A stretch of DNA of 63,808 nt, the filler included, from Hausera hauseri (Eukaryota), in assembly GCA_046269625.1 (NCBI GenBank). It is 10 parts of 10 records of this genome, joined end to end, with 100 filler letters (N's around TTAATTAATTAA, not from the genome) between each part and the next. Parts side by side here need not be neighbours in the genome. Positions count along the whole stretch, not along the records: positions 1 to 7,353 come from JBJURY010019786.1; positions 7,454 to 15,346 come from JBJURY010889845.1; 8 more parts are not named here. The stretch is one strand, 5' to 3'. Below are positions 1 through 63,808 of this stretch, piece by piece. Every line of letters starts with the position of its first letter. Position 1 is the first letter of the stretch. The notes beneath the pieces are model-generated. The model searched no databases. It was not told the origin of the DNA and saw nothing but the letters and a program-made list of their open reading frames with translations. The translations under genes and the position numbers were made by a program.

Positions 1-190
1 CCGATCGATTCGATCAATACTGCACTGTGCAGCGATCGATTTGTGAAATGTGCAAAAGTGCCCTTAGCAACGGTGCCAAACGGAACCGTTGCCTAGCACT
101 TTATGGATCGATAGTGCTCCGGGTGCACTATCGATCGGCACATGTGCAAAATCGATTTATCGATTAACCCCCCTGGGGGGGGCTGTGCCC
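1..190. repeat. ATCGAT-rich multi-hairpin repeat (MITE-like end)
   Basis: Perfect 12-bp stem GATCGATAGTGC-7nt-GCACTATCGATC (106-136), imperfect stem AAAGTGC..GCAACGGT/ACCGTTGC..GCACTTT, and CCCCCCTGGGGGG. Similar ATCGAT-rich pieces occur at 7454-7515 and 30868-30945. Confidence 0.5.
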
Positions 191-199
191 GAATCCCCA

Positions 200-1260
200 T
201 TTTTACCCTACTGAATGGCTCGATTTTCCTCGTGTCGGAAGTTTTACTTCATACAAAATCGGTGTGGATGTTGCCAGTCGTTATGAAGTTATTATCAATT
301 CGGATAGTGCTGAATTATTCGATATAATTATTGACTGTCGAGAAGTTATCCAAATAAATAGACCATGTGCGGTTATAGTTCAACAACCTCGTCGACAGCA
401 TAGTTTTGGTATGCAATGGCCCAATACTAATAGTAGAGAGTGTTCCAAGCGATTCTCAGTCAATGACAAGCTTTAATGCAGAAATTCACCTTGTATTTGA
501 ACAAATTGGACTCTCACTGTCCATTTCGTCATCTCATCTAGTCAATATTCATTATCATTATATCGTTAATGACGACAGCTCAAAAATGTTTATTGACTCA
601 CTACGAAACGGGGCCATCGGCATATCGACTGTTAATAAATACTCCTCTGCCAATTCCGACGGAATACGCAATTTTTCGCTAAATCGACGCAACATCTTTT
701 CTGGAATGTTGGCATCCAAATTTCGTTCATCGAGTACGAATCGAAAGACGAGTCCGGTTTGTTTTTATCACAAATCATCGGATTACCTGTTTACGTCCGT
801 GTACATGCTCCATGGGATACATCTACAGCTTCAAAACTATTTTTGGAAAGAATATCAGCTGCACTTCTGCAAGGAAAAGATTGTATTAGATTGACTCTTC
901 CGATAAACTTCCATCCCCCCGAGTCAAATCGTTCCGAATCGTCTAGCTCGACAAATGTCGACGAAACACATGCCGACTGCAACAACACACGAACCAGAGT
1001 ACAGTAGTCTACTGCACAGGAAATACAGCAATTTTTTAGAATCAGTTTACTCTGGTGAGTCGCCTTATGTCATTATTAATACTTCTGTCATAAACAAGGA
1101 AGCGCCGGATGATCGGACCAGCCATTACAACCCGGGGATGTTGTGCGTGCCCGTGTCCTACGCACCACATTATGCACTCAACATAGCTGAAAACTTTATC
1201 TCCCTTACTCTTGCTTGAAAACAGACATACATACATGCTACATACATCAAATTGCAACTA
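200..1260 (+). pseudogene. Unidentified decayed coding-like region
   Basis: Overlapping + ORFs (264-476, 406-894, 759-1007, 955-1218) hand over between frames like a frameshifted gene. No family recognised. Confidence 0.25.
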
Positions 1261-1794
1261 TCGCAAAATTGTCTGGGGTGCTCCAACGAGAAATATTCCC
1301 AACTAATTTTTGTTTTAGTTTTAACGGATTTTTTTTGCTGCAATAAGACATTATTACTAACTACACCCGCGCCTCTTCGACACCTATACTTACTTTACAC
1401 TATCGTCTGCTAGGTGGATCTGATTCAAAAATATCTAAGGACCAACAAAATTTTGCCGACATTCCCACTATAAGTGTACCGTTAAATTCACCTCTAACCC
1501 CGCCATCCACTGCAAATCTACCTTGCGTAGAATACTTTGTTGACAAGAAACACTCTAGACGGACGTGGTTAGACTTTCACGCGGCTTAATTGAAATCAAA
1601 TAATATTGTCAACTCGATTTTTAAATCAAATAATTTGCTTATACCCTTTCCTTCTAACATTAAGTCGCAGCTTCCCAATTTATCGGACATTTTCCAAAGT
1701 AGTGACCCATATAAAACACTAACTCTTAAAAATCACCGAACCATCCCTAGTTAACATCATCCATAAATATTTTAACGACAACACCATAGGAACA

Positions 1795-2475
1795 TTGAAA
1801 CCCTCAGAATTTCTACAAATCTCACCAACTCAATTAAGTACCCTTGGCGTTAATCAAGCAAATAATGCCGATTTACTAGGCAGGTATTTTCTACAGTCTT
1901 TACGAAGAGACATACGTGCACTATTGACCATAGTAGGGGGCACATCGTCACTACAAAAACTAGCACAATTGGCTGACAAAAGCCACGAGATTTTACATGA
2001 ACATACAGCCCCATTAGTAGCCGCTACGCTACAAGCACCAACAACTCAACAAGCTAGAGACATAACTAATCTAAACTCTCAGATAAATTCTTTACGAGCC
2101 GAAAACGCCAACATTCACCAAGCAATTTCTCCACTCACGTCAAAAATCAAAGCTTTGAGCATGCCTAGACGAAATCGTCGCGATGCGAACAATAGCCGCA
2201 CATCATCCCAAAATTTAGGGAATGGAAGGTCACCTACACGGTCAATGGTGTGTTACTACCACACAAAATTTAAAGATAACTCCACTAAATGCTGTTTAGG
2301 TTTTATATTTTATGCTCCCCATTTCAAACGACCCGACATTGTCTGTATTTATCATAACAAATTTAATTCTAAAGCACATAATTGTGTTACAGGTTGCACT
2401 TTTGTTAACCTATCTAATTCACCACGACCTACTCTTTCCAACAACATAAGTCCTGTGCCTTCAAAAAACTCATAA
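1795..2475 (+). CDS. gag: Gag C-terminal half with two tandem Cx2H..C..C (CHCC) motifs
   Basis: MKPSEFL...RYFLQSL capsid-like segment; CYYHTKFKDNSTKC and CIYHNKFNSKAHNCVTGC. Confidence 0.85.
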   Translation: MKPSEFLQISPTQLSTLGVNQANNADLLGRYFLQSLRRDIRALLTIVGGTSSLQKLAQLADKSHEILHEHTAPLVAATLQAPTTQQARDITNLNSQINSLRAENANIHQAISPLTSKIKALSMPRRNRRDANNSRTSSQNLGNGRSPTRSMVCYYHTKFKDNSTKCCLGFIFYAPHFKRPDIVCIYHNKFNSKAHNCVTGCTFVNLSNSPRPTLSNNISPVPSKNS

Positions 2476-2504
2476 AGCCGCCAGATGTTGCGGCACATAC
2501 TGGC
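2463..2504 (+). promoter_or_regulatory. -1 ribosomal frameshift signal (A AAA AAC plus downstream stem or pseudoknot)
   Basis: AAAAAAC at 2463-2469 just before the gag stop; 7-nt spacer; GCCGC/GCGGC stem 2477-2494; pol lies in the -1 frame. Confidence 0.75.
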
Positions 2505-2589
2505 ACATGCAAACGTCTTCAATCTAATAACCGTACCTACGCTGTTTTCACATTAAAAGCCTCCTTAACATCCAAACCCAATTAACCAA

Positions 2590-5500
2590 TTAACTTCCTC
2601 ATTGACTTTGGGGCTGCTGTTTCTTTGTTACCATCATTGATCAAAACACCATTAATCTCACCATCTAACACTAAATTATACACAGCTGACGGTCAAGCCT
2701 TACGCATTTTCAGCACGTCCAAGGTTTCATTTACTTTACTAACATTCTCCGACATTTTCAATTGGATATTCATCGTTGCCGACACACAATCTCCAATACT
2801 TGGATCTAATTTCTTATCTTTCTGCAACCTCCTTGTAGATTGCAAACAACGTCAGATAATAAAAAGCTGTTCAACAAAATCTGCCTCTAAAAATAACCAA
2901 CAAATAATGCAACCTATCTCCCCTATAAAATCGATATTAAAAGAACCATCAGCCGACGCAAATAAGAACGTCATTAATACCAATATAAATAACCCAACGT
3001 TTTTTTTGCAGTCCGGTAATAGAGGAACAAAAAGCGTTGACAAAGACGATTTAAGCAACTCAATTTCTATCGTTTCACACACTAAGTCCAATCAAACCAC
3101 TGTCGTAGAAACAACAGCCTTTACTATGCTTAGACAAGAAATGCAACAATATCTAACCAAAGCTTGTTTGCATACAGTTAAAAGAGACCCAGTATTTCGA
3201 CCAGCTAACAAGACGTTTTATCATATCACCACAGAGAACCTTAGGCCCGTTAGGCAGAAACTCCATCCACTTTCGCCACGCCGTCAACAGGCAGTACAAA
3301 CGGAATTCTCTGCACTCTCGCAAGCTGACATTACAAAACGCTCTAAATTACCATGGGCATTACCACTCCATGTCGTCCCAAAGAAAGATGGCACATTCTG
3401 TCCCTGCGGTGACTATCGACAACTTAATAATGTCACAACCATGGATGCTTATCCCCTACCGTTGATTAAGGATATATTGCATTCTTTACACAAGACTATG
3501 ATTTATTCAACCATAGATCTCGAAAAAGCCTACCACCAAATACCGGTAGCACCAGAAGACATCCCAAAACCGGCCATTATAACACCTTTTGGTCTCTTCG
3601 AATACGCATTAATGCCGTTCCATTTAAAAAACGCAGCACAAGCTTTCCAACGGCACATAGATTCAATTCTTTCAGGCTTGCCATTTGCATATCCATACAT
3701 TGATGACATGCTAGTCGCATAGGCATCGCCCAAACAACACGAAGAACATCTCAGGCTAGTTTTTTAACGTTTACACTACTACAACTTGCAAGTGAACTTT
3801 GCTAAGTGTTCCTTCTTTTAGAAAAAGGTCAATTTCCTCGGCAACGTCATCATACCTGACGGTCACAGTCCACAGCCTGATAGAATCCATCAACTACAAA
3901 ACATCGAGCTACCAAAAACCACTACTGACATGAGTAGTTTACGTGGAACTTTAAATTTTGTTCATAAATACGTCCCACACTGTAGCCAGTTAACTGCTCC
4001 TTTCAATCAACTAGGAGCAAGGCCAAAAAAAGCTCATAAATTGTACACCAGAAATTGTTAAACAGTTCGATAAACTCAGCGACAAGCTCAAAACAGTCGA
4101 AATTTTAGCTTACACAAAACCTGACGATGACCTCATTTTAACAACCGACGCATCAACTACAGCAGTAAGAGGTGTTCTTCATCAAATATCTCAAGGTATA
4201 GACGAGCCGTTTAAATTCTTTTCACGCAAGCTGCAGCCACAAGAACGCCGTTATTCTACCTTCGATGGAAACTTCTGGCCATTGTTTTAGCTCTGAAATA
4301 TTTTTCACATTTACTGATTGCTCGTTTCTTCACTATTGAAACGGAGCATAAACCTCTCGTTCACGTAATAAACATGGAACAACCATCACTCCGACAAAAA
4401 CGTCATATTTCATATCTGTCAACATTTAACTTCAAAATTTGCCATATTTCCGGCACAGAAAATTTAATGGCCGATTTCTTATCACGGTCAGGTGGTTCAA
4501 TTACTGTCACGCCTATATTCTCCAAGGAAAATTAATCCAAAATTCCCCCTCCGCAGAAATTCTGAAACAATACAAATCCATGCATCATCGATGGAATAGC
4601 TATGGATACTTCGACATCTAAACAACATTTGCCAATTTTGGCACTTCCTCTCCAACAAACTGCATTTTAACATGTTCGTTCTTTACATCACCCAGGTTTC
4701 AGGGCTACATTCCGCCTTCTCAAACGCCACGTAACATGGCCATCAATGAGGTATGATGTACAGAGCTGGGTTAGGCAATGCGTAGCTTGCCAAAAGTTCA
4801 AAATAACTAAATATCTTAAACCACCATTATTCCATTTCTCATGTACATCCCGCTTTAAGTCAGTTCACATAGATATATTTGGCCCATTACCTTCCAATAA
4901 CGGCCACCAATTGATTTTAACAATGATGACCCGCGCGTCTCGTTGGCCGGAAGCCATCCCTATGTGCTCCATCAATACAGACTCCATTTCCGACGCATTC
5001 ATAAGGATTTGGATTAGCCGGTTCGGTTTATCTCACCCAATTTGAATCGAACCTATTCAAATCTCTAGTTAATCGACTGGGCATAAAACAAATACACACA
5101 ACTTCATACCATCCCCAGTCGAACGGTTTATTGGAACACTTTCATCGCACTCTCAATATCTCGTTAAAAATCCTGGTTGAAACTCATAAGAATTGGACAA
5201 CCATCCTCCCTTTTGTTTTACTCGGGTGGTGCGACACGCCGTCTACTACCAACGGTTGCGCAGCCGCTGAAGCACTCTTTGGTACCACAATTCGTGAACT
5301 CTTCGAGTTCACAGATTTGGATAACACACCGACTGACGAAACCATTAGGTCTGCACAAAATCACTTCGTCCAATTAAGCCAAGATTTTTCTGCAAAATAG
5401 TACATGATGACAAATCATGCTTACCTGACTCGCTATGTAATGCAAAGTTCGTGTGGATAAAAAATTCTTTACCTTCCGGATTCCAACCAAACTCTATAGG

Positions 5501-5990
5501 ATCATATAAAGTCCTCAGTCTAACTTCACACACGGTTACAATACTCAAAAACGACAAAGAACAAAATGTGCATATATTTAACATAAAACCTACATTGTTC
5601 CTTAATGACACACCGGATCCAACAACTAACTTTGCACATACATTTCTTGACTCCTTCAATACTTCTTCTATTATACCTCCACGACAAACTGCAATTTTAA
5701 AACCCGCATCAAAGCAAAAAACTACGCTAAACGACATACAGACTAGTTTTCAGGCTGCTGGCACGTCAAATCAAAATTTAACTTCCCACATTCCAACTCA
5801 GCAAACAATTAAGCAACATAGCAAAAACGCAAGACAGTCACCTTCAGCAAATTCAACAAAGAACAAAATACCAACAAAATTCAACGTCTTGTCCATACAA
5901 AGACTCAACAGTTCACTTACATCTGTCGGCCTTATTTCTTTACTCGTTACATTAACACAGTGTCACCTTCGTAACGGGAGGGGCAATGTG
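2590..5990 (+). pseudogene. pol: Disrupted pol (PR-RT-RNase H-IN) of A1
   Basis: ORFs 2625-3722 (YIDD), 4746-5045, 5131-5400 and 5451-6029, interrupted by stops and frameshifts. Confidence 0.9.
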
Positions 5991-6332
5991 GTGCCGCTGG
6001 AGAGGAGAATGGAAGAAATAAAACAGTAAGAATAACATTAAAGGAAGAAAATTAAGATATGAGGATTATAACAATGAATGAAACAGACGATGTATTGACA
6101 TTATGAAAAAAGATTAAAGAACTAGAACCGTTTTATAAGAAAAAAACAGACGGATTAAGCTTCTATGGCAGAACACTATATAGCTACTTCAACATGCTAC
6201 GAGTGGGATGTAGTTATGAAAACTATAATCCAATTATGATAGTAGAAATACACTCCGATGCAAGAGCAAAAGAAACGATAGAGAATATAATAAGGGAACT
6301 GAAACCTCAAGAGGTTGGGGAACAACCATTAG

Positions 6333-6911
6333 GTGATACACAGGATGTTTCAGTACAAACAGAAGCCCGAAGGAGAGGGAGACCAAAAAGGAACAAAAAT
6401 AAGCGTCATTCGAAACATAAAGGATCGAAACGAAGAAATTGTACGGCGACTGCTATTAGCAGGAACGGATATAATGCCAGAATCTATAGATATAGATTCG
6501 TTATTAAGAACGTTACTAGCCAAATTACATACGTCATTTGCATCGTTTGATATGCAAGTGGTAATTACTGACGAATTGTTTCAGACGTTACGTAACGATA
6601 TGCTAAAAATTAGCAGGCAGTTTTATGAAAATATTGGTGAGGAAAAAATTACTGAACTGCATGAGCAAGATATATTAGAAAATGTGTTCGCGACAGAAAT
6701 CACGCGAGAAAAAGTACGAACAGCTATAGCTTATCTGTTATATAAAGTGATTGTGATCAATTACCAGACCCAAAATTTAGAAGAAATTGAGCGAAATATT
6801 AAAGCAGCGGTTAAAGTTTTAAAAGACTCGTTTGAAAATTGGGTCCAGTGTAGAGGCGGGTGGTTCGCAAGTCTTACGAAAAATGTAAGAGTAAAAGGGT
6901 ATGGAGGATAA
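6333..6911 (+). CDS. Bcl-2 family-like helical domain carried by the retroelement
   Basis: BH2-like FENWVQCRGGW; BH1-like VFATEITREKV (compare BOK FSAGITWGKV) at the expected ~50-aa spacing; BH3-like QTLRNDMLKISRQF; BH4-like IDSLLRTLLAKL. Preceded by the AT-hook-like RRGRPKR in the overlapping frame. Confidence 0.72.
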   Translation: MIHRMFQYKQKPEGEGDQKGTKISVIRNIKDRNEEIVRRLLLAGTDIMPESIDIDSLLRTLLAKLHTSFASFDMQVVITDELFQTLRNDMLKISRQFYENIGEEKITELHEQDILENVFATEITREKVRTAIAYLLYKVIVINYQTQNLEEIERNIKAAVKVLKDSFENWVQCRGGWFASLTKNVRVKGYGG

Positions 6912-6965
6912 ACAGGGATATCAACCGTAGCACAATCAAACCTACACACGTCAAGACAAGGCATA

Positions 6966-8800
6966 ATGGGAATGACGATGATGGGGATCTTCCAGATAAT
7001 CTTAATAACATCCTTGCTGATGCCGAAGGCAATGGGAATAGTAGCATACGATTGCTCAAAACCTAAGGAAGGACAGACGTATTCCTTAGTTGATCTAGAA
7101 AAATGTCCTGAAACTGATTCAGAACAACTAACGACAACCAGCGGTCATAGATATTGGATTTATCAGGAGTCTGAATTTATAAAATCCAAAATCAGTGAAT
7201 GTTATGTGAAGAAATTTTTCTTTCTGTTCAATTGTGCGTATTATTCCCGAAACTCTGCAATAATTGAACCAACAACATCATTTCAGCCGATAATAATATC
7301 GCGCGCCGAATGTCAAGATGCTTTTAAAATCGGAGTTATAACGATACAGATATNNNNNNNNNNNNNNNNNNNNNNNNNNNNNNNNNNNNNNNNNNNNTTA
7401 ATTAATTAANNNNNNNNNNNNNNNNNNNNNNNNNNNNNNNNNNNNNNNNNNNNTGATTATCGATCCTGGGGGGGGGGTGGCCCAGTGCGCTCCTTTCCCC
7501 CTACTAACGTGATAGTTGTAGATTTCTATAAAACAGCGATGCGATTACAAAAGTAATGTTTCACAGTGTTACTAAACTGTATGTCGAGAATAAAAATGCC
7601 ACTTACAAGATGAAATGTATGCTTTTAGAAGTTCTGTTATAATATGGGAACCTCCTTCTGGAAGAAACTGTAATTTTATCAAAATTAAAGAACTGAAATT
7701 CAATGAAGCCACCGGGAAGCGCGAAGACCTGGCCGAGTATTCTACACCAATGATGCTGATTTCTAATACCTATGGTTTGAAATTTATTAAAAAGGAAATA
7801 ATTTCACTTTACGCGGTTGTGCTGTTTGCAACTAGTTATGAAGCATTTTTCGTCGCAGAAATGGAAATACGTGCACGGACTTATCAACTTGAAATACAGG
7901 ATATTAGTATTGAAGATTACTTGAAAAATCGAGACGACAATTTTACTGCAAAAGACAAGTTGGAATAGCCGAACTATACATAAAATGATAACAAACAATT
8001 GTATGCTAGACATGGAAATTATGAGAACAAAACTAGCTCTCATTTATGCTAATCCTGAGTTTGTATCACCAACAATTCCTATGATAGGAGGAATTTTCGA
8101 GTGAGTCACCGGTGAGGTTTTATTGACCTACGAATGTGAAAAAAGGATGTATCGATTAATGTCGAAGAAAAACGGTGTATACAAGAACTCCCGGTTATAT
8201 ACCAAAGCATTCCCCGGTTAGCCATTCCACTTACTACAGTTTTCTTAGATAACGCGACTTAGCCAACAATCCTTAAAGATTGTAAGGCAAGCTTAGGGGA
8301 ACCCATGTTTAGACGTAGCGAAACGGATTGGGTAAGTTTGCCAAACGGAGGTATTACTGACGCTCCAATTAAGTTAACGGGAACTAATCTCGTGAAACGA
8401 ATCAGGGATGATAAATTCCAGGACACCTCATTAAAAGGAATTTATATACCAAAGGAAATCAAAGCTTTTAAACAATTTCTCTCTTTTCGCAACAACAAAC
8501 GCAGGCACTGAATCGAAAGGTCGCCTCAGTACTAGACGATACTCGATATCAAGCTAAATGGGAATCCTTGCTCGGAGTAAACCATTACCAACCAGTAACC
8601 ACGGAAATATTGAACAAAATTTAGGAAGATTTTTAATCTTTGGACAAGCCGCATCTGGATTTCTAGCGATGTATTTTATGACACAACTAATTAAAACGGT
8701 CATCCAAGCAGTAATAAACGGGTATGAAATATTTATATTGACGAGGTTCCCGTGTAAAATATTGACCGCGATCATCACACCGTTTGGAAATCAGACGTAG
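6966..8800 (+). pseudogene. env: Envelope glycoprotein, chuvirus/Anakin-type (gB-related), disrupted
   Basis: Signal peptide then AYDC..YSLVDLEKC..YQ..EC..C..C-x5-G, matching the chuvirus-G N-terminal cysteine pattern. Continues after the gap (IIWEPP, CMLDMEIMRTKLAL, CIQELPVIY) to the hydrophobic C-terminus GQAASGFLAMYF..CKILTAIITPFG. Confidence 0.8.
7354..7453. other. Artificial contig linker (N44-TTAATTAATTAA-N44); also at 15347, 21221, 26029, 30743, 36237, 43233, 55492 and 59737
   Basis: Identical 100-bp spacers containing stops in all six frames. Confidence 0.98.
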
Positions 8801-9118
8801 AACGTCATTTCGGCTACCACAATCGCAAAAGGAAAGGGAGACCTATGCTTTTGTACAAGCAGAAGTTCTCTAAACCTAAACCACGATGGAATAATTCGGA
8901 TGATGACAAGCCTAAGGAAGGAGAAGACCCTTTTAAAACAGATGGACATAAGACATACTCCATAGTTAAGGCACCATTGCTCATGTTACCCCCTCCGCTC
9001 CAATCTATGAACACTGCGACAAACGATCGATGAGTGCATATCAGACAGAAATTTATGAAAGAACAATAGGGTTGGAAGACCCTTATGAAGGGACAAACGG
9101 TATGGAATTTTACGGAAA

Positions 9119-12100
9119 ATGTGCTACCGACAGCATATGGACTATCCTAGAATTTTGCACTCTCCACGAAAACCTGGAAATATAGACACTAGACCACCTG
9201 TCTGGGGAAATCAAAGATTACGGACCTTCCAGAATGTAGCACCGCTTACTAACAACCGAGAGCCATTAATTAATACTCATGAAATGGAAGAGTCGAACAT
9301 CGAAAACAATGAATTATATCCAAATGAGGAACTAAGACAACTAACAGAAAACATAGTATCCTCCCCAGAAATCAGGATAAAGGGTCACAAGATATCGGCA
9401 ACGAAGCGCCCAAAAGTTGCATCAAATTGTTTTGGAACAGTAATAGAAGGGAGACCCTTCTCCATAATTACTATTGAAGATTGGGAAGTTTATGCCCTAA
9501 TGGACATAGATTCAGAGATGTCATACATCAAAAATGACTCAATTCCTCAAATGTTAAGGGGACAGTTATATATACCATCTACGAGGGACCCCGGAAGCAC
9601 AGGAGCTTTCGGCAAAATGTCGAAACCGATGTTCAAATGGAACCCAGAAGTTCAAATAGTTGGACTGTTTTTCCGTCACGCATTTGCAGTTATAAAACAA
9701 TTAAATGACCATGTACTTTTAGGCTACGACTTACTGAAGTGACTACCAAATGTAGCAATCGACTTCCAAACAGGAGGACTGAGAGAGATTAGGCCAAAAA
9801 GGGATAAAACCGCTAAAGATAGAAAATTTGGGAAAGTATAGATCCCAGTAGAGGAAAATATTCCACCATGAACAGGGATAATAATTTACTCTCAAGTTTA
9901 CCAAGATTATGAACAACCAGTATACTTTGAACCAAAGGAAACATTAGATCCGAATATAATATTCAGTAATATATTGACAAGAGTACACTCGGGTCGTGTG
10001 CCAATCAGAATAGTGAATAATGCACCGACTTCAGTAAAGCTTCATGCTTACACTACCTTAGGGAATACCTATGGAGTGTCGTCCATAACCGTTGAAGAAA
10101 AACCTTATAAATATGCCGAATTTCCGCCACATGTTGAAACTAAGCATTCACCTAAATCTTACTGCTGATTTTCTAAATTATTGTGTTGCTATAAATCAAT
10201 TATTGCTAAAGACGACGAAGATATCTGTAGAGCAAAAGCTTTAAAATTGACTATCCCGATTAGGAAAAAGTCCGAGTCAAATGAGGAGATAGATCTTGAA
10301 GATCAAAAGATGCCGAAATGGTGTCCTCTGCCACATTCATTAAGACCCGAGGTAACAAAAGAAGTCGAACGGATGCTTAAAGCCAATATAATTCTGCCTA
10401 GCTATAAATCGTGGTACTCACCAATTCTTATGGCTAAAAAGAAAGGCACTACAAAACATCGATTTTTATTGATTACAGGGCACTGAATATCCTTATGATG
10501 AATGATTCTTTTCCGTTACCATCAGTAAAAGATGCTTTGGGTAGGCTTTAAGGAGCAAAATGGTTTACTACTCTGGACTTACAATCTGGATATTGGTAAG
10601 TGGAAATTGAGGGTGAAGACTTCTATAAAACCACGTTTAAAACGCACGACGGTGTCCATGAATTTAATGTCATGCTGTTTGGTATTACCACCGGACCAGC
10701 TATTTTTACGAGAGTGATGAATAAAATGTTAATGGGTCAAGACCACTCTTTTGCATACTTAGATGATGTAATGATAGCGTTGAAGACAGAAGAGGAACAT
10801 TTAAAAGGTAATGAGCACACGTTGATGAAATTAGAACAATTAGGATTAAAGTTGAACCCAAAGAAATGTAAATGGGCTCGGAATGCAGTATCCTACCTTG
10901 GACACAAAGTTGGAGAAGGAGGATAGAAATCAGATAAATCATTACTGAATATGATATCTGATTGCATGGAGCCACAAAATCAGAAAGAGTTAAGACACTG
11001 TCTAGGTTTATGTGGATATTACGCCACCTATGTGCCGGTAATTCGAAAATAAATGCACCTTTATATCGTCTACTTAAGAATTAAATGGAAATGGACAGAT
11101 GTCGAACAAAAATCTTTCGACGAAATGAAGAAAATTTTAACAAGAGAACCAGTCTTAAGATACCCATATTTCAATTTACCTTTCATAATTAAGACAGATG
11201 TCAGTAAAGAAGGTATTGGATACAAATTAGCTCAGAAACGAGAGAATGAAGAGTTGGAACAGCCAATCGCTTATGGGGGACGATTCCTAAAAAAAGGCCG
11301 ACAAAAATTATTCCGTTACTGAATTAGAAACCTTAGCCGTTAAAGTAGCACACTGATGTTTTAACGTTTACGTATACGGACAAAAAATCATAATTGTTAC
11401 TGATCATAAAGCCGTCACAACCCTGAAAGTGCTGGAAAACGATCCCACCTGCAGGCGTAACAGATATATTGAAAAAATTTCAAGATATAATATTGAATTT
11501 TAGTATAAGCCTGGCAACAAGCACCTTGACGCTAATGCACTATCAAGACTACAAACTAAGACAAGTGCAATTACGATAATAAAGAAAGCTCAGCTAGAAG
11601 AATTAATAGACCATCGACACGTTCTGACAATGGACAAAGCAATAAAAATCTCAACCGAACAGAAGAGCGATAAAGTTATCCAGCAGATTATAGAATTTGC
11701 TAGAAATGATACAGTACCAAAAGGACGACAGCTTAGGAAACATCTGCACAGGCATGGACACAATTATTGTGTTTTGAACGAGAAGGGTCAGGAGGTTATT
11801 TTGTATTATAAACAAAAAGAAAGAAAATTAACAGTCATCCCAAAGGATTTGCGCATCGACGTTTTAATGACGGAACACGATTCATACTTAGCAGGACAAG
11901 TAAGAAGACATTAGAAAGAATATTGAATAAATACTTTTGGCCCAGTATCTATATTGACATAAAGAATTGGGTAAGTGCTTGCGAAGTATGTGCAACTAAA
12001 CAGAAAAAGACGAAGAACTACACGGCAGAGCTAAAAACAATTGCCGTACCAGACAGACCTATGCAAGTCATGTCGAAGGACATTGCAGGACCATTACCTA

Positions 12101-12840
12101 CGGCCCGAAAAAACAATAAATATATATTGACTTGTATTGATCGACTGACTCACTTTGTCGAATTGGTGGCGATGGGCGACCAGAGGGCAGAAACTTTGGC
12201 CGAAGCTGTAGTAAGAAGAACAATTTGTCGATATTGGCTCCCAAATTAAATACTGACAGATCGAGGAAGAAATTTTACTAGCGAACGGTTTGAGAAAATT
12301 GCTAAAATATTCGAGATAGAGAAGTTAACTACGACCGCATACCATCCTAAGTGTAATAGAATGGTTGAACGAATGAATGCAACAGTCTTCATTCTTAAAC
12401 CATTCTTCATGATGTATGGACGTGCGGCTGTGTTACCCACAGATTTAGGGATGATACCATACACGCTCAATACCGAAGATTTAGAACAGAATTTTGCAGA
12501 AGTGCTCCAGACGCTATTACAAAAATGTCGGGAAATTGCTAAAGAATTGTCTCAAGAATATAAGGAGCAGTTTAAAAGACAATATGATAAGAAAGCAAAA
12601 TGACACGACTTAGAACAAGGGAATTGGGTTTATGTACATTACTAAGTAGCTAAGAAAGGTACGACGTTAAAACTGACTAATACAGGAAGAAGACCGTACG
12701 AAGTTACTAAAGCTACGCCAACTACGGCATATGTCAACAAGAATGGAATAGAAGAGGTCGTATCAGTGCAGAGAGTCGTTCAAACAGATATACGATTAAA
12801 CAAACATTACAATTTACGACCACGCGAGACAAATTTCATC
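9119..12840 (+). pseudogene. pol: Disrupted pol of B1: PR (~9440-9740), dUTPase-like segment (~9830-10090), RT (~10300-10930), RNase H (~11160-11550), IN (~11870-12800)
   Basis: ORFs 9119-9742, 9974-10168, 10181-10486, 10600-10926, 11053-11322, 11630-11914, 11923-12249 and 12361-12603, with canonical motifs in gypsy order. Confidence 0.92.
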
Positions 12841-12849
12841 AATAATTGC

Positions 12850-14230
12850 TAGGCCGATCTCATATGTTCAGATAGTTTTAGCACTGTCGTTAATCGCTTC
12901 GTATATCCGAAAAGCACAAATTCAATGGTGTAACGATAAAACTGAGCTAGGAGATGTATATATAATTTGAAAGAGTGGATTGAAGTTGAAACCCATTATA
13001 ACGGAAGTTAAACCAACGACCGAAGAGATCCAAAAACGCGAAGACACTCTTCTGTTACAATCAATGAAGTCTAACTATTTTTCACCTGATTCTGTGTGTG
13101 TTAAATTTAAAAATTGGTGACCGCATCATAACTTTGGAAAATTTAAAGTTGTCCTATGCGACATAACAAAAGAGAAGCGAAAAACTGTGATTTTGAATCC
13201 GGAGATTATACACAGTGCTGCGACGTAGATTATGGACACATCTACATTCTTACTTATTGGTTATACTTACCAGACTTATCGGAAGTCTATATCGAAGTAA
13301 ACCAACAACTTAAGTTAGTTATCCCCAATTGGGCCAGAAGATTCAAGGTGACACTCAACGAAATGCTACAATCCACTGATCCAAATATAAGGCTATTAGA
13401 TGAAAATATTAAAGGAATCTCAGTAGATGAGGAAAAACAATGCATCCAAGTAGACGCTCAAACAGGATTAACTCTTAGTTAAGAAATTAGTATTGTTTTC
13501 GAAGCAGTAAACGGGAAAATCCCGAAAATAGAGTACTGCTCCGTTCATGCCGGCACGCAACATCCATGTTGTAAGCTGCCAGTAAACCGAGAATTCAAAA
13601 TAAAATTTGACTCATGTCAAGTACGACCAAATAAACTGAGCAAACACTTGCGAACTTTTTTACCACATGTCTTAATATGGAAGATTCCAATAAAGACGAC
13701 AAACAAGAAACCGACCACTCGAGTTAGTGACGTTAACAAAACCGTTACATCGAACAGCATGTCTAAAAAAGAATTAGAAAGTATACCTATCAAATATTCG
13801 ACACATCGATTTAAAATTGTTCTTTGTGGAAGAAAAACTAAATTACGATATACATATAAGCTGCCGAACAACGTATAATAATCAAATTGTAATATTACTT
13901 AAAAACACTTACCAGACAGAATGAGATTCGTTAAAACAACAATCGGATTATATAATACAAATTATGTAGAAGATAAAAAAAACCAAACAACCACATTGCG
14001 TATCCTAGACGGAATTCTTGTGGAATCGCATATATACGAAAAGGTAGACGATGAAATCACAACTCAAGTCACCAAACAAGCACAAATGGGATTAACCACT
14101 TTATCGACGGTATAAATTATCGTATTATCAAAGTTTGCTCTCATTATATTAATTGCGATGTTTTGATTAGTTACCAAAAATTGTCATTCTACGCTCCTTA
14201 AACTACAAAATGGGAAGTAAGTGAATTGGA
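12850..14230 (+). pseudogene. Second type-I membrane glycoprotein-like ORF after the integrase (B1)
   Basis: Signal-like RPISYVQIVLALSLIASY, Cys block CDFESGDYTQCCDVDYG, Thr-rich stalk and hydrophobic TM near 14110-14175. Homologous to 45230-46565 on -. Confidence 0.65.
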
Positions 14231-14255
14231 ACCCCAAGAATACCTCCATGATAAA

Positions 14256-14359
14256 ATAACCTGACAATTACAGATCGGGTAATTCTATCCTAAAACAAAG
14301 TGGTTTTGGTTTAAAACCATAATTTCTTTTAGGATTAGCCCTTACTTTTTATTTTTCAG
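14256..14359 (+). promoter_or_regulatory. Conserved hairpin plus splice-acceptor-like site (B1)
   Basis: ATAACCTGACAATTACAGATCGGGT is identical to the reverse complement of B2 ~45191-45215; followed by TTAGGATTAGCC, a pyrimidine tract and CAG. Confidence 0.6.
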
Positions 14360-14389
14360 ATTGGTAAGTACCAATAGGACGACCAGTAA

Positions 14390-15113
14390 TGACAACGAGA
14401 AACATAGTATCGACGATTTCTTAAAGAGATGTATCACTCTGCTTATTCTCAAATCGAAATCCATCGACCGCCAAATTAATAACGAGGTATATTAAAAAAC
14501 CCATGTGGAGTAAAATCGGACAAGTGAGATCCCTAATAATATGAAAGGGACAACGGAAGAAGATCGAGTCATATATCTTTATGCTACGAGGGACGATAGA
14601 GATGTCAGATCATATTCGCTGAACCAACTAGCCAGAATTGAACCAGTATATCATCATAATAGATATATTCACCTTGCAGACGGTGAGCTCTATTACCGGT
14701 TAAGGAATCAACCATGGAATGAAAGTAAAGGAAGACAATACAAATTTAGTACGTTCCATATGTGTAGTGGAGATTTCTATTTCAATAACTGTGAACTAGA
14801 ATTGCGAATAGCAGCATTTCCGGTAAAAATGATGATAGAAATCACCTATGAAGATGCGCCCTTTATCAAATTGCCCTCGGTGAAGTTCGAAAGCCAGCCA
14901 TCCGAAAGAGATCAAGATGATCACTTAGGCTCGTATCGACCTGTTCAAGATGGAAGAAATGTACGGGTTATTGCAGTAACCTACGGATAGAAGGACGATG
15001 GCAAATATATTTCTATCGATGTCTCCGTCAGAGACATAAATGGGATAGAAGTATATTCTAAACTAATTAGTCCTATTGAGAGGGTCAGGGAAACCTATGC
15101 TGAAGTTACCTGA
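14390..15113 (+). pseudogene. 3' accessory ORF of B1, unknown function
   Basis: ORF 14541-14990 plus flanking frames; N-terminal SIDDFLKR matches DIDDFLQH in the B2 3' ORF. Confidence 0.5.
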
Positions 15114-15118
15114 GTAGT

Positions 15119-15346
15119 GGGAAGGGAGCGCATGAAGCCAACCCCCCCCGGAAGGAAAATTTCTCTGATTGACCAATCAGAGAGCAGAAAGGGGAAGAAA
15201 AAAATGAGATTGACCAATCAGATAGGAGGAAGTGTGTGTGTGTTGTTGAAGAAAATTAACCAATAAGAACGCAGGATTCCCAGCTCTAAATTTTATATAG
15301 GAAAATGTGGCTCAGTCGGGGTTTCACTATTCCCACCCCTTTTGGC
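15119..15346 (+). promoter_or_regulatory. PPT and start of the 3' LTR of B1 (three CCAAT boxes and a TATA)
   Basis: GGGAAGGGAG at 15119-15128, TG at 15133, TTGACCAATCAG twice, AACCAATAAG, then TTTATATAG near 15292. Confidence 0.65.
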
Positions 15347-15446
15347 NNNNNNNNNNNNNNNNNNNNNNNNNNNNNNNNNNNNNNNNNNNNTTAATTAATT
15401 AANNNNNNNNNNNNNNNNNNNNNNNNNNNNNNNNNNNNNNNNNNNN

Positions 15447-16070
15447 CCACCAACTATACACTAACAATGGATAACCGTTACGCACCATCGGCATAATCCA
15501 ACTGTCTTCCACATTACAACACTTTCCGGAAGTCTTTCACGGGACTTTCATTACAGCAAACGTGCAGTCACCCATTCCTAGTTCCGACTTTCTCATATTA
15601 CCATCCTTTAGTAAACTGTAAAGTTCAAATAAAATTTCTGCAACAAATAACTCTACAAATGACATCGATAATGACATAAATTTATACTAAAATCCTCATT
15701 ATTTAATATAAATAATAATAAAATTGTAAATAAAAATTGGGAACGTTGAGATATGTGGGGATGTGTCCTCCACCGATATCACACCACAAACAACCTCAGC
15801 ACCTGATGAGCATTTGTCGACATCATCATCATCCTTCAGCCTATTACCATCGGACTTTCAAACATTTATAACTTCACAGTGTCCAAAAACTTTCGAGAAA
15901 CATCCACTTTTCAAACCTTCCAACATGTTCCATTTTATAGTTACCTTCATTCAATGACCAATACGTAAGAAAGTGCGATCTCTCACCACGTCGCCAACGA
16001 ATTCCAAGCATTAGAAATTGCCGGCATAATAAGGCGATCAAAATGCCCTTGGGCCTCACTATACAATCAG
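15447..16070 (+). mobile_element. Family A gypsy fragment (PR to pre-RT remnants)
   Basis: PIPSSDFL, PLFKPSNMFHFIVT..PIRKKVR and KMPWAS are homologous to A1 ~2790-3365. Confidence 0.7.
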
Positions 16071-17567
16071 ATATTGCATAGAATGTTTCATTGTAAAAGA
16101 TTTAATTCTGTAATATTCCAATAAAACAACCATATTTTTGGGGGTTTTAACTTACTCCAGAGAACAGTTGTTAAATTCCCGAGGATGCAACGAAATTTGT
16201 TCGGGGATTTTTATAAAAATAAACCTCTCCATCAAATAAAACTGATCTGATACCTGATTTAAATATTCAAAAGGAAAACTGATGAATGGTTTAATAGAGA
16301 CAATTGATCGTAAAATTTGTCATCGTATGCATCAATCAACATGGCAGTAAATATGAGGTTAAGTCAATATTTCAAAAAATATGACCGTATAATTTATTTT
16401 TCACACATATTGAAACTAAATTAACTATACAATATACTACAAGGTCGGGTAAAAATACCACCTCGCAAAGCTGTGCACTTATTCATTATTTATGCATTTA
16501 AACGTGGACGTTTACCTAATTTTGGGTAGCATAACAAATATCAGACTGGAATTTGATACCGAATCCACACGCAAATCCTTCCGAGAATTTTGCCATAGGA
16601 TGAATGCAAAATAACGTTTTTTTTTTACTTTGGATTGTTCCAATGGTACAATGAAAAGGAAATCTGGACGAAAATAAACATCGATTATCCACCGATTGTA
16701 TTAAACAATGTGAACATCGCTAAGACTTTGGTAACATTTTGTGACCGTTGATGAACTCTTTTGTGTACTCGTAGTAAATTAATTTCAAAATATTGTAAAA
16801 TAGTTGGCATTGTTGTTTTCTGATATATACATTGGACAAATTATTCTTCCAATATTTTGCCAACATTCATATAACATCTTGATGGCACAATATTGACAAT
16901 TGGGATGTTTCTAGCCCAAAGATTATTTGACTTGATTAGTTGTCTTGCTAGAGCATATTTGTGTTTCATATTCACATGCCTTATTCTTGTATTTTCAATA
17001 GCAGGAAGCGATAGTGTTTTTGTTGATATCAATAGATGAATTCGGTTCATTCAAAATATTTTTAATGCTGTCGTCTAGTACACTGATTAGAATTTCCGAA
17101 AAATTTTCTGGTGTTTCGTTTGAAGTACAGCTATCGGCTGTGAAATATCGTATTATTTCATCAGTAGACACTGATGTGTTCTTTACAGGTTCATAATTGT
17201 AAATGGGTTTTTATTAGTAATACTATTCATATGAAAAAAGATGGAATAATACCATTTGGTTTTACTAAAGTAGCATCAATCTCGGAACTTGTGATGATTT
17301 CATTTTCTACTTTGTTTTCATTAGTGAGAGACAATTTCATAGAGTTGTATTCTTCGTAGAAGGTTGAATTTGCTTTTTCTCAATGATAACTAAATCTGGC
17401 CACATGTAAGCTTCCAAATGTTTCTTTCCCCAGTGTTTTCTGAAGTGTTTGTATGACTGCCAACAAAACGGGGAATTGGCAGGCAGAAGTCTAGCGGTAC
17501 CAGATAATGTACCAAATAATGGACCGGCTGCCGAAGTGATGGTGACGCTCGTAACCGCGACACCACA

Positions 17568-19005
17568 CTCACCCTTACACGTCATATCCAAGAAAGATGA
17601 ACCTTCAGGCTTTGTGGCGATTACCGCCAGTTAAACACCATCACGATTATGGACGCATATCCACTCCTACTTATCAATTAATTCCTGCAGAGAGTGAGCT
17701 ATACATCCATCTTCTCGTCCACTGGTCTTCACAAGGCATATTACCAAATACTAGTCGCCCGCTGACATACCGAAAGCGGCTGTCATAACACCTTTCGGTC
17801 TTTTTGAGTATGTTTACATGCCGTTTAGTCTTCGTAATGCCTCACAGACATTCCAAAGGCACACTGACATAGTTCTCGCTGGCTTGAACTTAGTTTTTCC
17901 ATATATGGACGACATAATCATTGCTTCGTCGTCTCCAAAATAACACGCTGAGCATCTGCGCATAATCTTCAAACGACTTCTCCAGAACAAGCCTGAAGTG
18001 AACTTTGCAAAATGTTCTTTCTCCAACACAAAATTGACTTTCTGGGACACGTCATCACTCAATCTGGCCATTCTGCTCAACAAGATCGCATCACTCATCT
18101 TAAAAACTTTCACTACGCACATCAACAGAAACGCGCTCCTTTCTTCGAACACTTCACTTCGTGCACAAGTGTGCCCCACTGTTTAACACTTACGGCAGCA
18201 TTCATCTCACTCAGCTCCGGTAAGAAGGAACAGCTTATTCACTGGACTGCTGACTTAATCATCTTCGAACACATCAAAGACAACCTAAAATCCATGGGAA
18301 TTTTTGCATATCCTGATCCGCACTCCGAACTGTGTCTAACAACAGACACATCCACTACAGCAGCAGTTACAGTACTTCATCAATTCAAGGACGACTGTCA
18401 TCAACATCTTGAATTTTTCTCACGAAAATTCACAAAAGTCGAACAACGTTATTCCACTTTCGGCAAGGAGTTACTTGCTATGGTCCTGGCAATAAACACT
18501 TTAAACACCTACTTTCACGTACATTCACAATACAAACGGACAATAATCCCTTACTTCACAGTAACACTATGAAATCCCCATATCCACGTCAGTAGAGACA
18601 AATTTTTTACCTCTCAACGTTCGCTTTTTATATTAAACACATTTTAGGGGTTGATAATTTAGTGGCTGATTTTTTGTCGCGCTCCGTCGACTCGATCACG
18701 TTTACAGTCATTTTTGACCACGAGCTACTCCGACGGAACCAGCCAAATATTATAAAATCATTGATGGCGTAACTTTGGACAAATCCAATCCTGGATTCAC
18801 TAAAATCATTCTATCTCATACTTTCAAAAAAAAACTGCATTCAACAACATTCATTCACTGCATCACCCAGGATCCAAAGTTACATATCGCATTCTTAAAC
18901 AATAAGTTACCTGAGCATCAATGAGATCGGATATGTAGAATTGAGTTAGGCAGCGTGTGACGTGTCAAATGTTTATAGTAGCCAAACACCTCAAGCCTCC
19001 ATCCT
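17568..19005 (+). mobile_element. Family A gypsy fragment (RT, RNase H, IN start)
   Basis: SPLHVISKKD, TPFGLFEY, YMDD, TTDTS, YSTFGKELLA, HSLHHPG. Confidence 0.88.
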
Positions 19006-19068
19006 TAGCGCGTTGGACCGTCTTCTGGATGACCGGAGGCTGTTCCACTCCGTTCTACCAAACCTGAG

Positions 19069-19170
19069 TGTAATGCCCACGGCGGCCGGTGCCCTTTGGC
19101 CCATTTGGTTGGGTGAGGCTGGGCGTCCGCTGTCGCCGCGTCGGGTCGATAATCTGGTCCGACTCCCCGC
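19069..19170 (+). repeat. Family A LTR 5' fragment (subtype 1)
   Basis: TGTAATGCCCACGGCGGCCGGTGCCCTTTGGCCCATTTGGTTGGG matches the reverse complements of 36900-37007 and 61590-61684. Confidence 0.75.
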
Positions 19171-20799
19171 CTTATGAATTTAATCCGTCGAATTAGAAGA
19201 GAAGATTATCCTTAAATCAGAACCAATACACACTTTAGACTCATCTTTAAAGATGAAATCTACTCTACTCCATGACATAAACAGTAGCCGAGTAATTGAG
19301 GAGCCGTGCCTTTCAAATCACCGTATCATAAGACAGCGGCATAATTCCAATCAGAACGTTAATCCTTTGATGCCAACCAAAAATGATTCTGAAAGTGCTA
19401 CGACAAATACAGATTTTGTACAGACCTACCTCCAAAATCCCATCACGAAACCTAATCGTCACAACGTTTCGTAAGACAATAAAATAACAACGCAACAATT
19501 TAATTAAAAATCTCGCTCACTGAAGGAAATAAATCAGTTGACATATTTCTAAAATTCTTCACAACTGTATAAAAAGCCATTTTGTTTTATGATTTGAATT
19601 TTTCGATTTTAACTTGAATTTCACGCTAAGCTACTAACTTTTTGTAATTCGATTCTAATTCGATTTTTTGGCGATTTGAATTTAAATTTTACCTTTTCTT
19701 TTCGACAGTTTCGATTTAAAAAATTTACTAAATCTTCGATTTATCAAACAAATATTTCAACAGGAATTTCACAAGATATGAAAAGAAATTACAGTAATAA
19801 TTATGACTACAAGTTTCTGATCTGAGCGTTGTTTGCAGTGCTTTGAAAAGTTTTCCGTTTTTGTTGAGTGTTACATTAATTTAAAGGCATGTTTACAAAC
19901 TTATTATTCCCAACAGGCTAATTCGATTTTTGCCGAAAAATGTTGATCAGAATTATTTGATTAAACAGTATCAAGTCAATTTGGAATTTTTGACGAATTA
20001 AAAGGTTGTTTTGAATCTAATTGTTGGAAAAAATTAACTCATCTTCTGTTTACGTGTTCTGGTTCTGATACTCAGAGTACATTAATAATACGACTGTTTC
20101 TTAGAAAGGATGCTTGGAGAATAGCACGGGGTTGTAAAACTGACGCTATATTTGTAAAACAGGAAGAAATTAATATGTATGACCGTGCTCGGTTATCACT
20201 GTTTAAAAGACAGAATACTGAAATATTCGATGAGGGGCTTACAAAATTTAGTCGGGAATTTTGGCTGCAGTGGTTCTCGCAAGATCTATCGATCGATATC
20301 ATGTTATCCAACAAATGGTGTCAGAAAATTTACCCGTTTATTTTGTGCCACACGGACAAGGATTTTTTCACCAAGGTAACGTTCATATTTTTTCTATTGT
20401 AAATTTTAAACATTCCGACGATAATACTAACGAATATATATTCCATCTCTTTTTGCAAACTAGAGCTAATGATCTGCACGTTAATACCAACTAGTTTCTG
20501 GACATAACCGGCAACAAACCCCCGTTAACTCTAGCTAGATTCACATCTGCTTTCCCTCAAACAGGTTTACTGATGGCCGTTTGCGCACATAACAACACAC
20601 CATTTTGCTTGGCTGTTGGATCCGACGGTGACCATTTCACTATTAACACAACAAATAAATAATCAGAGTGGCAACCGTCAAAAACCAGTTTTTTCTATTT
20701 GGGGCTGTCAATGAAAGTGGAAAAGGTACTTACTACCAATAGATATATGAAACCCGGATGCAAATTCGTTTAGATAGGCGAATCACACAAATACACAGC

Positions 20800-21110
20800 A
20801 TACAAATTAGCAGAATTGATTGTGACTGTCGTCTATAACAATACGGGTAAATCGGTGTCGGGTATTTTGTTGTCGATGATTAGTGATAATTTCCATCAAA
20901 ATGGGTTCACGAATAATGATGGGAAATTTCAATTTAGTAATTTGTTATCAGGGAAATACTATTTACGAGCAATGATTGAAGGAATAGCAGAGGAAATGAC
21001 AATTCGGGCAATTCATGCATCATTTAGTGTTTATGGGAAAATTGCTTCATTGAGTAGTAAACCAGAAATTGCCGTGATCGTTGAGTCGCATCCATTGCGA
21101 ATGGATTATG
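20800..21110 (+). pseudogene. NOMO: Nodal modulator (NOMO) fragment
   Basis: SGILLSMISDNFHQNGFTNNDGKFQFSNLLSGKYYLRAM...SFSVYGKIASLSSKPE parallels NOMO1 GVLLSLSGG..DNGILTFSNLSPGQYYFKPM...YSCYGTVSSLNGEPE, with an internal deletion. Confidence 0.75.
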
Positions 21111-21320
21111 CAAACAATTTTCATTGGTCTGTAAAATGGACTTGTTGCGTAACGAATATGGAGTGACCGATGGAAAAACATTACATACAAGGAGCTCGGC
21201 TACCCCGAAGTTTGCGATCCNNNNNNNNNNNNNNNNNNNNNNNNNNNNNNNNNNNNNNNNNNNNTTAATTAATTAANNNNNNNNNNNNNNNNNNNNNNNN
21301 NNNNNNNNNNNNNNNNNNNN

Positions 21321-22100
21321 CATGTTAGAATATATCTGTATCCTTTATTTATTTTAGCGAATGGAATCATCTCCATCAGATCCATTTGCCACATCCATTT
21401 TACGGATTTGTACAAGTACTTTCTTGTTGGAAATATTTTCAACACAGGTTTCTTGAGACCGTATGTCAACTGCTGCCTCAACCACTTGTCCGTTTCCATT
21501 TTGCTCTCCTTTACTGATTTGGACAACCTTGCTTCGCGTCCGAAACCAGCTGAGTCTTCGGAATTGTACCATATCTTCTCCAACAATACAACAATTAGAT
21601 CGAATATTCAATGCGAGATGGACAATGGCCCATAACATTAGAGATGATCCATATCAATCAGCATTTATGCCTCTTCCTCCTTTCTTTTAATGGCATCATC
21701 TATGGCACCTATTGCTTTTGTTGTACCATATGATACAACTGCAGTTGAAGTAGCTAGAAGTACAATACTAGCAAGCCAGCTAAGGAATGGTACTAGTTCT
21801 GCCCATATGAATCCATTTGCCCTTCTTGATTTATATAGTGTAGTCGTTTATCACCGAAATATTTTGTATTGGATTTGGTATTGGGCTGAAATATCTGTTG
21901 AATAATGTATCGTTTCGTACATAATGCGCTTGTCGTGACCATTTCCAACAATGTATCTCGATACTTGTTCAATTTATTTTTATAATTCCCAATAGTAACA
22001 TTACCCATCACAATATTTTGTATGACTTTAATGAAATCCTTAATTTCGAATGATAAGAACGCAAGGAAAAGTTCCCATCTACGTGATCCATTCTTTAATA
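21321..22100 (-). mobile_element. Maverick/Polinton fragment: c-integrase N-terminus and upstream small conserved ORF
   Basis: IWYNSEDSAGFG..WLRQQLTYGLKKP..FPTRK..WQMDL..NKGYRYILT (21321-21586); upstream IQNIVMGNV..KLNKYRDTL, then GFIWAELVPFL. Confidence 0.85.
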
Positions 22101-22489
22101 GTATAAGGTTCCACCTTACAAAAAATACTATTAAGAAAATCAAAAAATAACAATCAGCAATATTACGGATTCAGCCTAATTAAAAAATATTAAAATTAAA
22201 TTTTCTTAACATTTTCACAAATTCATCTATACAAAAATAAAGATAGAAGAATCAAAAGAGGAGAATCACAAGTGCCGAAGTGACCAGCACTTTGTGACCA
22301 ACAACAAAAAATCTGTGGATTTAAATTCATTTGTTTAAATCCAAGGTTGAAACCCAGTTTTTTATATTCAAAAAGAACTACTCAGAAAAATCGAAAAAAA
22401 ATTTTCGAAAAAGAATGACAGAGAAAGTTCCAAACAACTATTTCCAAACATGCTTAAAGCATCGTCTGTTCGCAACGATAAGAACAAAA

Positions 22490-25400
22490 CCACGACCAAA
22501 TCCGGTGAACCAATAATCCGAGAACAGGAGAAGTTACTTGTGCCTGTGCCGCCTCCCACTAAGCCCACAATTGGTGAACCAATCACCCGAAACCAGGGCA
22601 TGGCAATCACGTCAAAACTGCAAGCCAATTACGAAGTCGGACTCAACAAAGTCATCAAATTGACATCGGGGTACCGGATCCCTAAGTGATCCCAACCAGA
22701 ACGGACGAGAATACAGGACCCAGACTACAGTCAAGTCGGAACCCTCACACCAGACCGGTCATATCCGACCGGGCAAGACACCGTCTCCCTCAGAAGACGA
22801 CGTCGCAACCCCGACAAAAGTGCCCGGTACCGATCCAATTCGGATTTCCTGACGGTACTGGAGCTGTTGTAACGGAGCCGTTTCGTACGGCATCTTGCCA
22901 GGTTGGGATGAGACGACCCCTACTCCTTACCTGTGGGAACGCTCCACCGGTTCTACGACGAGGAGGAAAATCGACTACTTTTCGATTTGACGGTTTTCCT
23001 TCCGGTCTTCCTAAGACTGATGTCGGTAGCCGACCGTTTTTCCGAATCACTGGCTCCCTCAGAAAGCCAGTTGATTCCGGTACGCCGAATTACTGAAAAG
23101 CGGCATACAAGGACGTCGAGCTCCGATGACATACCAATCCCGTGTCGCATACGCCGCTTAGAGCCGACACGACGGAAACCCGCACCGATGGATTCAAGTT
23201 AGGACGACGCTCCGATTTGTCCACATTGAAGTCCCCGAATTAATCCAGCCATCTCCTCGACGGACGAATCCTACGCCTCGGCGGACGCAGTAGACAATGT
23301 TAATAAAAATTGCCCATTTTATTTGTTTGTTCTTCTTGTGTATCGTATGTCAGTCGTTTTATTCGACTGCTTTGATAGGCTGAGTTCCGGTTTTATTTTT
23401 GGGAGGTAAATCCGTAAGAAGGATCCTTCTAAAATGGTGGCAGCGGTTGCCGCATTCACGCCTTATAACACAAACGCAGCCGTTGAAATAAATCTGGCTC
23501 AAACACTGCACATAATTGTTGATAGCAGTCAGGCTCAAATTCACACAAGTGTTGTAGAAACTAATCAGGTCACACATTCGTGCATCACCAATCATGATCA
23601 TGTAATACCCACTGACAGTTGTATCATCAAAATCAACTGCAGTCAGAAAATTACAACGCTTGACATTGAACAAGTGCCAAAATATTCTATTAATAACACA
23701 TGCGTCCACACTGTCAAATCGGAATACGAACCCGATTATACAAATCGCGACAAAATAGCACACACAAGCGAAAATTCGCTATTTAACCATTCACCCAATC
23801 GTCAGTCGACTGAACTCGCCAACCAAATTCCCTATTGTAAAACAACACCGGCTGATAGTCCGCCAAACGAAGTACAACTCATTGTACAAAATTGGCGTCA
23901 TACAAAAGCTCATCGCTTTCCATCCACTCTAGATATGTCGGAAATGCTAAAATTTTAAACCAACAATATCTCGAGTATACATTTTCTCATAATGGGAAAT
24001 TATTACGCAAGAACAGTTGCGCAATCAATACAATTTTTATAGAAAATATCACTATACTAGCGACTCCAAAACTAAAAGGAGGCGTTGACACCCACACACC
24101 CGACAAAAAAGCAGAAACTGCTTCAGCATCACGGGCTAAACAACCCAAATTAGCGTGTCCCACCTTCTTCGTAGCTTCGGACGGAACTCCATTGAAGTGG
24201 TTCCATGTGTTTGAAACATGGGCTACTCAATGCAGCATCATCGCCCAACTAAACAAGACCTTAACATTAATACAATACTTGCAGCCAACAACTCTCACAG
24301 CAATAACGGATCTGGACACGTTACTGTCAGATAAAGAGCCGTTTGACAAAATTAAAGCAGCCACATGCAAAGCATATCTTCCATCCCAACAAGACCAATT
24401 CAACCTGGTTTTCACCAAGCGACAGACAGGAAATATGAAAGCTTCTGCTCTACTTCAAAAGTTACGCTCAGACTTGAGCAAGGCTGAGTTGGACTACCAC
24501 AGCAACCAGCACATACTACGGCGCTACTTCCTGAGTAGTTTGCTAAACAAAATTTAAGCGGTCCTTGGGCTATTACCGCCCGACACAACATTGGACGATA
24601 TGGCATCAAAAGCCAACAAAATATACGAGTGCACTAAAGGCACCGTAGAATCTGCACTAATGGAAAACATCAACTCCGTTACAGTGATCCAGCAAAAATC
24701 AGCTGAACAAAATTATTGCCGCATTACAGGCACTTGTAACTAACAAGAATCTGCCAGCCAGAGACAAACCGTCATCTCGGCGCCAATCTCCAAGAGAAAG
24801 AAAGGCAAATTTTCCAAAGTTTGCCACTTTCACATATGATTTCGCAAATCTGCCTACAAATGTTATCATGATTTCCAATTCGACAAGCCATCTGCAAATA
24901 TAAAAATGCAAGACACTTGCATTTATCACAATTATTTCGGTCCAGATGCAAAGATCTGTCGACCCGGCTGCAAATTTTACAAGCCATTAGAAAACTAAAT
25001 GGCTCCAGACGACCAACGGCACGTCGACTAAAAACCCAATCACTATAACTGCCGTATACAAATAGCGAACGCATTGTCGATGCCATTTTCACTCTCGAAG
25101 CGGAGCTACTACACTCTGACATCTCGAAACACCTCGATTTTTTAATCGACACTGGTGCAGCTTTATCGCTGATACCTAGCGCATACGTTAGACCTACGTT
25201 GGTCTCGCATGAATCGATTAAAGCTGCCAATGGCACGCAAATAGCAACCACAGCTACACTGTACCAACCATTTTATCTACAAGGCCGTCCATACTCTTGG
25301 GTATTGATATTGGCCGATGTCATGCAACCAATCCTTGGTTCTGACTCCCTAGATCACTACGATTTCACAGTTGATTGCCGAAAGCAAAAACTCACCAGCG

Positions 25401-25530
25401 GGAGCAATCCATTACCGCCACCCATATTCACGCTAACTATAAACGCGGTTAAGGGCATAAAAATCGCAAATCGCATTGACATCGCACAATTGCTGCAAGC
25501 GAAATACCCTAACTTGTTGAAACGCTGAAC
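22490..25530 (+). mobile_element. Family A-like gypsy copy A3: putative 5' LTR, PBS, gag and PR
   Basis: GC-rich LTR-like region with AATAAA near 23302, PBS at 23435, gag 23892-24990 with two CHCC motifs, PR FLIDTGAALSLIP...PILGSD. The LTR left boundary is uncertain. Confidence 0.85.
23435..23447 (+). promoter_or_regulatory. Primer-binding site complementary to the tRNA-Leu 3' end
   Basis: TGGTGGCAGCGGT located between the LTR-like region and gag. Confidence 0.75.
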
Positions 25531-26128
25531 TTAAGTTCAGTGAAGAAAGACTTTAAATTGGTTAAAGTCCTTAAATGTTTATTAGCCTTGATCTCATCAA
25601 CTAGTTTTAAGGCTTTGCTACTAAGCTTTTCTTATAGCTTTTCAATTTCAGCTATTAACTTAGGAGTATTTTTGATTTTATTTGTATAATTTTCAATAGC
25701 ATCAACTTCGGCTCGATCTAATTCGGAAAAGGTGTCTTTAAATTTGTTTAGTTTTAGTAGTTGTTAATTTAGTTTTTCTTTGAATAATTTTGGTAAATTT
25801 ATTCTTCTTAATTGTTCCTGTGAAGGGGAAACTCGATTGATGAAATTTAAATTATATATTAATTGTTAACATAATTTATATTTTATAAAAAGGGCGTTCA
25901 GTTAAATGAACGCCAACAAAAAAATCAAATAAATTATATAAATTAAAAATATGTTTCTTTTTACCAAATAAAGGCGGTAGAATTTTTCTATTTAGATTTC
26001 AACAAATAATGCAATCCGAAGAAATCATNNNNNNNNNNNNNNNNNNNNNNNNNNNNNNNNNNNNNNNNNNNNTTAATTAATTAANNNNNNNNNNNNNNNN
26101 NNNNNNNNNNNNNNNNNNNNNNNNNNNN

Positions 26129-26700
26129 GGGAGTTACTCTGATAAGGAAGGAAAGGCTTCAGATAATGCAGGAAATGGAAAAGCTGTTACTTATATTCAT
26201 AAAGGAAAAGGAGTTAGCTGGAGATAGTATTAGAGAAGCTATTATTTGTGAGAAAGCGTTGCAGATTTACTGTGGTTTAGAGAAAAAAATGTGCTGGTAC
26301 AAGTGCCGAAAGTGAGAAGGATATTTTTACGTTCAAAGCTTGTAGGGGGTGGTTCGAGAAATTTATGAACAGAACTGGTATACTGGAGCTAGTTTGAACA
26401 AGGCTGCGGCAGAGAGCTTCGTAAAAGAATTTGAAAATTATATAAAAGCAGAAGGGTTTGTTCCTCAGCATGTATTTAATTGTGACGAGACTGGGTTATT
26501 TTGGGAAAAAATGCCAGCCAGCACGTGTATAACGAAGGACATACGGGTTTTACATATATTACTACTGTGTTTAGTTTTAGAATATACATATTTACATTGT
26601 ATCTGGTCCGTAAGAACCCATTAAATCATATTACATTATGGGAAAAATAGCTTCGGTGTTCAAACAAATCGGTTCACGACCAACATTCTGGAACGAATGT
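26129..26700 (+). mobile_element. Tigger/pogo (CENP-B-like) DNA transposon, internally deleted
   Basis: EMEKLLLIFIKEKELAGDSI..ICEKAL..FKACRGWFEKF..VFNCDETGLFWEKMP. Confidence 0.88.
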
Positions 26701-26930
26701 GATGGAAATCCAAACGAATCGAAATAGTGAAAAGTGCTGACAAAATCGTAGTACAAGACTACCTAATGCGTACCGAGTAGATTGCTGGGATCTGTATTTA
26801 TGACAAAGGCCGCCAGCTATGTTTTGTCGATACGTTTGGGCAACAAGTGATGGGGCAAAACTCTGATGGGATGCCGGCGAACGAAAATGTCAGATTGTAG
26901 AATTGCGCGTATCTGCCGATATCCATCGTT
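26700..26930 (-). pseudogene. Adenain-like cysteine protease fragment
   Basis: AFVINTDPSNLLGTH*VVLYYD..HYFDSFGF; cut off by the Tigger insertion. Confidence 0.8.
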
Positions 26931-26959
26931 TTAAGCCACAAAGTCCAATTACACTTGTG

Positions 26960-28196
26960 GAAATTTCAATTATAGAGTCTTGTTAGGCATAAACCACGAC
27001 TTGTAAGTGGTCAGGCATCGCGGAGGAAAAATTAAACTCTAAAGAGGGCCGTTTTTCGCGAGTGCAAACTGCTCGCCATCTAAAAGACGGGGGCTTAAAT
27101 TGAAAGCGTAAAGGACATAACCGTTTTTAAAATGTCTGTAGTCGACGTCGCAATCAGGATCCTTACCGATCAAGACTATGGCCATTTTGGTTCCGAAAAA
27201 AACTCTGGCGTAATGGTCGTGTTCGAAATCCACCATTAACGGCTTCCCCGTGACCATCCTCCCATCGACGGTAACGTTCAAATGTGTCAAGCCAAAAGTT
27301 GAAAGTTGAACGGATTATTTCTTTAGGTGGCGTTACAATCTGAGGAATTAACTATTCTGGCACAATGCGCGTGGGTGTTTGACTAAGGAAAATATTGTCT
27401 TGAATGTGAGACAACTTTCCTTTGGGTATAGATAATGTTTTTGTTATGACTCGCTTGATGGGGTATTTCACGTTCGCTGCAACTAAGACCTTTTCGTGGT
27501 CCAGAGAAATAGCCGGATTTAATTTAGCTTTCCCGACTAACAGGACTGCATAAGTTATTATTGATCGCTGGATCATCGGCTATGGGGTGAGTTTGATCAT
27601 CACGTCCATACCGTTTATCATATATCGGTCTTGAGTGAAAATTGACCTAGTGTAACTTTCCCATTATAACAAATTCCCGACTGCTGCCGGCCAACTTCCT
27701 TTTTGGTTTCAGTCCATTGTTAGAATCACATTTAACATCGTCGAAAAACTTTGGTGTGTCGTTGTAAAAAAGCACCAGCCACCGTCAGGTGGGCTCTTTT
27801 GGCTTCATGGCCGTATTTTAAAGTGGTTTCGAGATAAGATCTGTAAGGATAGGAGTTTTTGCTTGACGTGATTAACGTGTCGTTCAGGGCTACGTCCACT
27901 TGCGAAAAAAAGCTGAGCAGGTAATTGTTGACTGGGGCCACCTCCGCAGCATCAGGTATGTTGATGCCATTGGCTAAAGAGACTTTTGCTCACACGTGTG
28001 GAAAGATTAAATAAATCTAGATACTCTTCGCCGTTTCCATATATTACAAATTTTAATGGTGCCCTGAGCGCCAGCAAGGCTAAAGGGTGAATTTTCACAA
28101 AATGGCCTTCCTCTACCACCGTTTGTATAGGGGTACGCTAAATAAATCCAAACCAGAATGAAATAATTCGCACGAGCTATGGTGAATCAGCGACAT
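26960..28196 (-). pseudogene. Maverick major capsid protein
   Basis: MSLIHHSSCE..GLDLFSVP, APVNNYLLSFFSQVDVALN..NSYPYRSYLETTLKYG, KYPIKRV, NPFNFQ, GYVLYAFNLSP. Confidence 0.9.
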
Positions 28197-28229
28197 TATG
28201 AATCAAAGATGTTTGAGTACTTCCTACCT

Positions 28230-28659
28230 CTATATTTCTTGGACTCATGAGAACTGATCGAAGCGGTCATCGGTTTTATTCTTTCATGAACGTGTAGGTC
28301 GGCTTTTCTTTTACATCGGAATATGCTACCCGATTAGTTGCTGCCACATAATTCACCGCTCCTTGCAGCAGTCTGTCCCACTTTCTTGGTTCGGTCTCTA
28401 AAGGATTTCCTGACTTTTCTGCCGGCCAACGCGCCCTGGGCGACTTGAAAACCAGTGTCCGCTCCTTCCCCGAGTAATTTTTTGCCTCCAGCCTTAACCA
28501 CGGTAGGACCATTTGGCCCAAGCTGATAAAGAAACTTCCAATCCCTCTTCCCCTTTGATGTCTGCCACCAACAAAAACGGGAATCCCGTCTCCAGCTTGA
28601 TTGCAGTATAAGTCTTCATATACCTAGGCGTTTTGGTGTAAAGGGCTGTGTCTCACCAT
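28230..28659 (-). pseudogene. Maverick small conserved ORF
   Basis: YEDLYCNQAGDGIPVFVGGRHQRGRGIGSFF. Confidence 0.8.
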
Positions 28660-28669
28660 CTTTATTGAA

Positions 28670-29399
28670 AATCACAATGCCTCCTTGGTTGAAAATTGAA
28701 TTCTTTGCCCACGTATTTAGTTAAAAGTATTTCCACGGTATCAAAGGAAAACGACTCAGCAGCAGATAATACAGTTTGTGGTAAATCCGATATACAGAAG
28801 CTGAAATTCCGTCCAAAATGGGTACAGTGCATAAGAAATGTACCATGACATCTCCAACAGGTCTGGCCGCGACGATACGGCAGTACATGTACAAGTTTCT
28901 TAGGTCGCTGTCGAGATTCAACGGCGATTTACTTACTGGTAGTTTATTGTTGTCCGGTATGCACGGATCTCTGAACCCTCCTGTTTCTTAATTTGGTGGT
29001 GACGATAATTGCGGCACTCTGCTCATCCTTTGCCAGTAGGATAGTTTTCTTGATTTTGTGATAGCAGATTCCCATCTGTGGGGTTTTAACCAGGTTTCAC
29101 CGTTAGTCATCAAACGATTCATTTCGTTCACAAAATAGACCGGCGAATTGTACAGATGGGGGGGACGGGATGTGATTTTTGTAGGCACTTTTTTATCTCA
29201 AGGACGGTGAGTAATGTATCCACACTTCATTTTCTAGAATGATAAAACAACTGTTTGGGAATTTGATTTCTGCCAAAGCGACATCGAAACTGGAAGTCAA
29301 ATCAATGGTTTACGGCAGTTTCACATAAAAGTGCCCCAGTCCGTTATCCAGAAACGTTTTCATGGAAGCATTGCTCGGTAGCATCACGTAAAAACTCAT
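28670..29399 (-). pseudogene. Maverick minor capsid (penton) protein
   Basis: MSFYVMLPSNASMKTFLDN..FYVKLP..VALAEIKFPNS; LYMYCRIV..VGDV. Confidence 0.85.
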
Positions 29400-29499
29400 T
29401 GTCGCGATCGGGTCTGCGGGTAGGTAATATATAACCCAAACAACTGGAGAGTAGAACGATCCACAACTTATAATCGTCGCCGCGAGACAGATTGAACAG

Positions 29500-29863
29500 G
29501 GACACAGAGATGACAAAAACACATTTTGCACAATGTACATGATGTTGAGGTTCCGATGGTGGCTGCCTTTGGTGAGTAACTTAGTTACCCTGTCGTCGGG
29601 CTCGGTCATCAGGTCGTCGATGATGACTAATTGTCTCTTGTCCCCTCGCCATTATTCCATATTGGGAAGACCTTCATTAAATTGGACGCCCTTCATGTTT
29701 TCGTGCATTGGCTACCACTCCCCATAATTCCATATAACCTCCTCTGGGGTGGGAACGACCATGCCTGGGAGATACGCCAAAAACTCGCGCATGAAATCGG
29801 TTTACCGCTGCAGTTCGGCCCTGCTATAAGAGCGAAAAAATGGTGTTTCCACCTAGGATCCAT
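29500..29863 (-). pseudogene. Maverick packaging ATPase, internally deleted
   Basis: MDPRWKHHFFALIAGPNCSGK (Walker A), LVIIDDLM (Walker B), TKGSHHRNLNIMYIVQNVF. Confidence 0.88.
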
Positions 29864-30426
29864 TCTCAATGTTTTATTCCTAAGACACCCTATAAATTTG
29901 TATTTAAAAAAAAATTCACGAATCAGGTATTACCGACGAGGTTGGGGGCAGTCTCCCCCCCCCCCCCCGATACGTCAGGGATTTTGTTGAAGAAACAGGC
30001 ATCAGCATAACATTTGCATGAAAATCGTCTGACTCGTGAGCATGCCTAAACGGTAATTTGATATCTCTTATCAATTTTTGGTGCTCGAAATTAGCGTGTC
30101 CTGGCTGTCTCTCACCTATCACTATCTTTAAATCAATTCATTTTTTTCTGTCCGGGCTGTAACCTGACACCCTATATATAGCTCTATATTAACGAACTTC
30201 ACTAAAAAAAGACTTAAGTTTATGGTCGTTTTGCGTGGAAGGGGGGGGGGGGGTAACTGCCTACAAGTGTTGTTTACGAATTGACAACTCTGTCTACACT
30301 CTGTCTACAAGTTTAAAAAAATTAAGGCGTACAAAGCTACCAACACGTCACCAGAGACCTATAGCAGAAGCTCCTGCTAAGGATGATGGTAATTTACGGC
30401 ACGTAATGATGATACTTAGACACAAC

Positions 30427-30565
30427 ACACCGCCCCACCTCTTATCTCATCCAACTAACTATATCCTACATATCAAAATTATGACATCAGAAGAATGATA
30501 ATGATGTCATAATTTTTAAGGTTGTAGCATACAGTTAGGTGGATGAGATAAAAAGGGGCGGTGGG
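30427..30565. repeat. ~140-bp imperfect palindrome (MITE-like)
   Basis: CACCGCCCC..TTATCTCATCCAACTAACT..AAAATTATGACATCA pairs with TGATGTCATAATTTT..AGTTAGGTGGATGAGATAA..GGGGCGGTG. Confidence 0.8.
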
Positions 30566-30589
30566 TTATCATCAAAAGAATGATGATGA

Positions 30590-30742
30590 TAAAAGGAATA
30601 AGGCAAGGAAGGATACTCTCCCCATATCTGTTCAACATCTATGCCGAAAATAATAATAAGAAATGTCAGAGAAGACGAAAACAGTGAAAACTGTGATCCT
30701 TTCACAATCGGTGGTAACACCCTACCAGAACTCAGATACGCA
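30590..30742 (+). mobile_element. RTE-clade non-LTR retrotransposon RT fragment
   Basis: KGIRQGRILSPYLFNIYAE...TIGGNTLPELRYA, running into the gap. Confidence 0.85.
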
Positions 30743-31167
30743 NNNNNNNNNNNNNNNNNNNNNNNNNNNNNNNNNNNNNNNNNNNNTTAATTAATTAANN
30801 NNNNNNNNNNNNNNNNNNNNNNNNNNNNNNNNNNNNNNNNNNAAAAACAAACAAAAAAAAATTGGTAACTATCGATGGCATTCGATAGTCGCAGCTATCG
30901 GTAGATATCGATAGTGCTAGCGATAGCTTTCCGCCTCTACTGTATATTGATCACCATCTTATTTGGCGTAAACTATTTTATCTGGCGTTCGTAACGTATT
31001 GCTGGCAACATATAAGGGGTGTTTACTCACTTTTCCAAATAAGCGTTAAAATATCTGGAATAAAATATTCCCCATCGCAATCTACTTTGAATAAGCCTTC
31101 TAACCATATAAGAATTTTTAAAATCAGTCCAAAATATTTCGAGAAAACCTCGAACGTGATGACAAAT

Positions 31168-34100
31168 TTACAATATCCTTCTGTATATTAGCAATAGATT
31201 ATTTTTCATAGAATAAATATTAGGGTTATATCTTGATTCCTTTTGATATTGTTCAAAATATTTCTTATACATTTCAAGATAGAAGGATATGAGCTCTTTA
31301 CTTAAATGATCTGAAGATTGCCATAAATAATTTGCGTACTGAATACATTGATGAATGTCCCAATTGTTTCTTCGGAAGGATATTAGTTCACTTTGATATA
31401 TTGTTGGTATACTTTCTCTGGTCGTGTTAAGTCGTTTAATTCTTTCTTTCCATTCTAATTGCATTACATGAGTTTGTCTAAGGTCATTAATCATTATTCT
31501 CTTGTCTGGAGCTTGATCGAGCATAGTTACAGGATTTCTATTATCCCAAGGTAAATAAGCTTCTCGGTTAGCGACTGTATATAATTCATATTCTTCGGTT
31601 GACAACTCGTGCCTATCTCTACGAAGCTTGTTTATGTCACGATATATTGGAACGACTTCGTTAACAGTTCTTATAGATGATCTGTTATTGACTCAACCCA
31701 TTTTGCAATTAATTCTATAATTATTTGTGTCTCTTCGGAAAGTATGTCAAAAGGAGAGTAAATCTCTTCTTTTATATAATTGATGACGTCCTCATTCTGA
31801 GTAATTAGGTGTAAATAATGCTGATTAAGTTTTGGATCTTTGGCATAAATGGCCAAATTCAACTGAACTCTAGTATTCAAATTTAACCATCCTACGTCTT
31901 GTTCAAATCCTTTAACAAAGACTTGTTCTTCCCTTTTATCTTCTTGTAATCTTCTTCGTTCGTAGTTCTCTACTTGTTCAGATAGTGGTACGTATGAATC
32001 TAGGGTGAGGTTTTGGGGTTTGTTTGCCTTTGCTCGTTTAGCACAATGATTATCTACGTGATCGGGGTCTTCCTTCTTGTACTCGAGTGGTAATGGTTTA
32101 TTAATTGTTATTTCCTTTAATCGTGCTGCGGTTCGTCGTTTTATTAATTTCGGTTTAAAAGTTGAGACTTCTTCTGTTATAGTATGTCCTTCAGCTGGAG
32201 TAATATCTTCATCGCTATTTGATTGTTCAACTGTTTTCATATGAAACATTAGATTAATAAAAATTAATAGTATCAGCCAAGTTGACGAGCTTTCTTGTAT
32301 AGTATTCGGTATGATTGGAGCGGCTTCCGCTGTTCCGAATAATATGAACGGAATAAGGAATAATATTAGTATTGAATAAGTAATTCCGTTATTAATTATG
32401 CTAAACTAATTTTCATTTGAGAGTGTTTGCTCATTTATTCTTTGTTCTTGATTAGTATTTGAAGTACCTGCCTCGGTAAGTTCGAGTTCATTTGTATTGA
32501 CGTTGGTACTATTTATTATCTGCTTGAAAAAATTATTACTTTCAGATTCTGATAATGAACCGTCGCTTTCTTTCTTGTAATGTACATCTGCGTATTCCTC
32601 CATTTTGGATAATTTTTTATTATAATGTAAACGTAAGATTCGCTCATCAAAAGCATTTGGCTTTCGGAGGCTTCTTATCATAACTACCGTTATTTCTTCA
32701 TCGTTATTTGCCTTTTGTCTGTGTGCGTTTATTATTCTTTTTCTTTCCTCTTTAAACGGTTTAGCTATTTCTTCATTATCATTTAATTCTCCAAAATAAT
32801 AAATGATACCGTATTGCATTTAATTTACCTGAAAATCCACTTGGATTTACCGTATCAAATCTATCTATGTCTATATAGTCCTCAGGAGTCAATATTGTAT
32901 TTACATCTCATCCCAAATAATCGTTCCATACTATCCGTACTTCATCTTCCTCAAAGAGTTTTATATCCTCTTGAATAAGATTGTCTTTTGTATCAATAAG
33001 TGTATAGGTCATCCAACAATTAGTCGCATAAGTTTCAGACTGGGAATTAGTATTTAACTCTTCCCCGTAATATCTAAACAGATCCAAGCATCGATTGGCT
33101 ATATTAAATATTCTTTCAGAGGTTCTACTTGCTATCAATTTCAGACAGAGTCTTTGAAGGTGACTAGTTATACTGGTTATGAGAAATGGCAGTGATTTCT
33201 TTTGCATAAAACGAGTAATTAGCATTCGCTCTCTGCGGTTTCCAACAAATAAAAGTTGATAATTGTTTCTATCTCCGTATACTATACTTTCCTCAATGTT
33301 AGGCCATGTTTTTCTATTAGCGAATCAAATGGTCGCAAGCAACGAGTTATCTGCGGTATAGAATGAGTTTCTAATCGGGCCTTTATTAACGACTCGTGTT
33401 TTGGATACATAAGTTCGTTACTTAGTATTCCCATCATTTTATTCCATGTTCCTATCACAACCTTAGTTGGTTGTAACCATATAAGTTGTAACCGTGTTTC
33501 CTTTATAACTTGTTGCAGCAGACGAAATCCTTGGTAGTATAGTCTAGTCTGAAAATCGACCCATGGACTGAATAGAACATCATCTATCGGAATTTTGTAC
33601 AAAACATACAAAAGGCTAGATATTAAAAGTAGTTGATAATCATAGGTTGATTTTTTAAAATCTATTCCTGTTTCTTATCTTAGTCGATTAAAATATGACT
33701 CATATAGGATCATATACAGTTTCATGAAGTCTTTTCTATCCTCATGGGGTAGTTGATTTATACTACCCTGCAGTAACAGACAGCTAATAATATCTCTATC
33801 TCACTCCCTAGGTGTTTCCACGTATATACGAAGTTTGTATCAGGATAATCAGGATAAAGTAGAGCGGCATATTCGGTTTTTGATTCAATATCGTCTAACT
33901 ATTGTTCGTTTCTGTTGGCGATAATGCGTAAATTCTTTATAGTTTTTGGGATATCTTCCTCTTCTGGACATATTCTTGCTGAATTTACCGAAAAGTGTGG
34001 TGGTTGATATACTAATCTATGCAACACTCGGTTCATTTCTTCCCTTAATGATGGAAGATTTGCTGGGTTTATTCTTAAAGTATTTACTAATCTAAAATAG

Positions 34101-35201
34101 GGAATTACTTCATTAGCCATTGTATAATTATATACTCCTTTAGGGTATATTGCCTTCACTATAGTAGCCGAAATCGTCATTGTCTCGTGCGTCGTTGCTT
34201 TTGGTATCAGATTAATATCCACTCGTATTGCCTTTATTAGTTCTGGTGATATAATCTTCTTAATTTTGTATTGTTCTCGTTCGCTCCCGTTGTTGTTTAA
34301 TTTCTCCATAACCTCGTGCAGTGGTTTAGGTAGCTTCCTCCATTCTTCTGTATTAGCATAATTCTTCTGTAACATTCCTTTAAAACAAGTATATCTCCCT
34401 TTTTTCAAAAGAGGTTTATATATAGAATTAATAACCTTCCAACCTACTCTTTGATTTGGATATGGTAATCTTTTCCCTAAGTGGGAGGATCATTCATGGG
34501 GTATATTTTCCTTCCTATAATCTGTCATTATGCGTGTTAGACTAGAATAATCATCGTCCAATTGTATTTGTTCTTGATGTTGTTTTTCAGGTAGTCGTTC
34601 ATCTGATAAAGGGTCTAGATGCATTTCTTCCAGTGGAAGACTTGGAGGTACTTTTTGGGTGTGATCTACTTTATTCTTATTGACTTCATCATTCGTTTCT
34701 TTATCTATTTTCAAACAATTAATTATTATTATTAATTAATCCTTCTTCATTTACTTCTTCCAGCCGACTGATTCCAATATCATCTTCCTCTTTCAAGGGC
34801 GTGTCTTCATTTCTAAGCAAATAACCATTCCACAATATTCGAACTTCTTCTTTTTTCATTTCTTTTATTTTTTCTTTCGTTAATTTATCCTTTAATGTCA
34901 TTAATACATAAGTCAACCAACAATTAACTACAAATAAATCGGATGTTGTCTTATTTACCAATTCTCCCCCAAATTTTTTATATAAGCCGATACATTTTTT
35001 CCTTATTTTTCTAGCTTTCTTCTGAGTTATAAATTTTTCGCATAATGAAGATGTGTGCCGTAACAACATAAGCATATCTATATAGGGTAATTGTAATTCT
35101 CTCTCAATTGAGGTTTTAATAAAAAGAATCCGTTCTTGCGCATTACTAATAAATAGAGGTGCGTACCTTCTTATATACCTATAATCACGATAGACTGACA
35201 C
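31168..35201 (-). pseudogene. Unidentified ~4-kb decayed ORF or polyprotein with a duplicated helical domain and internal hydrophobic segments
   Basis: Eight or more abutting - strand ORFs. NCWLTYVL..KDKL..EEVRILWNGYL (34719-35201) resembles NCWMTYTL..KDNL..DEVRIVWNDYL (32908-33225). TM or signal-like stretch at 32250-32400. Confidence 0.55.
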
Positions 35202-35717
35202 AGATGGGGTTTCCTTGTTGTGAGTATATAATTGAGAACAGAAGTTCTAAAATTAAATCAGAAACATTTTTAAATTTAAATTAAGATTCCAATTTGGAAT
35301 TGTTAAAAAATTTAATTAAAATTAATTAATTAAAATTTTAACGAAATATTGGAAATCTGATTTACATTTGGAAAATTTGTTTCAAAATAAATCATTTGGA
35401 TTATAATAAAAATTTTCTACTGGTGTTTACTTTTTAATGAGTAATCTCAAACGATCCAATTCTGATTCAGCAGACATACCAGAGGGAAGGTATTTTAAAA
35501 CCCTACCGCGGCTGGGCGATGACGTGGACGGTGTGGATGCGCACGCAGCCAACATGTATAATGAAGTAAAATGTTAAAGTTTTCATTTCGTAAACATTTT
35601 TTCATATTATTACTCATAAAAATCTGTACTCGTATATGTAATTTTCATAAAAACCTTCGATCACAATAAAGCCCCTTTTTATAAATTTATGATCATTTGT
35701 TATATTTTAAAGCATAC

Positions 35718-36003
35718 AGAAAGACTGACAGCTGTGAGAGGGAATGAGGGTTGAGGGTCTGGGTGAAAAAGGAAATGGAATTAAGAAGTAGAAATTGGTA
35801 GACACAAAACAGTCATGCGACTGTAGATTACAGCCCGGGAAATATACTCAATAATATGGTAATAACTATGTATGGCTCCAGACAGATACTTGAATTATTG
35901 GGGGGAATACTTCATCAATTCCATGGTTGTCTGGCCACTGTGCTGCACACCTGAAACTAATATAATATTGTATGTCAACTGTAACTGAAAAATAAAATTA
36001 AAA
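35718..36003 (+). mobile_element. Mammalian-type LINE-1 3' UTR (L1MA9-like)
   Basis: ATTAAGAAGTAGAAATTGGTAG..CAGTCATG..AATAATATGGTAATAACTATGTATGG..CACCTGAAACTAATATAATATTGTATGTCAACTGTAACTGAAAAATAAAA, recognised from memory as the eutherian L1 3' end. Confidence 0.75.
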
Positions 36004-37007
36004 GGAGCATTTAAAGTTGTGTCATTCTCTTTTAAATTAAATACAAATATTTCTGCAAACATAATTTGCAGCCTTATTAAATAAACATTATTGCTTTTGT
36101 CTTTCCAGAAATGTGTTCTAAACAAAAGTGGTGGAAAATCAGGTCAAATATTCATCATGTGTATATCAGATTTCAATGATGAGTTCAAAGAGGATTTTGA
36201 TGTGATCCTGAGTTGGAAACAAAACCAATACTTGATNNNNNNNNNNNNNNNNNNNNNNNNNNNNNNNNNNNNNNNNNNNNTTAATTAATTAANNNNNNNN
36301 NNNNNNNNNNNNNNNNNNNNNNNNNNNNNNNNNNNNTGACATCTACGTCGTCGAATCTATCCGTCCGTGCGGGTGTGCGCATCAAGCACGCTTCGGATTG
36401 GCTGCATGGGGGGCGGGGGCGGGGGGTGAGCCAGCACCGGCATTTTTCTACTATTGTTCGCTTTAGAATATTATTCACATTAGTTGCGAAGTTGGACAAT
36501 TAAGTACATTTGTTGTAAATGCATTCTTGTTGGAATCATCCAAACTCTTGCTGGGAAAATTTGCAATTTGAAAAGCAAGGTCTCGGTAGTGCGGTGCAAA
36601 TTTTTTTTAAATGATAAATTAATTTCGGAGAAGAATATCTTTCATCAACAAATAACATCCATTTTCCTCATTCTTTTGATTTATCGCAACTTTTGATATG
36701 GTTAAATAAGGTAATGCTATACGAACAACTTCGCTGATACTCAAATGGTGAATTACTTGAATAACATCTAAGAACTTGTATTAGCGTGTAAAATTGGTTA
36801 ATTCTATCTGTCTGTTGTATAACGCCGCGATCATTTGGTGCATCAAATAGCTATATATATAATGAACTTTTATTTTCTGTAACAGGGAAATTGTAAAATT
36901 TCGAGTCGGCGAATAGGGCACAACTATGAATCCAACACGGAGACAGCGGACGCCCGGTCGCACCTAACCAAATGGGCCAAAGGTCACCGACCGCCGCGGG
37001 CACCACA

Positions 37008-39936
37008 GTCACCTCGTCTCAGGCAGGCATTAGAGTCGGAATTTTTGAAACTTGAACAATCAGGTATTGTTCGTAGATCTAAATTCTTATGGTCTTCGCC
37101 TCTCCACGTTGTCCAAAAAAGATGGATCCTTCCGACCATGTGGCGATTACCGCCAGCTTAATACTTTAACCATAATGAATGCATATCCACTACCATTAAT
37201 CAAAGACATATTATATCGGCTTAATTCTACTACAGTTTATTTAACAATTGATGTAGCCAAAGCATACCACCAAATTCCCCTCGCATTGGATGGCATCGAG
37301 AAAACTACTGCTACTACACCTTTCGGTCTTTATGAGTACTTGTAAATGCCTTTTGGTCTCCGGAATGATGCGCAGACTTTTCAGTGACACGTCGATTCAA
37401 TTCTTTCAGACTTCCCTTTTGCACACACATATTGACGATATCTTGGTTGCTTCTTCTTCTGTTAAATAACACGAGGAACACCTACGATCTATCTTCAAAC
37501 GACTTAATCAGTTCAACTTACAGATCAATTTTGCAAAATGTAACTTCTACCAAAAGCGCGTTAATTTTCTTGGACATATTATCTCATCAAACGGTCATTC
37601 ACCTCAGCCTGATCGAGTTTAGACTCTTAAAAACATCAAATTACATAGGACAACCACAGAAATGCGCAGTTTTCTTGGTACCTTGCATTTCGTCCACAAA
37701 TATATTCCATATTGATCGGAACTCATGGCACATTTTGCACACTTAAGCGGAGGAAAAAACACCAGAAAATACAGTGGACATTACAACTGGTTAATAGGTT
37801 TGATAGGCTACGCGAAGGACTAAAGACTGTTGAAATACTAGCATTTCCTAAGCCTGATGCTGAGCTAATTCTGACGACAAATGCATCAAACATCGCAGTA
37901 GGCACCGTAATACACCAGTTGTATAAAGGCGAAAATCAGCCCCTAGAATTCTTTTGCCGAAAATTAACGCCGCCATAAACTAGATATTAAACTTTCGATC
38001 GGGAACTGCTAGCAATCTTTCTTGCTTTAAGACATTTTTCTTATTTACTTACAGCTCGTCATTTTGTTATACAGGCTGATTACAAACCGTTTATTAACAT
38101 AATGGCAATGAAACACCATTCAACTCGACAAGAACGACAAATTTCATATTTATCCACATTTAACTTCGACGCACTGACGGTGTTGACAATCTAGTTGCCA
38201 ATATCTTATCTAGATCAGTCGGTTCAATCAATTTTTCACCAATTTTTACTCAGACAAAACTTTAAGAAAATCAGCCATCTCAAGATATTCTCAAGTCGTT
38301 CAAGTCTCACCACATCGTTGACGGCGTGGCCTTAGATACTTCCAAACCAGGACAATCTAAAATAATTCTTGCCCCATCTTTACAGAAAAAAGCATTTTAT
38401 AGTGTACATTCATTACATCATCCTGGTGCCAAGGCAACTTTTCGCTTACTTTAACGTCAAGTAGTTTGGCCGTCGATGCGCTGCAATGTGCAAGCATGCG
38501 TTGAAGAGTGCGTGGCTTGTCAGAAATATAAAACTATAAAACATTTAAAACCATCATTATACCACTTCCTCTGCACATCACGTTTCAAAACAGTACATAT
38601 TGATATCGTCGGTCTCCTCCCAATAAACAACGGCCACCAATTTATTCTGACCATGATAAACCGTTCCTCGCGATGGCTTGAAGACATCCTGCTGCGGAAC
38701 ACAAACACCGACACAATAGCCGGTACTTTCATTCGTACGTGGATTAGTAGGTTCGGGTCCCCTCGTTATATCATCTCAGACCAAGGTCCTCAATTTGAAT
38801 CAAATCTGTTTAAATGCCTAGTCAACCGACTGGGAATAAGCCACATTTATGCAACACCTTATCATCCCCAATCGAATGGCCTTCTCGAACGTTTCCACCG
38901 AATATTGAAAACATCACTTAGAATCCTTGCAGAGTCCAACGCCAATTGGACTACTCTTCTTCCATTCGTTCTGCTTGGCTGGCGGAACACTCCATCTACT
39001 TCCACAGGATGCCACCAACGGAACCTTTATTCGGAATTCCTGTACGGTCACTATTTAAACTAATCGCTCTTGAAGAGACTCCTACAGACGACAGGATACG
39101 AGCAGCACAGGACCACTTCGTTACAATCAGCAAGGATTTGTTCTGCAGGCTCTTACATAATGAAAAATTTTATAAACCAGAAGACTTATACTCTGCAAAG
39201 TTTGTAGGGTTAAGAAATCAGACAACGTGTGGTTTCCAGCAACAGTACTTAGGACCTTATAAATTAGTGCAGCCTCATTCGCACAACGCTATTATCATCA
39301 AAGACGGAAAAGAAGTTGTAGTGCATATTACTAATTTAAAACCCGCCTTTTACGTCGACGATACCTCATCAATCGAAAAATCAACCTCTTTTCTTACCCC
39401 TGCACCTACCTCTACCCCGACTTCAATTTCCCAGTCTACCACACATCATTCCGCTTTCCCCGTTTCTGTGCCTACATCGTTACCTACCAATTCCATTCCT
39501 TCCCCCATTTCTGCATTTTCCTCTACTCCTACTTTTACCACTACTTCTGCTCCACACTCTATTTTTATACCTTCGCTTATTTCTACTTCCTCTCTTAACT
39601 TATCATCTTCCGAAACTATCGCAGAAAACTGGAATAATTCACCTGCAATCACCTCTTTTCCCTCTTCTATATTACCTTCCCCAAACACAATACCCAATCA
39701 TACTAAACCTAATGTTTCTTTTGCCAAACCCCGCCAGCAGTCAGACACTAAGGTAAAGGTACATCCCAGAGCAGTATCATTTAGTACTTATAGTAGACAA
39801 TTAAATAACGAAGGATTACAACGTCTTGTACGCAAAAAACTTATTAGAAAAATTATACTGTTTGTTCTCGGGATTTTCTTTCAATGTTTTCTTTACAGTT
39901 TTTCAACTCAGCCACGGGGTCGGGGTATTGTAATGC
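37008..39936 (+). mobile_element. Family A gypsy copy A4 (RT, RNase H, IN, S/T/P tail, PPT)
   Basis: KKDGSFRPCGDYRQLN, TPFGLYEY, TFDRELLA, IN 38476-39063 (HIDIVG, ISDQGPQF, NGLLERFH), GPY, G-rich PPT then TGTAATGC at 39929. Confidence 0.92.
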
Positions 39937-40559
39937 TTATAACAAGCTACACTTTTGCCCATGTAATTTTATTTTTGGGTTTTCCAATGTAAAGTTCATG
40001 TACGTAATTTTATGAGACAAAGTGTTGTAAATTATTTCATATTGTGTAGTTTGTAACATATTTTTATGGCGTTATTTTGAGTTAGAAACTTACTTTTGTT
40101 CACAATGATTTCTCACCTTGATATGTGTATATAAAATTATGTAATTTTGCTTATATTTAATAATGCCAATTAATAATATGAAAATTATTATATTAAACAA
40201 TTGCTGAGGGTTCCTGGATAGAAGCGAAATTCTATTAACTTCTTGATTTATGGTGTAAAAAGATTTCCTTTTAAATGCACGATATCTGAGAAAAGAAGTT
40301 ATAAAAGATTTTGAATGTTTTTAATAAATGTTAAGAAACCTTACACGAGTTATCTTTTTGATAATACAATGGAGACTGATGGACAAAAACATACATTGAT
40401 TGCTATGGTATATTATAAAATTTCCACACTACAGAAAAACGATGGTATGTTGTTGGTGAAGAGAAATTTGGTAAATGACATTTCAATGCACCAACAAAAC
40501 TTGCTTATGAATTTTGTATTTTTTGACATTATTATCTGCATCCAAGGATCATTGGCCCA

Positions 40560-42380
40560 TTCATATGTACTACCATCGTACTACTATTGGTGTCAGAAAA
40601 ATTACAGAGCAGATTCTGTTGTACCAAATGCATTGATTCGCTGGATTCCCGGATACAGAATTATACTGGTGAGTTCGGTTGTTGTCTTTGGGGCATCCCG
40701 CATTTGTTTTTATACTACAATTTAACTAATATGTTAAAATTCCATCTGTTTATTCTATTCCATGCTACAATCAGTTGTCAAAAAAACTCTTGCAAACGAA
40801 AATTTTATTATCCGTGTGCTGCAGATACATGATGTTTTCAAGATTTTGAACGGTTGCAGCTTTGGTATTCATGTCATGCAATTGAAGCGGATTTTTCAAA
40901 TGAACATGTATATGCTCTTTATGTGAGCGCAAAGGAGACATTAACGATCTTATTTATTGCATAAGTTGTGGTCAACACTACGACAGTAACTGTCTTGAAC
41001 CACCACTCATACTCATCCCTACTGTGCATGCTGGTTGGCAGTGTGCCGAATGTAAAACTTGCCTTGTATGCAGCGGAAGTAAAGATAAGAAAAAATGCTT
41101 GTATGTGATATATGCCACAAAAGTTTCCACAGATATTGTTTACAACCTCCAATGGCTGAAATTCCTAAAAATGGCTGGAAATGTAGCTCATGTCGTGTCT
41201 GTAAAGATTGTGGTTTTTTGCTAAAACCAAACGTTTCCGCAGTTACAAATGCTGTCTCAAATTTCCGTTGGCATAATAATTACACGTTATGTGATCGTTG
41301 TGCTCAAACTCGACAAAAAGGTCATTCAATTTGTTCAGTATGTGACCGCACCTGGCGTTGCTGCATCATTCCCAAAGGCAATAGTACTTGCAAATAGCCT
41401 AGCTGTCGTTGTTGTAAATGTAAAATATGGCGCATATAGAATGCGATCCATCTACACTTGTTATTGCGTCACCAGTGTATTCCCTTGGATCATCCAGTAG
41501 CAACGCTGGTTTAGATGAGACAGGCTCACTGGCCGCAGTAGCCGGTACAAGTAACGGCAATTATCAGTGTCCCATATGCAGAACTCGTGGTTCGAAATCC
41601 CCAAGCGATAATGCATCGACACGCACTAGTCCAATGCCTGGAAGTTACTGTGGTGATGACTTAGCCGATGATCTTGAGGAACAGAATGACGAAGAAAACG
41701 TATCACTTAGCGAGTTTGATCCTCTACCTTCTCGCATGATTGGCAACGATGGCCAGTGTTCATTGTCGTTGAATCACCGAGGGAGTGTGGAACCAGATTA
41801 TGGCAGCAATAGTCTGGATGACAGCAGTACGGTGTCCGGTTCTACCACTCCACAAGCATATAGCCAAAGTAACAGTAGTGGAAAATTTCAAGCTCCAAAT
41901 AGTATTGGACGTGGTAGAGGTAATAAAGGAAAGTCAGTTGAAGGTGGTGTGCAGACAAACAAAAAACGTCCACAGGTACTAAATATGGGCAAACCAAGCA
42001 AGTGTCAAAATATCAGATCCGAGTGAGAGTACCCGGTCTGTATTCCTTGTTTTATCTCAGTGCCGGCGGCAAATCATCAGCAAAACGCCGTAGAGCTCTA
42101 CATAGCAAACGTTCTCGGCGCGTAAAGACCAAAAAACTCAACATGAAAAAGATTATGGATTGCCATTCTTCAAAGTATAAATTTGTGCGATGGATTGACG
42201 ACCATCGATACTGGACTGTCAAGGTGGAATATAAAAACTCTGAAGAAAAAGACAAGCATCCCAGAACCGTTGCTATTTGTCGCGCCAACGATTCTTTTGT
42301 GTTGGATCAAGATATATGTGTTTCGTGCGGATCGTTCGGTGTCGACGCACGGTTATTTTGTTGTGTTCAGTGTGTTCATC
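40560..42380 (+). pseudogene. KMT2C: KMT2C/KMT2D (MLL3/4; LPT/Trr-related) N-terminal PHD-finger region, intron-free and disrupted
   Basis: ATISCQKNSCKRKFYYPCAA..FQDF (extended PHD), CISCGQHY, AGWQCAECKTCLVC, MLVCDICHKSFHRYCLQPPMAEIPKNGWKC, WHNNYTLCDRC, HIECD, FVLDQDICVSCGSFG. Confidence 0.88.
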
Positions 42381-42849
42381 AGATCGTTTAAACAGACACT
42401 AAGGAAATGCCGGGTACTTAAAACTGTAAACTTCTTAGAATAGTTGCACTGAACAAAATTATTTCCTGGAAGTGTGGGACTTATTCCTGAATAAATAAAG
42501 GGAAAACCTTTGGCCCAGTTTTTTTTTAATCAAACGAAGTGGCAGAGCAAAATTTGTTGTTGAACAAAATACGACTCGTTTCTCTGGGAAAATCCTATTT
42601 CATATAAAACTCATGTTAGTGGTAATATTTGTAGAGCTGAATACACCTCATTTTTAACAGAGGAGGGGGTGTGATGTAATATATATACCAGATGTTCAAA
42701 GGATACTTATTAAAACAAGTGTTTGTTGGCAGTACCGGCTGAAAGTGTATTAATTAATTGTTGTGTTGAGTGTTTGTTAATTTTGGATAAATTTCGCATG
42801 AATTTCAGTTCATATGCGGCGTTATTTACATGACGAAATGTGATTCTGT

Positions 42850-43232
42850 TTGATATGATCCTTTCAGTATTTGCCTCAAGCGAAGCTCAAAGGCCGATTG
42901 AGTCTAGTTTTGGATCAAAGACTATATTGACTTTACATTTTAGACAAATACATGATTGATAAAGATATTGTACGATTATACAGTCATCCTCAGTAGGGTG
43001 GTGATCTTCCATACTTTAGAGGTAAACAGTATTGAGGCAACTGAAAAGCAACACTGGGCAGATATGCTATTCCAGTAATGAAAAAGTATGGTTTACCATT
43101 GGTAAAGATTGCTGAAAATGAGTTATTACGTGCTCGGGAAAAATCTTATCACGTAGTAAAAATCCGAGGAATTAAAGGAAGATTCAATGGAAATATTGCC
43201 AACAGCCAAGTCCCACGCCAAAGGTGCAATTC
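42850..43232 (+). mobile_element. Maverick fragment (penton C-terminus and small conserved ORF)
   Basis: RPIESSFGSKTILTLHFR, then Q*GGDLPYFRGKQY..LGRYAIPVMKKYGLP. Confidence 0.65.
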
Positions 43233-43387
43233 NNNNNNNNNNNNNNNNNNNNNNNNNNNNNNNNNNNNNNNNNNNNTTAATTAATTAANNNNNNNNNNNN
43301 NNNNNNNNNNNNNNNNNNNNNNNNNNNNNNNNTATAAACTTTGTTGCGCGTTTCACATAGATTTTAATATGAATTTTAAAAACTTTA

Positions 43388-43903
43388 TGTGGTACTGGTC
43401 CCTTGTAAGGAGCGACGGAAACTATTAAGAATTTAAGTACAAAACTTTATTGACAATAAAAGAAAATATACCAATAAAATAATAGCTGTCAATCAACACA
43501 ATCAAATCGATTAGTAGGTCTGATTACGAGTCCTTTCGTCTGCTAGCAATTTCAAAATTACAAGAGTCTAATCACAGCTACAAATGTACACTGTACCATA
43601 GCATTTATATAGCTGCTTGTAGACAGGATTTGGTGGGAGAGATTTTCTTAAATTTTCTCTGGGTTTTTCTCAGTTTTACATTGGTTAATTCTAATTAACT
43701 GCAAGTAGTTAGTTATTTTCTTGATATTTGGTGTGCATTATTTTAGTAAATTTCTGTATTTTCCAGAGCAAGTCAATGAATTAATTGATTTCAACTTGGA
43801 ATTTGTTATTAATACACTTTCAATTTTCACTTTCAGTTTCGCTTTCGTTTCTATTTATTTACAATTTTATACATGGTAGTTCACAATCATTGTTTTTATA
43901 ACA
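43388..43903 (-). repeat. 3' LTR of B2 (~516 bp)
   Basis: On -, PPT AAGGAAGGAGAAA then TGTTAT; CCAAT near 43680, CTATATAAA near 43605, AATAAA at 43446-43451; ends ..ACCACA. Confidence 0.7.
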
Positions 43904-44043
43904 TTTCTCCTTCCTTAACGGCCCCCCATAAACGATTCATTCGTCCGCGTAAGCCCGCTTCCGAATCCGACTCATCTCGCGGAGATCGCGGGTCGAAGTG
44001 GTATGATGTAGTGGGTTTCTGGGGAAATATCTCAACTATCTTT

Positions 44044-45105
44044 TTACTCTCCATTAGAGAAATATCTTAGTCTGATAGCTTGCGCTCTACATACTGGGCA
44101 GGTCGTTTTCCCGCTTTTCAGGGTCCACGTTTCTAAGTAGTACCGACAGTATTTGTGGGTACAATCCTTATTGTCCAACACCACAAATCCTTGGTACAAA
44201 TTTGCATCGCAAACGGGACATTCTTTTTCGCCTCCGTCTATATCTGCACGGTTTTCGTCCACATCAATATGTTCAAATACGAGTCCCTTTATATCTTGGT
44301 ATAAATATCCATATAGTCGTTTCTGTTTATGATCTATAGAGCTTTTCTTGGTGTCGTCTGACACGGTAACCAATGTCCATTCAACGATTTCTTGTTTATC
44401 CAAGTCGGGTATTCCGGTTTTCTTGTATTGCCTCTTGAGTTGCACTCGAACTTGGGTATCCACTGAGATAGTTAGCCGATTAGTTCCGTTTTTCGACTGG
44501 AATATCGAGGCTAGGTATTTGCTAATCGTTATGTCTTCTCGGGCGCATGCGTTTCCGCTCACAATTCTTCTAGGAACGGTAGAGACAGAATATAGCTTCT
44601 TTGATCTTACCCCTTGCTATAATATTCAGCCATGACGAGTAATCGGGTATATTCTTTAACCGGACCGAATTCGGTTCCTATGATTGGGGCTGGTTCTTCC
44701 AAGTTTTTTCGAAGTACATTCACCTCTGTTTTGGGTGGTCCACATTTGAGGGTTTTCATTCCTGGTTCACTGGATCTCTCAGCTTCCTGTCTTAGTTTTT
44801 CCGTGGGTTTTGTTGCTTCTTCATTGATGCGTATAAGGCTGCTAGTTGACGGTTTTATCTCCAACCTGGAATTATATCTCTCGAAAGGTATGCTCGTGCA
44901 TCCTTTGGACTTCGCATCGCGTATAACCGGATTAGTCGATTGTCCTCTAGACTACATTTCAATCCATTCGGTATTCTGCTTTCTTGATCGATTTCTGTTT
45001 TTTTCGATTTTTGTTTTGGTTGTCAGTTTGAGAACTGTTACATGTTGTAGGAAGTCATCGATATCGTAACTGAGACTGTGCTGAGTTCTTCATCTTTTCG
45101 GCCAT
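44044..45105 (-). pseudogene. 3' accessory ORF of B2 ending in a RING finger
   Basis: CPVC..CTHKYCRYY..W..CPVCR (C3HC4 with one Cys replaced by Tyr) in ORF 44044-44562; upstream frames 44607-44864. Confidence 0.78.
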
Positions 45106-45112
45106 ACTTACT

Positions 45113-45215
45113 CTGCTAAAATAAAAATAAAGGTCAATCCTAAGACAGATCATCGTTTTAAAACAAAAAAATTTCTCTGATTATAGGATAACCCGATCTG
45201 TAATTGTCAGGTTAT
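45113..45215 (-). promoter_or_regulatory. Conserved hairpin plus splice-acceptor-like site (B2)
   Basis: Reverse complement reads ATAACCTGACAATTACAGATCGGGTTAT...TTAGGATTGACCTTTATTTTTATTTTAGCAG, followed by AGTAAGTATG. Confidence 0.6.
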
Positions 45216-45229
45216 GATATCATAAAGCC

Positions 45230-46565
45230 GGTCTTGGTACCCCTTTACCCGTTTACCTCTGTTGATTCTGACGTCCTTTATTATAGTTTTTGGAAATCAA
45301 GAAAATCGTCGCTGTTAAAATGACAAGAACGAAAATTGACAAACTAATTATAGCTATTATCGATAAGTTATTCGGTTCAATAAAATTTTCCGTAGTTATT
45401 GCATTTTGGGTACTAATACGTGAACTTCGTCGTTATGGTTTGTACTGTAAGAGTTTCATGTCGCTTACCATCTGCGGTTATTTGAATTATGTAATCATTT
45501 CGTGATTGTAAGGATTTGCATTCGATTTCCTGTTTATTTCTCTGCAAGATTACAATTTGGTTGGTGTGTAAGGTGCGACATTCGATTTTAATTTCATAAT
45601 CCACCGTTTCTTCAACATAAAATACAATTCTATTATGTCGTACTAAAAATTTGACAGGTATATTCTCCAATTCTTTCTCGGGTATTTTACTCGAAGTATA
45701 AGTATAAGTAGTTGGAGTTGTACTTGGAATGGTAGACGGTTTTCTCGTAGTTGTTGGAAGGGAAATCTTCCATATTCCGACTTTTGGGCGATATCCTCTC
45801 AAGTACTCGGTTCGTTTGGGTAGGTATTGTACAAATCAAATTCCAATTGGTATTCATGATCTAAGGGTATTCTGCAGCACGGATTTTGCTGTTCTCGCGC
45901 AATATAGCAATATTTCACAGGGGGGTCGATTTATGTATCGGTATGAATCGGATGGAAATTTGTCTGTCTCCCGGTAATTCTATTTTGGTTGTGTGTTTCG
46001 GATGCATTGGTTTTGAAGTTTTTAGAAATACCTATAATGTTGAAATCTAAGAGTTTTTAAATGGGTTGGTGTTTTGGACTATCTCGTCTGCCTTGTTTTG
46101 GCTCGCGCCGTTCCGTTTAGGCATTCTAATTTCGGATTTGGCAATTATATAGGCTTGGGCTCCAGGTAGATTTTAATAGAACATCTGAAATTTGTACTTA
46201 TGTTTGTCCAAAATCTATATCGCAACATTTCTGATAAGCTCCATATGGAAAATCACATGTCTTCATTGCAGAACTCATTTGATCTACAAATATTTGAAAT
46301 TTTACGTGGTTCTTCACAGATTCACTTGCCTTAAACCAGGCACAAGGTTTTATCCAATTCATATCGTAGACTCTAAGCGACTGTAAATTCTGTATATCTT
46401 TTCGTCTTGCTGCATGTTGTTCCTTTTTTGTCGGAATATATGACATAACTCCGTGGATATCTTCTACTAAATCCATTGTCCATTGGGTCTTTACCTTTGA
46501 TATATATGAAGCGATTAGCGATAGTGCAAGAATTATTTGTGCATATGATATCGGTCTGGTTACTA
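45230..46565 (-). pseudogene. Second type-I membrane glycoprotein-like ORF (B2) with an FN3-like domain
   Basis: RPISYAQIILALSLIASY; CDFPYGAYQKCCDIDFG; Thr-rich PTTTRKPSTIPSTTPTT; LQSRNDYIIQITADG..TVQT; TM IIAIISLSIFVLVILTATIFLI. Confidence 0.68.
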
Positions 46566-46599
46566 TCGATGACGTTTTCTTTTCATTCTTGGTTTGACT

Positions 46600-49500
46600 T
46601 GGATTTTCTTTATTTAAGCGCAGGTTATTGTTTATTTGGCCTTATTTCCGATTTGACTACTTTTTGTATTGATACGATCTCTTTTTGCCATTTTTATTAA
46701 TATAAACTGTAGTTGGTGTGGTTCTGATAACTTCGTAAGGTCTTCTGCCAGTTCGAGTGAGTTTCAGAGATGTGCCTTTCTTTGCGACTGGGTAATGTAC
46801 ATAAACCCTATTTCCATGCTCTAGATCATGTGGTTTAGCCTTCTTATCGTATTGTCTGTTAAATTGTTCTTTATATTTTTTAAACAATTCTTTGTCTATT
46901 TCTCAACACCTTTGTAGCTTTGTTTGTAATACTTCAACAAAATTTTGCTCTAGATCCTCCGTTTCCATTGTATATGGTATCATTCCTAAGTCCATGGGTA
47001 ATACAGCCTCTGCCATACATCATAAAAATGGAGTAAATTCTGTTGCAGGATACGGTATAGTGTTTATGGCGAATTGCGTGCCCTCTAAAAATTCATCCCA
47101 ATCCTTCTGGTCTTTCGCAACTACTGTTCGTAATATTCGTATAACTCTGCGTTTATTCGTTCAACCATTCCGTTACATTGCGGGTGGTAAGCTGTTGTGG
47201 TTAATCGTTCAATTTCAAATATTTTGGTAATTTTTTTGAATAGTTCGCTCGTAAAGTTTCTTCCTTGGTCTGTTAGAATTTGTTCGGGAGGCCCGTATCT
47301 ACAGATAATTCTCCTCACTACAGCTTCAGTCAGAGTCTCAACTTTTTGGTCCGCTAATGACATAAGTTCGACGAAATGAGTTAATCGGTCTATACATGTC
47401 AGAATGTATTTATTATTCTTATGAGTTGTAGGTAACGGTCCTACAATATCCATTGACACCATTTCCATTGGTCGGTCCGGCACGTTTATTGGTTTACGTT
47501 CGGGAATGTAGTTTTTCACTTTCCTCTGATTAGTTGCGAATACTTTGCAAGCACTTGCACAATTCTTCACATGGATGTATACGCTCGGCCAGTAATATTT
47601 ATTTAATACTCTTTCTAATATCGTTTTCCCTGTATCCGGCTAAGTACGAATCATGTTCGGCCATTAGTACTCCTGTGCGTAATCTTTTTGGTATGACTAC
47701 CAACTTCCGTCCTTTTTGCTCATAATACAGTACATTTTCATTACTTGTGTCTCCCGTTACGCAGTATTTATGACCATGTCTTTGTAAATGTTTCCGCAAT
47801 TGGTGGACGTTTGCTGTTATTTCATTTTCGAGAAACTCAATGATTTTTTGTATACCTTTGTCCTTCTTTTATTCAACAAAATTTTAATGGCTTTATCCAA
47901 TGTTAGAGCTCGTTGTCTGTCTACTAGTTGATCGAGCTGAGCTTTTCTTATTACAGTTATTGCGTTCGTTTTAGTTTTAAGCCTTGATAGCGCATCGGCA
48001 TCGGCATGTTTGCTTCCGGGCTTGTATTGAAATTCAATGTTATACCGTGAGATCTCTTTGATCCATCGCTTGAGCCTGTACTTTGGTTATTTGCTCTACC
48101 TTTCAAAGTTGTAACTGCTTTGTGATCCGTAACAATTATAATCTTCTGTCCGTAGACCTATAAGTTAAAGTTTCGTAGAACTTCTTTTACAGATAACGTT
48201 TCTTATTCCTTAACCAACTAATTCTTTTCAGCATTCTTTAGTGACCGTCCTTCATATGCGATTGGATGTTCTAGTTCTTCATCCTCTCGTTTTTGAGCTA
48301 ACTCATATCCAATGTCTTCTTTACTGGCATACGTTTTAACTATAAACGGAAGGTTAAAATCAGAATATGTGAAAAAGGGTTCTATAGTTAAAATTTTCTT
48401 CATTTTATCGAAAGCTTTTTGCCCGACGTCCGCCCATTTCCACTTAGTTCCTTTTTTAGGTAAGGCATACAAATGTGCATTTATTTTTGATTTATCTGGT
48501 ACATAAGTGGCGTAATAACCACGAAAACCTAACCAATGTCTCAACTCTTTTTGGTTCTGGGGTTCCATACAATTCGATATCTTATTTAATAATAATTTAC
48601 CTGGTTTCGGTCCTCCATCTCCAACTATATGCCCAAGATAAGATACATCGTTTTGGGCCCATTTACATTATTCGAGATTCAATTTCAATCCACCTTGCTC
48701 CACCCTCATGAGCGTGTCCTCAATATCTTTTAAATGTTCTTCTTCTGTCTTCAATGTAATCATTACGTTATCCAGATACGCGAACGCGTGTTTCAGTCCC
48801 ATTAGCATCTTGTTCATCATTCGAGTAAAAACGTCGGGTCCAATAGTTATCCCGAATGGCATTATAATAAATTCGTATACACCGTCGTGTGTTTTAAACG
48901 CAGTTTTGTAGCTGTCTTCTTATTCTATTTCTACTTGCCAATATCCGGATTGCAGATCGAGAGTGGTGAACCATTTAGCTCCGGAAAGTCTATCCAGGGC
49001 TTCTTTTACTGATGAAAATAGGAAAGAATCTTTCATCATAAATGTACTTAATGATCGATAATCGAAACTAAATTGGTGCTTTGTAGTACCTTTCTTCTTA
49101 ACCATGAGTAGAGGTGAGTACCAAGATCCATAGCTTGGTATAATGGTGTCGGCCTTTAACATACGTTCGACTTCTTTTGTTATCTCTAGCCTCAAAGAGT
49201 GCGTAGGGGATATCAGTTCGAAATTTTTTTTTCCTCTAAGTCTATTTTATCATTGGAGCCAGGCTTTTTCTTAAGTGGAATTGTTAGTCGCAAGGCTTTG
49301 ACTCTGCCAATGGCTTCTTCGTCTCTCGCGATGACTGAGCTGTAATGACAGAGTAATTCATAAAATCAACAGCATGCTTTCGGCAAAAATTTAGTTTCAA
49401 CGTGAGGTGGAAATTCGACACATTTGTAAGGTTTTTCTTCAACAGTTATTAACGATACTGTACACGTATGACCCAAAGTGGTATTGACATACAGTTTGAT

Positions 49501-50440
49501 CGGCGTTGGTGCGTCATTAGCTACTCTGATCATCACGTGGCCTGTCAATACTCTTGTTAATACGTTGCGAAGTACGATACTTGGGTTTAGCGATTCCTTT
49601 GGTTAAAAATAAACTGATTGGTCGTCATCTTGACGTATCTGAGCATATATTAACACCTCTGGTCTAGGCAGAATGTTCTTGTCCACTAGAATCGATACTT
49701 CTCCAAATTGTCTATCTTTGATGGTTTTAATTCCTTTTATCGGACCGAGCTCTATTAATTTCCCTGAATGAAAATCTATTGCTACATTAGGTAATTGCCT
49801 TAACAGATCGTATCTTAAAACTACATCGTATGTTAGCTATTCCATTACTGACAATTCGTGATAAAAATATTGTCTCATTATGCGAATTTCTGGCTTCCAT
49901 CGGAATTTGCTTTCCAATGATTGTCCAAAAGCTTCAATACTTCCTGGATCTGTTGTTGGACGTGGGTATAATTGTTTTAGTAGGAACTGCGGTATTGAGT
50001 CATGTTTTATCAGTGATATCTTGGATCCTGTGTCTATCAATGCGTAAACGTCCCTATCTTCTCACTGAATTTTCGCGAAGAATCTACCTTCGATTACTGT
50101 TCCATAGTAATTTGGCTCTATCTTTTAATGTTGAATCGTTGATACCTTATAACCGTTAATTCTAACTTTGGTGGTTGCAACTGGTTGGTCGATTAACTGT
50201 CTTAACTCTCCATTTTGATACAGTTTATTATTCATGCAATTGGCATTTTCCGTTTCCTGACTTACAACTGGCTGCTGTATTTCTTGGTTCCTGAAACTCT
50301 GTATCTCATGGTCTCTTGAGAATGTTGATCGTATTTCGTTTGGTCTGGGTATTCTGGGTGAATAAATTATTCCATGGTCGTCGACCGCTGAACGACGATA
50401 TGGGACAGATATTCTTTTCGTTTCGCGCACCTTAAGCAAT
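46600..50440 (-). pseudogene. pol: Disrupted pol of B2 (PR, dUTPase-like, RT, RNase H, IN)
   Basis: IDTGSKISLI, WFTTLDLQSGYWQV, AYLDNV, HPIAYEGRSL, HDSYLAG, SMDIVGPLP..ILTDQGRNF..NGMVERIN. Confidence 0.92.
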
Positions 50441-50810
50441 ATACCATAGTATTTTATTCCTTTATAGGTATCTTCCGTGATTGTAGATTGTTTCTCACAG
50501 TCTTCATATATAGGTTCAGTTTACGGTAATATTGGTAAAGGTGGTTTTATAACGGAATAGTTTTTGTGTCTATTTATCCTTGAGACGGCGTGTCCTCTCT
50601 TAGGCTTGTCATCATCAGAATTATCTCTTTGTGCCCTGTCATTTCTGAATTTTGGCTTGTAACTAAATACGTCTCTCCTTTTACATTTCCGGTCATGATA
50701 GCCAACATGTCGTTCAACATCCATTTTTATCTATTTTCTTCGTAAGCCTTTAAGAATTTACCAAAGGATGTGATAATAGCTATTAAAATTTTACATGAGA
50801 AGCCATTAAA

Positions 50811-52428
50811 ACAAACTCTGCTCGAAAAAATGAACTTAACATGACCACTAGTCTAGCGCGAAGGGCTACCAGGAAGTTACCCCGAGAAGTAAATTGGTCC
50901 AAACTATTCAAAAAACAAGAAAGACAGAACGGTCCGTCTTTAGTAACAGTAGATTCGAAGATATGTTACGGAATTTAACTGGGAATAATCACGGAAACGA
51001 GCCCAATTGGCTACTCAATTTCTTGACCGTGATGATGTTAATAAGACAAATGGGAGCAGTTATAATATATGACTGTGACAAATTCAGACTTGGCCAAAGA
51101 TATTCATTGATGGATTTGGAAATGTTCGAAGATGCGAGGCCACATAAATTAGAAACAAAAGAAAGAAGATATGTACTGTATCAGCAACGAAAGTTAGTTA
51201 CATTAGACGGGATAGAATGCATGTTACGACGATCTTGCAGTATTTTTCATTGTGGATTACTACACGAACACTCATCTATAATCAAGCCGATGACTCTACT
51301 AATTCTAATGAACTTAAAACGCCAGCATTGTAAGCAGACTAGAGAAACAGGCAGGTTGAAATTGGATGGTATGGAGCTAGAAATGCATCAAGGGAAAATA
51401 ATTAGAACATAAAAAATAGCAGCGTAAAGATTAGATATGCATACGGATCACTGTAACGGTGCAGAATACGATACTGGAAGGGGATTGGAGTCAAATATAG
51501 TGGTTCCGGATTTCTACGAAACTGAAATGCGCACACAATAGGTGAATGTTTTATAGCGCTACCAAGCTCTATACGGAAAACCAAAAGTGCCACATCCAAG
51601 AGGGCACCAATGTTTTTTAGAAGCTCAGTATTAATTTGGGAACCATCCGCCAAAACCGAGTGAAATTTTATTAAAATTAGAGAACCTAAGTTTAGCGAAA
51701 CAATATGAAAACGCTACGTAAGTATTACGCATGTAGATGTAGCTGAACGTCCCACACCCACCACATTCATTTTCTATACTCATGGATTAAAATTTGTGAA
51801 GAAGGATGTACTCACAAGGTGCAATGTAGTAGTGCATGCCACTAATTATAAAGCATTTTTTGTTGTTGAGACTAAGATAAATGTCAAAACGTTCAAGTTT
51901 GAGACTCAAGATATTCGAATTGAGGATTATTTAGAAAATAGAGACAACTATTTTTACTACTAAAAACAGGCCAGAATAGCTAAGTTATACCACAAAATGA
52001 TAACGAACGAATGCAAATTAGACTTAGAAATCATGAGAACCAAACTGGCTTTAATATATACAAATCCTGAGCTACCATCACCAATAATTGCGATGAAGAA
52101 AGGCGTTTTTAGTCTAGTGACCGCAGAAGTCCTACTGACTTATAAATGCGAGAAAAAAGACGTACCAATTAATGTGGAAGAGAAGAGATGCATACAAGAA
52201 ATTCCGGTAATATATCAGGACATATCGAGATTAGTAATGCCAATTACCCGAGTATTATTGGCAAACTCCACACAACCGACCATTCTAAATGATTTTAGAA
52301 CCAGTCTAGGAGAACCTATGTTTAGACGTAGTCAAACCGATTGGGTAAGCTATACCAAACGGTGGTATTATTACGCCGCCCACCAAGTTAACTGGACAGG
52401 CAGCATCAGGATTTCTAGCTATATATTT
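50811..52428 (+). pseudogene. env: env of B2, inverted relative to the rest of the element
   Basis: IIYDCDKF..YSLMDL..YQQ..EC..FHCG..H..C..TG; CKLDLEIMRTKLALIY..CIQEIPVIY; GQAASGFLAIY. The env C-terminal tail (GFSCKILIAIITSFG) remains on - at 50760-50810. Confidence 0.85.
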
Positions 52429-55045
52429 GGTGTTCTCTACCATAATGTTTTCGATGACAAATTCATTGCTTAAGGTGCTTCTTGATAATTTACGTCGGAA
52501 AGTTCTCATTGTTTTAACTGCATTGTATATAGATTTCTCTTTTTCATCTATTACATCGCCACAGAGACTGGAGTGGTTTACTATGTCTATCAAGTTTTTC
52601 ATAAGTTCATTCAGCCTTTTGTTTTCTGCACAAAAAGTTGGTATGGACATTTGCCTCAACTCCCTAAATAAATCTGCGTTAAAATGAGTCTCCTCTCGTG
52701 TTTTTCGCGGTCTACCGACAGGACGCTTCTGTTTCGCTATAACTGGTGCGGTCTCGTTGGATGGTACTAAATTCCTATCATACTGTTCTTTATCTTCGTC
52801 CGTTTGCTAGTATTCGAAATACATTGCTGCATCTCGAACTACCACGATTCGTCCTACACACTGATCTGTTTTATCCTTCCTTGTGGCCTCTTCTTTTTTC
52901 TCCTCTGTGATGACCGTTACTACTATTCGATTCGTTTCGCCTAAGATAATTCAAACATCTATTAACTGCTCCAATTTGTCCAATATTCTACATCTAAAGT
53001 AGAGTCTATAGTTCAGTTGGCTTGCGTAACCATTACCCATTAGTCCCTGTACCAGGTCTCTTACACAGGAGTGCGTCGTAAATTCTTACTTATTCTCGTC
53101 CATCCTGTTCGACGTTATCCTTACCTTAATCGACTCTTCGGGTCTAGCCCTTAAGATTTTAGCATACTCCTTTATTAAAAGCTTTGGTGCGGCACTATAG
53201 ATTGTACCCTGGCTAAATAGTTTAATCACAGTAGGTACTAAGTGTCTCAACTGATTTTCGGTAGATTTAGCTGTAGAATGTTGGATTCCTTCTATGCGAA
53301 CATTCCTTAATCTTTAATGGAATTTACAGATCATGTTCCGCTTATCTGTAAAGTTCGTTTCTTCAATCATTTTATATATGTCCTCGAGTATCGTCATTTC
53401 TTGTTTGCTTTTTATAAATTTTAATTGGGGTAATGTATCGAATTGAGTCCTGATGTCTATTTTCGCCCTCATTGTATCTAATTGTGGCGCATTTTCTTCA
53501 AATTGCTTCTGTACTGTAGACTCACTTTCGGGAAATTCTTCTATACGGATCTCTACTAGTTCACTTAGTCTCATTATTAGTTGGGACTATTCATTTAGCT
53601 GATTAGCGATTATTGGTTTTGGCCAGTATTGCTTTATCTAGTGTTTTGTATGCGTCCTCCAATTCATCATCCGGACCATTAATAAAGCCAATAATCTGGG
53701 TGGCATAGTTGAACTCATCTTTGTACTCATCGAGTTCAAGGATACAAATCTTAATTACGTTCTGTGTTTCTTTATCATTCATACACATAATTCTGTTCCT
53801 CAAGCTGTATATTTAGGAACTTTCCTCGTTTTTGATTTGAATACCATTTTCTAGACTTATATATTGTTTTGATGCGACGGAAGCAATTTTTATCATCTTC
53901 ATTAAGGATGGAATATCTAGCGAGTTTATGCCCAACATTTTCAAATCAGTTTGGTTTCGTTCCTTGACTAGTTTTTCTTTTAGTCTCCTGACCATGTCGA
54001 ATCTAATTTCATTCGTAATGCGCTCGAGGTTATGCGTTAACCTTTTAAGTTTAGGATTGGCCGCTAACGTAATCCATAATACTTGGGCTTTATTTATTCT
54101 TGTTTCAACATTCTCATTATGTTTTCCCCACATCTCTGGAACTTTTACTCCACTTTTTTTCCATGTTTCTAATTCGTGTTTCCATTTTGCTAACGTTTCT
54201 CGTGACATGTCAACGAGTTGCTCTAGGTCTATAGCTTCGCTTAGTTTTCCTTCACTATATAACTTCATTTTTCTCTACAACCTTTTCCCAAACTGCTGCT
54301 CTTTACCAGAAATGTCTACTTGTTCGCCCATCCCTTTAAATTTTTCCAGTTTATGTTGCAATATGTCTGGGTCGAGGCAATTGATTCTCATTCTCTTTAA
54401 TTCATCAGCATTTTTCCATGAACGTCTGATTTTTCATTTTTCTGTTTGAACCTCGCACGTCGTCTCTTTTTCACTAGTGGGTAATGGGCGTATATCATTT
54501 ATTTCGTTAACGGACTTTGTTAACTCTTCTATTCCAACAGATGTAACTAAACCACTTTCCGGGGTATTCAAAGTGAACTCTACGTCGCTTTCTAGAGCGA
54601 GTTAAATTTCTTTTACTCTGTCTGACTTTTCATTATTCATCGGAGATTGTGGACGATCTTTACGTTTCCGCTTAATTGATGGGCTGCGACCTCTATTCTT
54701 TGTCATTTTCAGTATTAGTGGTTCCATAAATTCTTTTTCTTCGTCGACGTCTATAGTTTTGTTTACTTTTTCCACAATATATTCCGGCTCCGCATGTAAA
54801 TCTACTTCATTCGAAGTCTGGAACTTTCCCAGTTTTTCTACCTCTTTGTTAGCCATAGGGACATCCTTTTCCCATGCCATGTCGGTAAGCCTTGGTAAAG
54901 CGATAGAACGTTCATATTCAATTTGTGGCTCGGGAAGGCCATGATATACTTCTAGTAATCGTAATTTGTGCTCATACTCATTCCTGGCCATTAAGACTTT
55001 GGGATCATTAGTATCAGGCTGAGCCTTCAAGAAACGTCGTAAATC
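52429..55045 (-). pseudogene. Long helical region between the gag knuckle and env, with AT-hook RPVGRPRK and a partial homolog of the Bcl-2-like domain
   Basis: ORFs 54602-55030, 53813-54268, 53603-53803, 53314-53574 and 52306-52659; LNELMKNLIDIV..SIYNAVK..VIENIM aligns weakly with B1 IDSLLRTLLAKL..ELFQTLR..ILENVF. Confidence 0.55.
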
Positions 55046-55273
55046 TTATATCTCGATAATTATACCCGTGTCCTTACGGATACCATAAATTGCTTCTAGA
55101 TTTTCATTCCTAATTACATTAGTTTTGTTAGGCTCAACAAACGAAACACTTCGTGGGTTTGGACAGGACCTTGCTACGTGCCCTTCTTGTCCACATGTAT
55201 AACAAATTAGGTTGCCATTTCTACCGACTCTTTGTTGACCGTCTTCATTTACTGGAGATTTTGATCTACTCAT
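55046..55273 (-). CDS. gag: Gag nucleocapsid region with a CCHC zinc knuckle
   Basis: CYTCGQEGHVARSC. Confidence 0.85.
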   Translation of the reverse strand: MSRSKSPVNEDGQQRVGRNGNLICYTCGQEGHVARSCPNPRSVSFVEPNKTNVIRNENLEAIYGIRKDTGIIIEI

Positions 55274-55491
55274 ATTTCTATTATAATTCTGATTCGATGG
55301 AACTTGTGTAGTGTCTCCATTCTGGTGTCTTCATTTACTGGAGATTTTGATCTACTCGAATTTCTGTTATAATTCTGATTCGACAGAACTTGTCTAATGT
55401 CTCCATTCTACTCGAATTTCTATTATAATTCTGATTCGATAGAACTTGTCTAATGTCTCCATTCTACTCGAATTTCTATTATAATTCTGAT
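55240..55491 (-). repeat. Tandem repeats (~56 and ~86 bp units) in B2 gag
   Basis: AATCAGAATTATAATAGAAATTCGAGTAG recurs four times on -, encoding NQNYNRNSSR-like repeats. Confidence 0.8.
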
Positions 55492-55949
55492 NNNNNNNNN
55501 NNNNNNNNNNNNNNNNNNNNNNNNNNNNNNNNNNNTTAATTAATTAANNNNNNNNNNNNNNNNNNNNNNNNNNNNNNNNNNNNNNNNNNNNGGTGAATCT
55601 TAATTAGCAAAAATATTTTGATATCTAGATAGTTAGGGGTGGTGGTAGGAGCATTGGTAGTAGTGTTAGCATGTACTTTATTGTTTTAGTACCCTTCCGT
55701 TAGCAGGATTTTCATCATCATCATTCTTTCGATGCTGTATTTAGAATAAGAGTGACAGGGCTGGGTATCCTCTCTCCTTGTGGGGCTCCATACCATACCA
55801 CAGTATAGTTTTCCTAGTGTCTACCTTTTTTCGGCCCACTTAGTGTTTGTCATCATCATGTTCCTTTGCAGAGGTCGTCATGTATAAGAAATACAGGCAA
55901 TTATTGAGAGGTCGGGGTATGACTTTTATCTAAGTTTTAAAGCACAAGA

Positions 55950-56470
55950 TGGGGGGGGGGGAGGTGAATGTCACACATTCGTCCAGAGTCGGGGATAGGC
56001 GTAGGAAGGGTCCGCGTGGGCTAAGACAGAGGATGATGGCGGGAGAAGAGGGAGGCAGGTGACGTCAGGTGTAGGCTCTAGGGGGCGGAGCTAGTCGTCG
56101 CAGGCTAGTGCAGGCGGCGCGGAGTGCCGGCTGCGTGTACCCGGACAGAAGAGAGGAGTCCGGTGGTGCAGGGGCGGAGTCAGGTGACGTCAGGCGCAGG
56201 CGGCGCCGAGTGCCGCATGTGTGTGCTCGAAAGAGGGGGTGAAGTCAGGCATAGGAAGCCGCCGCGTGGACAAAGCCAGGCGGAACAGGCGGAACAGGAA
56301 GCGGGGTCAGGTGATGTCAGAAGGTGAAGCCATAGGACAGACTTAGCTGGAATCAAGATGGCGGATGAACTGTCCGCATCAACAAAGGCAGGCAAGGCGG
56401 GCGTAACAGGAAGCGGCGTCATGTGATAGTGACGTCAGAGGACAGAAATAGGTGGAAGCAAAACGGTGAC
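55950..56470 (+). promoter_or_regulatory. GC-rich cluster of CRE, GC-box, ETS and YY1-type motifs
   Basis: TGACGTCA three times, GGGGCGGAG twice, CAGGAAGCGG twice, AAGATGGCGG, all in an otherwise AT-rich contig. Confidence 0.55.
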
Positions 56471-56539
56471 TGAATCTTGTAACGTTTATCATAATATTTT
56501 ATTATTATAACAGTGGTAAGTTGATTTTATTCATATAAG

Positions 56540-59320
56540 GAAAATACTAAGATTTCATAAGGCAAATACTACATTTTATTCCATAAGAAAAATACTAATA
56601 TTTCATAAGGGAAATACTACATGTTTAGTCATTCGAGAAAGCACAAACTATACAATATGTGTAGTGTCCTGAGAAATTTACATTTTTATTACTCACAGCT
56701 TGAGAAATTTTTGTTACTTGCAGTTTTGTCAAGTCGGCCATCTTCAAACAGTTGCTTTTTGGCTGGTCTTCCATGCAATATTTTTAGTTGTCACATGTAT
56801 TTTACTAGGAGTATCTTAACTTTCCTAAGTAACAATTTGAAAATCCACCAAAACTCATCAACAATTCTCTCCATACGAAATAATTTATCCGGTCGCCCCT
56901 TAGAAAAACGAACAAAGTACAGAAATATTATTCTTAACCAAACTTATCCGGCAACAGTGGAAGATTCCAATGTTTACACAGTCCGTGTACAAACGGAGAA
57001 AGCCTTGCATTGTTTTACTGTCCACCAAAACGCTCAAGCAAAACGCGCATTTTAACATACCTACCAGGTCGAGTGAATAAATTCATTCGCCTAACCAACA
57101 GGCCTCAAGAGTTTTGGTGTAATCTACTTTTCAAACTAACTGTAACTCGTTGATACGGACCAAATATTTTGTTTTGCGAGGTAACCATTAAAGGTTTAAC
57201 ATACGTTTTTCTTCTTTCGACGATAAGGCCGATGTCGCCCATAAACACACGCGTTTTTCTCTCGACCCTAAGGCCGATGTCGCCGAGAAACCAATCCACT
57301 TGAGTCCAAACTGACCCAGTAGATTCACCGATAAGCAACACACCAGTGTGTTGTTAGAAATAGCACACATTCCTATAAGATGTCTTTAACAAAAGGGCTT
57401 TCCGTAAACACAGGGGACTATACGAACACAAAGTTTGTTTACGGCCGATGACTTGTATATTTGACCTGTTTGTCAACGTGACCTTTGTCAATGCGACTTT
57501 TGTCACGGAGCTTAAAACATTTGACCTGTCTAATGGGGCGTGACCTTTGTCAGCGACCCGTATCAGCAACCACGACGAAAAGACATGACCATTCTCACGA
57601 CTTAGCTTGATGACCAGTCGTTAACGACAACCAAGTCCGCCCGATGTTTCTACAAAACAAACATTTGACATATTTGTCTCGTGACCTTAACAACCACAAG
57701 AAAAAGACGTGATTTTTGTCACGATAAAGACCAAACGTTAACGAAAAATTTACACGAACACGGGCGTTTCTTAACGAGATAAAGTTTCAACTATAAGGGC
57801 AAGCCGTTCGCACTTTAAGGCCAACACGCCCGTTGTTAGAGGGATAAAGTTTGCATAATACGGCCGTGAAGGCCGTTATTAAAGGGATAAAGTTTGCAGT
57901 ATACGGAAAAGAAGTCCGTTTGTTAAAGCGATAAAGTTTCAACATACGGAGAATGAAGCCCATTTCTTAACGGACACAAATCTACCTTACACGACAACGA
58001 CACACATTTGTTTATGACCACAAAAGTCAACACAATTAAGACGTTGTTACAGCCGACATATTTGTTGTCGACACGCATGTTGTTAATTTTCCGACCAACG
58101 ACACACGCTGATGCTTATTTGAAGACAAACTATGCTTACTAATAGAACAAGCGATGATAACTAATAAAACATTTATACAAATGTCATTACAACTTTACCA
58201 AGATACATGTGTTGTTTGTGGTGACTTTTGTGGTCATAAAGAAACGTGTTTCATTGTCATTTTCGGTAAAGTAGATTTATGTCCGTTAAGAAACGGACTT
58301 CATTTACGTATAGTGGAAACTTTATCGCTTTAACAAACGGACTTCATGTCCGTATACTGCAAACTTTATCCCTTTAACAACGACCTTCATGGCCGTAATA
58401 TCAAACTTTATCCCTTTAACAACCGGTGTGTTGGCCTTATAGTGCGAACGGCTTGCCCTTATAGTTGAAACTTTATATCGTTAAGAAACGCCTGTGTTCG
58501 TGTAATTTTGTCGTTAACGTTTGGTCTTTGTCGTGACAAAATTCGAGAGAAAAACGCGTGTGTTTATGGGCGACATAGGCCTTAGGGTCGAGAGAAAAAA
58601 ACGTGTGTTAAACCGTTAATGGTTACCTCGCAAAACAAAATATTTCATCCGTGTCAATCAGTTATGGTTAGTTTGAAAGGTAGACTTCAACAAAACTCTT
58701 GAGGTCTGTTGGTCAGGCGAATGAATTTATTCACTCGGCCGTGCACGTGGACAACAAAACAATGGAAGGCTTTATCCCTTTGTATGCGGACTGTGTAAGC
58801 ACTGGAATGTTCTACTGTTCTAATAAATGCCCTTTTTAAGGGTCAAGGGCGTGTTGGACGTATAGTGTAGTTTTGGTTGTCGGAATGTTCCACTCGCTCA
58901 ACTCGTTCCCGAATAAGTTTGGTTAAGAATAATATTTCTGTGTTTTGGATCATCTTTGTAATTGTTTGTTGGGGTAAAAATTGTTGATCTGTGTTGGCCG
59001 ATTTTCAAAGTTTTAGTTAGGAAAAATACGCATGTGCTGTCATCTCGATAGAATAAGCATACAACTTTAAAAATACAACATTAAGATACGCCTCGTTAAA
59101 TACATGTGACAACTAAAAATGTGTGCGGATTTTCTGGAAGACCAGACAAAAAGCAACTGTTTGAAGATGGCCGACTTGACAAAAAATACAAGACGTGAAA
59201 ACATTGTAAGTAACAAATTTTCTCATGACACTACACATATTGTATGGTTTGTACTTTCACTAATGAATAAAACATGTAGTATTTGCCTTATGTGTATAAA
59301 AATGTAGTATATGCCTTATG
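56540..59320. repeat. ~2.8-kb imperfect inverted repeat (foldback element) with internal short tandem repeats
   Basis: 56616-56680 is the reverse complement of 59216-59280; 57065-57260 of 58545-58740; 57720-58030 of 58215-58540. Centre near 58040-58200; GGATAAAGTTT subrepeats. Confidence 0.88.
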
Positions 59321-59330
59321 AAGCCTTACC

Positions 59331-59736
59331 CCTAAACATGATGAAGACGACCTAAATCCCCATCATCGCCCTTGAGAAACACGACCTTAACAGAAAAATG
59401 TGTCCCTTTAATGTCCCAACCTGTCCCTAAACATGAAGAAGACGACCTAAACCACGCGCGCATCCTTGAGAAACTCGCCCTTAACAGAAAAATATCGCCC
59501 TTTAATGTTCCAACCTGCCCCTAAACACGAAGAAGACGATTAAAACCACTACCAGCACACTTGAGAAACACGCCCTTAAGAGAAAAATGTATCCCTTTAA
59601 TAATCCGACCTGCACATAAACACGATGAAGAGGACTTAAATCCCCAATCATCGCCCTTGAGAAACACGCCCTTAACAGTAAAATGTGTCCCTTTAATGTC
59701 CCGACCTGCCACTAAACACAAAGAAGATGACCTAAA
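59331..59736 (+). repeat. ~95-bp tandem satellite, more than 4 copies, running into the gap
   Basis: Units start at ~59331, 59426, 59520, 59615 and 59711 (CCTAAACATGA..CTTGAGAAACACGCCCTTAAC..CCCTTTAATG). Confidence 0.9.
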
Positions 59737-60235
59737 NNNNNNNNNNNNNNNNNNNNNNNNNNNNNNNNNNNNNNNNNNNNTTAATTAATTAANNNNNNNN
59801 NNNNNNNNNNNNNNNNNNNNNNNNNNNNNNNNNNNNGGTTCCAACAATATGACTGGCTTTACTCGGTTCAATCGGTGGAATATCCGATAATATCCGTGAT
59901 TTACTACCAATATCGGTTCGTGATTGTTGACTGTCAACTGATAACTGTCGAATGAGTTGTGAATTATTGAAATGGTGAAAAGAACGACCATAGCAACGAT
60001 ATGTAACATCTAACAACAAAATTTGTTCGAGAAAATGTTCTTAAATAATTTGAACCAATTCGGAAAGCCATTGTTTAGGAAATATTAATTAAATGAAACC
60101 ACTGGAAATAAATAAATTTATACAAAGCATCAGCAAACAAATTTAATTACACGAGATATTTAAAAGGTTAGCGTCAAAATGTTTTACTTAAAATTTGAAC
60201 TTTTCGGCTTTTGAAACAAATTAATTGTACATTAA

Positions 60236-61590
60236 TCAAACATTTTGTACAAATGAATCACCGTCTAAATTTAAAGCCTTTCTGGAATCTTGAAGATCCA
60301 AGTCTGATAAATTCTTTCTGTTCAGATATGAACGCCAACTCATTTCAATTTCTGTTCGATTGAGATTTGTCGAATTTTCATATAAAACTTTAATGGCTAA
60401 GTTCTGCAATCGAAGCCAACGGAGTTGCCATTGTTTGACACGCAATTTCGTTATAGAAACGGTAGAGTCATACGTATAATATGAATACCTTGGTAAGCAT
60501 TTTTTGTTAATGTATTCTGGTGTTTCCTTCAAATACATATCCACACAACTCAGTGTTTTACCAAACTTTTCAATGTCCAATGAAGGCCACAACCTTCCGC
60601 AATATGGCAGATTCAATGATACAATAATGGGTCGTGGATATAGAACATATGTACAGTTGCAATGTTCAATGATCAATCGCTGTTTCTCCAAATTTATACA
60701 TTCCAAATACGAATAATTGTAGTATTGATCCAAGTTGCGATTTTTTGGGCTCTCGTTGGCTTGAATACATGTTTCTTCGGTGTATCCAATTTAATGTTGT
60801 ATATTGGCTGAAAGCTAATTTCATTTAGTTTCCCCGGTTCAACGTGAAACCCTTCTTTGGCAATATCAGGAAAAGTTCCGGATTCGTGTATTATTGCTCG
60901 TAATCGTTTGGCTTGTTCAAAAACATCGATAAGAAATGCCTGCTCGTGATTGGCATAATCTGGCTAGGTTCGTCCCACAGATATTATCAGGCTGAAAAAT
61001 TTTGTTTTACTTGATTCTTCAATACTGTCGGGTTCAAATTTGAAAAATTGAAATACTGTGGTTGGGATAATCGTTTGACAGCATAACCTTTGTGCTCTTT
61101 ACAGTCGTTTTCGAATGAGATACAGTGTTCATTTCGTTTCAGACAATTTAGAATGATAGTATAGTTATGACCTTAAGAAATAAATTCGCTGTACAGTAAA
61201 TTCTGATAATAAATACTGATCGAGTCAAAGCAATAGAAATATTTTGCCATTTCATCGTTTTGGTTGAGATAACGAAGGGCCATTTTACGCATGTACAAAT
61301 TAAATTCCGATGGGGGAAGAATTTTTCGTTCATCCCACAGTCTGTAAGCATCTTTCTAGAACGGATGGTGATGACAAATGGTAATTACTGGAAAGTCAGA
61401 GTTCTGTTGGAGATCTCGTTGGTGAAGTGTCACGTCGTATTTGAAATAGTCGAGTACGAGTAAGGTTGTAACTCCGATTAAAATTATCGTCATGAGCAGA
61501 ACAAAACTCGACCATAAACTTCGTAGAAATAAATTGATTGATGTGATTTTGTTTAAGTTTTGAAGATCTTCATCTTTCAAGGCTGAACAT
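60236..61590 (-). pseudogene. DEG/ENaC (FaNaC-like) amiloride-sensitive sodium channel, intron-free and disrupted
   Basis: TM1 LWSSFVLLMTIIL..DYFKY, post-TM1 FPVITICHHHPF, IIHESGTFPDI..GFHVEPG, Cys-rich YSYLEC..QRLIIEHCNC..CG..CLPR. TM2 is missing. Confidence 0.88.
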
Positions 61591-61684
61591 CGGGGCCTGC
61601 TTATGTGCCCGACGTGTCGGCAGCGGAAACCAGGCCGTGCCCAACCAAATGGGCCAGAGGGCGACGGTCGATGCGGGCACCACA

Positions 61685-63808
61685 CTTACGTCACCAGAAA
61701 GTCGTTACTTAACGTTCGACCGAGAGCTCCTAGCTATAGTATTAGCCGTGAAACATTTCCCGCATTTGTTAATTGCCAGGTCTTTTACGATTAAAACTGA
61801 CCACAAAACTCATTCGCATCATGGATATGAAAACTCCCTCACCTTGACAAGAACGCCACATATCGTACTTGTCGACATTCAGTTTTAAAATGGTACATAT
61901 TTCAGGCACTAACAATTTGGTTGCCGATTTTTTGTCGAGATCTGTTAACATCATTGGAGTCACTCCAATTTTCTCAGAGGTAGTGCTTCGGAAAAACGTA
62001 TCAGCACAGGAAATTCTTAAGTCTTAAATGGCACCAAATTATCGACGGAATAGCATATGACACTTCTACACCCGGTAATCACAAATCAATTCTGTCTTCA
62101 TCTTTGTAGAAAACTGCATTTCATAAAGTACATTCTCTTTATCATCCGGGTGCCAAAGCAACATTTCGTCTTCTGCAACGTAGCGTTATATGGCCGTCGA
62201 TGAGCTCAGACGTACAGGCTTGGGTTAAGGAATGCGTGGCATGCCAAAAATTCAAAACTCACAAGCATCTGAAGCCACTCTTATATCACTTTCCTTGTAC
62301 GTCGCGTTTTAAATCCGTTCATATAGACCTAGTCGGCCTTCTTCGTCCATACAACGGTCATCAATTCATACTTACCATGATGGACCATTATTCTCGATGG
62401 ACAGAAGCCGTTCCATTACGTTTCACCAACACAGACACTATTGCTGAGGTCTTCATCAAAACATGGATCAGCAGATTTGGCTCCCCTCGTTTCATAATCA
62501 CGGACCAAGGTCCACAATTTGAGTTAAATCTCTTTAAGTCCTTAGTCAATCGCTTGGGGATTAAACACATACACACCTCTCCATATCATCCCCAAGAGAA
62601 CGATTTACTAGAAAGATTCTACCTCACAATGAAGACGTCACTTAAAATCCTTACTGAATCACACAGCAACTGGACAGCTGTTCTACCTCTTGTCTTGCTT
62701 GGCTGGCGAAACACACCCTCCACTACAACGGGTTGTGCACCAGCTGAAGCATTGTTTGGAACACCGATTCGAGCACTTTTTGAGTTAACTGATTTGAACG
62801 ATATGCCAACAGGCGAACTAATTCGAAATGCTCAAGATCACTTCGTTATACTACACAAAGACTCATTTTGCAAAATAGTAAATTATAAAAAATCAAATAT
62901 ACCAAATGATTTGTATACTGCCAAGTTTGACTGGCTTTGAAATCCTTCACCTGGTTGTTTTTAACCACAATACGTTGGGCCATTCAAATTCCTTTGTTTA
63001 TAGTTTCACACAGCTACAGTTCTTAAAAGCGGTAAAGAACAAACTGTACATATCACCAGTCTAAAACCCCAATTCCACTGGCACTTTTCTCGATTCTTTT
63101 ATTTCTACTCCGTTCCTTGCTAAATCAATAAATCATCAACCATTACCTGGTCCAATTTCCACTTTTCTTTCTAAATTTTCCACCCCTACTTCCAATTCTT
63201 TACCTGTTGCTTTTCACTTCTCATCTTCTACAGCTAACGTTCCATCCACTACTTCACATTCATCACTTTCTGCTTCTTTTGTCTTAATTTCAACCCCCTT
63301 TTCTCATCTTCCAACTCTACTTTACATTCTCCACTTTTTACTTCTCACTCTTCATTTTCCATTTTTTATTCCTTACCTTCTTCCTCCATTTCTTCTTCAA
63401 TTAATCGTTCCTCACAACTCTCACTTCCCTCAACAAAAACAATACCAAACAATCAACCCAAAAATACGACAAAGCTCTCACCCCTAAGTACATTTCCGCA
63501 AATGAACACACCACATAAAAACAGAACACGCAGAGTTACTTTCAGTAAGTACAGTAGAGAGCAATATATCGAAAAAGTACAACGCCTAGTACACACAAAA
63601 ATCAAGTTGAACACAAATCCATTTCCCTTTTGCGATTTTCTTTCATGTTGTCGCTCTCTATTATAGTAGTATTTTTTGTTTTGTTTTTAGTTTTTCTACG
63701 GGAGAGGGATAGTGGTGCCGCAGTTGCGGGCGCCGCCACCATTGACGACAAGCGTTTGGCGACTGAGTGCATTTTGGACAGATGCTCCACTCGTTTTGAT
63801 TTTAGCCC
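61685..63808 (+). mobile_element. Family A gypsy copy A5 (RNase H, IN, tail, PPT, LTR start)
   Basis: RYLTFDRELLA, TDHK, IN ORF 62200-62940, PPT GGGAGAGGGA near 63700, LTR start GTGGTGCCGC at 63712. Confidence 0.92.

Follow-up and report, generated by a model that had tools for sequence, protein, structure and literature searches.

Decayed Ty3/gypsy fragments of Hausera hauseri with a chuvirus-type env before pol, likely kin of Burro and GAG-ENV-POL elements

Introduction

Does the genome of Hausera hauseri harbour Ty3/gypsy elements with env placed between gag and pol, and are their proteins made as a single chain that threads a membrane several times? The question is raised by a window of 63,808 nucleotides (the whole stretch of DNA analysed), in which two divergent copies (B1 and B2) had jointly suggested this gene order to the original prediction. 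In Anakin BEL/Pao elements, env reportedly lies downstream of pol. We consider it likely that the window contains decayed Ty3/gypsy fragments, probably from a flatworm, with a chuvirus-type env before pol; they are probably akin to Burro and GAG-ENV-POL elements, and their active forms are predicted to encode one polyprotein crossing the ER membrane four times.

Composition of the window

The window consists of ten records joined by an artificial linker (N44-TTAATTAATTAA-N44), the sequence of which is identical at 9 of 9 junctions in the window. B2 covers 43388-55491, and B1 spans records 1 and 2, crossing the linker between them (7354..7453, no strand), where there is no sign that the two records are adjacent. 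Identity to B2 is 30 % for the record 1 half of B1 versus 52–68 % for the record 2 half. With this linker inside B1 and such unequal likeness of its two parts to B2, B1 could no longer be treated as one copy: judged by sequence, the halves are probably different elements, the record 1 piece probably being a fragment of another subfamily. Immediately ahead of this piece lie the polypurine tract and short LTR head (5976..5999, + strand, recognised from the sequence) of another gypsy element, whose pol is at about 2586-5600. In record 10, at 63700, the purine tract is again followed by this LTR head, GTGGTGCCGC, and then by other sequence. The records carrying the Burro-like copies measure 7.9 and 12.2 kb and both end inside the elements. 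For the Burro-like elements, the window yielded neither an LTR pair nor a gag capsid (the gag profile found no match); no tRNA gene was found in it.

Gene order and pol

Record 2 alone contains, all on the + strand, the C-terminal half of env with its transmembrane segment (TM), the protease (PR) region, reverse transcriptase (RT), RNase H and integrase (IN). The env part (7521..8790; TM at about 8624-8734) is frameshifted and shares 67 % nucleotide identity with B2 51509-52396. The aspartic protease region with the PR-RT linker (9455..10120) has a degenerate catalytic motif and no Pfam match, and is recognised by a profile of 11 relatives (E 7.6e-23). Pfam likewise returned no dUTPase-like domain between PR and RT, a region homologous to that of the relatives. 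RT and RNase H (10471..11450; RVT_1 E 1.7e-27, RT_RNaseH_2 E 8e-18) contain stops, and profile matches delimit an integrase (11860..12760) composed of H2C2 zinc finger, core and GPY-type C-terminus. The original prediction had env running into PR in this record; the two are indeed collinear on one strand, but frameshifts and stops preclude a single frame.

In B2, pol lies at 46680..50076 on the – strand; its PR, RT, RNase H and IN are interrupted by stops and frameshifts, and it shares 70 % nucleotide identity with record 2 over 2974 nt. The Ty3/gypsy order PR-RT-RH-IN is present in both copies. A gag CCHC zinc knuckle follows low-complexity tandem repeats (55157..55210, – strand; zf-CCHC E 2.7e-7). 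The B2 capsid lies past the record end. The knuckle is upstream of env as proposed, but env (about 50850-52430, + strand) is antisense to gag and pol; accordingly, B1 and B2 are related by a direct repeat in env and an inverted repeat in pol. The left breakpoint splits the env TM region, since record 2 8641-8676 matches the + strand of B2 and the match resumes with 8747-8790 on the – strand. An open frame noted earlier upstream of the B2 env signal belongs to the inverted piece. Hence, the gag-env-pol order drawn from B1 and B2 together holds for the domains found, but not for their orientation in B2 nor for B1 as a single copy.

Every long coding stretch counted, save one short piece, contains 3–10 stops, and in none of the window copies does a frame stay open from env through pol. 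The window copies are dead, and the B2 env was later inverted and partly deleted. Third codon positions account for most of the changes that separate record 2 from B2 (first/second/third: RT 34/24/86, IN 32/21/84, env 15/8/26, FN3 module 13/12/33), so that all four were constrained at the protein level.

The env gene

The env is of the chuvirus-type fusion family: PF24664 (Monjiviricetes_fusion) scores above the cut-off in three window pieces. In record 1, it covers the internal signal and N-terminal ectodomain, cut by the record end (6912..7352, + strand; E 6.2e-13, env profile columns 6-127). In B2, repeat and profile comparison delineates signal, ectodomain and TM start (50852..52430, + strand), from the interior of which about 260 nt are missing; this env is matched at 50852-51409 (E 2e-10) and 51964-52470 (E 2e-13). 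The TM region of record 2 (8342-8791) is matched as well (E 1e-7).

The comparison with herpesvirus gB called for by the original prediction bore out its expectation. A fold model of the intact relative P0014, built with 34 homologues (pLDDT 78.5, pTM 0.50), has HSV-1 gB as its best structural match (E 3.6e-14), with a low TM-score of 0.32–0.35 and for a relative rather than a window protein. PF24664 in the window and the gB match of P0014 together assign env to the HSV/gB (class III) fold.

A HMMER search with the B2 env piece yielded 69 matches, the best being a 2627-aa knuckle-env-pol protein (49 % identity). Word-based searches were less productive: with the record 1 env piece, none of 131 candidates belonged to the family, and with the B2 RT region four ordinary gypsy polyproteins were retrieved and the family was missed. 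In a tree of 72 env rows, B2 forms a long branch inside a 20-row group (SH-aLRT 97) dominated by polyprotein envs and separate from the stand-alone glycoproteins of 600–750 aa (SH-aLRT 100); a tree of env N-halves, from which P0019 was omitted, left the placement unsettled. The RT phylogeny that had been asked for could be built (P0004 omitted, its RT anchor not being found) but did not settle the position among relatives, record 2 and B2 sharing a long stem (1.32) at an unsettled fork with an env-less arachnid gypsy row.

Reading frame upstream of env

Ahead of env, record 1 encodes on the + strand a weak ubiquitin-like domain with stops (6020..6280; 4.4 bits, equalled by 7 of 494 shuffles; no Pfam match), an RGRP motif seen in the translation (6368..6391), which we take to be AT-hook-like, and a Bcl-2-like helical domain (6501..6878; PF00452 E 4e-4, below cut-off; profile of six relatives E 4.6e-10). 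The ubiquitin-like domain of B2 (52900..53205, – strand) reaches 11.6 bits, equalled by 0 of 497 shuffles. A shorter ubiquitin-like profile found nothing over the whole window, and only the longer profile, applied to these two candidate pieces, scored; relative P0082 has Pfam matches to ubiquitin and Rad60-SLD. The Bcl-2-like domain had been included in the joint order of B1 and B2, but is confined to record 1: the B2 candidate is unsupported (its score is reached by 38 of 499 shuffles), and record 2 begins downstream of any such position.

As originally noted, the Bcl-2-like ORF and env share a frame, interrupted by one TAA (6909-6911) ahead of the env signal. The same gene order could therefore be realised with env as an ORF of its own, if this stop is real and translation starts at the next ATGs or from a spliced RNA. 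In-frame Met codons do follow the TAA, the RT of the window is only about 37–43 % identical to that of intact env-bearing relatives, and for the related elements in PMC13524379 three ORFs are described, the main text not using the word ‘polyprotein’. Nevertheless, with 3–10 stops in nearly all long coding stretches counted, a single TAA is to be expected from decay. Moreover, in relatives P0014, P0081, P0006 and P0082 the Bcl-2-like domain reads into env without a stop, and in 9 of 16 long natural relatives CCHC knuckle, env and RT occupy one open frame. A separate env ORF is accordingly unlikely. A single ORF is seen only in the relatives, both window copies being full of stops; the window itself provides the identities and order of the domains. 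The proposed Ty3/gypsy lineage, enveloped and with its env ahead of pol and behind gag, is upheld by the one polyprotein frame of these intact relatives.

Could the order instead be an artefact of assembly or windowing in a high-copy repeat family? The join of records 1 and 2 is indeed an artificial linker, and from run X1 13,279 and 11,038 short contigs, most of them less than 95 % alike, map to the two records, a setting prone to chimeras. X1 was the one sequencing run recovered, and no RNA run was listed with it. Its contigs being short, none among those listed extends across the left junction of the inversion or across the beginning of record 2. However, env precedes pol inside record 2 alone as well as in proteins from ENA, JGI and NCBI assemblies, and a 496-nt X1 contig without differences spans 52171-52666 and thus one inversion junction, although X1 may be the window's own source. 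An artefact, very improbable for the gene order, suits only the claim of B1 as one copy; linker and local inversion both coloured the first reading, which calls for caution. Insertion of a separate env (an endogenised chuvirus-like gene or nested element) into an env-less gypsy would account for the B2 env on the strand opposite gag and pol, and the record 1 piece does sit behind an LTR head that belongs to an unrelated gypsy, but this is the least credible reading and largely refuted. The left breakpoint lies inside the env TM region, as expected if a gene already in place was inverted; from record 2 to B2, env has diverged about as far as RT (68 and 70 % amino-acid identity); and the window env groups with polyprotein envs.

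Comparison with published elements

The polyprotein order is best compared with that of the planarian Burro elements, for which the text of a review (PMC6431247, covering the giant gypsy-like Burro/GYPSM1 elements of Grohme 2018 and Jurka 2007) gives in-frame gag-CCHC, Ub/SUMO-like, BCL2, mononegavirus-like env, PR, RT, RH and IN. By that description, the window elements share the order of these domains (the BCL2-like one in record 1 only), including a mononegavirus-type env ahead of pol and behind gag, with a continuous frame in their intact relatives, and RING-type accessory cargo. The relatives retrieved included no named Burro sequence. Env lies between gag and PR on the same strand in record 2, and between knuckle and PR, inverted, in B2; a Ub/SUMO-like domain upstream of BCL2/env is well supported in B2 and weak in record 1. 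Differences concern preservation, since the window copies are decayed, partial and devoid of an LTR pair whereas Burro is described as giant (over 30 kb) with LTRs, and content, since the review text gives neither a second membrane protein after IN nor a membrane topology. Of the Burro cargo domains, MATH, BIR and ankyrin had no Pfam match in the window pieces scanned; ankyrin is present in relatives P0074, P0081 and P0082.

GAG-ENV-POL elements with an HSV/gB-type env are reported from Nematoda, Bryozoa and Platyhelminthes (PMC13524379), as three ORFs in that order. The window elements resemble them, above all Smed_errantivirus_1-6, in Ty3/gypsy pol, gB-type env and gene order, and the env motifs of the Smed_errantivirus rows follow the same order as judged by eye. 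Those elements are described as intact and several as multi-copy, whereas the window relics fall outside the intact-ORF rule for inclusion used there. The main text of that paper contains none of the words ‘fibronectin’, ‘accessory’, ‘Bcl’ or ‘Burro’. The non-canonical nematode ERVs of Sacco et al. 2022 (as cited in PMC13524379), with env before pol, are likewise metaviruses with flipped env/pol and a glycoprotein of RNA-virus origin, but from another host phylum. The chuvirus glycoprotein of Anakin BEL/Pao elements (Dezordi 2020, as cited in PMC13524379) is of the same broad class; in the window, however, pol is gypsy-type (Integrase_H2C2, RT_RNaseH) without a BEL/Pao peptidase match, and env is upstream.

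An env between gag and pol inside a polyprotein has been in print since 2019, and the window adds only decayed members. The novelty claimed by the original prediction is thus lost, the architecture matching published Burro and GAG-ENV-POL elements, an outcome it had itself named as decisive.

Predicted second membrane protein after integrase

The less familiar part is a family-wide predicted second membrane protein with an FN3-like domain downstream of IN. In record 2, its broken remnant (12845..14175, + strand; repeat comparison, hydropathy and shuffle test) comprises a signal-like segment (about 12851-12905), an FN3-like module (13802-14002), the score of which is attained by 0 of 500 shuffles, and a TM (about 14110-14170). 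The B2 counterpart (45295..46560, – strand; fold model, Foldseek and hydropathy) contains a signal-like segment (about 46490-46550), a Thr-rich stretch, an FN3 domain (45425-45652) and a TM (45295-45366). The FN3 model (pLDDT 91) has FN3 domains as top Foldseek matches (TM-score up to 0.76); Atlas leads for this piece include FN3 at 0.89, weak alone. Signal, second glycoprotein and TM had been proposed here, and both copies do carry the hydrophobic segments and an FN3 domain. Two more FN3-like modules, picked out by eye farther upstream, are unsupported: in record 2 their scores were reached by 26 of 486 and 9 of 495 shuffles, and in B2 by 270 of 491 and 192 of 499. Two hydrophobic segments after IN, with hydropathy of at least 2.0, occur in 13 of 15 relatives; P0085 is devoid of the post-IN module, and P0027 stops short of it. 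The module supports a four-crossing topology, predicted from hydropathy alone. In the literature searched, neither a post-IN signal-FN3-TM protein nor this topology was found; figures or supplements of Grohme 2018 and Sacco 2022 may contain the protein.

In such a four-crossing polyprotein, Gag, the ubiquitin-like domain and, in some members, the Bcl-2-like cargo would remain cytosolic. An internal signal would direct the class III fusion ectodomain to the ER lumen, its N-terminus being freed by signal peptidase. Behind the env TM, the chain would be cytosolic again over PR, RT, RNase H and IN, to be separated by the element's own protease. A second internal signal may then export the FN3-containing ectodomain, anchored by the last TM and likely serving in attachment or membrane targeting. 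Capsid, enzymes and two surface proteins could in this way be assembled at one membrane for budding. That enveloped particles actually arise from such a polyprotein, with a class III fusogen encoded ahead of pol and, after integrase, an FN3 adhesion-receptor-like protein, is put forward tentatively, its chances being somewhat below even. If true, this would represent two-glycoprotein entry (attachment and fusion), flavivirus-style, in a reverse-transcribing element. Should both surface proteins be made and present on particles, this would mean that a separate attachment module, together with assembly at the membrane during translation, evolved in invertebrate retroelements.

Farther downstream, record 2 contains an accessory ORF (14514..14987, + strand) with no Pfam match and no usable Atlas lead (all below 0.9), a short homologue of which is found in B2 at 44995-44888. 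Another accessory ORF of B2 (44047..44616, – strand) ends in a RING-like finger (44086-44223; zf-RING_2 E 1.9e-5, just under cut-off).

Structure and state of the two copies

The window, assembled from ten records with a single artificial 100-base linker repeated at the joins, harbours two copies of an env-bearing gypsy-like element: (i) B1, composed of the end of record 1 (left part, 5999-7353) and the whole of record 2 (right part, 7454-15346), and (ii) B2 in record 8 (43333-55491, minus-strand reading). Stops and frameshifts interrupt every coding part of both copies (3-10 stops in six of the seven coding stretches counted). Neither a gag capsid (profile search, whole window) nor an LTR pair was found for these elements in the window.

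Three env pieces match PF24664 (Monjiviricetes fusion glycoprotein; E 6e-13, 2e-10 and 2e-13), and RT, RNase H and integrase pieces with Pfam matches are present in B1 and B2. A CCHC knuckle was detected in B2 (E 2.7e-7). The Bcl-2-like ORF of record 1, under the cut-off in Pfam (E 4e-4), reached E 4.6e-10 against a profile built from six relatives and, as originally noted, shares its frame with the env signal, one TAA lying between them. The score of a ubiquitin-like domain upstream in B2 was reached by 0/497 shuffles, that of its weak counterpart in record 1 by 7/494; a shorter profile recovered neither in a whole-window search. B2 is closed by a RING-like accessory ORF. Another accessory ORF (14514-14987, plus strand) has a short homologue in B2, its Atlas leads being beta-trefoil families, all below 0.9.

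B1 was proposed to be a single element, and its env halves are indeed collinear without overlap (profile columns 6-127 in record 1, ~175 onward in record 2). Judged from sequence comparison, it probably represents two different elements, since the halves differ in their likeness to B2: the env half of record 1 shares 30% identity with B2 (45.5% at the nucleotide level), the two env stretches of record 2 share 52% and 68%. For 12 pairs of relatives whose conserved stretch is 65-75% identical, N-half identity ranges over 42-65%, and outside relatives (up to 45%) are closer than B2 to the env half of record 1. Moreover, the Burro-like part of record 1 (Burro being giant planarian gypsy-like elements) is immediately preceded by an unrelated gypsy's purine tract and short LTR head, and the first ~67 nt of record 2 have no env match and very deep coverage in X1, a sequencing run with contigs matching window records. 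Adjacency of records 1 and 2 is rated no lower than unlikely, because the halves are collinear and non-overlapping and the N-half of the B2 env is itself atypical. The purine tract and LTR head, GTGGTGCCGC, are common to two other gypsy elements (5976-6020 and 63700-63725); the fragment directly behind this head in record 1 is consistent with either a deletion or foreign sequence captured at the LTR position.

Inverted env in B2

Between record 2 and B2, pol is repeated in inverted orientation (70% identity over 2974 nt), whereas env is repeated in direct orientation (67% over 893 nt). Positions 8641-8676 of record 2 correspond to 52393-52428 on the plus strand of B2, and the match continues from 8747-8790 to 50801-50758 on the minus strand. 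This strand switch at 8676/8747 indicates that a B2 block of ~1.6 kb, which starts ahead of the env signal and ends within the TM, is flipped. The order gag-env-pol thus holds in B2 by position of the block, but the inverted env strand had been missed. The flipped env lacks ~260 nt of the ectodomain (profile columns 469-566). A 496-nt X1 contig spans the right inversion junction with zero differences; since X1 may be the window's own source, this does not represent independent support.

Intact relatives and published systems

A search with a B2 env piece against 1.84 billion representatives yielded 69 matches, and further long proteins came from cluster look-ups and a second search. PF24664 was present in every relative scanned with Pfam (13 of the 69 matches; five further entries, of which three came from the clusters and two were repeats; and ten proteins first reached by the second search). 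CCHC, env and RT motif share a single frame in 9 of 16 long relatives examined, with a gag capsid domain additionally seen by Pfam in P0089 and P0081. The filing of one relative under a bacterial MAG is read as contamination.

In a 72-row env tree, B2 is a long branch within a 20-row group of mostly polyprotein envs (SH-aLRT 97), apart from stand-alone glycoproteins (SH-aLRT 100). In the RT phylogeny, record 2 and B2 pair up, without a settled position among the relatives. Their RTs are 37-43% identical to those of the env-bearing relatives and 34-37% identical to that of P0001, the best-aligned env-less gypsy. With respect to the expected fusion-protein fold, the model of relative P0014 (pLDDT 78.5, pTM 0.50) best matches herpesvirus gB (E 3.6e-14), albeit with a TM-score of 0.32 and for a relative rather than a window protein.

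According to PMC13524379, GAG-ENV-POL elements whose env is of the HSV/gB type occur in Nematoda, Bryozoa and Platyhelminthes, six of the elements coming from S. mediterranea. By eye, the S. mediterranea env rows look like the window env, this resemblance being the sole basis for reading the host as a flatworm. The predicted env-before-pol layout is real, but not novel: the window elements are decayed new members of a described architecture. What would still be of interest is the predicted topology, together with the second surface protein.

Predicted second membrane protein downstream of integrase

The hydrophobic segment after integrase, followed ~400 codons on by a TM, was borne out in record 2 and B2. 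A profile of 12 FN3-like modules, motif-picked from relatives and free of window sequence, gave one significant match in the whole window (B2, 45652-45425, E 9e-5); on the candidate pieces, its score was reached by 0/500 shuffles in both record 2 and B2. The modelled B2 domain has seven strands (pLDDT 91), with FN3 domains as best structural matches (E 4.9e-4, TM-score up to 0.76). Differences between the two modules fall mainly on third codon positions (13/12/33), likewise in RT, IN and env.

Both segments occur in pol's frame in 13 of 15 relatives, the exceptions being P0085, which is devoid of them, and P0027, which stops earlier. Seven of these 13 end in S/T-x-V, a class I PDZ-binding pattern; the B2 tail, as read in the frame of the TM, is short and devoid of this ending. 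No post-integrase FN3 protein was found in the literature searched.

A 25-nt block 3' of the second membrane protein is identical in both copies (14260-14284, plus strand; ~45190-45215, minus strand), within a 124-nt non-coding stretch 78% alike between them. The block may fold into a short hairpin; pyrimidine-rich AG and GT(A)AGT motifs of splice-like appearance come next, and X1 coverage is high in this region. One possible role is that of a signal serving the accessory ORFs downstream, in packaging or splicing.

Predicted topology and processing

The predicted chain would take its topology from four hydrophobic segments (a signal and a TM, then again a signal and a TM), placing Gag and cargo in the cytosol, env in the lumen, Pol in the cytosol, and the FN3 protein in the lumen with its tail back in the cytosol. 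The compartment needs of such domain folds are established, and the predicted topology gives each domain the compartment its fold needs. Signal peptidase and the element's own protease may cleave the polyprotein, particles may bud, and the FN3 protein may serve in attachment.

In the relatives P0010, P0012, P0074 and P0083-P0088, aspartic-protease-like repeats number from two to four or more in the env-RT interval, and a further one follows integrase. P0074 has an extra hydrophobic pair (residues 2088-2145, second segment by eye) that lies behind ankyrin repeats and ahead of the final protease; being a pair, it would leave the polyprotein's in/out parity unchanged.

Other elements in the window

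In record 7, an ORF (41424-42388, plus strand) located 3' of a gypsy pol combines a Ser-rich part with a Cys-rich end, presumably resembling the PHD finger of MLL3/4-type host genes; no Pfam match backs a PHD finger in this ORF. Record 9 (56580-59736) resembles a foldback element: it has tandem repeats as well as long, nested inverted repeats, whose arms reach 331 nt and are 77-93% alike.

Follow-up and report, generated by a model that had tools for sequence, protein, structure and literature searches.

Remnants of Burro-like Ty3/gypsy retroelements with a probably inherited gB-type envelope domain in Hausera hauseri

Env and pol remnants in the window

The window, by which we mean the whole 63,808-nucleotide stretch of Hausera hauseri DNA that was analyzed, contains ten segments of at most 12.2 kb each, joined by nine identical 100-nt linkers, each of the form N44-TTAATTAATTAA-N44. 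The elements discussed here lie at three loci, designated A (the tail of segment 1), B (segment 2), and C (segment 8). Locus A carries a Bcl-2-like domain and the N terminus of an env, and locus B carries the remaining part of an env followed by pol. Locus C belongs to the same family as locus B, with its env inverted. The env and pol features, and the linker that falls among them, are as follows.

6966..7353, + strand: N-terminal env piece of element A, truncated where the segment stops, with signal peptide and YDC motif (PF24664 E 4e-13 over positions 4-122 of the 653 in the profile)
7354..7453, no strand: artificial linker N44-TTAATTAATTAA-N44, inside the flagged span 6966-8800
7503..8794, + strand: env middle and C-terminal part of element B, decayed, in several frames with in-frame stops (profile matches 7594-7938, 7976-8149, 8146-8505, and 8612-8776)
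~51011..52460, + strand: decayed env of element C, in opposite orientation to the remainder of the element and missing an internal stretch ahead of the anchor (PF24664 E 2e-12 and 6e-18)
9423..12809, + strand: pol of element B, with protease-like region, RT, RNase H, and integrase, decayed (Pfam RVT_1 8e-28, RT_RNaseH_2 5e-17, Integrase_H2C2 7e-11, rve 3e-14)
46626..50114, - strand: pol of element C, with PR-like region, RT, RNase H, and IN (Pfam; best PDB match Ty3 RT 4OL8, E 3e-48)

The original prediction described conserved env motifs and a C-terminal hydrophobic region in two places. Both places were found to hold four fixed motifs, namely, YDC-x8-YSL-x-D (7047-7094 and 51068-51115), C-x-LD-x-EIMRTKLAL (8000-8041 and 52012-52053), CIQE-x-PVIY (8176-8202 and 52189-52215), and GQAASGFLA (8642-8668 and 52394-52420), together with hydrophobic signal and C-terminal segments (Kyte-Doolittle 19-mer peaks 1.5-2.0). 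The three env pieces tested against Pfam Monjiviricetes_fusion (PF24664) all scored above the curated cutoff, with the E values listed above. In addition, a profile built from 73 database relatives only gave five matches within 6981-8776 (E 3e-19 to 1e-6) and a further two within 51026-52356 (4e-18 and 3e-43). Since this relatives-only profile matched both loci, and its best domain on reversed frames reached only E 0.64, the env matches are not due to chance.

The env of element B ends in a hydrophobic anchor (~8642-8790) and shares 67% DNA identity with 51509-52396. The env of element C lies on the + strand and its own gag and pol lie on the - strand; approximately 260 nt are absent near its C terminus, before the anchor, and the env tail resumes on the - strand at 50801. 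An inversion of ~1.6 kb at 50810-52430 covers most of this env. No env copy in the window can now yield a full env, as all are decayed or cut.

As the window env genes are broken, the fold was predicted not for them but for an intact relative, P0013, which is 29% identical to the window middle piece (E 2e-24). The P0013 env model had a pLDDT of 82. All of the PDB matches listed for it were herpesvirus gB (best E 1e-13, TM ~0.33/0.39), at 10-12% identity. Among viral models, the best matches were the glycoproteins of Tacheng tick virus 4, which we take to be a chuvirus, and of chu-like and xinmo-like viruses (E 1e-40 to 5e-31), at only 16-22% identity to P0013. The env family profile also reached gB by sequence, weakly (E 0.006). 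Because the P0013 fold matches gB and viral chu-like G, and because the family profile reaches gB, the env is, as modeled through this relative, a gB-related class III fusogen of the Monjiviricetes (chuvirus-like) family and not an F protein. The original prediction of a chuvirus-type, gB-related fusion glycoprotein was therefore right as to family, with PF24664 recovered on all pieces rather than an unrelated glycoprotein class and the relative folding like gB and chuvirus-like G.

The pol regions contain RVT_1, RT_RNaseH, Integrase_H2C2, and rve in the gypsy order, and relatives carry Ty3_capsid or Retrotrans_gag. The protease region of element B had no Pfam match of its own and was placed by tblastn with relatives. 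No Pfam match to a dUTPase-like domain between PR and RT was detected in 9302-10159, nor in 13 relatives at E 0.05 (the published Burro call used HHpred). The pol of element B is 70-73% identical in DNA to 50114-46626 of element C. The Ty3/gypsy backbone that had been proposed, as opposed to BEL/Pao, is upheld by the Ty3 RT best PDB match and the gypsy Pfam domain set, and the exclusion of BEL/Pao rests on these domain matches. In element B, env leads into pol on the same strand. In element C, a Gag CCHC knuckle lies upstream of env and pol lies downstream, which, inversion aside, gives the order gag-env-pol. Judged by these domain matches, the window loci are Ty3/gypsy elements that carry a gB-type env, of the GAG-ENV-POL variant, and are Burro-like.

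Other elements are also present in the window. A different, env-less gypsy element occupies 1-5990 (+), with an RT only 25% identical to those of B and C, and has relatives in segments 3, 7, and 10. At the junction near 5987 it ends in a purine tract and TG, followed directly by element A with no evident LTR, and the GC skew flips. Segment 9 (55592-59736) consists of nested long inverted repeats together with tandem repeats of 43-95 nt and is possibly a foldback or MITE-like element. In keeping with an animal genome, an ORF at 60239-60790 (-) has a match to Pfam ASC, the family of amiloride-sensitive sodium channels (E 2.5e-9).

Composition of the span 6966-8800

The span 6966-8800 had been taken as one gene. 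It contains the linker at 7354-7453, which is identical to the linkers between plainly unrelated segments, and the two sides of it probably belong to different families. To the left, at the end of segment 1, lies an open 129-aa frame that opens with a signal-like stretch and the YDC motif. To the right, approximately 45 nt of an unrelated G-rich repeat is followed by env in several frames with in-frame stops. The G-rich repeat, ATCGAT...CCTGGGGGGGG, occurs at 159-182 and 7459-7475, near the starts of segments 1 and 2 (2 matches in the window, 0 in 100 shuffles), and may be a small interspersed element.

We compared both sides with the env of locus C. The N-terminal piece from segment 1 was identical at 30 of 104 positions (29%), and the middle pieces from segment 2 were identical at 40 of 59 (68%) and 47 of 63 (75%). 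The resulting N-terminal/middle identity ratio of 0.40 was smaller than in any of the 36 relative pairs, whose ratios had a median of 0.86 and a minimum of 0.63 (binomial P 6e-4, computed at that minimum). P0021 was left out of this comparison owing to a misaligned piece, and P0007, P0015, and P0017 were without the anchor motif. Blastn between the N-terminal env pieces of A and C returned no match, and the regions upstream of env in A and C gave no alignment. The segment 1 piece was nearer to database proteins, with 42-46% identity to P0159, P0160, P0013, and P0010. Since the N-terminal identity to locus C is much below that of the middle pieces, 6966-8800 is probably not one gene but a composite of two element families on either side of the linker.

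Alternatively, the span could be one contiguous env of one element, split only by an assembly gap or an excised insertion; recombination between families may have exchanged its N terminus. The two sides are colinear and nonoverlapping on one strand (profile positions 4-121, then from ~170-198), and a tree test does not reject the grouping of the two N-terminal pieces, albeit at low power (p-AU 0.28; 106 columns); therefore, contiguity with recombination keeps an appreciable share of the probability. However, an identity ratio lower than in any pair of relatives, the lack of a blastn match, the unalignable upstream regions, and a linker shared with unrelated joins all count against a single env, and we regard it as unlikely, though well short of negligible.

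Accessory domains, element ends, and a second membrane domain

Beyond env and pol, the following features were identified in the three elements.

6023..6238, + strand: weak candidate for a ubiquitin/SUMO-like domain in element A (E 3.1 with a 13-relative profile, matched over nearly its full length)
6540..6896, + strand: Bcl-2-like domain of element A, sharing the env frame and separated from the env signal region by one stop codon (E 4e-4 to Pfam Bcl-2, short of the curated cutoff)
55157..55204, - strand: Gag CCHC zinc knuckle of element C (Pfam zf-CCHC E 6e-7)
52693..53130, - strand: spacer of element C, with a possible ubiquitin-like domain at 53130-52906 (Ubl profile E 0.35) and a GRP-R/K motif at 52728-52693 (Pfam AT_hook E 0.28), both weak
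44044..44616, - strand: open 190-aa frame of element C, located past pol and ahead of the putative 3' LTR, that encodes a RING finger at 44223-44086 (Pfam zf-RING_2 E 2e-5, zf-C3HC4 4e-4, just below curated cutoffs)
43333..43916, - strand: putative polypurine tract of element C (43916-43904), then TG at 43903 as the likely start of the 3' LTR, read from sequence; no 5' LTR in the segment
12842..14200, + strand: second membrane domain after integrase in element B, with signal-like segment, cysteine-containing ectodomain, and anchor, decayed (hydrophobic peaks 1.85 and 2.76)
45300..46570, - strand: counterpart in element C of this second membrane domain, likewise after integrase (hydrophobic peaks of 1.59 and 2.89)

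A profile built from six relatives alone found the Bcl-2-like domain at 6540..6896 with an E of 1e-10. The predicted model had a pLDDT of 57, and its top 21 matches among 48,161 chains all belonged to the Bcl-2 family. The best of these had a Z of 8.5 (rmsd 3.4 over 109 residues), compared with 6.3 for the first unrelated chain; for a helical domain, such a score does not settle the matter by itself. Foldseek with this model gave no E below 0.001, though all matches listed were Bcl-2 family, and the Bcl-2-type clusters from an Atlas feature search (0.81-0.88) are no more than a lead. When the Bcl-2 alignment was searched against PDB sequences, the top match, Crov588 (E 1e-5), was disregarded as a sum of weak repeat matches; the next 59 matches listed were Bcl-2 family (E 0.04-0.4). 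A word-index search with the Bcl-2-like ORF found nothing. Of 29 clade proteins, several of them partial, 6 have the domain at this place, and 4 of these had no part in building the profile. Searches of locus C for a Bcl-2-like domain found none, and in locus B the region upstream of env in which it would lie is absent. We dropped the domain as a novelty, as a BCL2-like domain is reported in Burro (PMC6431247).

The two ubiquitin-like candidates are the only matches of the 13-relative Ubl profile in the whole window; both are weak (E 0.35 and 3.1), lie at the expected places, and are without Pfam or PDB support. Annotation of 52430-55200 (-) as a LINE was rejected, because this stretch holds the CCHC knuckle and spacer features of element C. 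Tandem 56/86-nt repeats lie at 55241-55491 in the gag region of this element, upstream of the zinc knuckle. Element C spans ~11.3 kb from the CCHC to the putative 3' LTR. An ORF of element B at the place matching the RING frame (14514-14990) had no Pfam match and aligned over 36 residues at its start only. Among the decayed frames scanned, a subset of all frames from elements missing 5' parts, no BIR, MATH, ankyrin, dUTPase, AIR1, or Smc domains were found.

The post-integrase domain of element B is homologous to 46581-45479 of element C. At least two hydrophobic segments follow integrase in 12 of the 15 pol-bearing relatives and in both pol-bearing window loci; the exceptions are P0169, which has one segment and an Ig-like domain there, P0158, which has none, and P0028, which ends inside integrase. 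The position of this domain is thus conserved across the clade, and its sequence is very divergent, with stretches between the hydrophobic segments that are highly variable in length and mostly unalignable across subgroups. The ectodomain matched no Pfam family and, in the Atlas, only weak unnamed bacterial clusters. What we take by eye to be FN3-like motifs in some relatives had no Pfam match. A thin literature search for a second membrane domain after integrase returned only PMC13524379, in whose available text two specific phrases did not occur, and gave no description of such a domain. The signal-plus-anchor membrane domain after integrase may be new.

Herpesviruses and paramyxoviruses have separate attachment proteins. 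By analogy, one polyprotein might supply a two-part entry system, in which a gB-type fusogen before pol would act with a fast-evolving type I membrane protein after integrase as its attachment or receptor-binding partner. We consider this proposal speculative and rather doubtful. If it were true, the elements, with their Bcl-2-like and RING cargo, would be complex enveloped viruses and not plain retrotransposons. If the post-integrase domain is a virion surface protein that works with the fusogen, the retroelement would have a divided entry machine, offering a handle on the choice of target cell.

Origin of env and comparison with known systems

An index-free search returned 189 env matches at E 0.001 or better, whereas a word-index search with the decayed env piece returned nothing. 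The nearest env relatives were other gypsy polyproteins, at 30-46% identity, encoded by single ORFs of up to 4,057 aa. Env was fused upstream of protease or pol in 11 of the 20 top relatives scanned and in all 13 further relatives from a second search. Intact relatives combine in one polyprotein gag, often a ubiquitin-like domain, sometimes a Bcl-2-like domain, an internal signal, a gB-type fusogen with its anchor, PR, RT, RNase H, integrase, and the second membrane domain. In P0162, the order is CCHC, ubiquitin/SUMO-like, Bcl-2-like, env, ankyrin, PR, RT, RH, IN; ankyrin was present in 2 of 13 relatives. Several of P0009, P0011, P0157-P0159, and P0166 contain more than one aspartic protease domain (two or three), of which one follows integrase, and other relatives carry ankyrin, C2H2, or Ig domains.

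An env tree was built with FastTree from 105 of 150 matches, those covering at least 380 profile positions, with a window row only 35% filled. The window env fell inside a 16-row clade with all env-pol polyproteins (SH 99), apart from the other 90 rows; in this tree of unnamed matches, it groups with retroelement envs and not with stand-alone glycoproteins. The RT and env trees of 16 relatives have six small groupings in common and differ at deeper nodes. These trees are FastTree reconstructions with long branches for the window rows, without a Burro reference, BEL/Pao RT, or named chuvirus sequences. The RT/env pattern fits long coinheritance and not a fresh capture. Because the env and RT trees, whose comparison the original prediction had proposed, largely agree among relatives, and because relatives carry env at the same position, env appears to have been inherited with pol in an old clade. 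We therefore favor, with a probability of roughly 0.86, the reading that the loci are fossil remnants of Burro-like Ty3/gypsy LTR retroelements in which gag was followed by accessory domains, env, and then pol, and that this env was inherited with pol and not freshly captured.

The original prediction instead proposed an independent env capture, on the premise that gypsy env genes are usually of the F type. That premise is not supported, gB-type env being reported as widespread on Ty3/gypsy elements (PMC13524379), and neither is the capture itself. An independent, recent acquisition of a chuvirus glycoprotein by a gypsy element would account for chu-like glycoproteins being the top structural matches among viral proteins, and the branch of the B and C RTs is indeed long, with identities to relatives of no more than 42-44%; moreover, GAG-ENV-POL elements are not monophyletic in POL according to PMC13524379, so that more than one acquisition or exchange is conceivable. 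However, the closest env relatives (30-46% identical, against only 16-22% for viral G) are retroelement polyproteins with env at the same position, these form one clade apart from stand-alone glycoproteins, the env and RT trees largely agree, and the layout has already been published for Burro. A recent capture is thus improbable. Less credible still is the reading that a gypsy pol simply has for a neighbor an Anakin-type BEL/Pao env or a stand-alone endogenous viral glycoprotein gene. Solo and Pao-linked chuvirus glycoproteins are common in mosquitoes (PMC7642597), and the env of locus C is on the strand opposite to pol. Nevertheless, env and pol of locus B are on one strand, with the former leading into the latter; the domains of pol are those of Ty3/gypsy; and, apart from the local inversion, env, env tail, pol, and the post-integrase domain follow one another identically in B and C. 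As far as the assembled sequence goes, this linkage, common to two diverged copies, refutes the stand-alone and BEL/Pao readings unless both copies are misassembled.

If the elements are coinherited Burro-like elements, their env would work as follows. The internal signal would thread env into the endoplasmic reticulum and be cleaved just before the YDC motif, and past the env anchor the chain would be back in the cytoplasm, where the element's protease could release pol. Herpesvirus gB trimers are established to fuse membranes. By analogy with gB, trimeric env on a budded particle may fuse membranes, allowing the element to move between cells. The Bcl-2-like domain would probably keep the producer cell alive, and together with the RING domain it might blunt cell death or host defense.

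The Burro elements of planarians, as described in PMC6431247 (2019), which cites Grohme 2018 and Jurka 2007 for the giant gypsy-like Burro/GYPSM1 elements, have an env with matches to mononegavirus fusion proteins between BCL2 and protease. Their single ORF has the order Gag CCHC, ubiquitin/SUMO-like, BCL2-like, env, PR, pol; the polyprotein is ~4,900 aa, the element exceeds 30 kb with an internal region of up to 25 kb, and the host is a triclad, with decaying Burro fragments in Dugesia japonica. A role in blunting cell death or host defense is relayed for the RING-BIR region of Burro1 by PMC13465017. P0162 has the same domains as PMC6431247 gives for Burro. The window loci resemble Burro in the order Gag CCHC, ubiquitin/SUMO-like (a weak candidate here) and BCL2-like, env, PR-RT-RH-IN, in the BCL2-like domain directly before env, present in locus A, and in cargo related to apoptosis or ubiquitin, here a RING finger after pol in element C. 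They differ in that the RING lies after pol and that element C spans only ~11.3 kb, against an internal region of up to 25 kb. No BIR, MATH, or ankyrin was found in the window frames scanned, and the window copies are frameshifted, an in-frame env-pol fusion not being visible in such decayed copies. Section 7 of PMC6431247 does not mention a post-integrase membrane domain for Burro. No named Burro sequence was returned among the relatives.

The window loci share with the gB-type "ancient errantiviruses" of PMC13524379 a Ty3/gypsy pol and a gB-type env (signal, ectodomain, anchor) between gag and pol, but the decayed window copies would fail that study's intact-ORF filter. PMC13524379 reports the GAG-ENV-POL order in Platyhelminthes, Nematoda, and Bryozoa and 114 arthropod gypsy elements with chuvirus-like glycoproteins; flatworm elements in its supplement 1 are ~12-18 kb (9 rows), and the words "Bcl-2," "Burro," and "polyprotein" do not occur in its available main text. 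Anakin, a mosquito Pao element with a chuvirus glycoprotein (PMC7642597), has an env of the same superfamily, but the backbone here is Ty3/gypsy, with env upstream of pol. The G proteins of Jingchuvirales and other Monjiviricetes and herpesvirus gB have in common with the window env the PF24664 family and the class III fold, the latter as predicted for relative P0013; in contrast, their identities to that relative are as low as given above (viral G and gB, respectively), and here the fusogen is a polyprotein domain of a retroelement. Earlier publications already report a gB/chuvirus-type env on gypsy, its location between gag and pol, and the BCL2-like domain that precedes it. The window loci add a divergent lineage, with an RT at most 44% identical to the relatives found, and the Burro-type layout extends through a wider clade of unnamed polyproteins.

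Follow-up and report, generated by a model that had tools for sequence, protein, structure and literature searches.

The window analysed here is a stretch of 63,808 nucleotides from the Hausera hauseri assembly GCA_046269625.1 and consists of ten repeat records separated by N spacers. Two of these records each hold a decayed Ty3/gypsy copy, copy A on the plus strand and copy B on the minus strand, with ~70% identity between them over pol. In both copies Pfam places RVP, RVT_1, Integrase_H2C2 and rve in the PR-RT-RH-IN order of Ty3/gypsy elements, and a further gene, ORF X, adjoins the 3' end of integrase and is collinear in A and B. The features of the two copies are given below with their window coordinates and strand.

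7447-15346 (+): copy A, a decayed Ty3/gypsy copy (record 2)
7521..8800 (+): gB-type (class III) fusogen of copy A, 5'-truncated, upstream of pol (PF24664, E 1e-7)
9400..12853 (+): protease-RT-RNase H-integrase of copy A, decayed (RVT_1 E 2e-28, rve E 4e-14)
12830..14264 (+): ORF X of copy A, a decayed gene of ~470 codons for a predicted type I membrane protein, collinear with copy B and with the protein P0001
12851..12922 (+): signal-peptide-like segment of ORF X (hydropathy, n/h/c layout)
13040..13330 (+): domain 1, with four Cys (C..C-x9-CC); its homology to domain 2 predicts a beta-sandwich
13369..13695 (+): domain 2, with the Cys arrangement of domain 1 (C..C-x9-CC) and a low-confidence FN3/Ig-like model (pLDDT 52)
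13690..13770 (+): Ser/Thr-rich linker between domains 2 and 3 (37% S+T in A)
13771..14005 (+): domain 3, FN3-like seven-strand sandwich, modelled on its stop-free copy B counterpart (45416-45700)
14101..14172 (+): predicted transmembrane helix, with two stops in A (hydropathy)
14173..14264 (+): predicted short cytoplasmic tail ending [Y/H]DxIT-stop, common to copy B and P0001
14248..14370 (+): nucleotide block shared with 45223-45105 (78%), overlapping the ORF X stop
14349..15110 (+): accessory ORF Y, with partial homology to copy B 45080-44888 and without a Pfam family
43333-55491 (-): copy B, a decayed Ty3/gypsy copy (record 8)
45207..46590 (-): ORF X of copy B, decayed, with several stops and frame breaks, collinear with copy A
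46620..50150 (-): protease-RT-RNase H-integrase of copy B, decayed (Pfam, alignment to copy A)
50852..52400 (+): gB-type fusogen of copy B, inverted, between the gag side and pol (PF24664, E 2e-10 and 2e-13)

Copies A and B belong to a gag-env(gB)-pol Ty3/gypsy retroelement and both are dead. A zinc knuckle lies upstream of env in copy B, gag is missing from copy A, and no terminal repeat pair was found in the record of either copy, both records being truncated and decayed. The fusogen matches PF24664 (Pfam Monjiviricetes_fusion) above cutoff in both copies, which are 64.5% identical to one another over 228 codons of this gene. Within copy B 50730-52400, gB has been inverted and ~400 bases deleted, while its membrane-proximal end remains on the sense strand, adjoining pro-pol. 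The pro-pol frame is -1 relative to the frame of the gB TM segment in both copies (8740-8830 in A; 50790-50690 in B), with a frame-keeping length difference of 33 bases between them at this junction; the offset may represent a programmed frameshift or a stop-start junction. In copy B ~900 codons with no Pfam match separate the gag zinc knuckle from env (52400-55200, minus strand); they include an AT-hook-like stretch, RPVGRPRK. Two gag-side pieces of copy B, from its truncated and frameshifted record, gave no Pfam match to BIR, MATH, ankyrin or BCL2.

Elsewhere in the window, record 6 contains at 35700-36000 (minus strand), within an element not assigned in other respects, a segment that seems to resemble the 3' end of a mammalian LINE-1, and record 9 (55592-59736) forms one long nested palindrome containing tandem repeats of 94-96 bases. 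Host-like pieces of an amiloride-sensitive sodium channel (60236-60790, minus strand, E 3e-9) and of a carboxypeptidase regulatory-like domain (20774-21166, plus strand, E 2e-6) each lie beside a gypsy fragment. The tail of record 1 (6333-7340, plus strand) carries a Bcl-2-like stretch (E 4e-4), then a signal-like segment and then the start of a gB-type fusogen (E 2e-12); this order matches the BCL2-env order described in the text on Burro elements (PMC6431247), and here it lies downstream of an unrelated gypsy pol.

ORF X of copy A is interrupted by seven in-frame stops and four frame breaks (near 13172, 13813, 13964 and 14223). Its best single-frame local protein score is 173, against a mean of 47 and a maximum of 63 in 100 codon shuffles, and none of the other eight records of the window holds a homologue. 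The earlier note had described a nearly identical signal-like peptide directly after integrase in both copies, and this is borne out: 16 of 18 residues are identical in the core (12851-12904 in A, 46560-46507 in B), where seven codon changes are synonymous and two non-synonymous. That the core is conserved while its synonymous sites vary indicates that the constraint acts on the protein, and such conservation, odd next to that of the domain stretches, suggests a second job, such as that of a processing site. Kyte-Doolittle hydropathy over 19-mers reaches 2.76 in A and 2.89 in B at the transmembrane segment, and the tail ends in HDKIT-stop in A, YDIIT-stop in B and YDRIT in P0001. As this tail motif is common to all three sequences, the end of ORF X was moved past one more frame break to 14264, in place of the end at 14230 given previously. 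The presence of a signal and a TM segment, which the earlier note had also proposed, is borne out by the hydropathy and charge of all three sequences, A, B and P0001, each of which has a predicted type I layout with an N-terminal signal and a single C-terminal TM followed by basic residues.

P0001 is an intact homologue, returned as the sole match by HMMER among 1.84 billion representatives (479 aa, E 8e-33, 35% identity); it is a single-member cluster from one 4939-base ENA contig. When P0001 was compared with the window by tblastn, it matched both copies end to end (E 4e-47 and 1e-64). It has Met residues at positions 1, 6 and 10, a hydrophobic core at 12-29, Cys residues at 87/117/127/128, 202/234/244/245 and 352/372, an S/T linker at 294-318 (48% S+T in the best 25-mer), and a TM segment at 429-453 followed by a tail of 27 residues with 7 K/R in the first 12. 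Its signal core is identical to those of the two copies at 16/18 and 17/18 residues (16/18 for A). Its domains are 35-48% identical to both copies, and over the domain stretches set against the signal core identity is 19-48%. Comparisons of ORF X thus draw on three sequences, A, B and P0001, and the link of P0001 to a gB element is an assumption. The N-glycosylation sequons, four in P0001, two in A and one in the read parts of B, share no positions. In word-indexed protein searches, none of 650 candidates for copy A reached E 0.01, none of 131 longer ones for a copy B piece reached E 0.1, and of 3335 for P0001 only P0001 itself matched. No relatives of ORF X were found in the scanned loci of viral contigs, metagenome contigs and prokaryote genomes; a gB locus from this loci scan (L001) proved spurious once its sequence was read. 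Contigs of one public run cover ORF X with several diverged versions, this run possibly being the source sample and so not independent; four of the contigs listed over 45442-45886 differ from the window by 38-48 letters each. In run X1 ORF X has less contig depth than pol, a measure that cannot rank genes.

The Cys block had been taken as a single element. It is present in both copies (13180-13236 in A, 46263-46207 in B), and it occurs twice, with a second block at 13522-13600 in A, marking an internal repeat: domains 1 and 2 of P0001 align with a score of 76 against a null of 27 +/- 5 (p 0.0005), and on the decayed fragments one of four domain 1-2 pairs is significant. Domain 3 has no detectable relation to domain 1 (p 0.3-0.7) and at most a weak one to domain 2 (p 0.02 local, 0.15 global). 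The Thr-rich stretch is likewise found in both copies; its position is that of a linker between domains 2 and 3 in the middle of the ectodomain and not that of a stalk beside the membrane.

Folded alone, domain 3 of copy B gives a seven-stranded model (pLDDT 59) for which the top eight Foldseek rows are FN3-type (TM 0.59, E 0.04), with no match at E 0.001. In VIA the best match to this model is fibronectin (Z 7.7, rmsd 4.0, 92 aligned), tied with the IL-20 receptor, and bacterial Ig-like folds follow at Z 7.0-7.2. The model of domain 2 has six strands (pLDDT 52) and no Foldseek match at E 0.001, and its best VIA match is a bacterial Ig-like DUF3244 domain (Z 6.5), with FN3 rows at Z 5.0-5.7. 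By phmmer the copy B piece has one match among PDB sequences, to an FN3 domain (E 0.67); searches of PDB sequences with domain 2, with P0001 and with a profile yielded no usable match, and Pfam fn3 has none in P0001 or the window pieces, the best family being Fn3_Dep-1_1st at E 0.12. An Atlas neighbour search (unconnected with Atlas virus) placed 10 of 10 family-bearing matches in one clan, all in FN3 families, at scores of 0.83-0.89, which are under the 0.9 lead line, with low recognition. The best BFVD row is herpesvirus glycoprotein C at E 0.033, a non-significant lead, with no Foldseek match at E 0.001. Fold, sequence and language-model searches thus agree on FN3/Ig-like domains, each under significance. 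ORF X likely contains Ig-like beta-sandwich folds, and it probably has three FN3-like domains; the claim of one FN3-like domain followed by a TM segment stands in both copies as to the predicted beta-sandwich and the predicted TM, and not as to the number.

To assess selection on ORF X, codon positions were counted in a nucleotide alignment of A and B with frames set from copy A. Third positions differ at 197/363 sites (54%) and first and second positions at 238/728 (33%; p 1e-11), and excluding the signal region leaves the contrast in place (158/288 versus 198/580, p 6e-9). The corresponding counts for integrase are 138/268 and 83/538. As the third-position rate equals that of integrase, ORF X is as old as pol in the split between A and B, and only its protein has changed faster. 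This is seen again in tblastx blocks, which are biased to conserved parts: pN is 0.29 in ORF X (214 codons), 0.14 in RT/RH (355), 0.16 in IN (347) and 0.20 in gB (228), while pS, which is near saturation, is 0.69-0.80 in all four alike. The resulting pN/pS, in which decay after insertion inflates pN, is 0.42 for ORF X (bootstrap 0.34-0.52) against 0.19 for RT/RH, 0.21 for IN and ~0.25 for gB. The substitution rates between the copies, proposed earlier as a check, thus point to purifying selection, and the claim that the ectodomain diverges faster than pol is upheld. We infer from these sequence comparisons that ORF X was present in the common ancestor of A and B and has been kept by purifying selection, with its protein changing at about twice the rate of pol.

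How ORF X is joined to integrase bears on its expression. Its frame is +1 relative to integrase in both copies, and no in-frame Met precedes the signal core in A or in B. The break at the junction differs between the two: the residues NLR near the integrase end of A recur in B in the ORF X frame, a recurrence that was chosen after the fact and has a chance of ~1% per 30 bases. It would fit independent decay of an in-frame integrase-ORF X fusion. Copy B has an out-of-frame ATG at 46586, in a stretch absent from A, and P0001 has a Met right at the start of its signal; together these would fit a separate ORF. An AG precedes the signal core in both copies, without a clear pyrimidine tract. We lean slightly towards expression of ORF X as its own ORF behind integrase; expression as the end of the pol polyprotein, with release at the signal-like segment, has somewhat less than an even chance.

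Downstream, the block shared between 14248-14370 and 45223-45105 ends in both copies in an acceptor-like T-run/AG with GTAAGT within a few bases, and is possibly a micro-exon. Summed contig depth over its copy B counterpart is far above that of its neighbours (76,862 in the bin 45097-45222), which hints at many more loci with this block, perhaps the start of an LTR. A RING-finger ORF (zf-RING_2, E 2e-5) lies at 44044-44616 (minus strand) in copy B, downstream of ORF X and ORF Y.

The gag-env-pol backbone of this element is known, and ORF X seems to be a new cargo gene on it. Flatworms, nematodes and bryozoans are known to harbour errantiviruses with gag-env-pol order and a gB-type env (Chary and Hayashi, eLife, PMC13524379). 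These resemble copies A and B in their Ty3/gypsy pol and in a gB-type env upstream of it; by eye, and not by computation, copy B gB resembles the Smed_errantivirus rows shown there. The main text of that paper annotates only GAG, POL and ENV, mentions no post-integrase FN3-TM gene and has no occurrence of 'fibronectin', although a gene like ORF X may lie unannotated in those elements. The planarian Burro/GYPSM1 elements share a mononegavirus-like env between gag and protease and a long gag-side insert, and their accessory modules occur as separate ORFs or as polyprotein subdomains; they differ in that env is in frame with pol, in contrast to the -1 offset in A and B, and the text describing them lists no FN3 or second surface protein (PMC6431247). 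Extra ORFs after pol are known in general (texts of PMC5408684 and PMC6431247). In rotifer LTR retrotransposons, ORF3 is a varied set of accessory ORFs that follow pol and in some cases contain TM segments and cysteines; at 210-230 aa, with no 'fibronectin' in the text and no upstream gB alongside, they are unlike ORF X (PMC5408684). In the open literature covered, mainly main texts, no gypsy element bearing gB was found to carry a gene for an FN3-like type I membrane protein.

The earlier note had also held that a two-glycoprotein entry system would be unusual for a retroelement. A second predicted membrane protein does stand beside the class III fusogen, given PF24664 in both copies and the intact homologue, whereas the claim of rarity is weakened by Atlas virus (Belpaoviridae), which encodes tandem Gn and Gc, with Gn described in the text as receptor-binding and more variable than Gc (PMC9094657). 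Atlas virus is alike in being a retroelement that encodes both a variable and a fusogenic envelope glycoprotein; it is unlike in that Gn-Gc come jointly from a phlebovirus-like virus, are class II and lie adjacent, whereas the fusogen and ORF X sit on either side of pol and seem to differ in origin, the one viral class III and the other host-like FN3. Alike in build is Drosophila Sas, which targets Gag-derived Arc capsids to cells and has a signal peptide, three FN3 domains, one TM and a short tail (37 aa) with a Tyr motif (text of bioRxiv 2022.09.06.506798). Sas differs as a host gene of 1693 aa with VWC domains and a YDNPSY motif, without shown sequence homology to ORF X; rows 23-24 of the Atlas neighbour search read 'epidermal cell surface receptor' (score 0.83, leads only). 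By analogy, Sas could serve as a working model of how a protein built like ORF X may steer Gag-type capsids to chosen cells.

Our preferred reading, held with a little less than even confidence, is that ORF X is a selected accessory gene and its product a predicted attachment or targeting partner of the gB-type fusogen. The tail of 27 residues after the TM in P0001 leaves no room for a signalling domain, and the predicted build is that of an adhesion or targeting protein without a signalling module. Such a gene would have originated from a host cell-surface receptor or adhesion gene, followed by duplication of its Cys-bearing domain. Its terminal YxxI motif, which is kept in B and P0001, has His for Tyr in A and is not the Sas motif, would sort the protein to the membrane where particles bud; the fast-changing ectodomain would bind a host surface protein, docking particles or producer cells on their targets, and docking would let the slower-changing gB fuse. 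Rhabdovirus G and baculovirus GP64 are class III fusogens that attach and fuse alone, and PF24664 is a mononegavirus-type single glycoprotein. A partner for gB is therefore not required, and the fast change of the ectodomain fits a decoy equally.

One such decoy, rather doubtful in our estimate, would be a signalling-dead receptor mimic on the expressing cell that soaks up a cytokine-like ligand or blocks a host receptor and so shields that cell or changes its fate. The Cys-bearing FN3-like domains and the lack of an intracellular domain agree with this, the weak fold matches include many cytokine-receptor rows (IL-10R1, CNTFR, gp130, IL-20R2, TSLPR), and row 8 of the Atlas neighbour search is IL-11 receptor alpha (0.85); but cytokine receptors dominate the FN3 entries of the PDB, so these rows, at identities of 3-19%, single out no family. 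Class I cytokine receptors are defined by four Cys with C-x-W, plus WSXWS. The C-x-W occurs in domain 1 of B and P0001 and is absent in A, and P0001 has no WSXWS and falls outside that class; nor does any host parent gene of ORF X appear among the HMMER and word-indexed protein-search matches. A Bcl-2-like stretch with a gB fragment lies in the same window, and related Burro elements carry host-manipulating BIR, BCL2 and MATH domains (text of PMC6431247), which is in keeping with a mimic. The terminal YxxI of B and P0001 and the fast ectodomain would also suit superinfection exclusion, in which the ORF X protein binds the gB receptor, internalises that receptor through its tail and shuts out related elements; receptor interference is normally the work of the envelope protein itself, and we consider this improbable.

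That ORF X is a transduced piece of a host gene carried as passive cargo, with no role for the element, would agree with both window copies being dead. It is very improbable: A and B have diverged under purifying selection, their synonymous divergence matches that of pol, and two deep lineages agree in the position and full layout of ORF X, to which an intact third sequence is added; the gene is intron-free. Least credible of all is a second fusogen or the remnant of an older env, to which the position of ORF X, the env site of gag-pol-env elements, might point: in a 19-mer scan P0001 rises above 1.5 at the TM alone and shows no hydrophobic internal segment, the read pieces of A and B have no RxK/RR furin site, and ORF X matches no env or fusion family and consists of predicted beta-sandwich repeats.

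A bolder form of the preferred reading, as an attachment partner of gB, is that a flatworm-type lineage has put together its means of entry from two sources. A class III fusogen of viral origin would lie before pol, and after integrase a host FN3 receptor, captured and duplicated, that picks the target cell and triggers gB, perhaps as a tail of the pol polyprotein; in herpesviruses this task falls to gD and gH/gL. We regard this as unlikely, though not remote. If ORF X instead acts as a decoy, a retrotransposon would here carry a viroceptor-like gene that modulates the host, as is otherwise associated with large DNA viruses. Herpesvirus gB needs gD and gH/gL, and the text of PMC13524379 states that the entry of gB-type errantiviruses is unknown, leaving open how it proceeds without herpes-like helpers; ORF X would be a concrete predicted candidate for such a helper, and brings with it an intact natural sequence in P0001.
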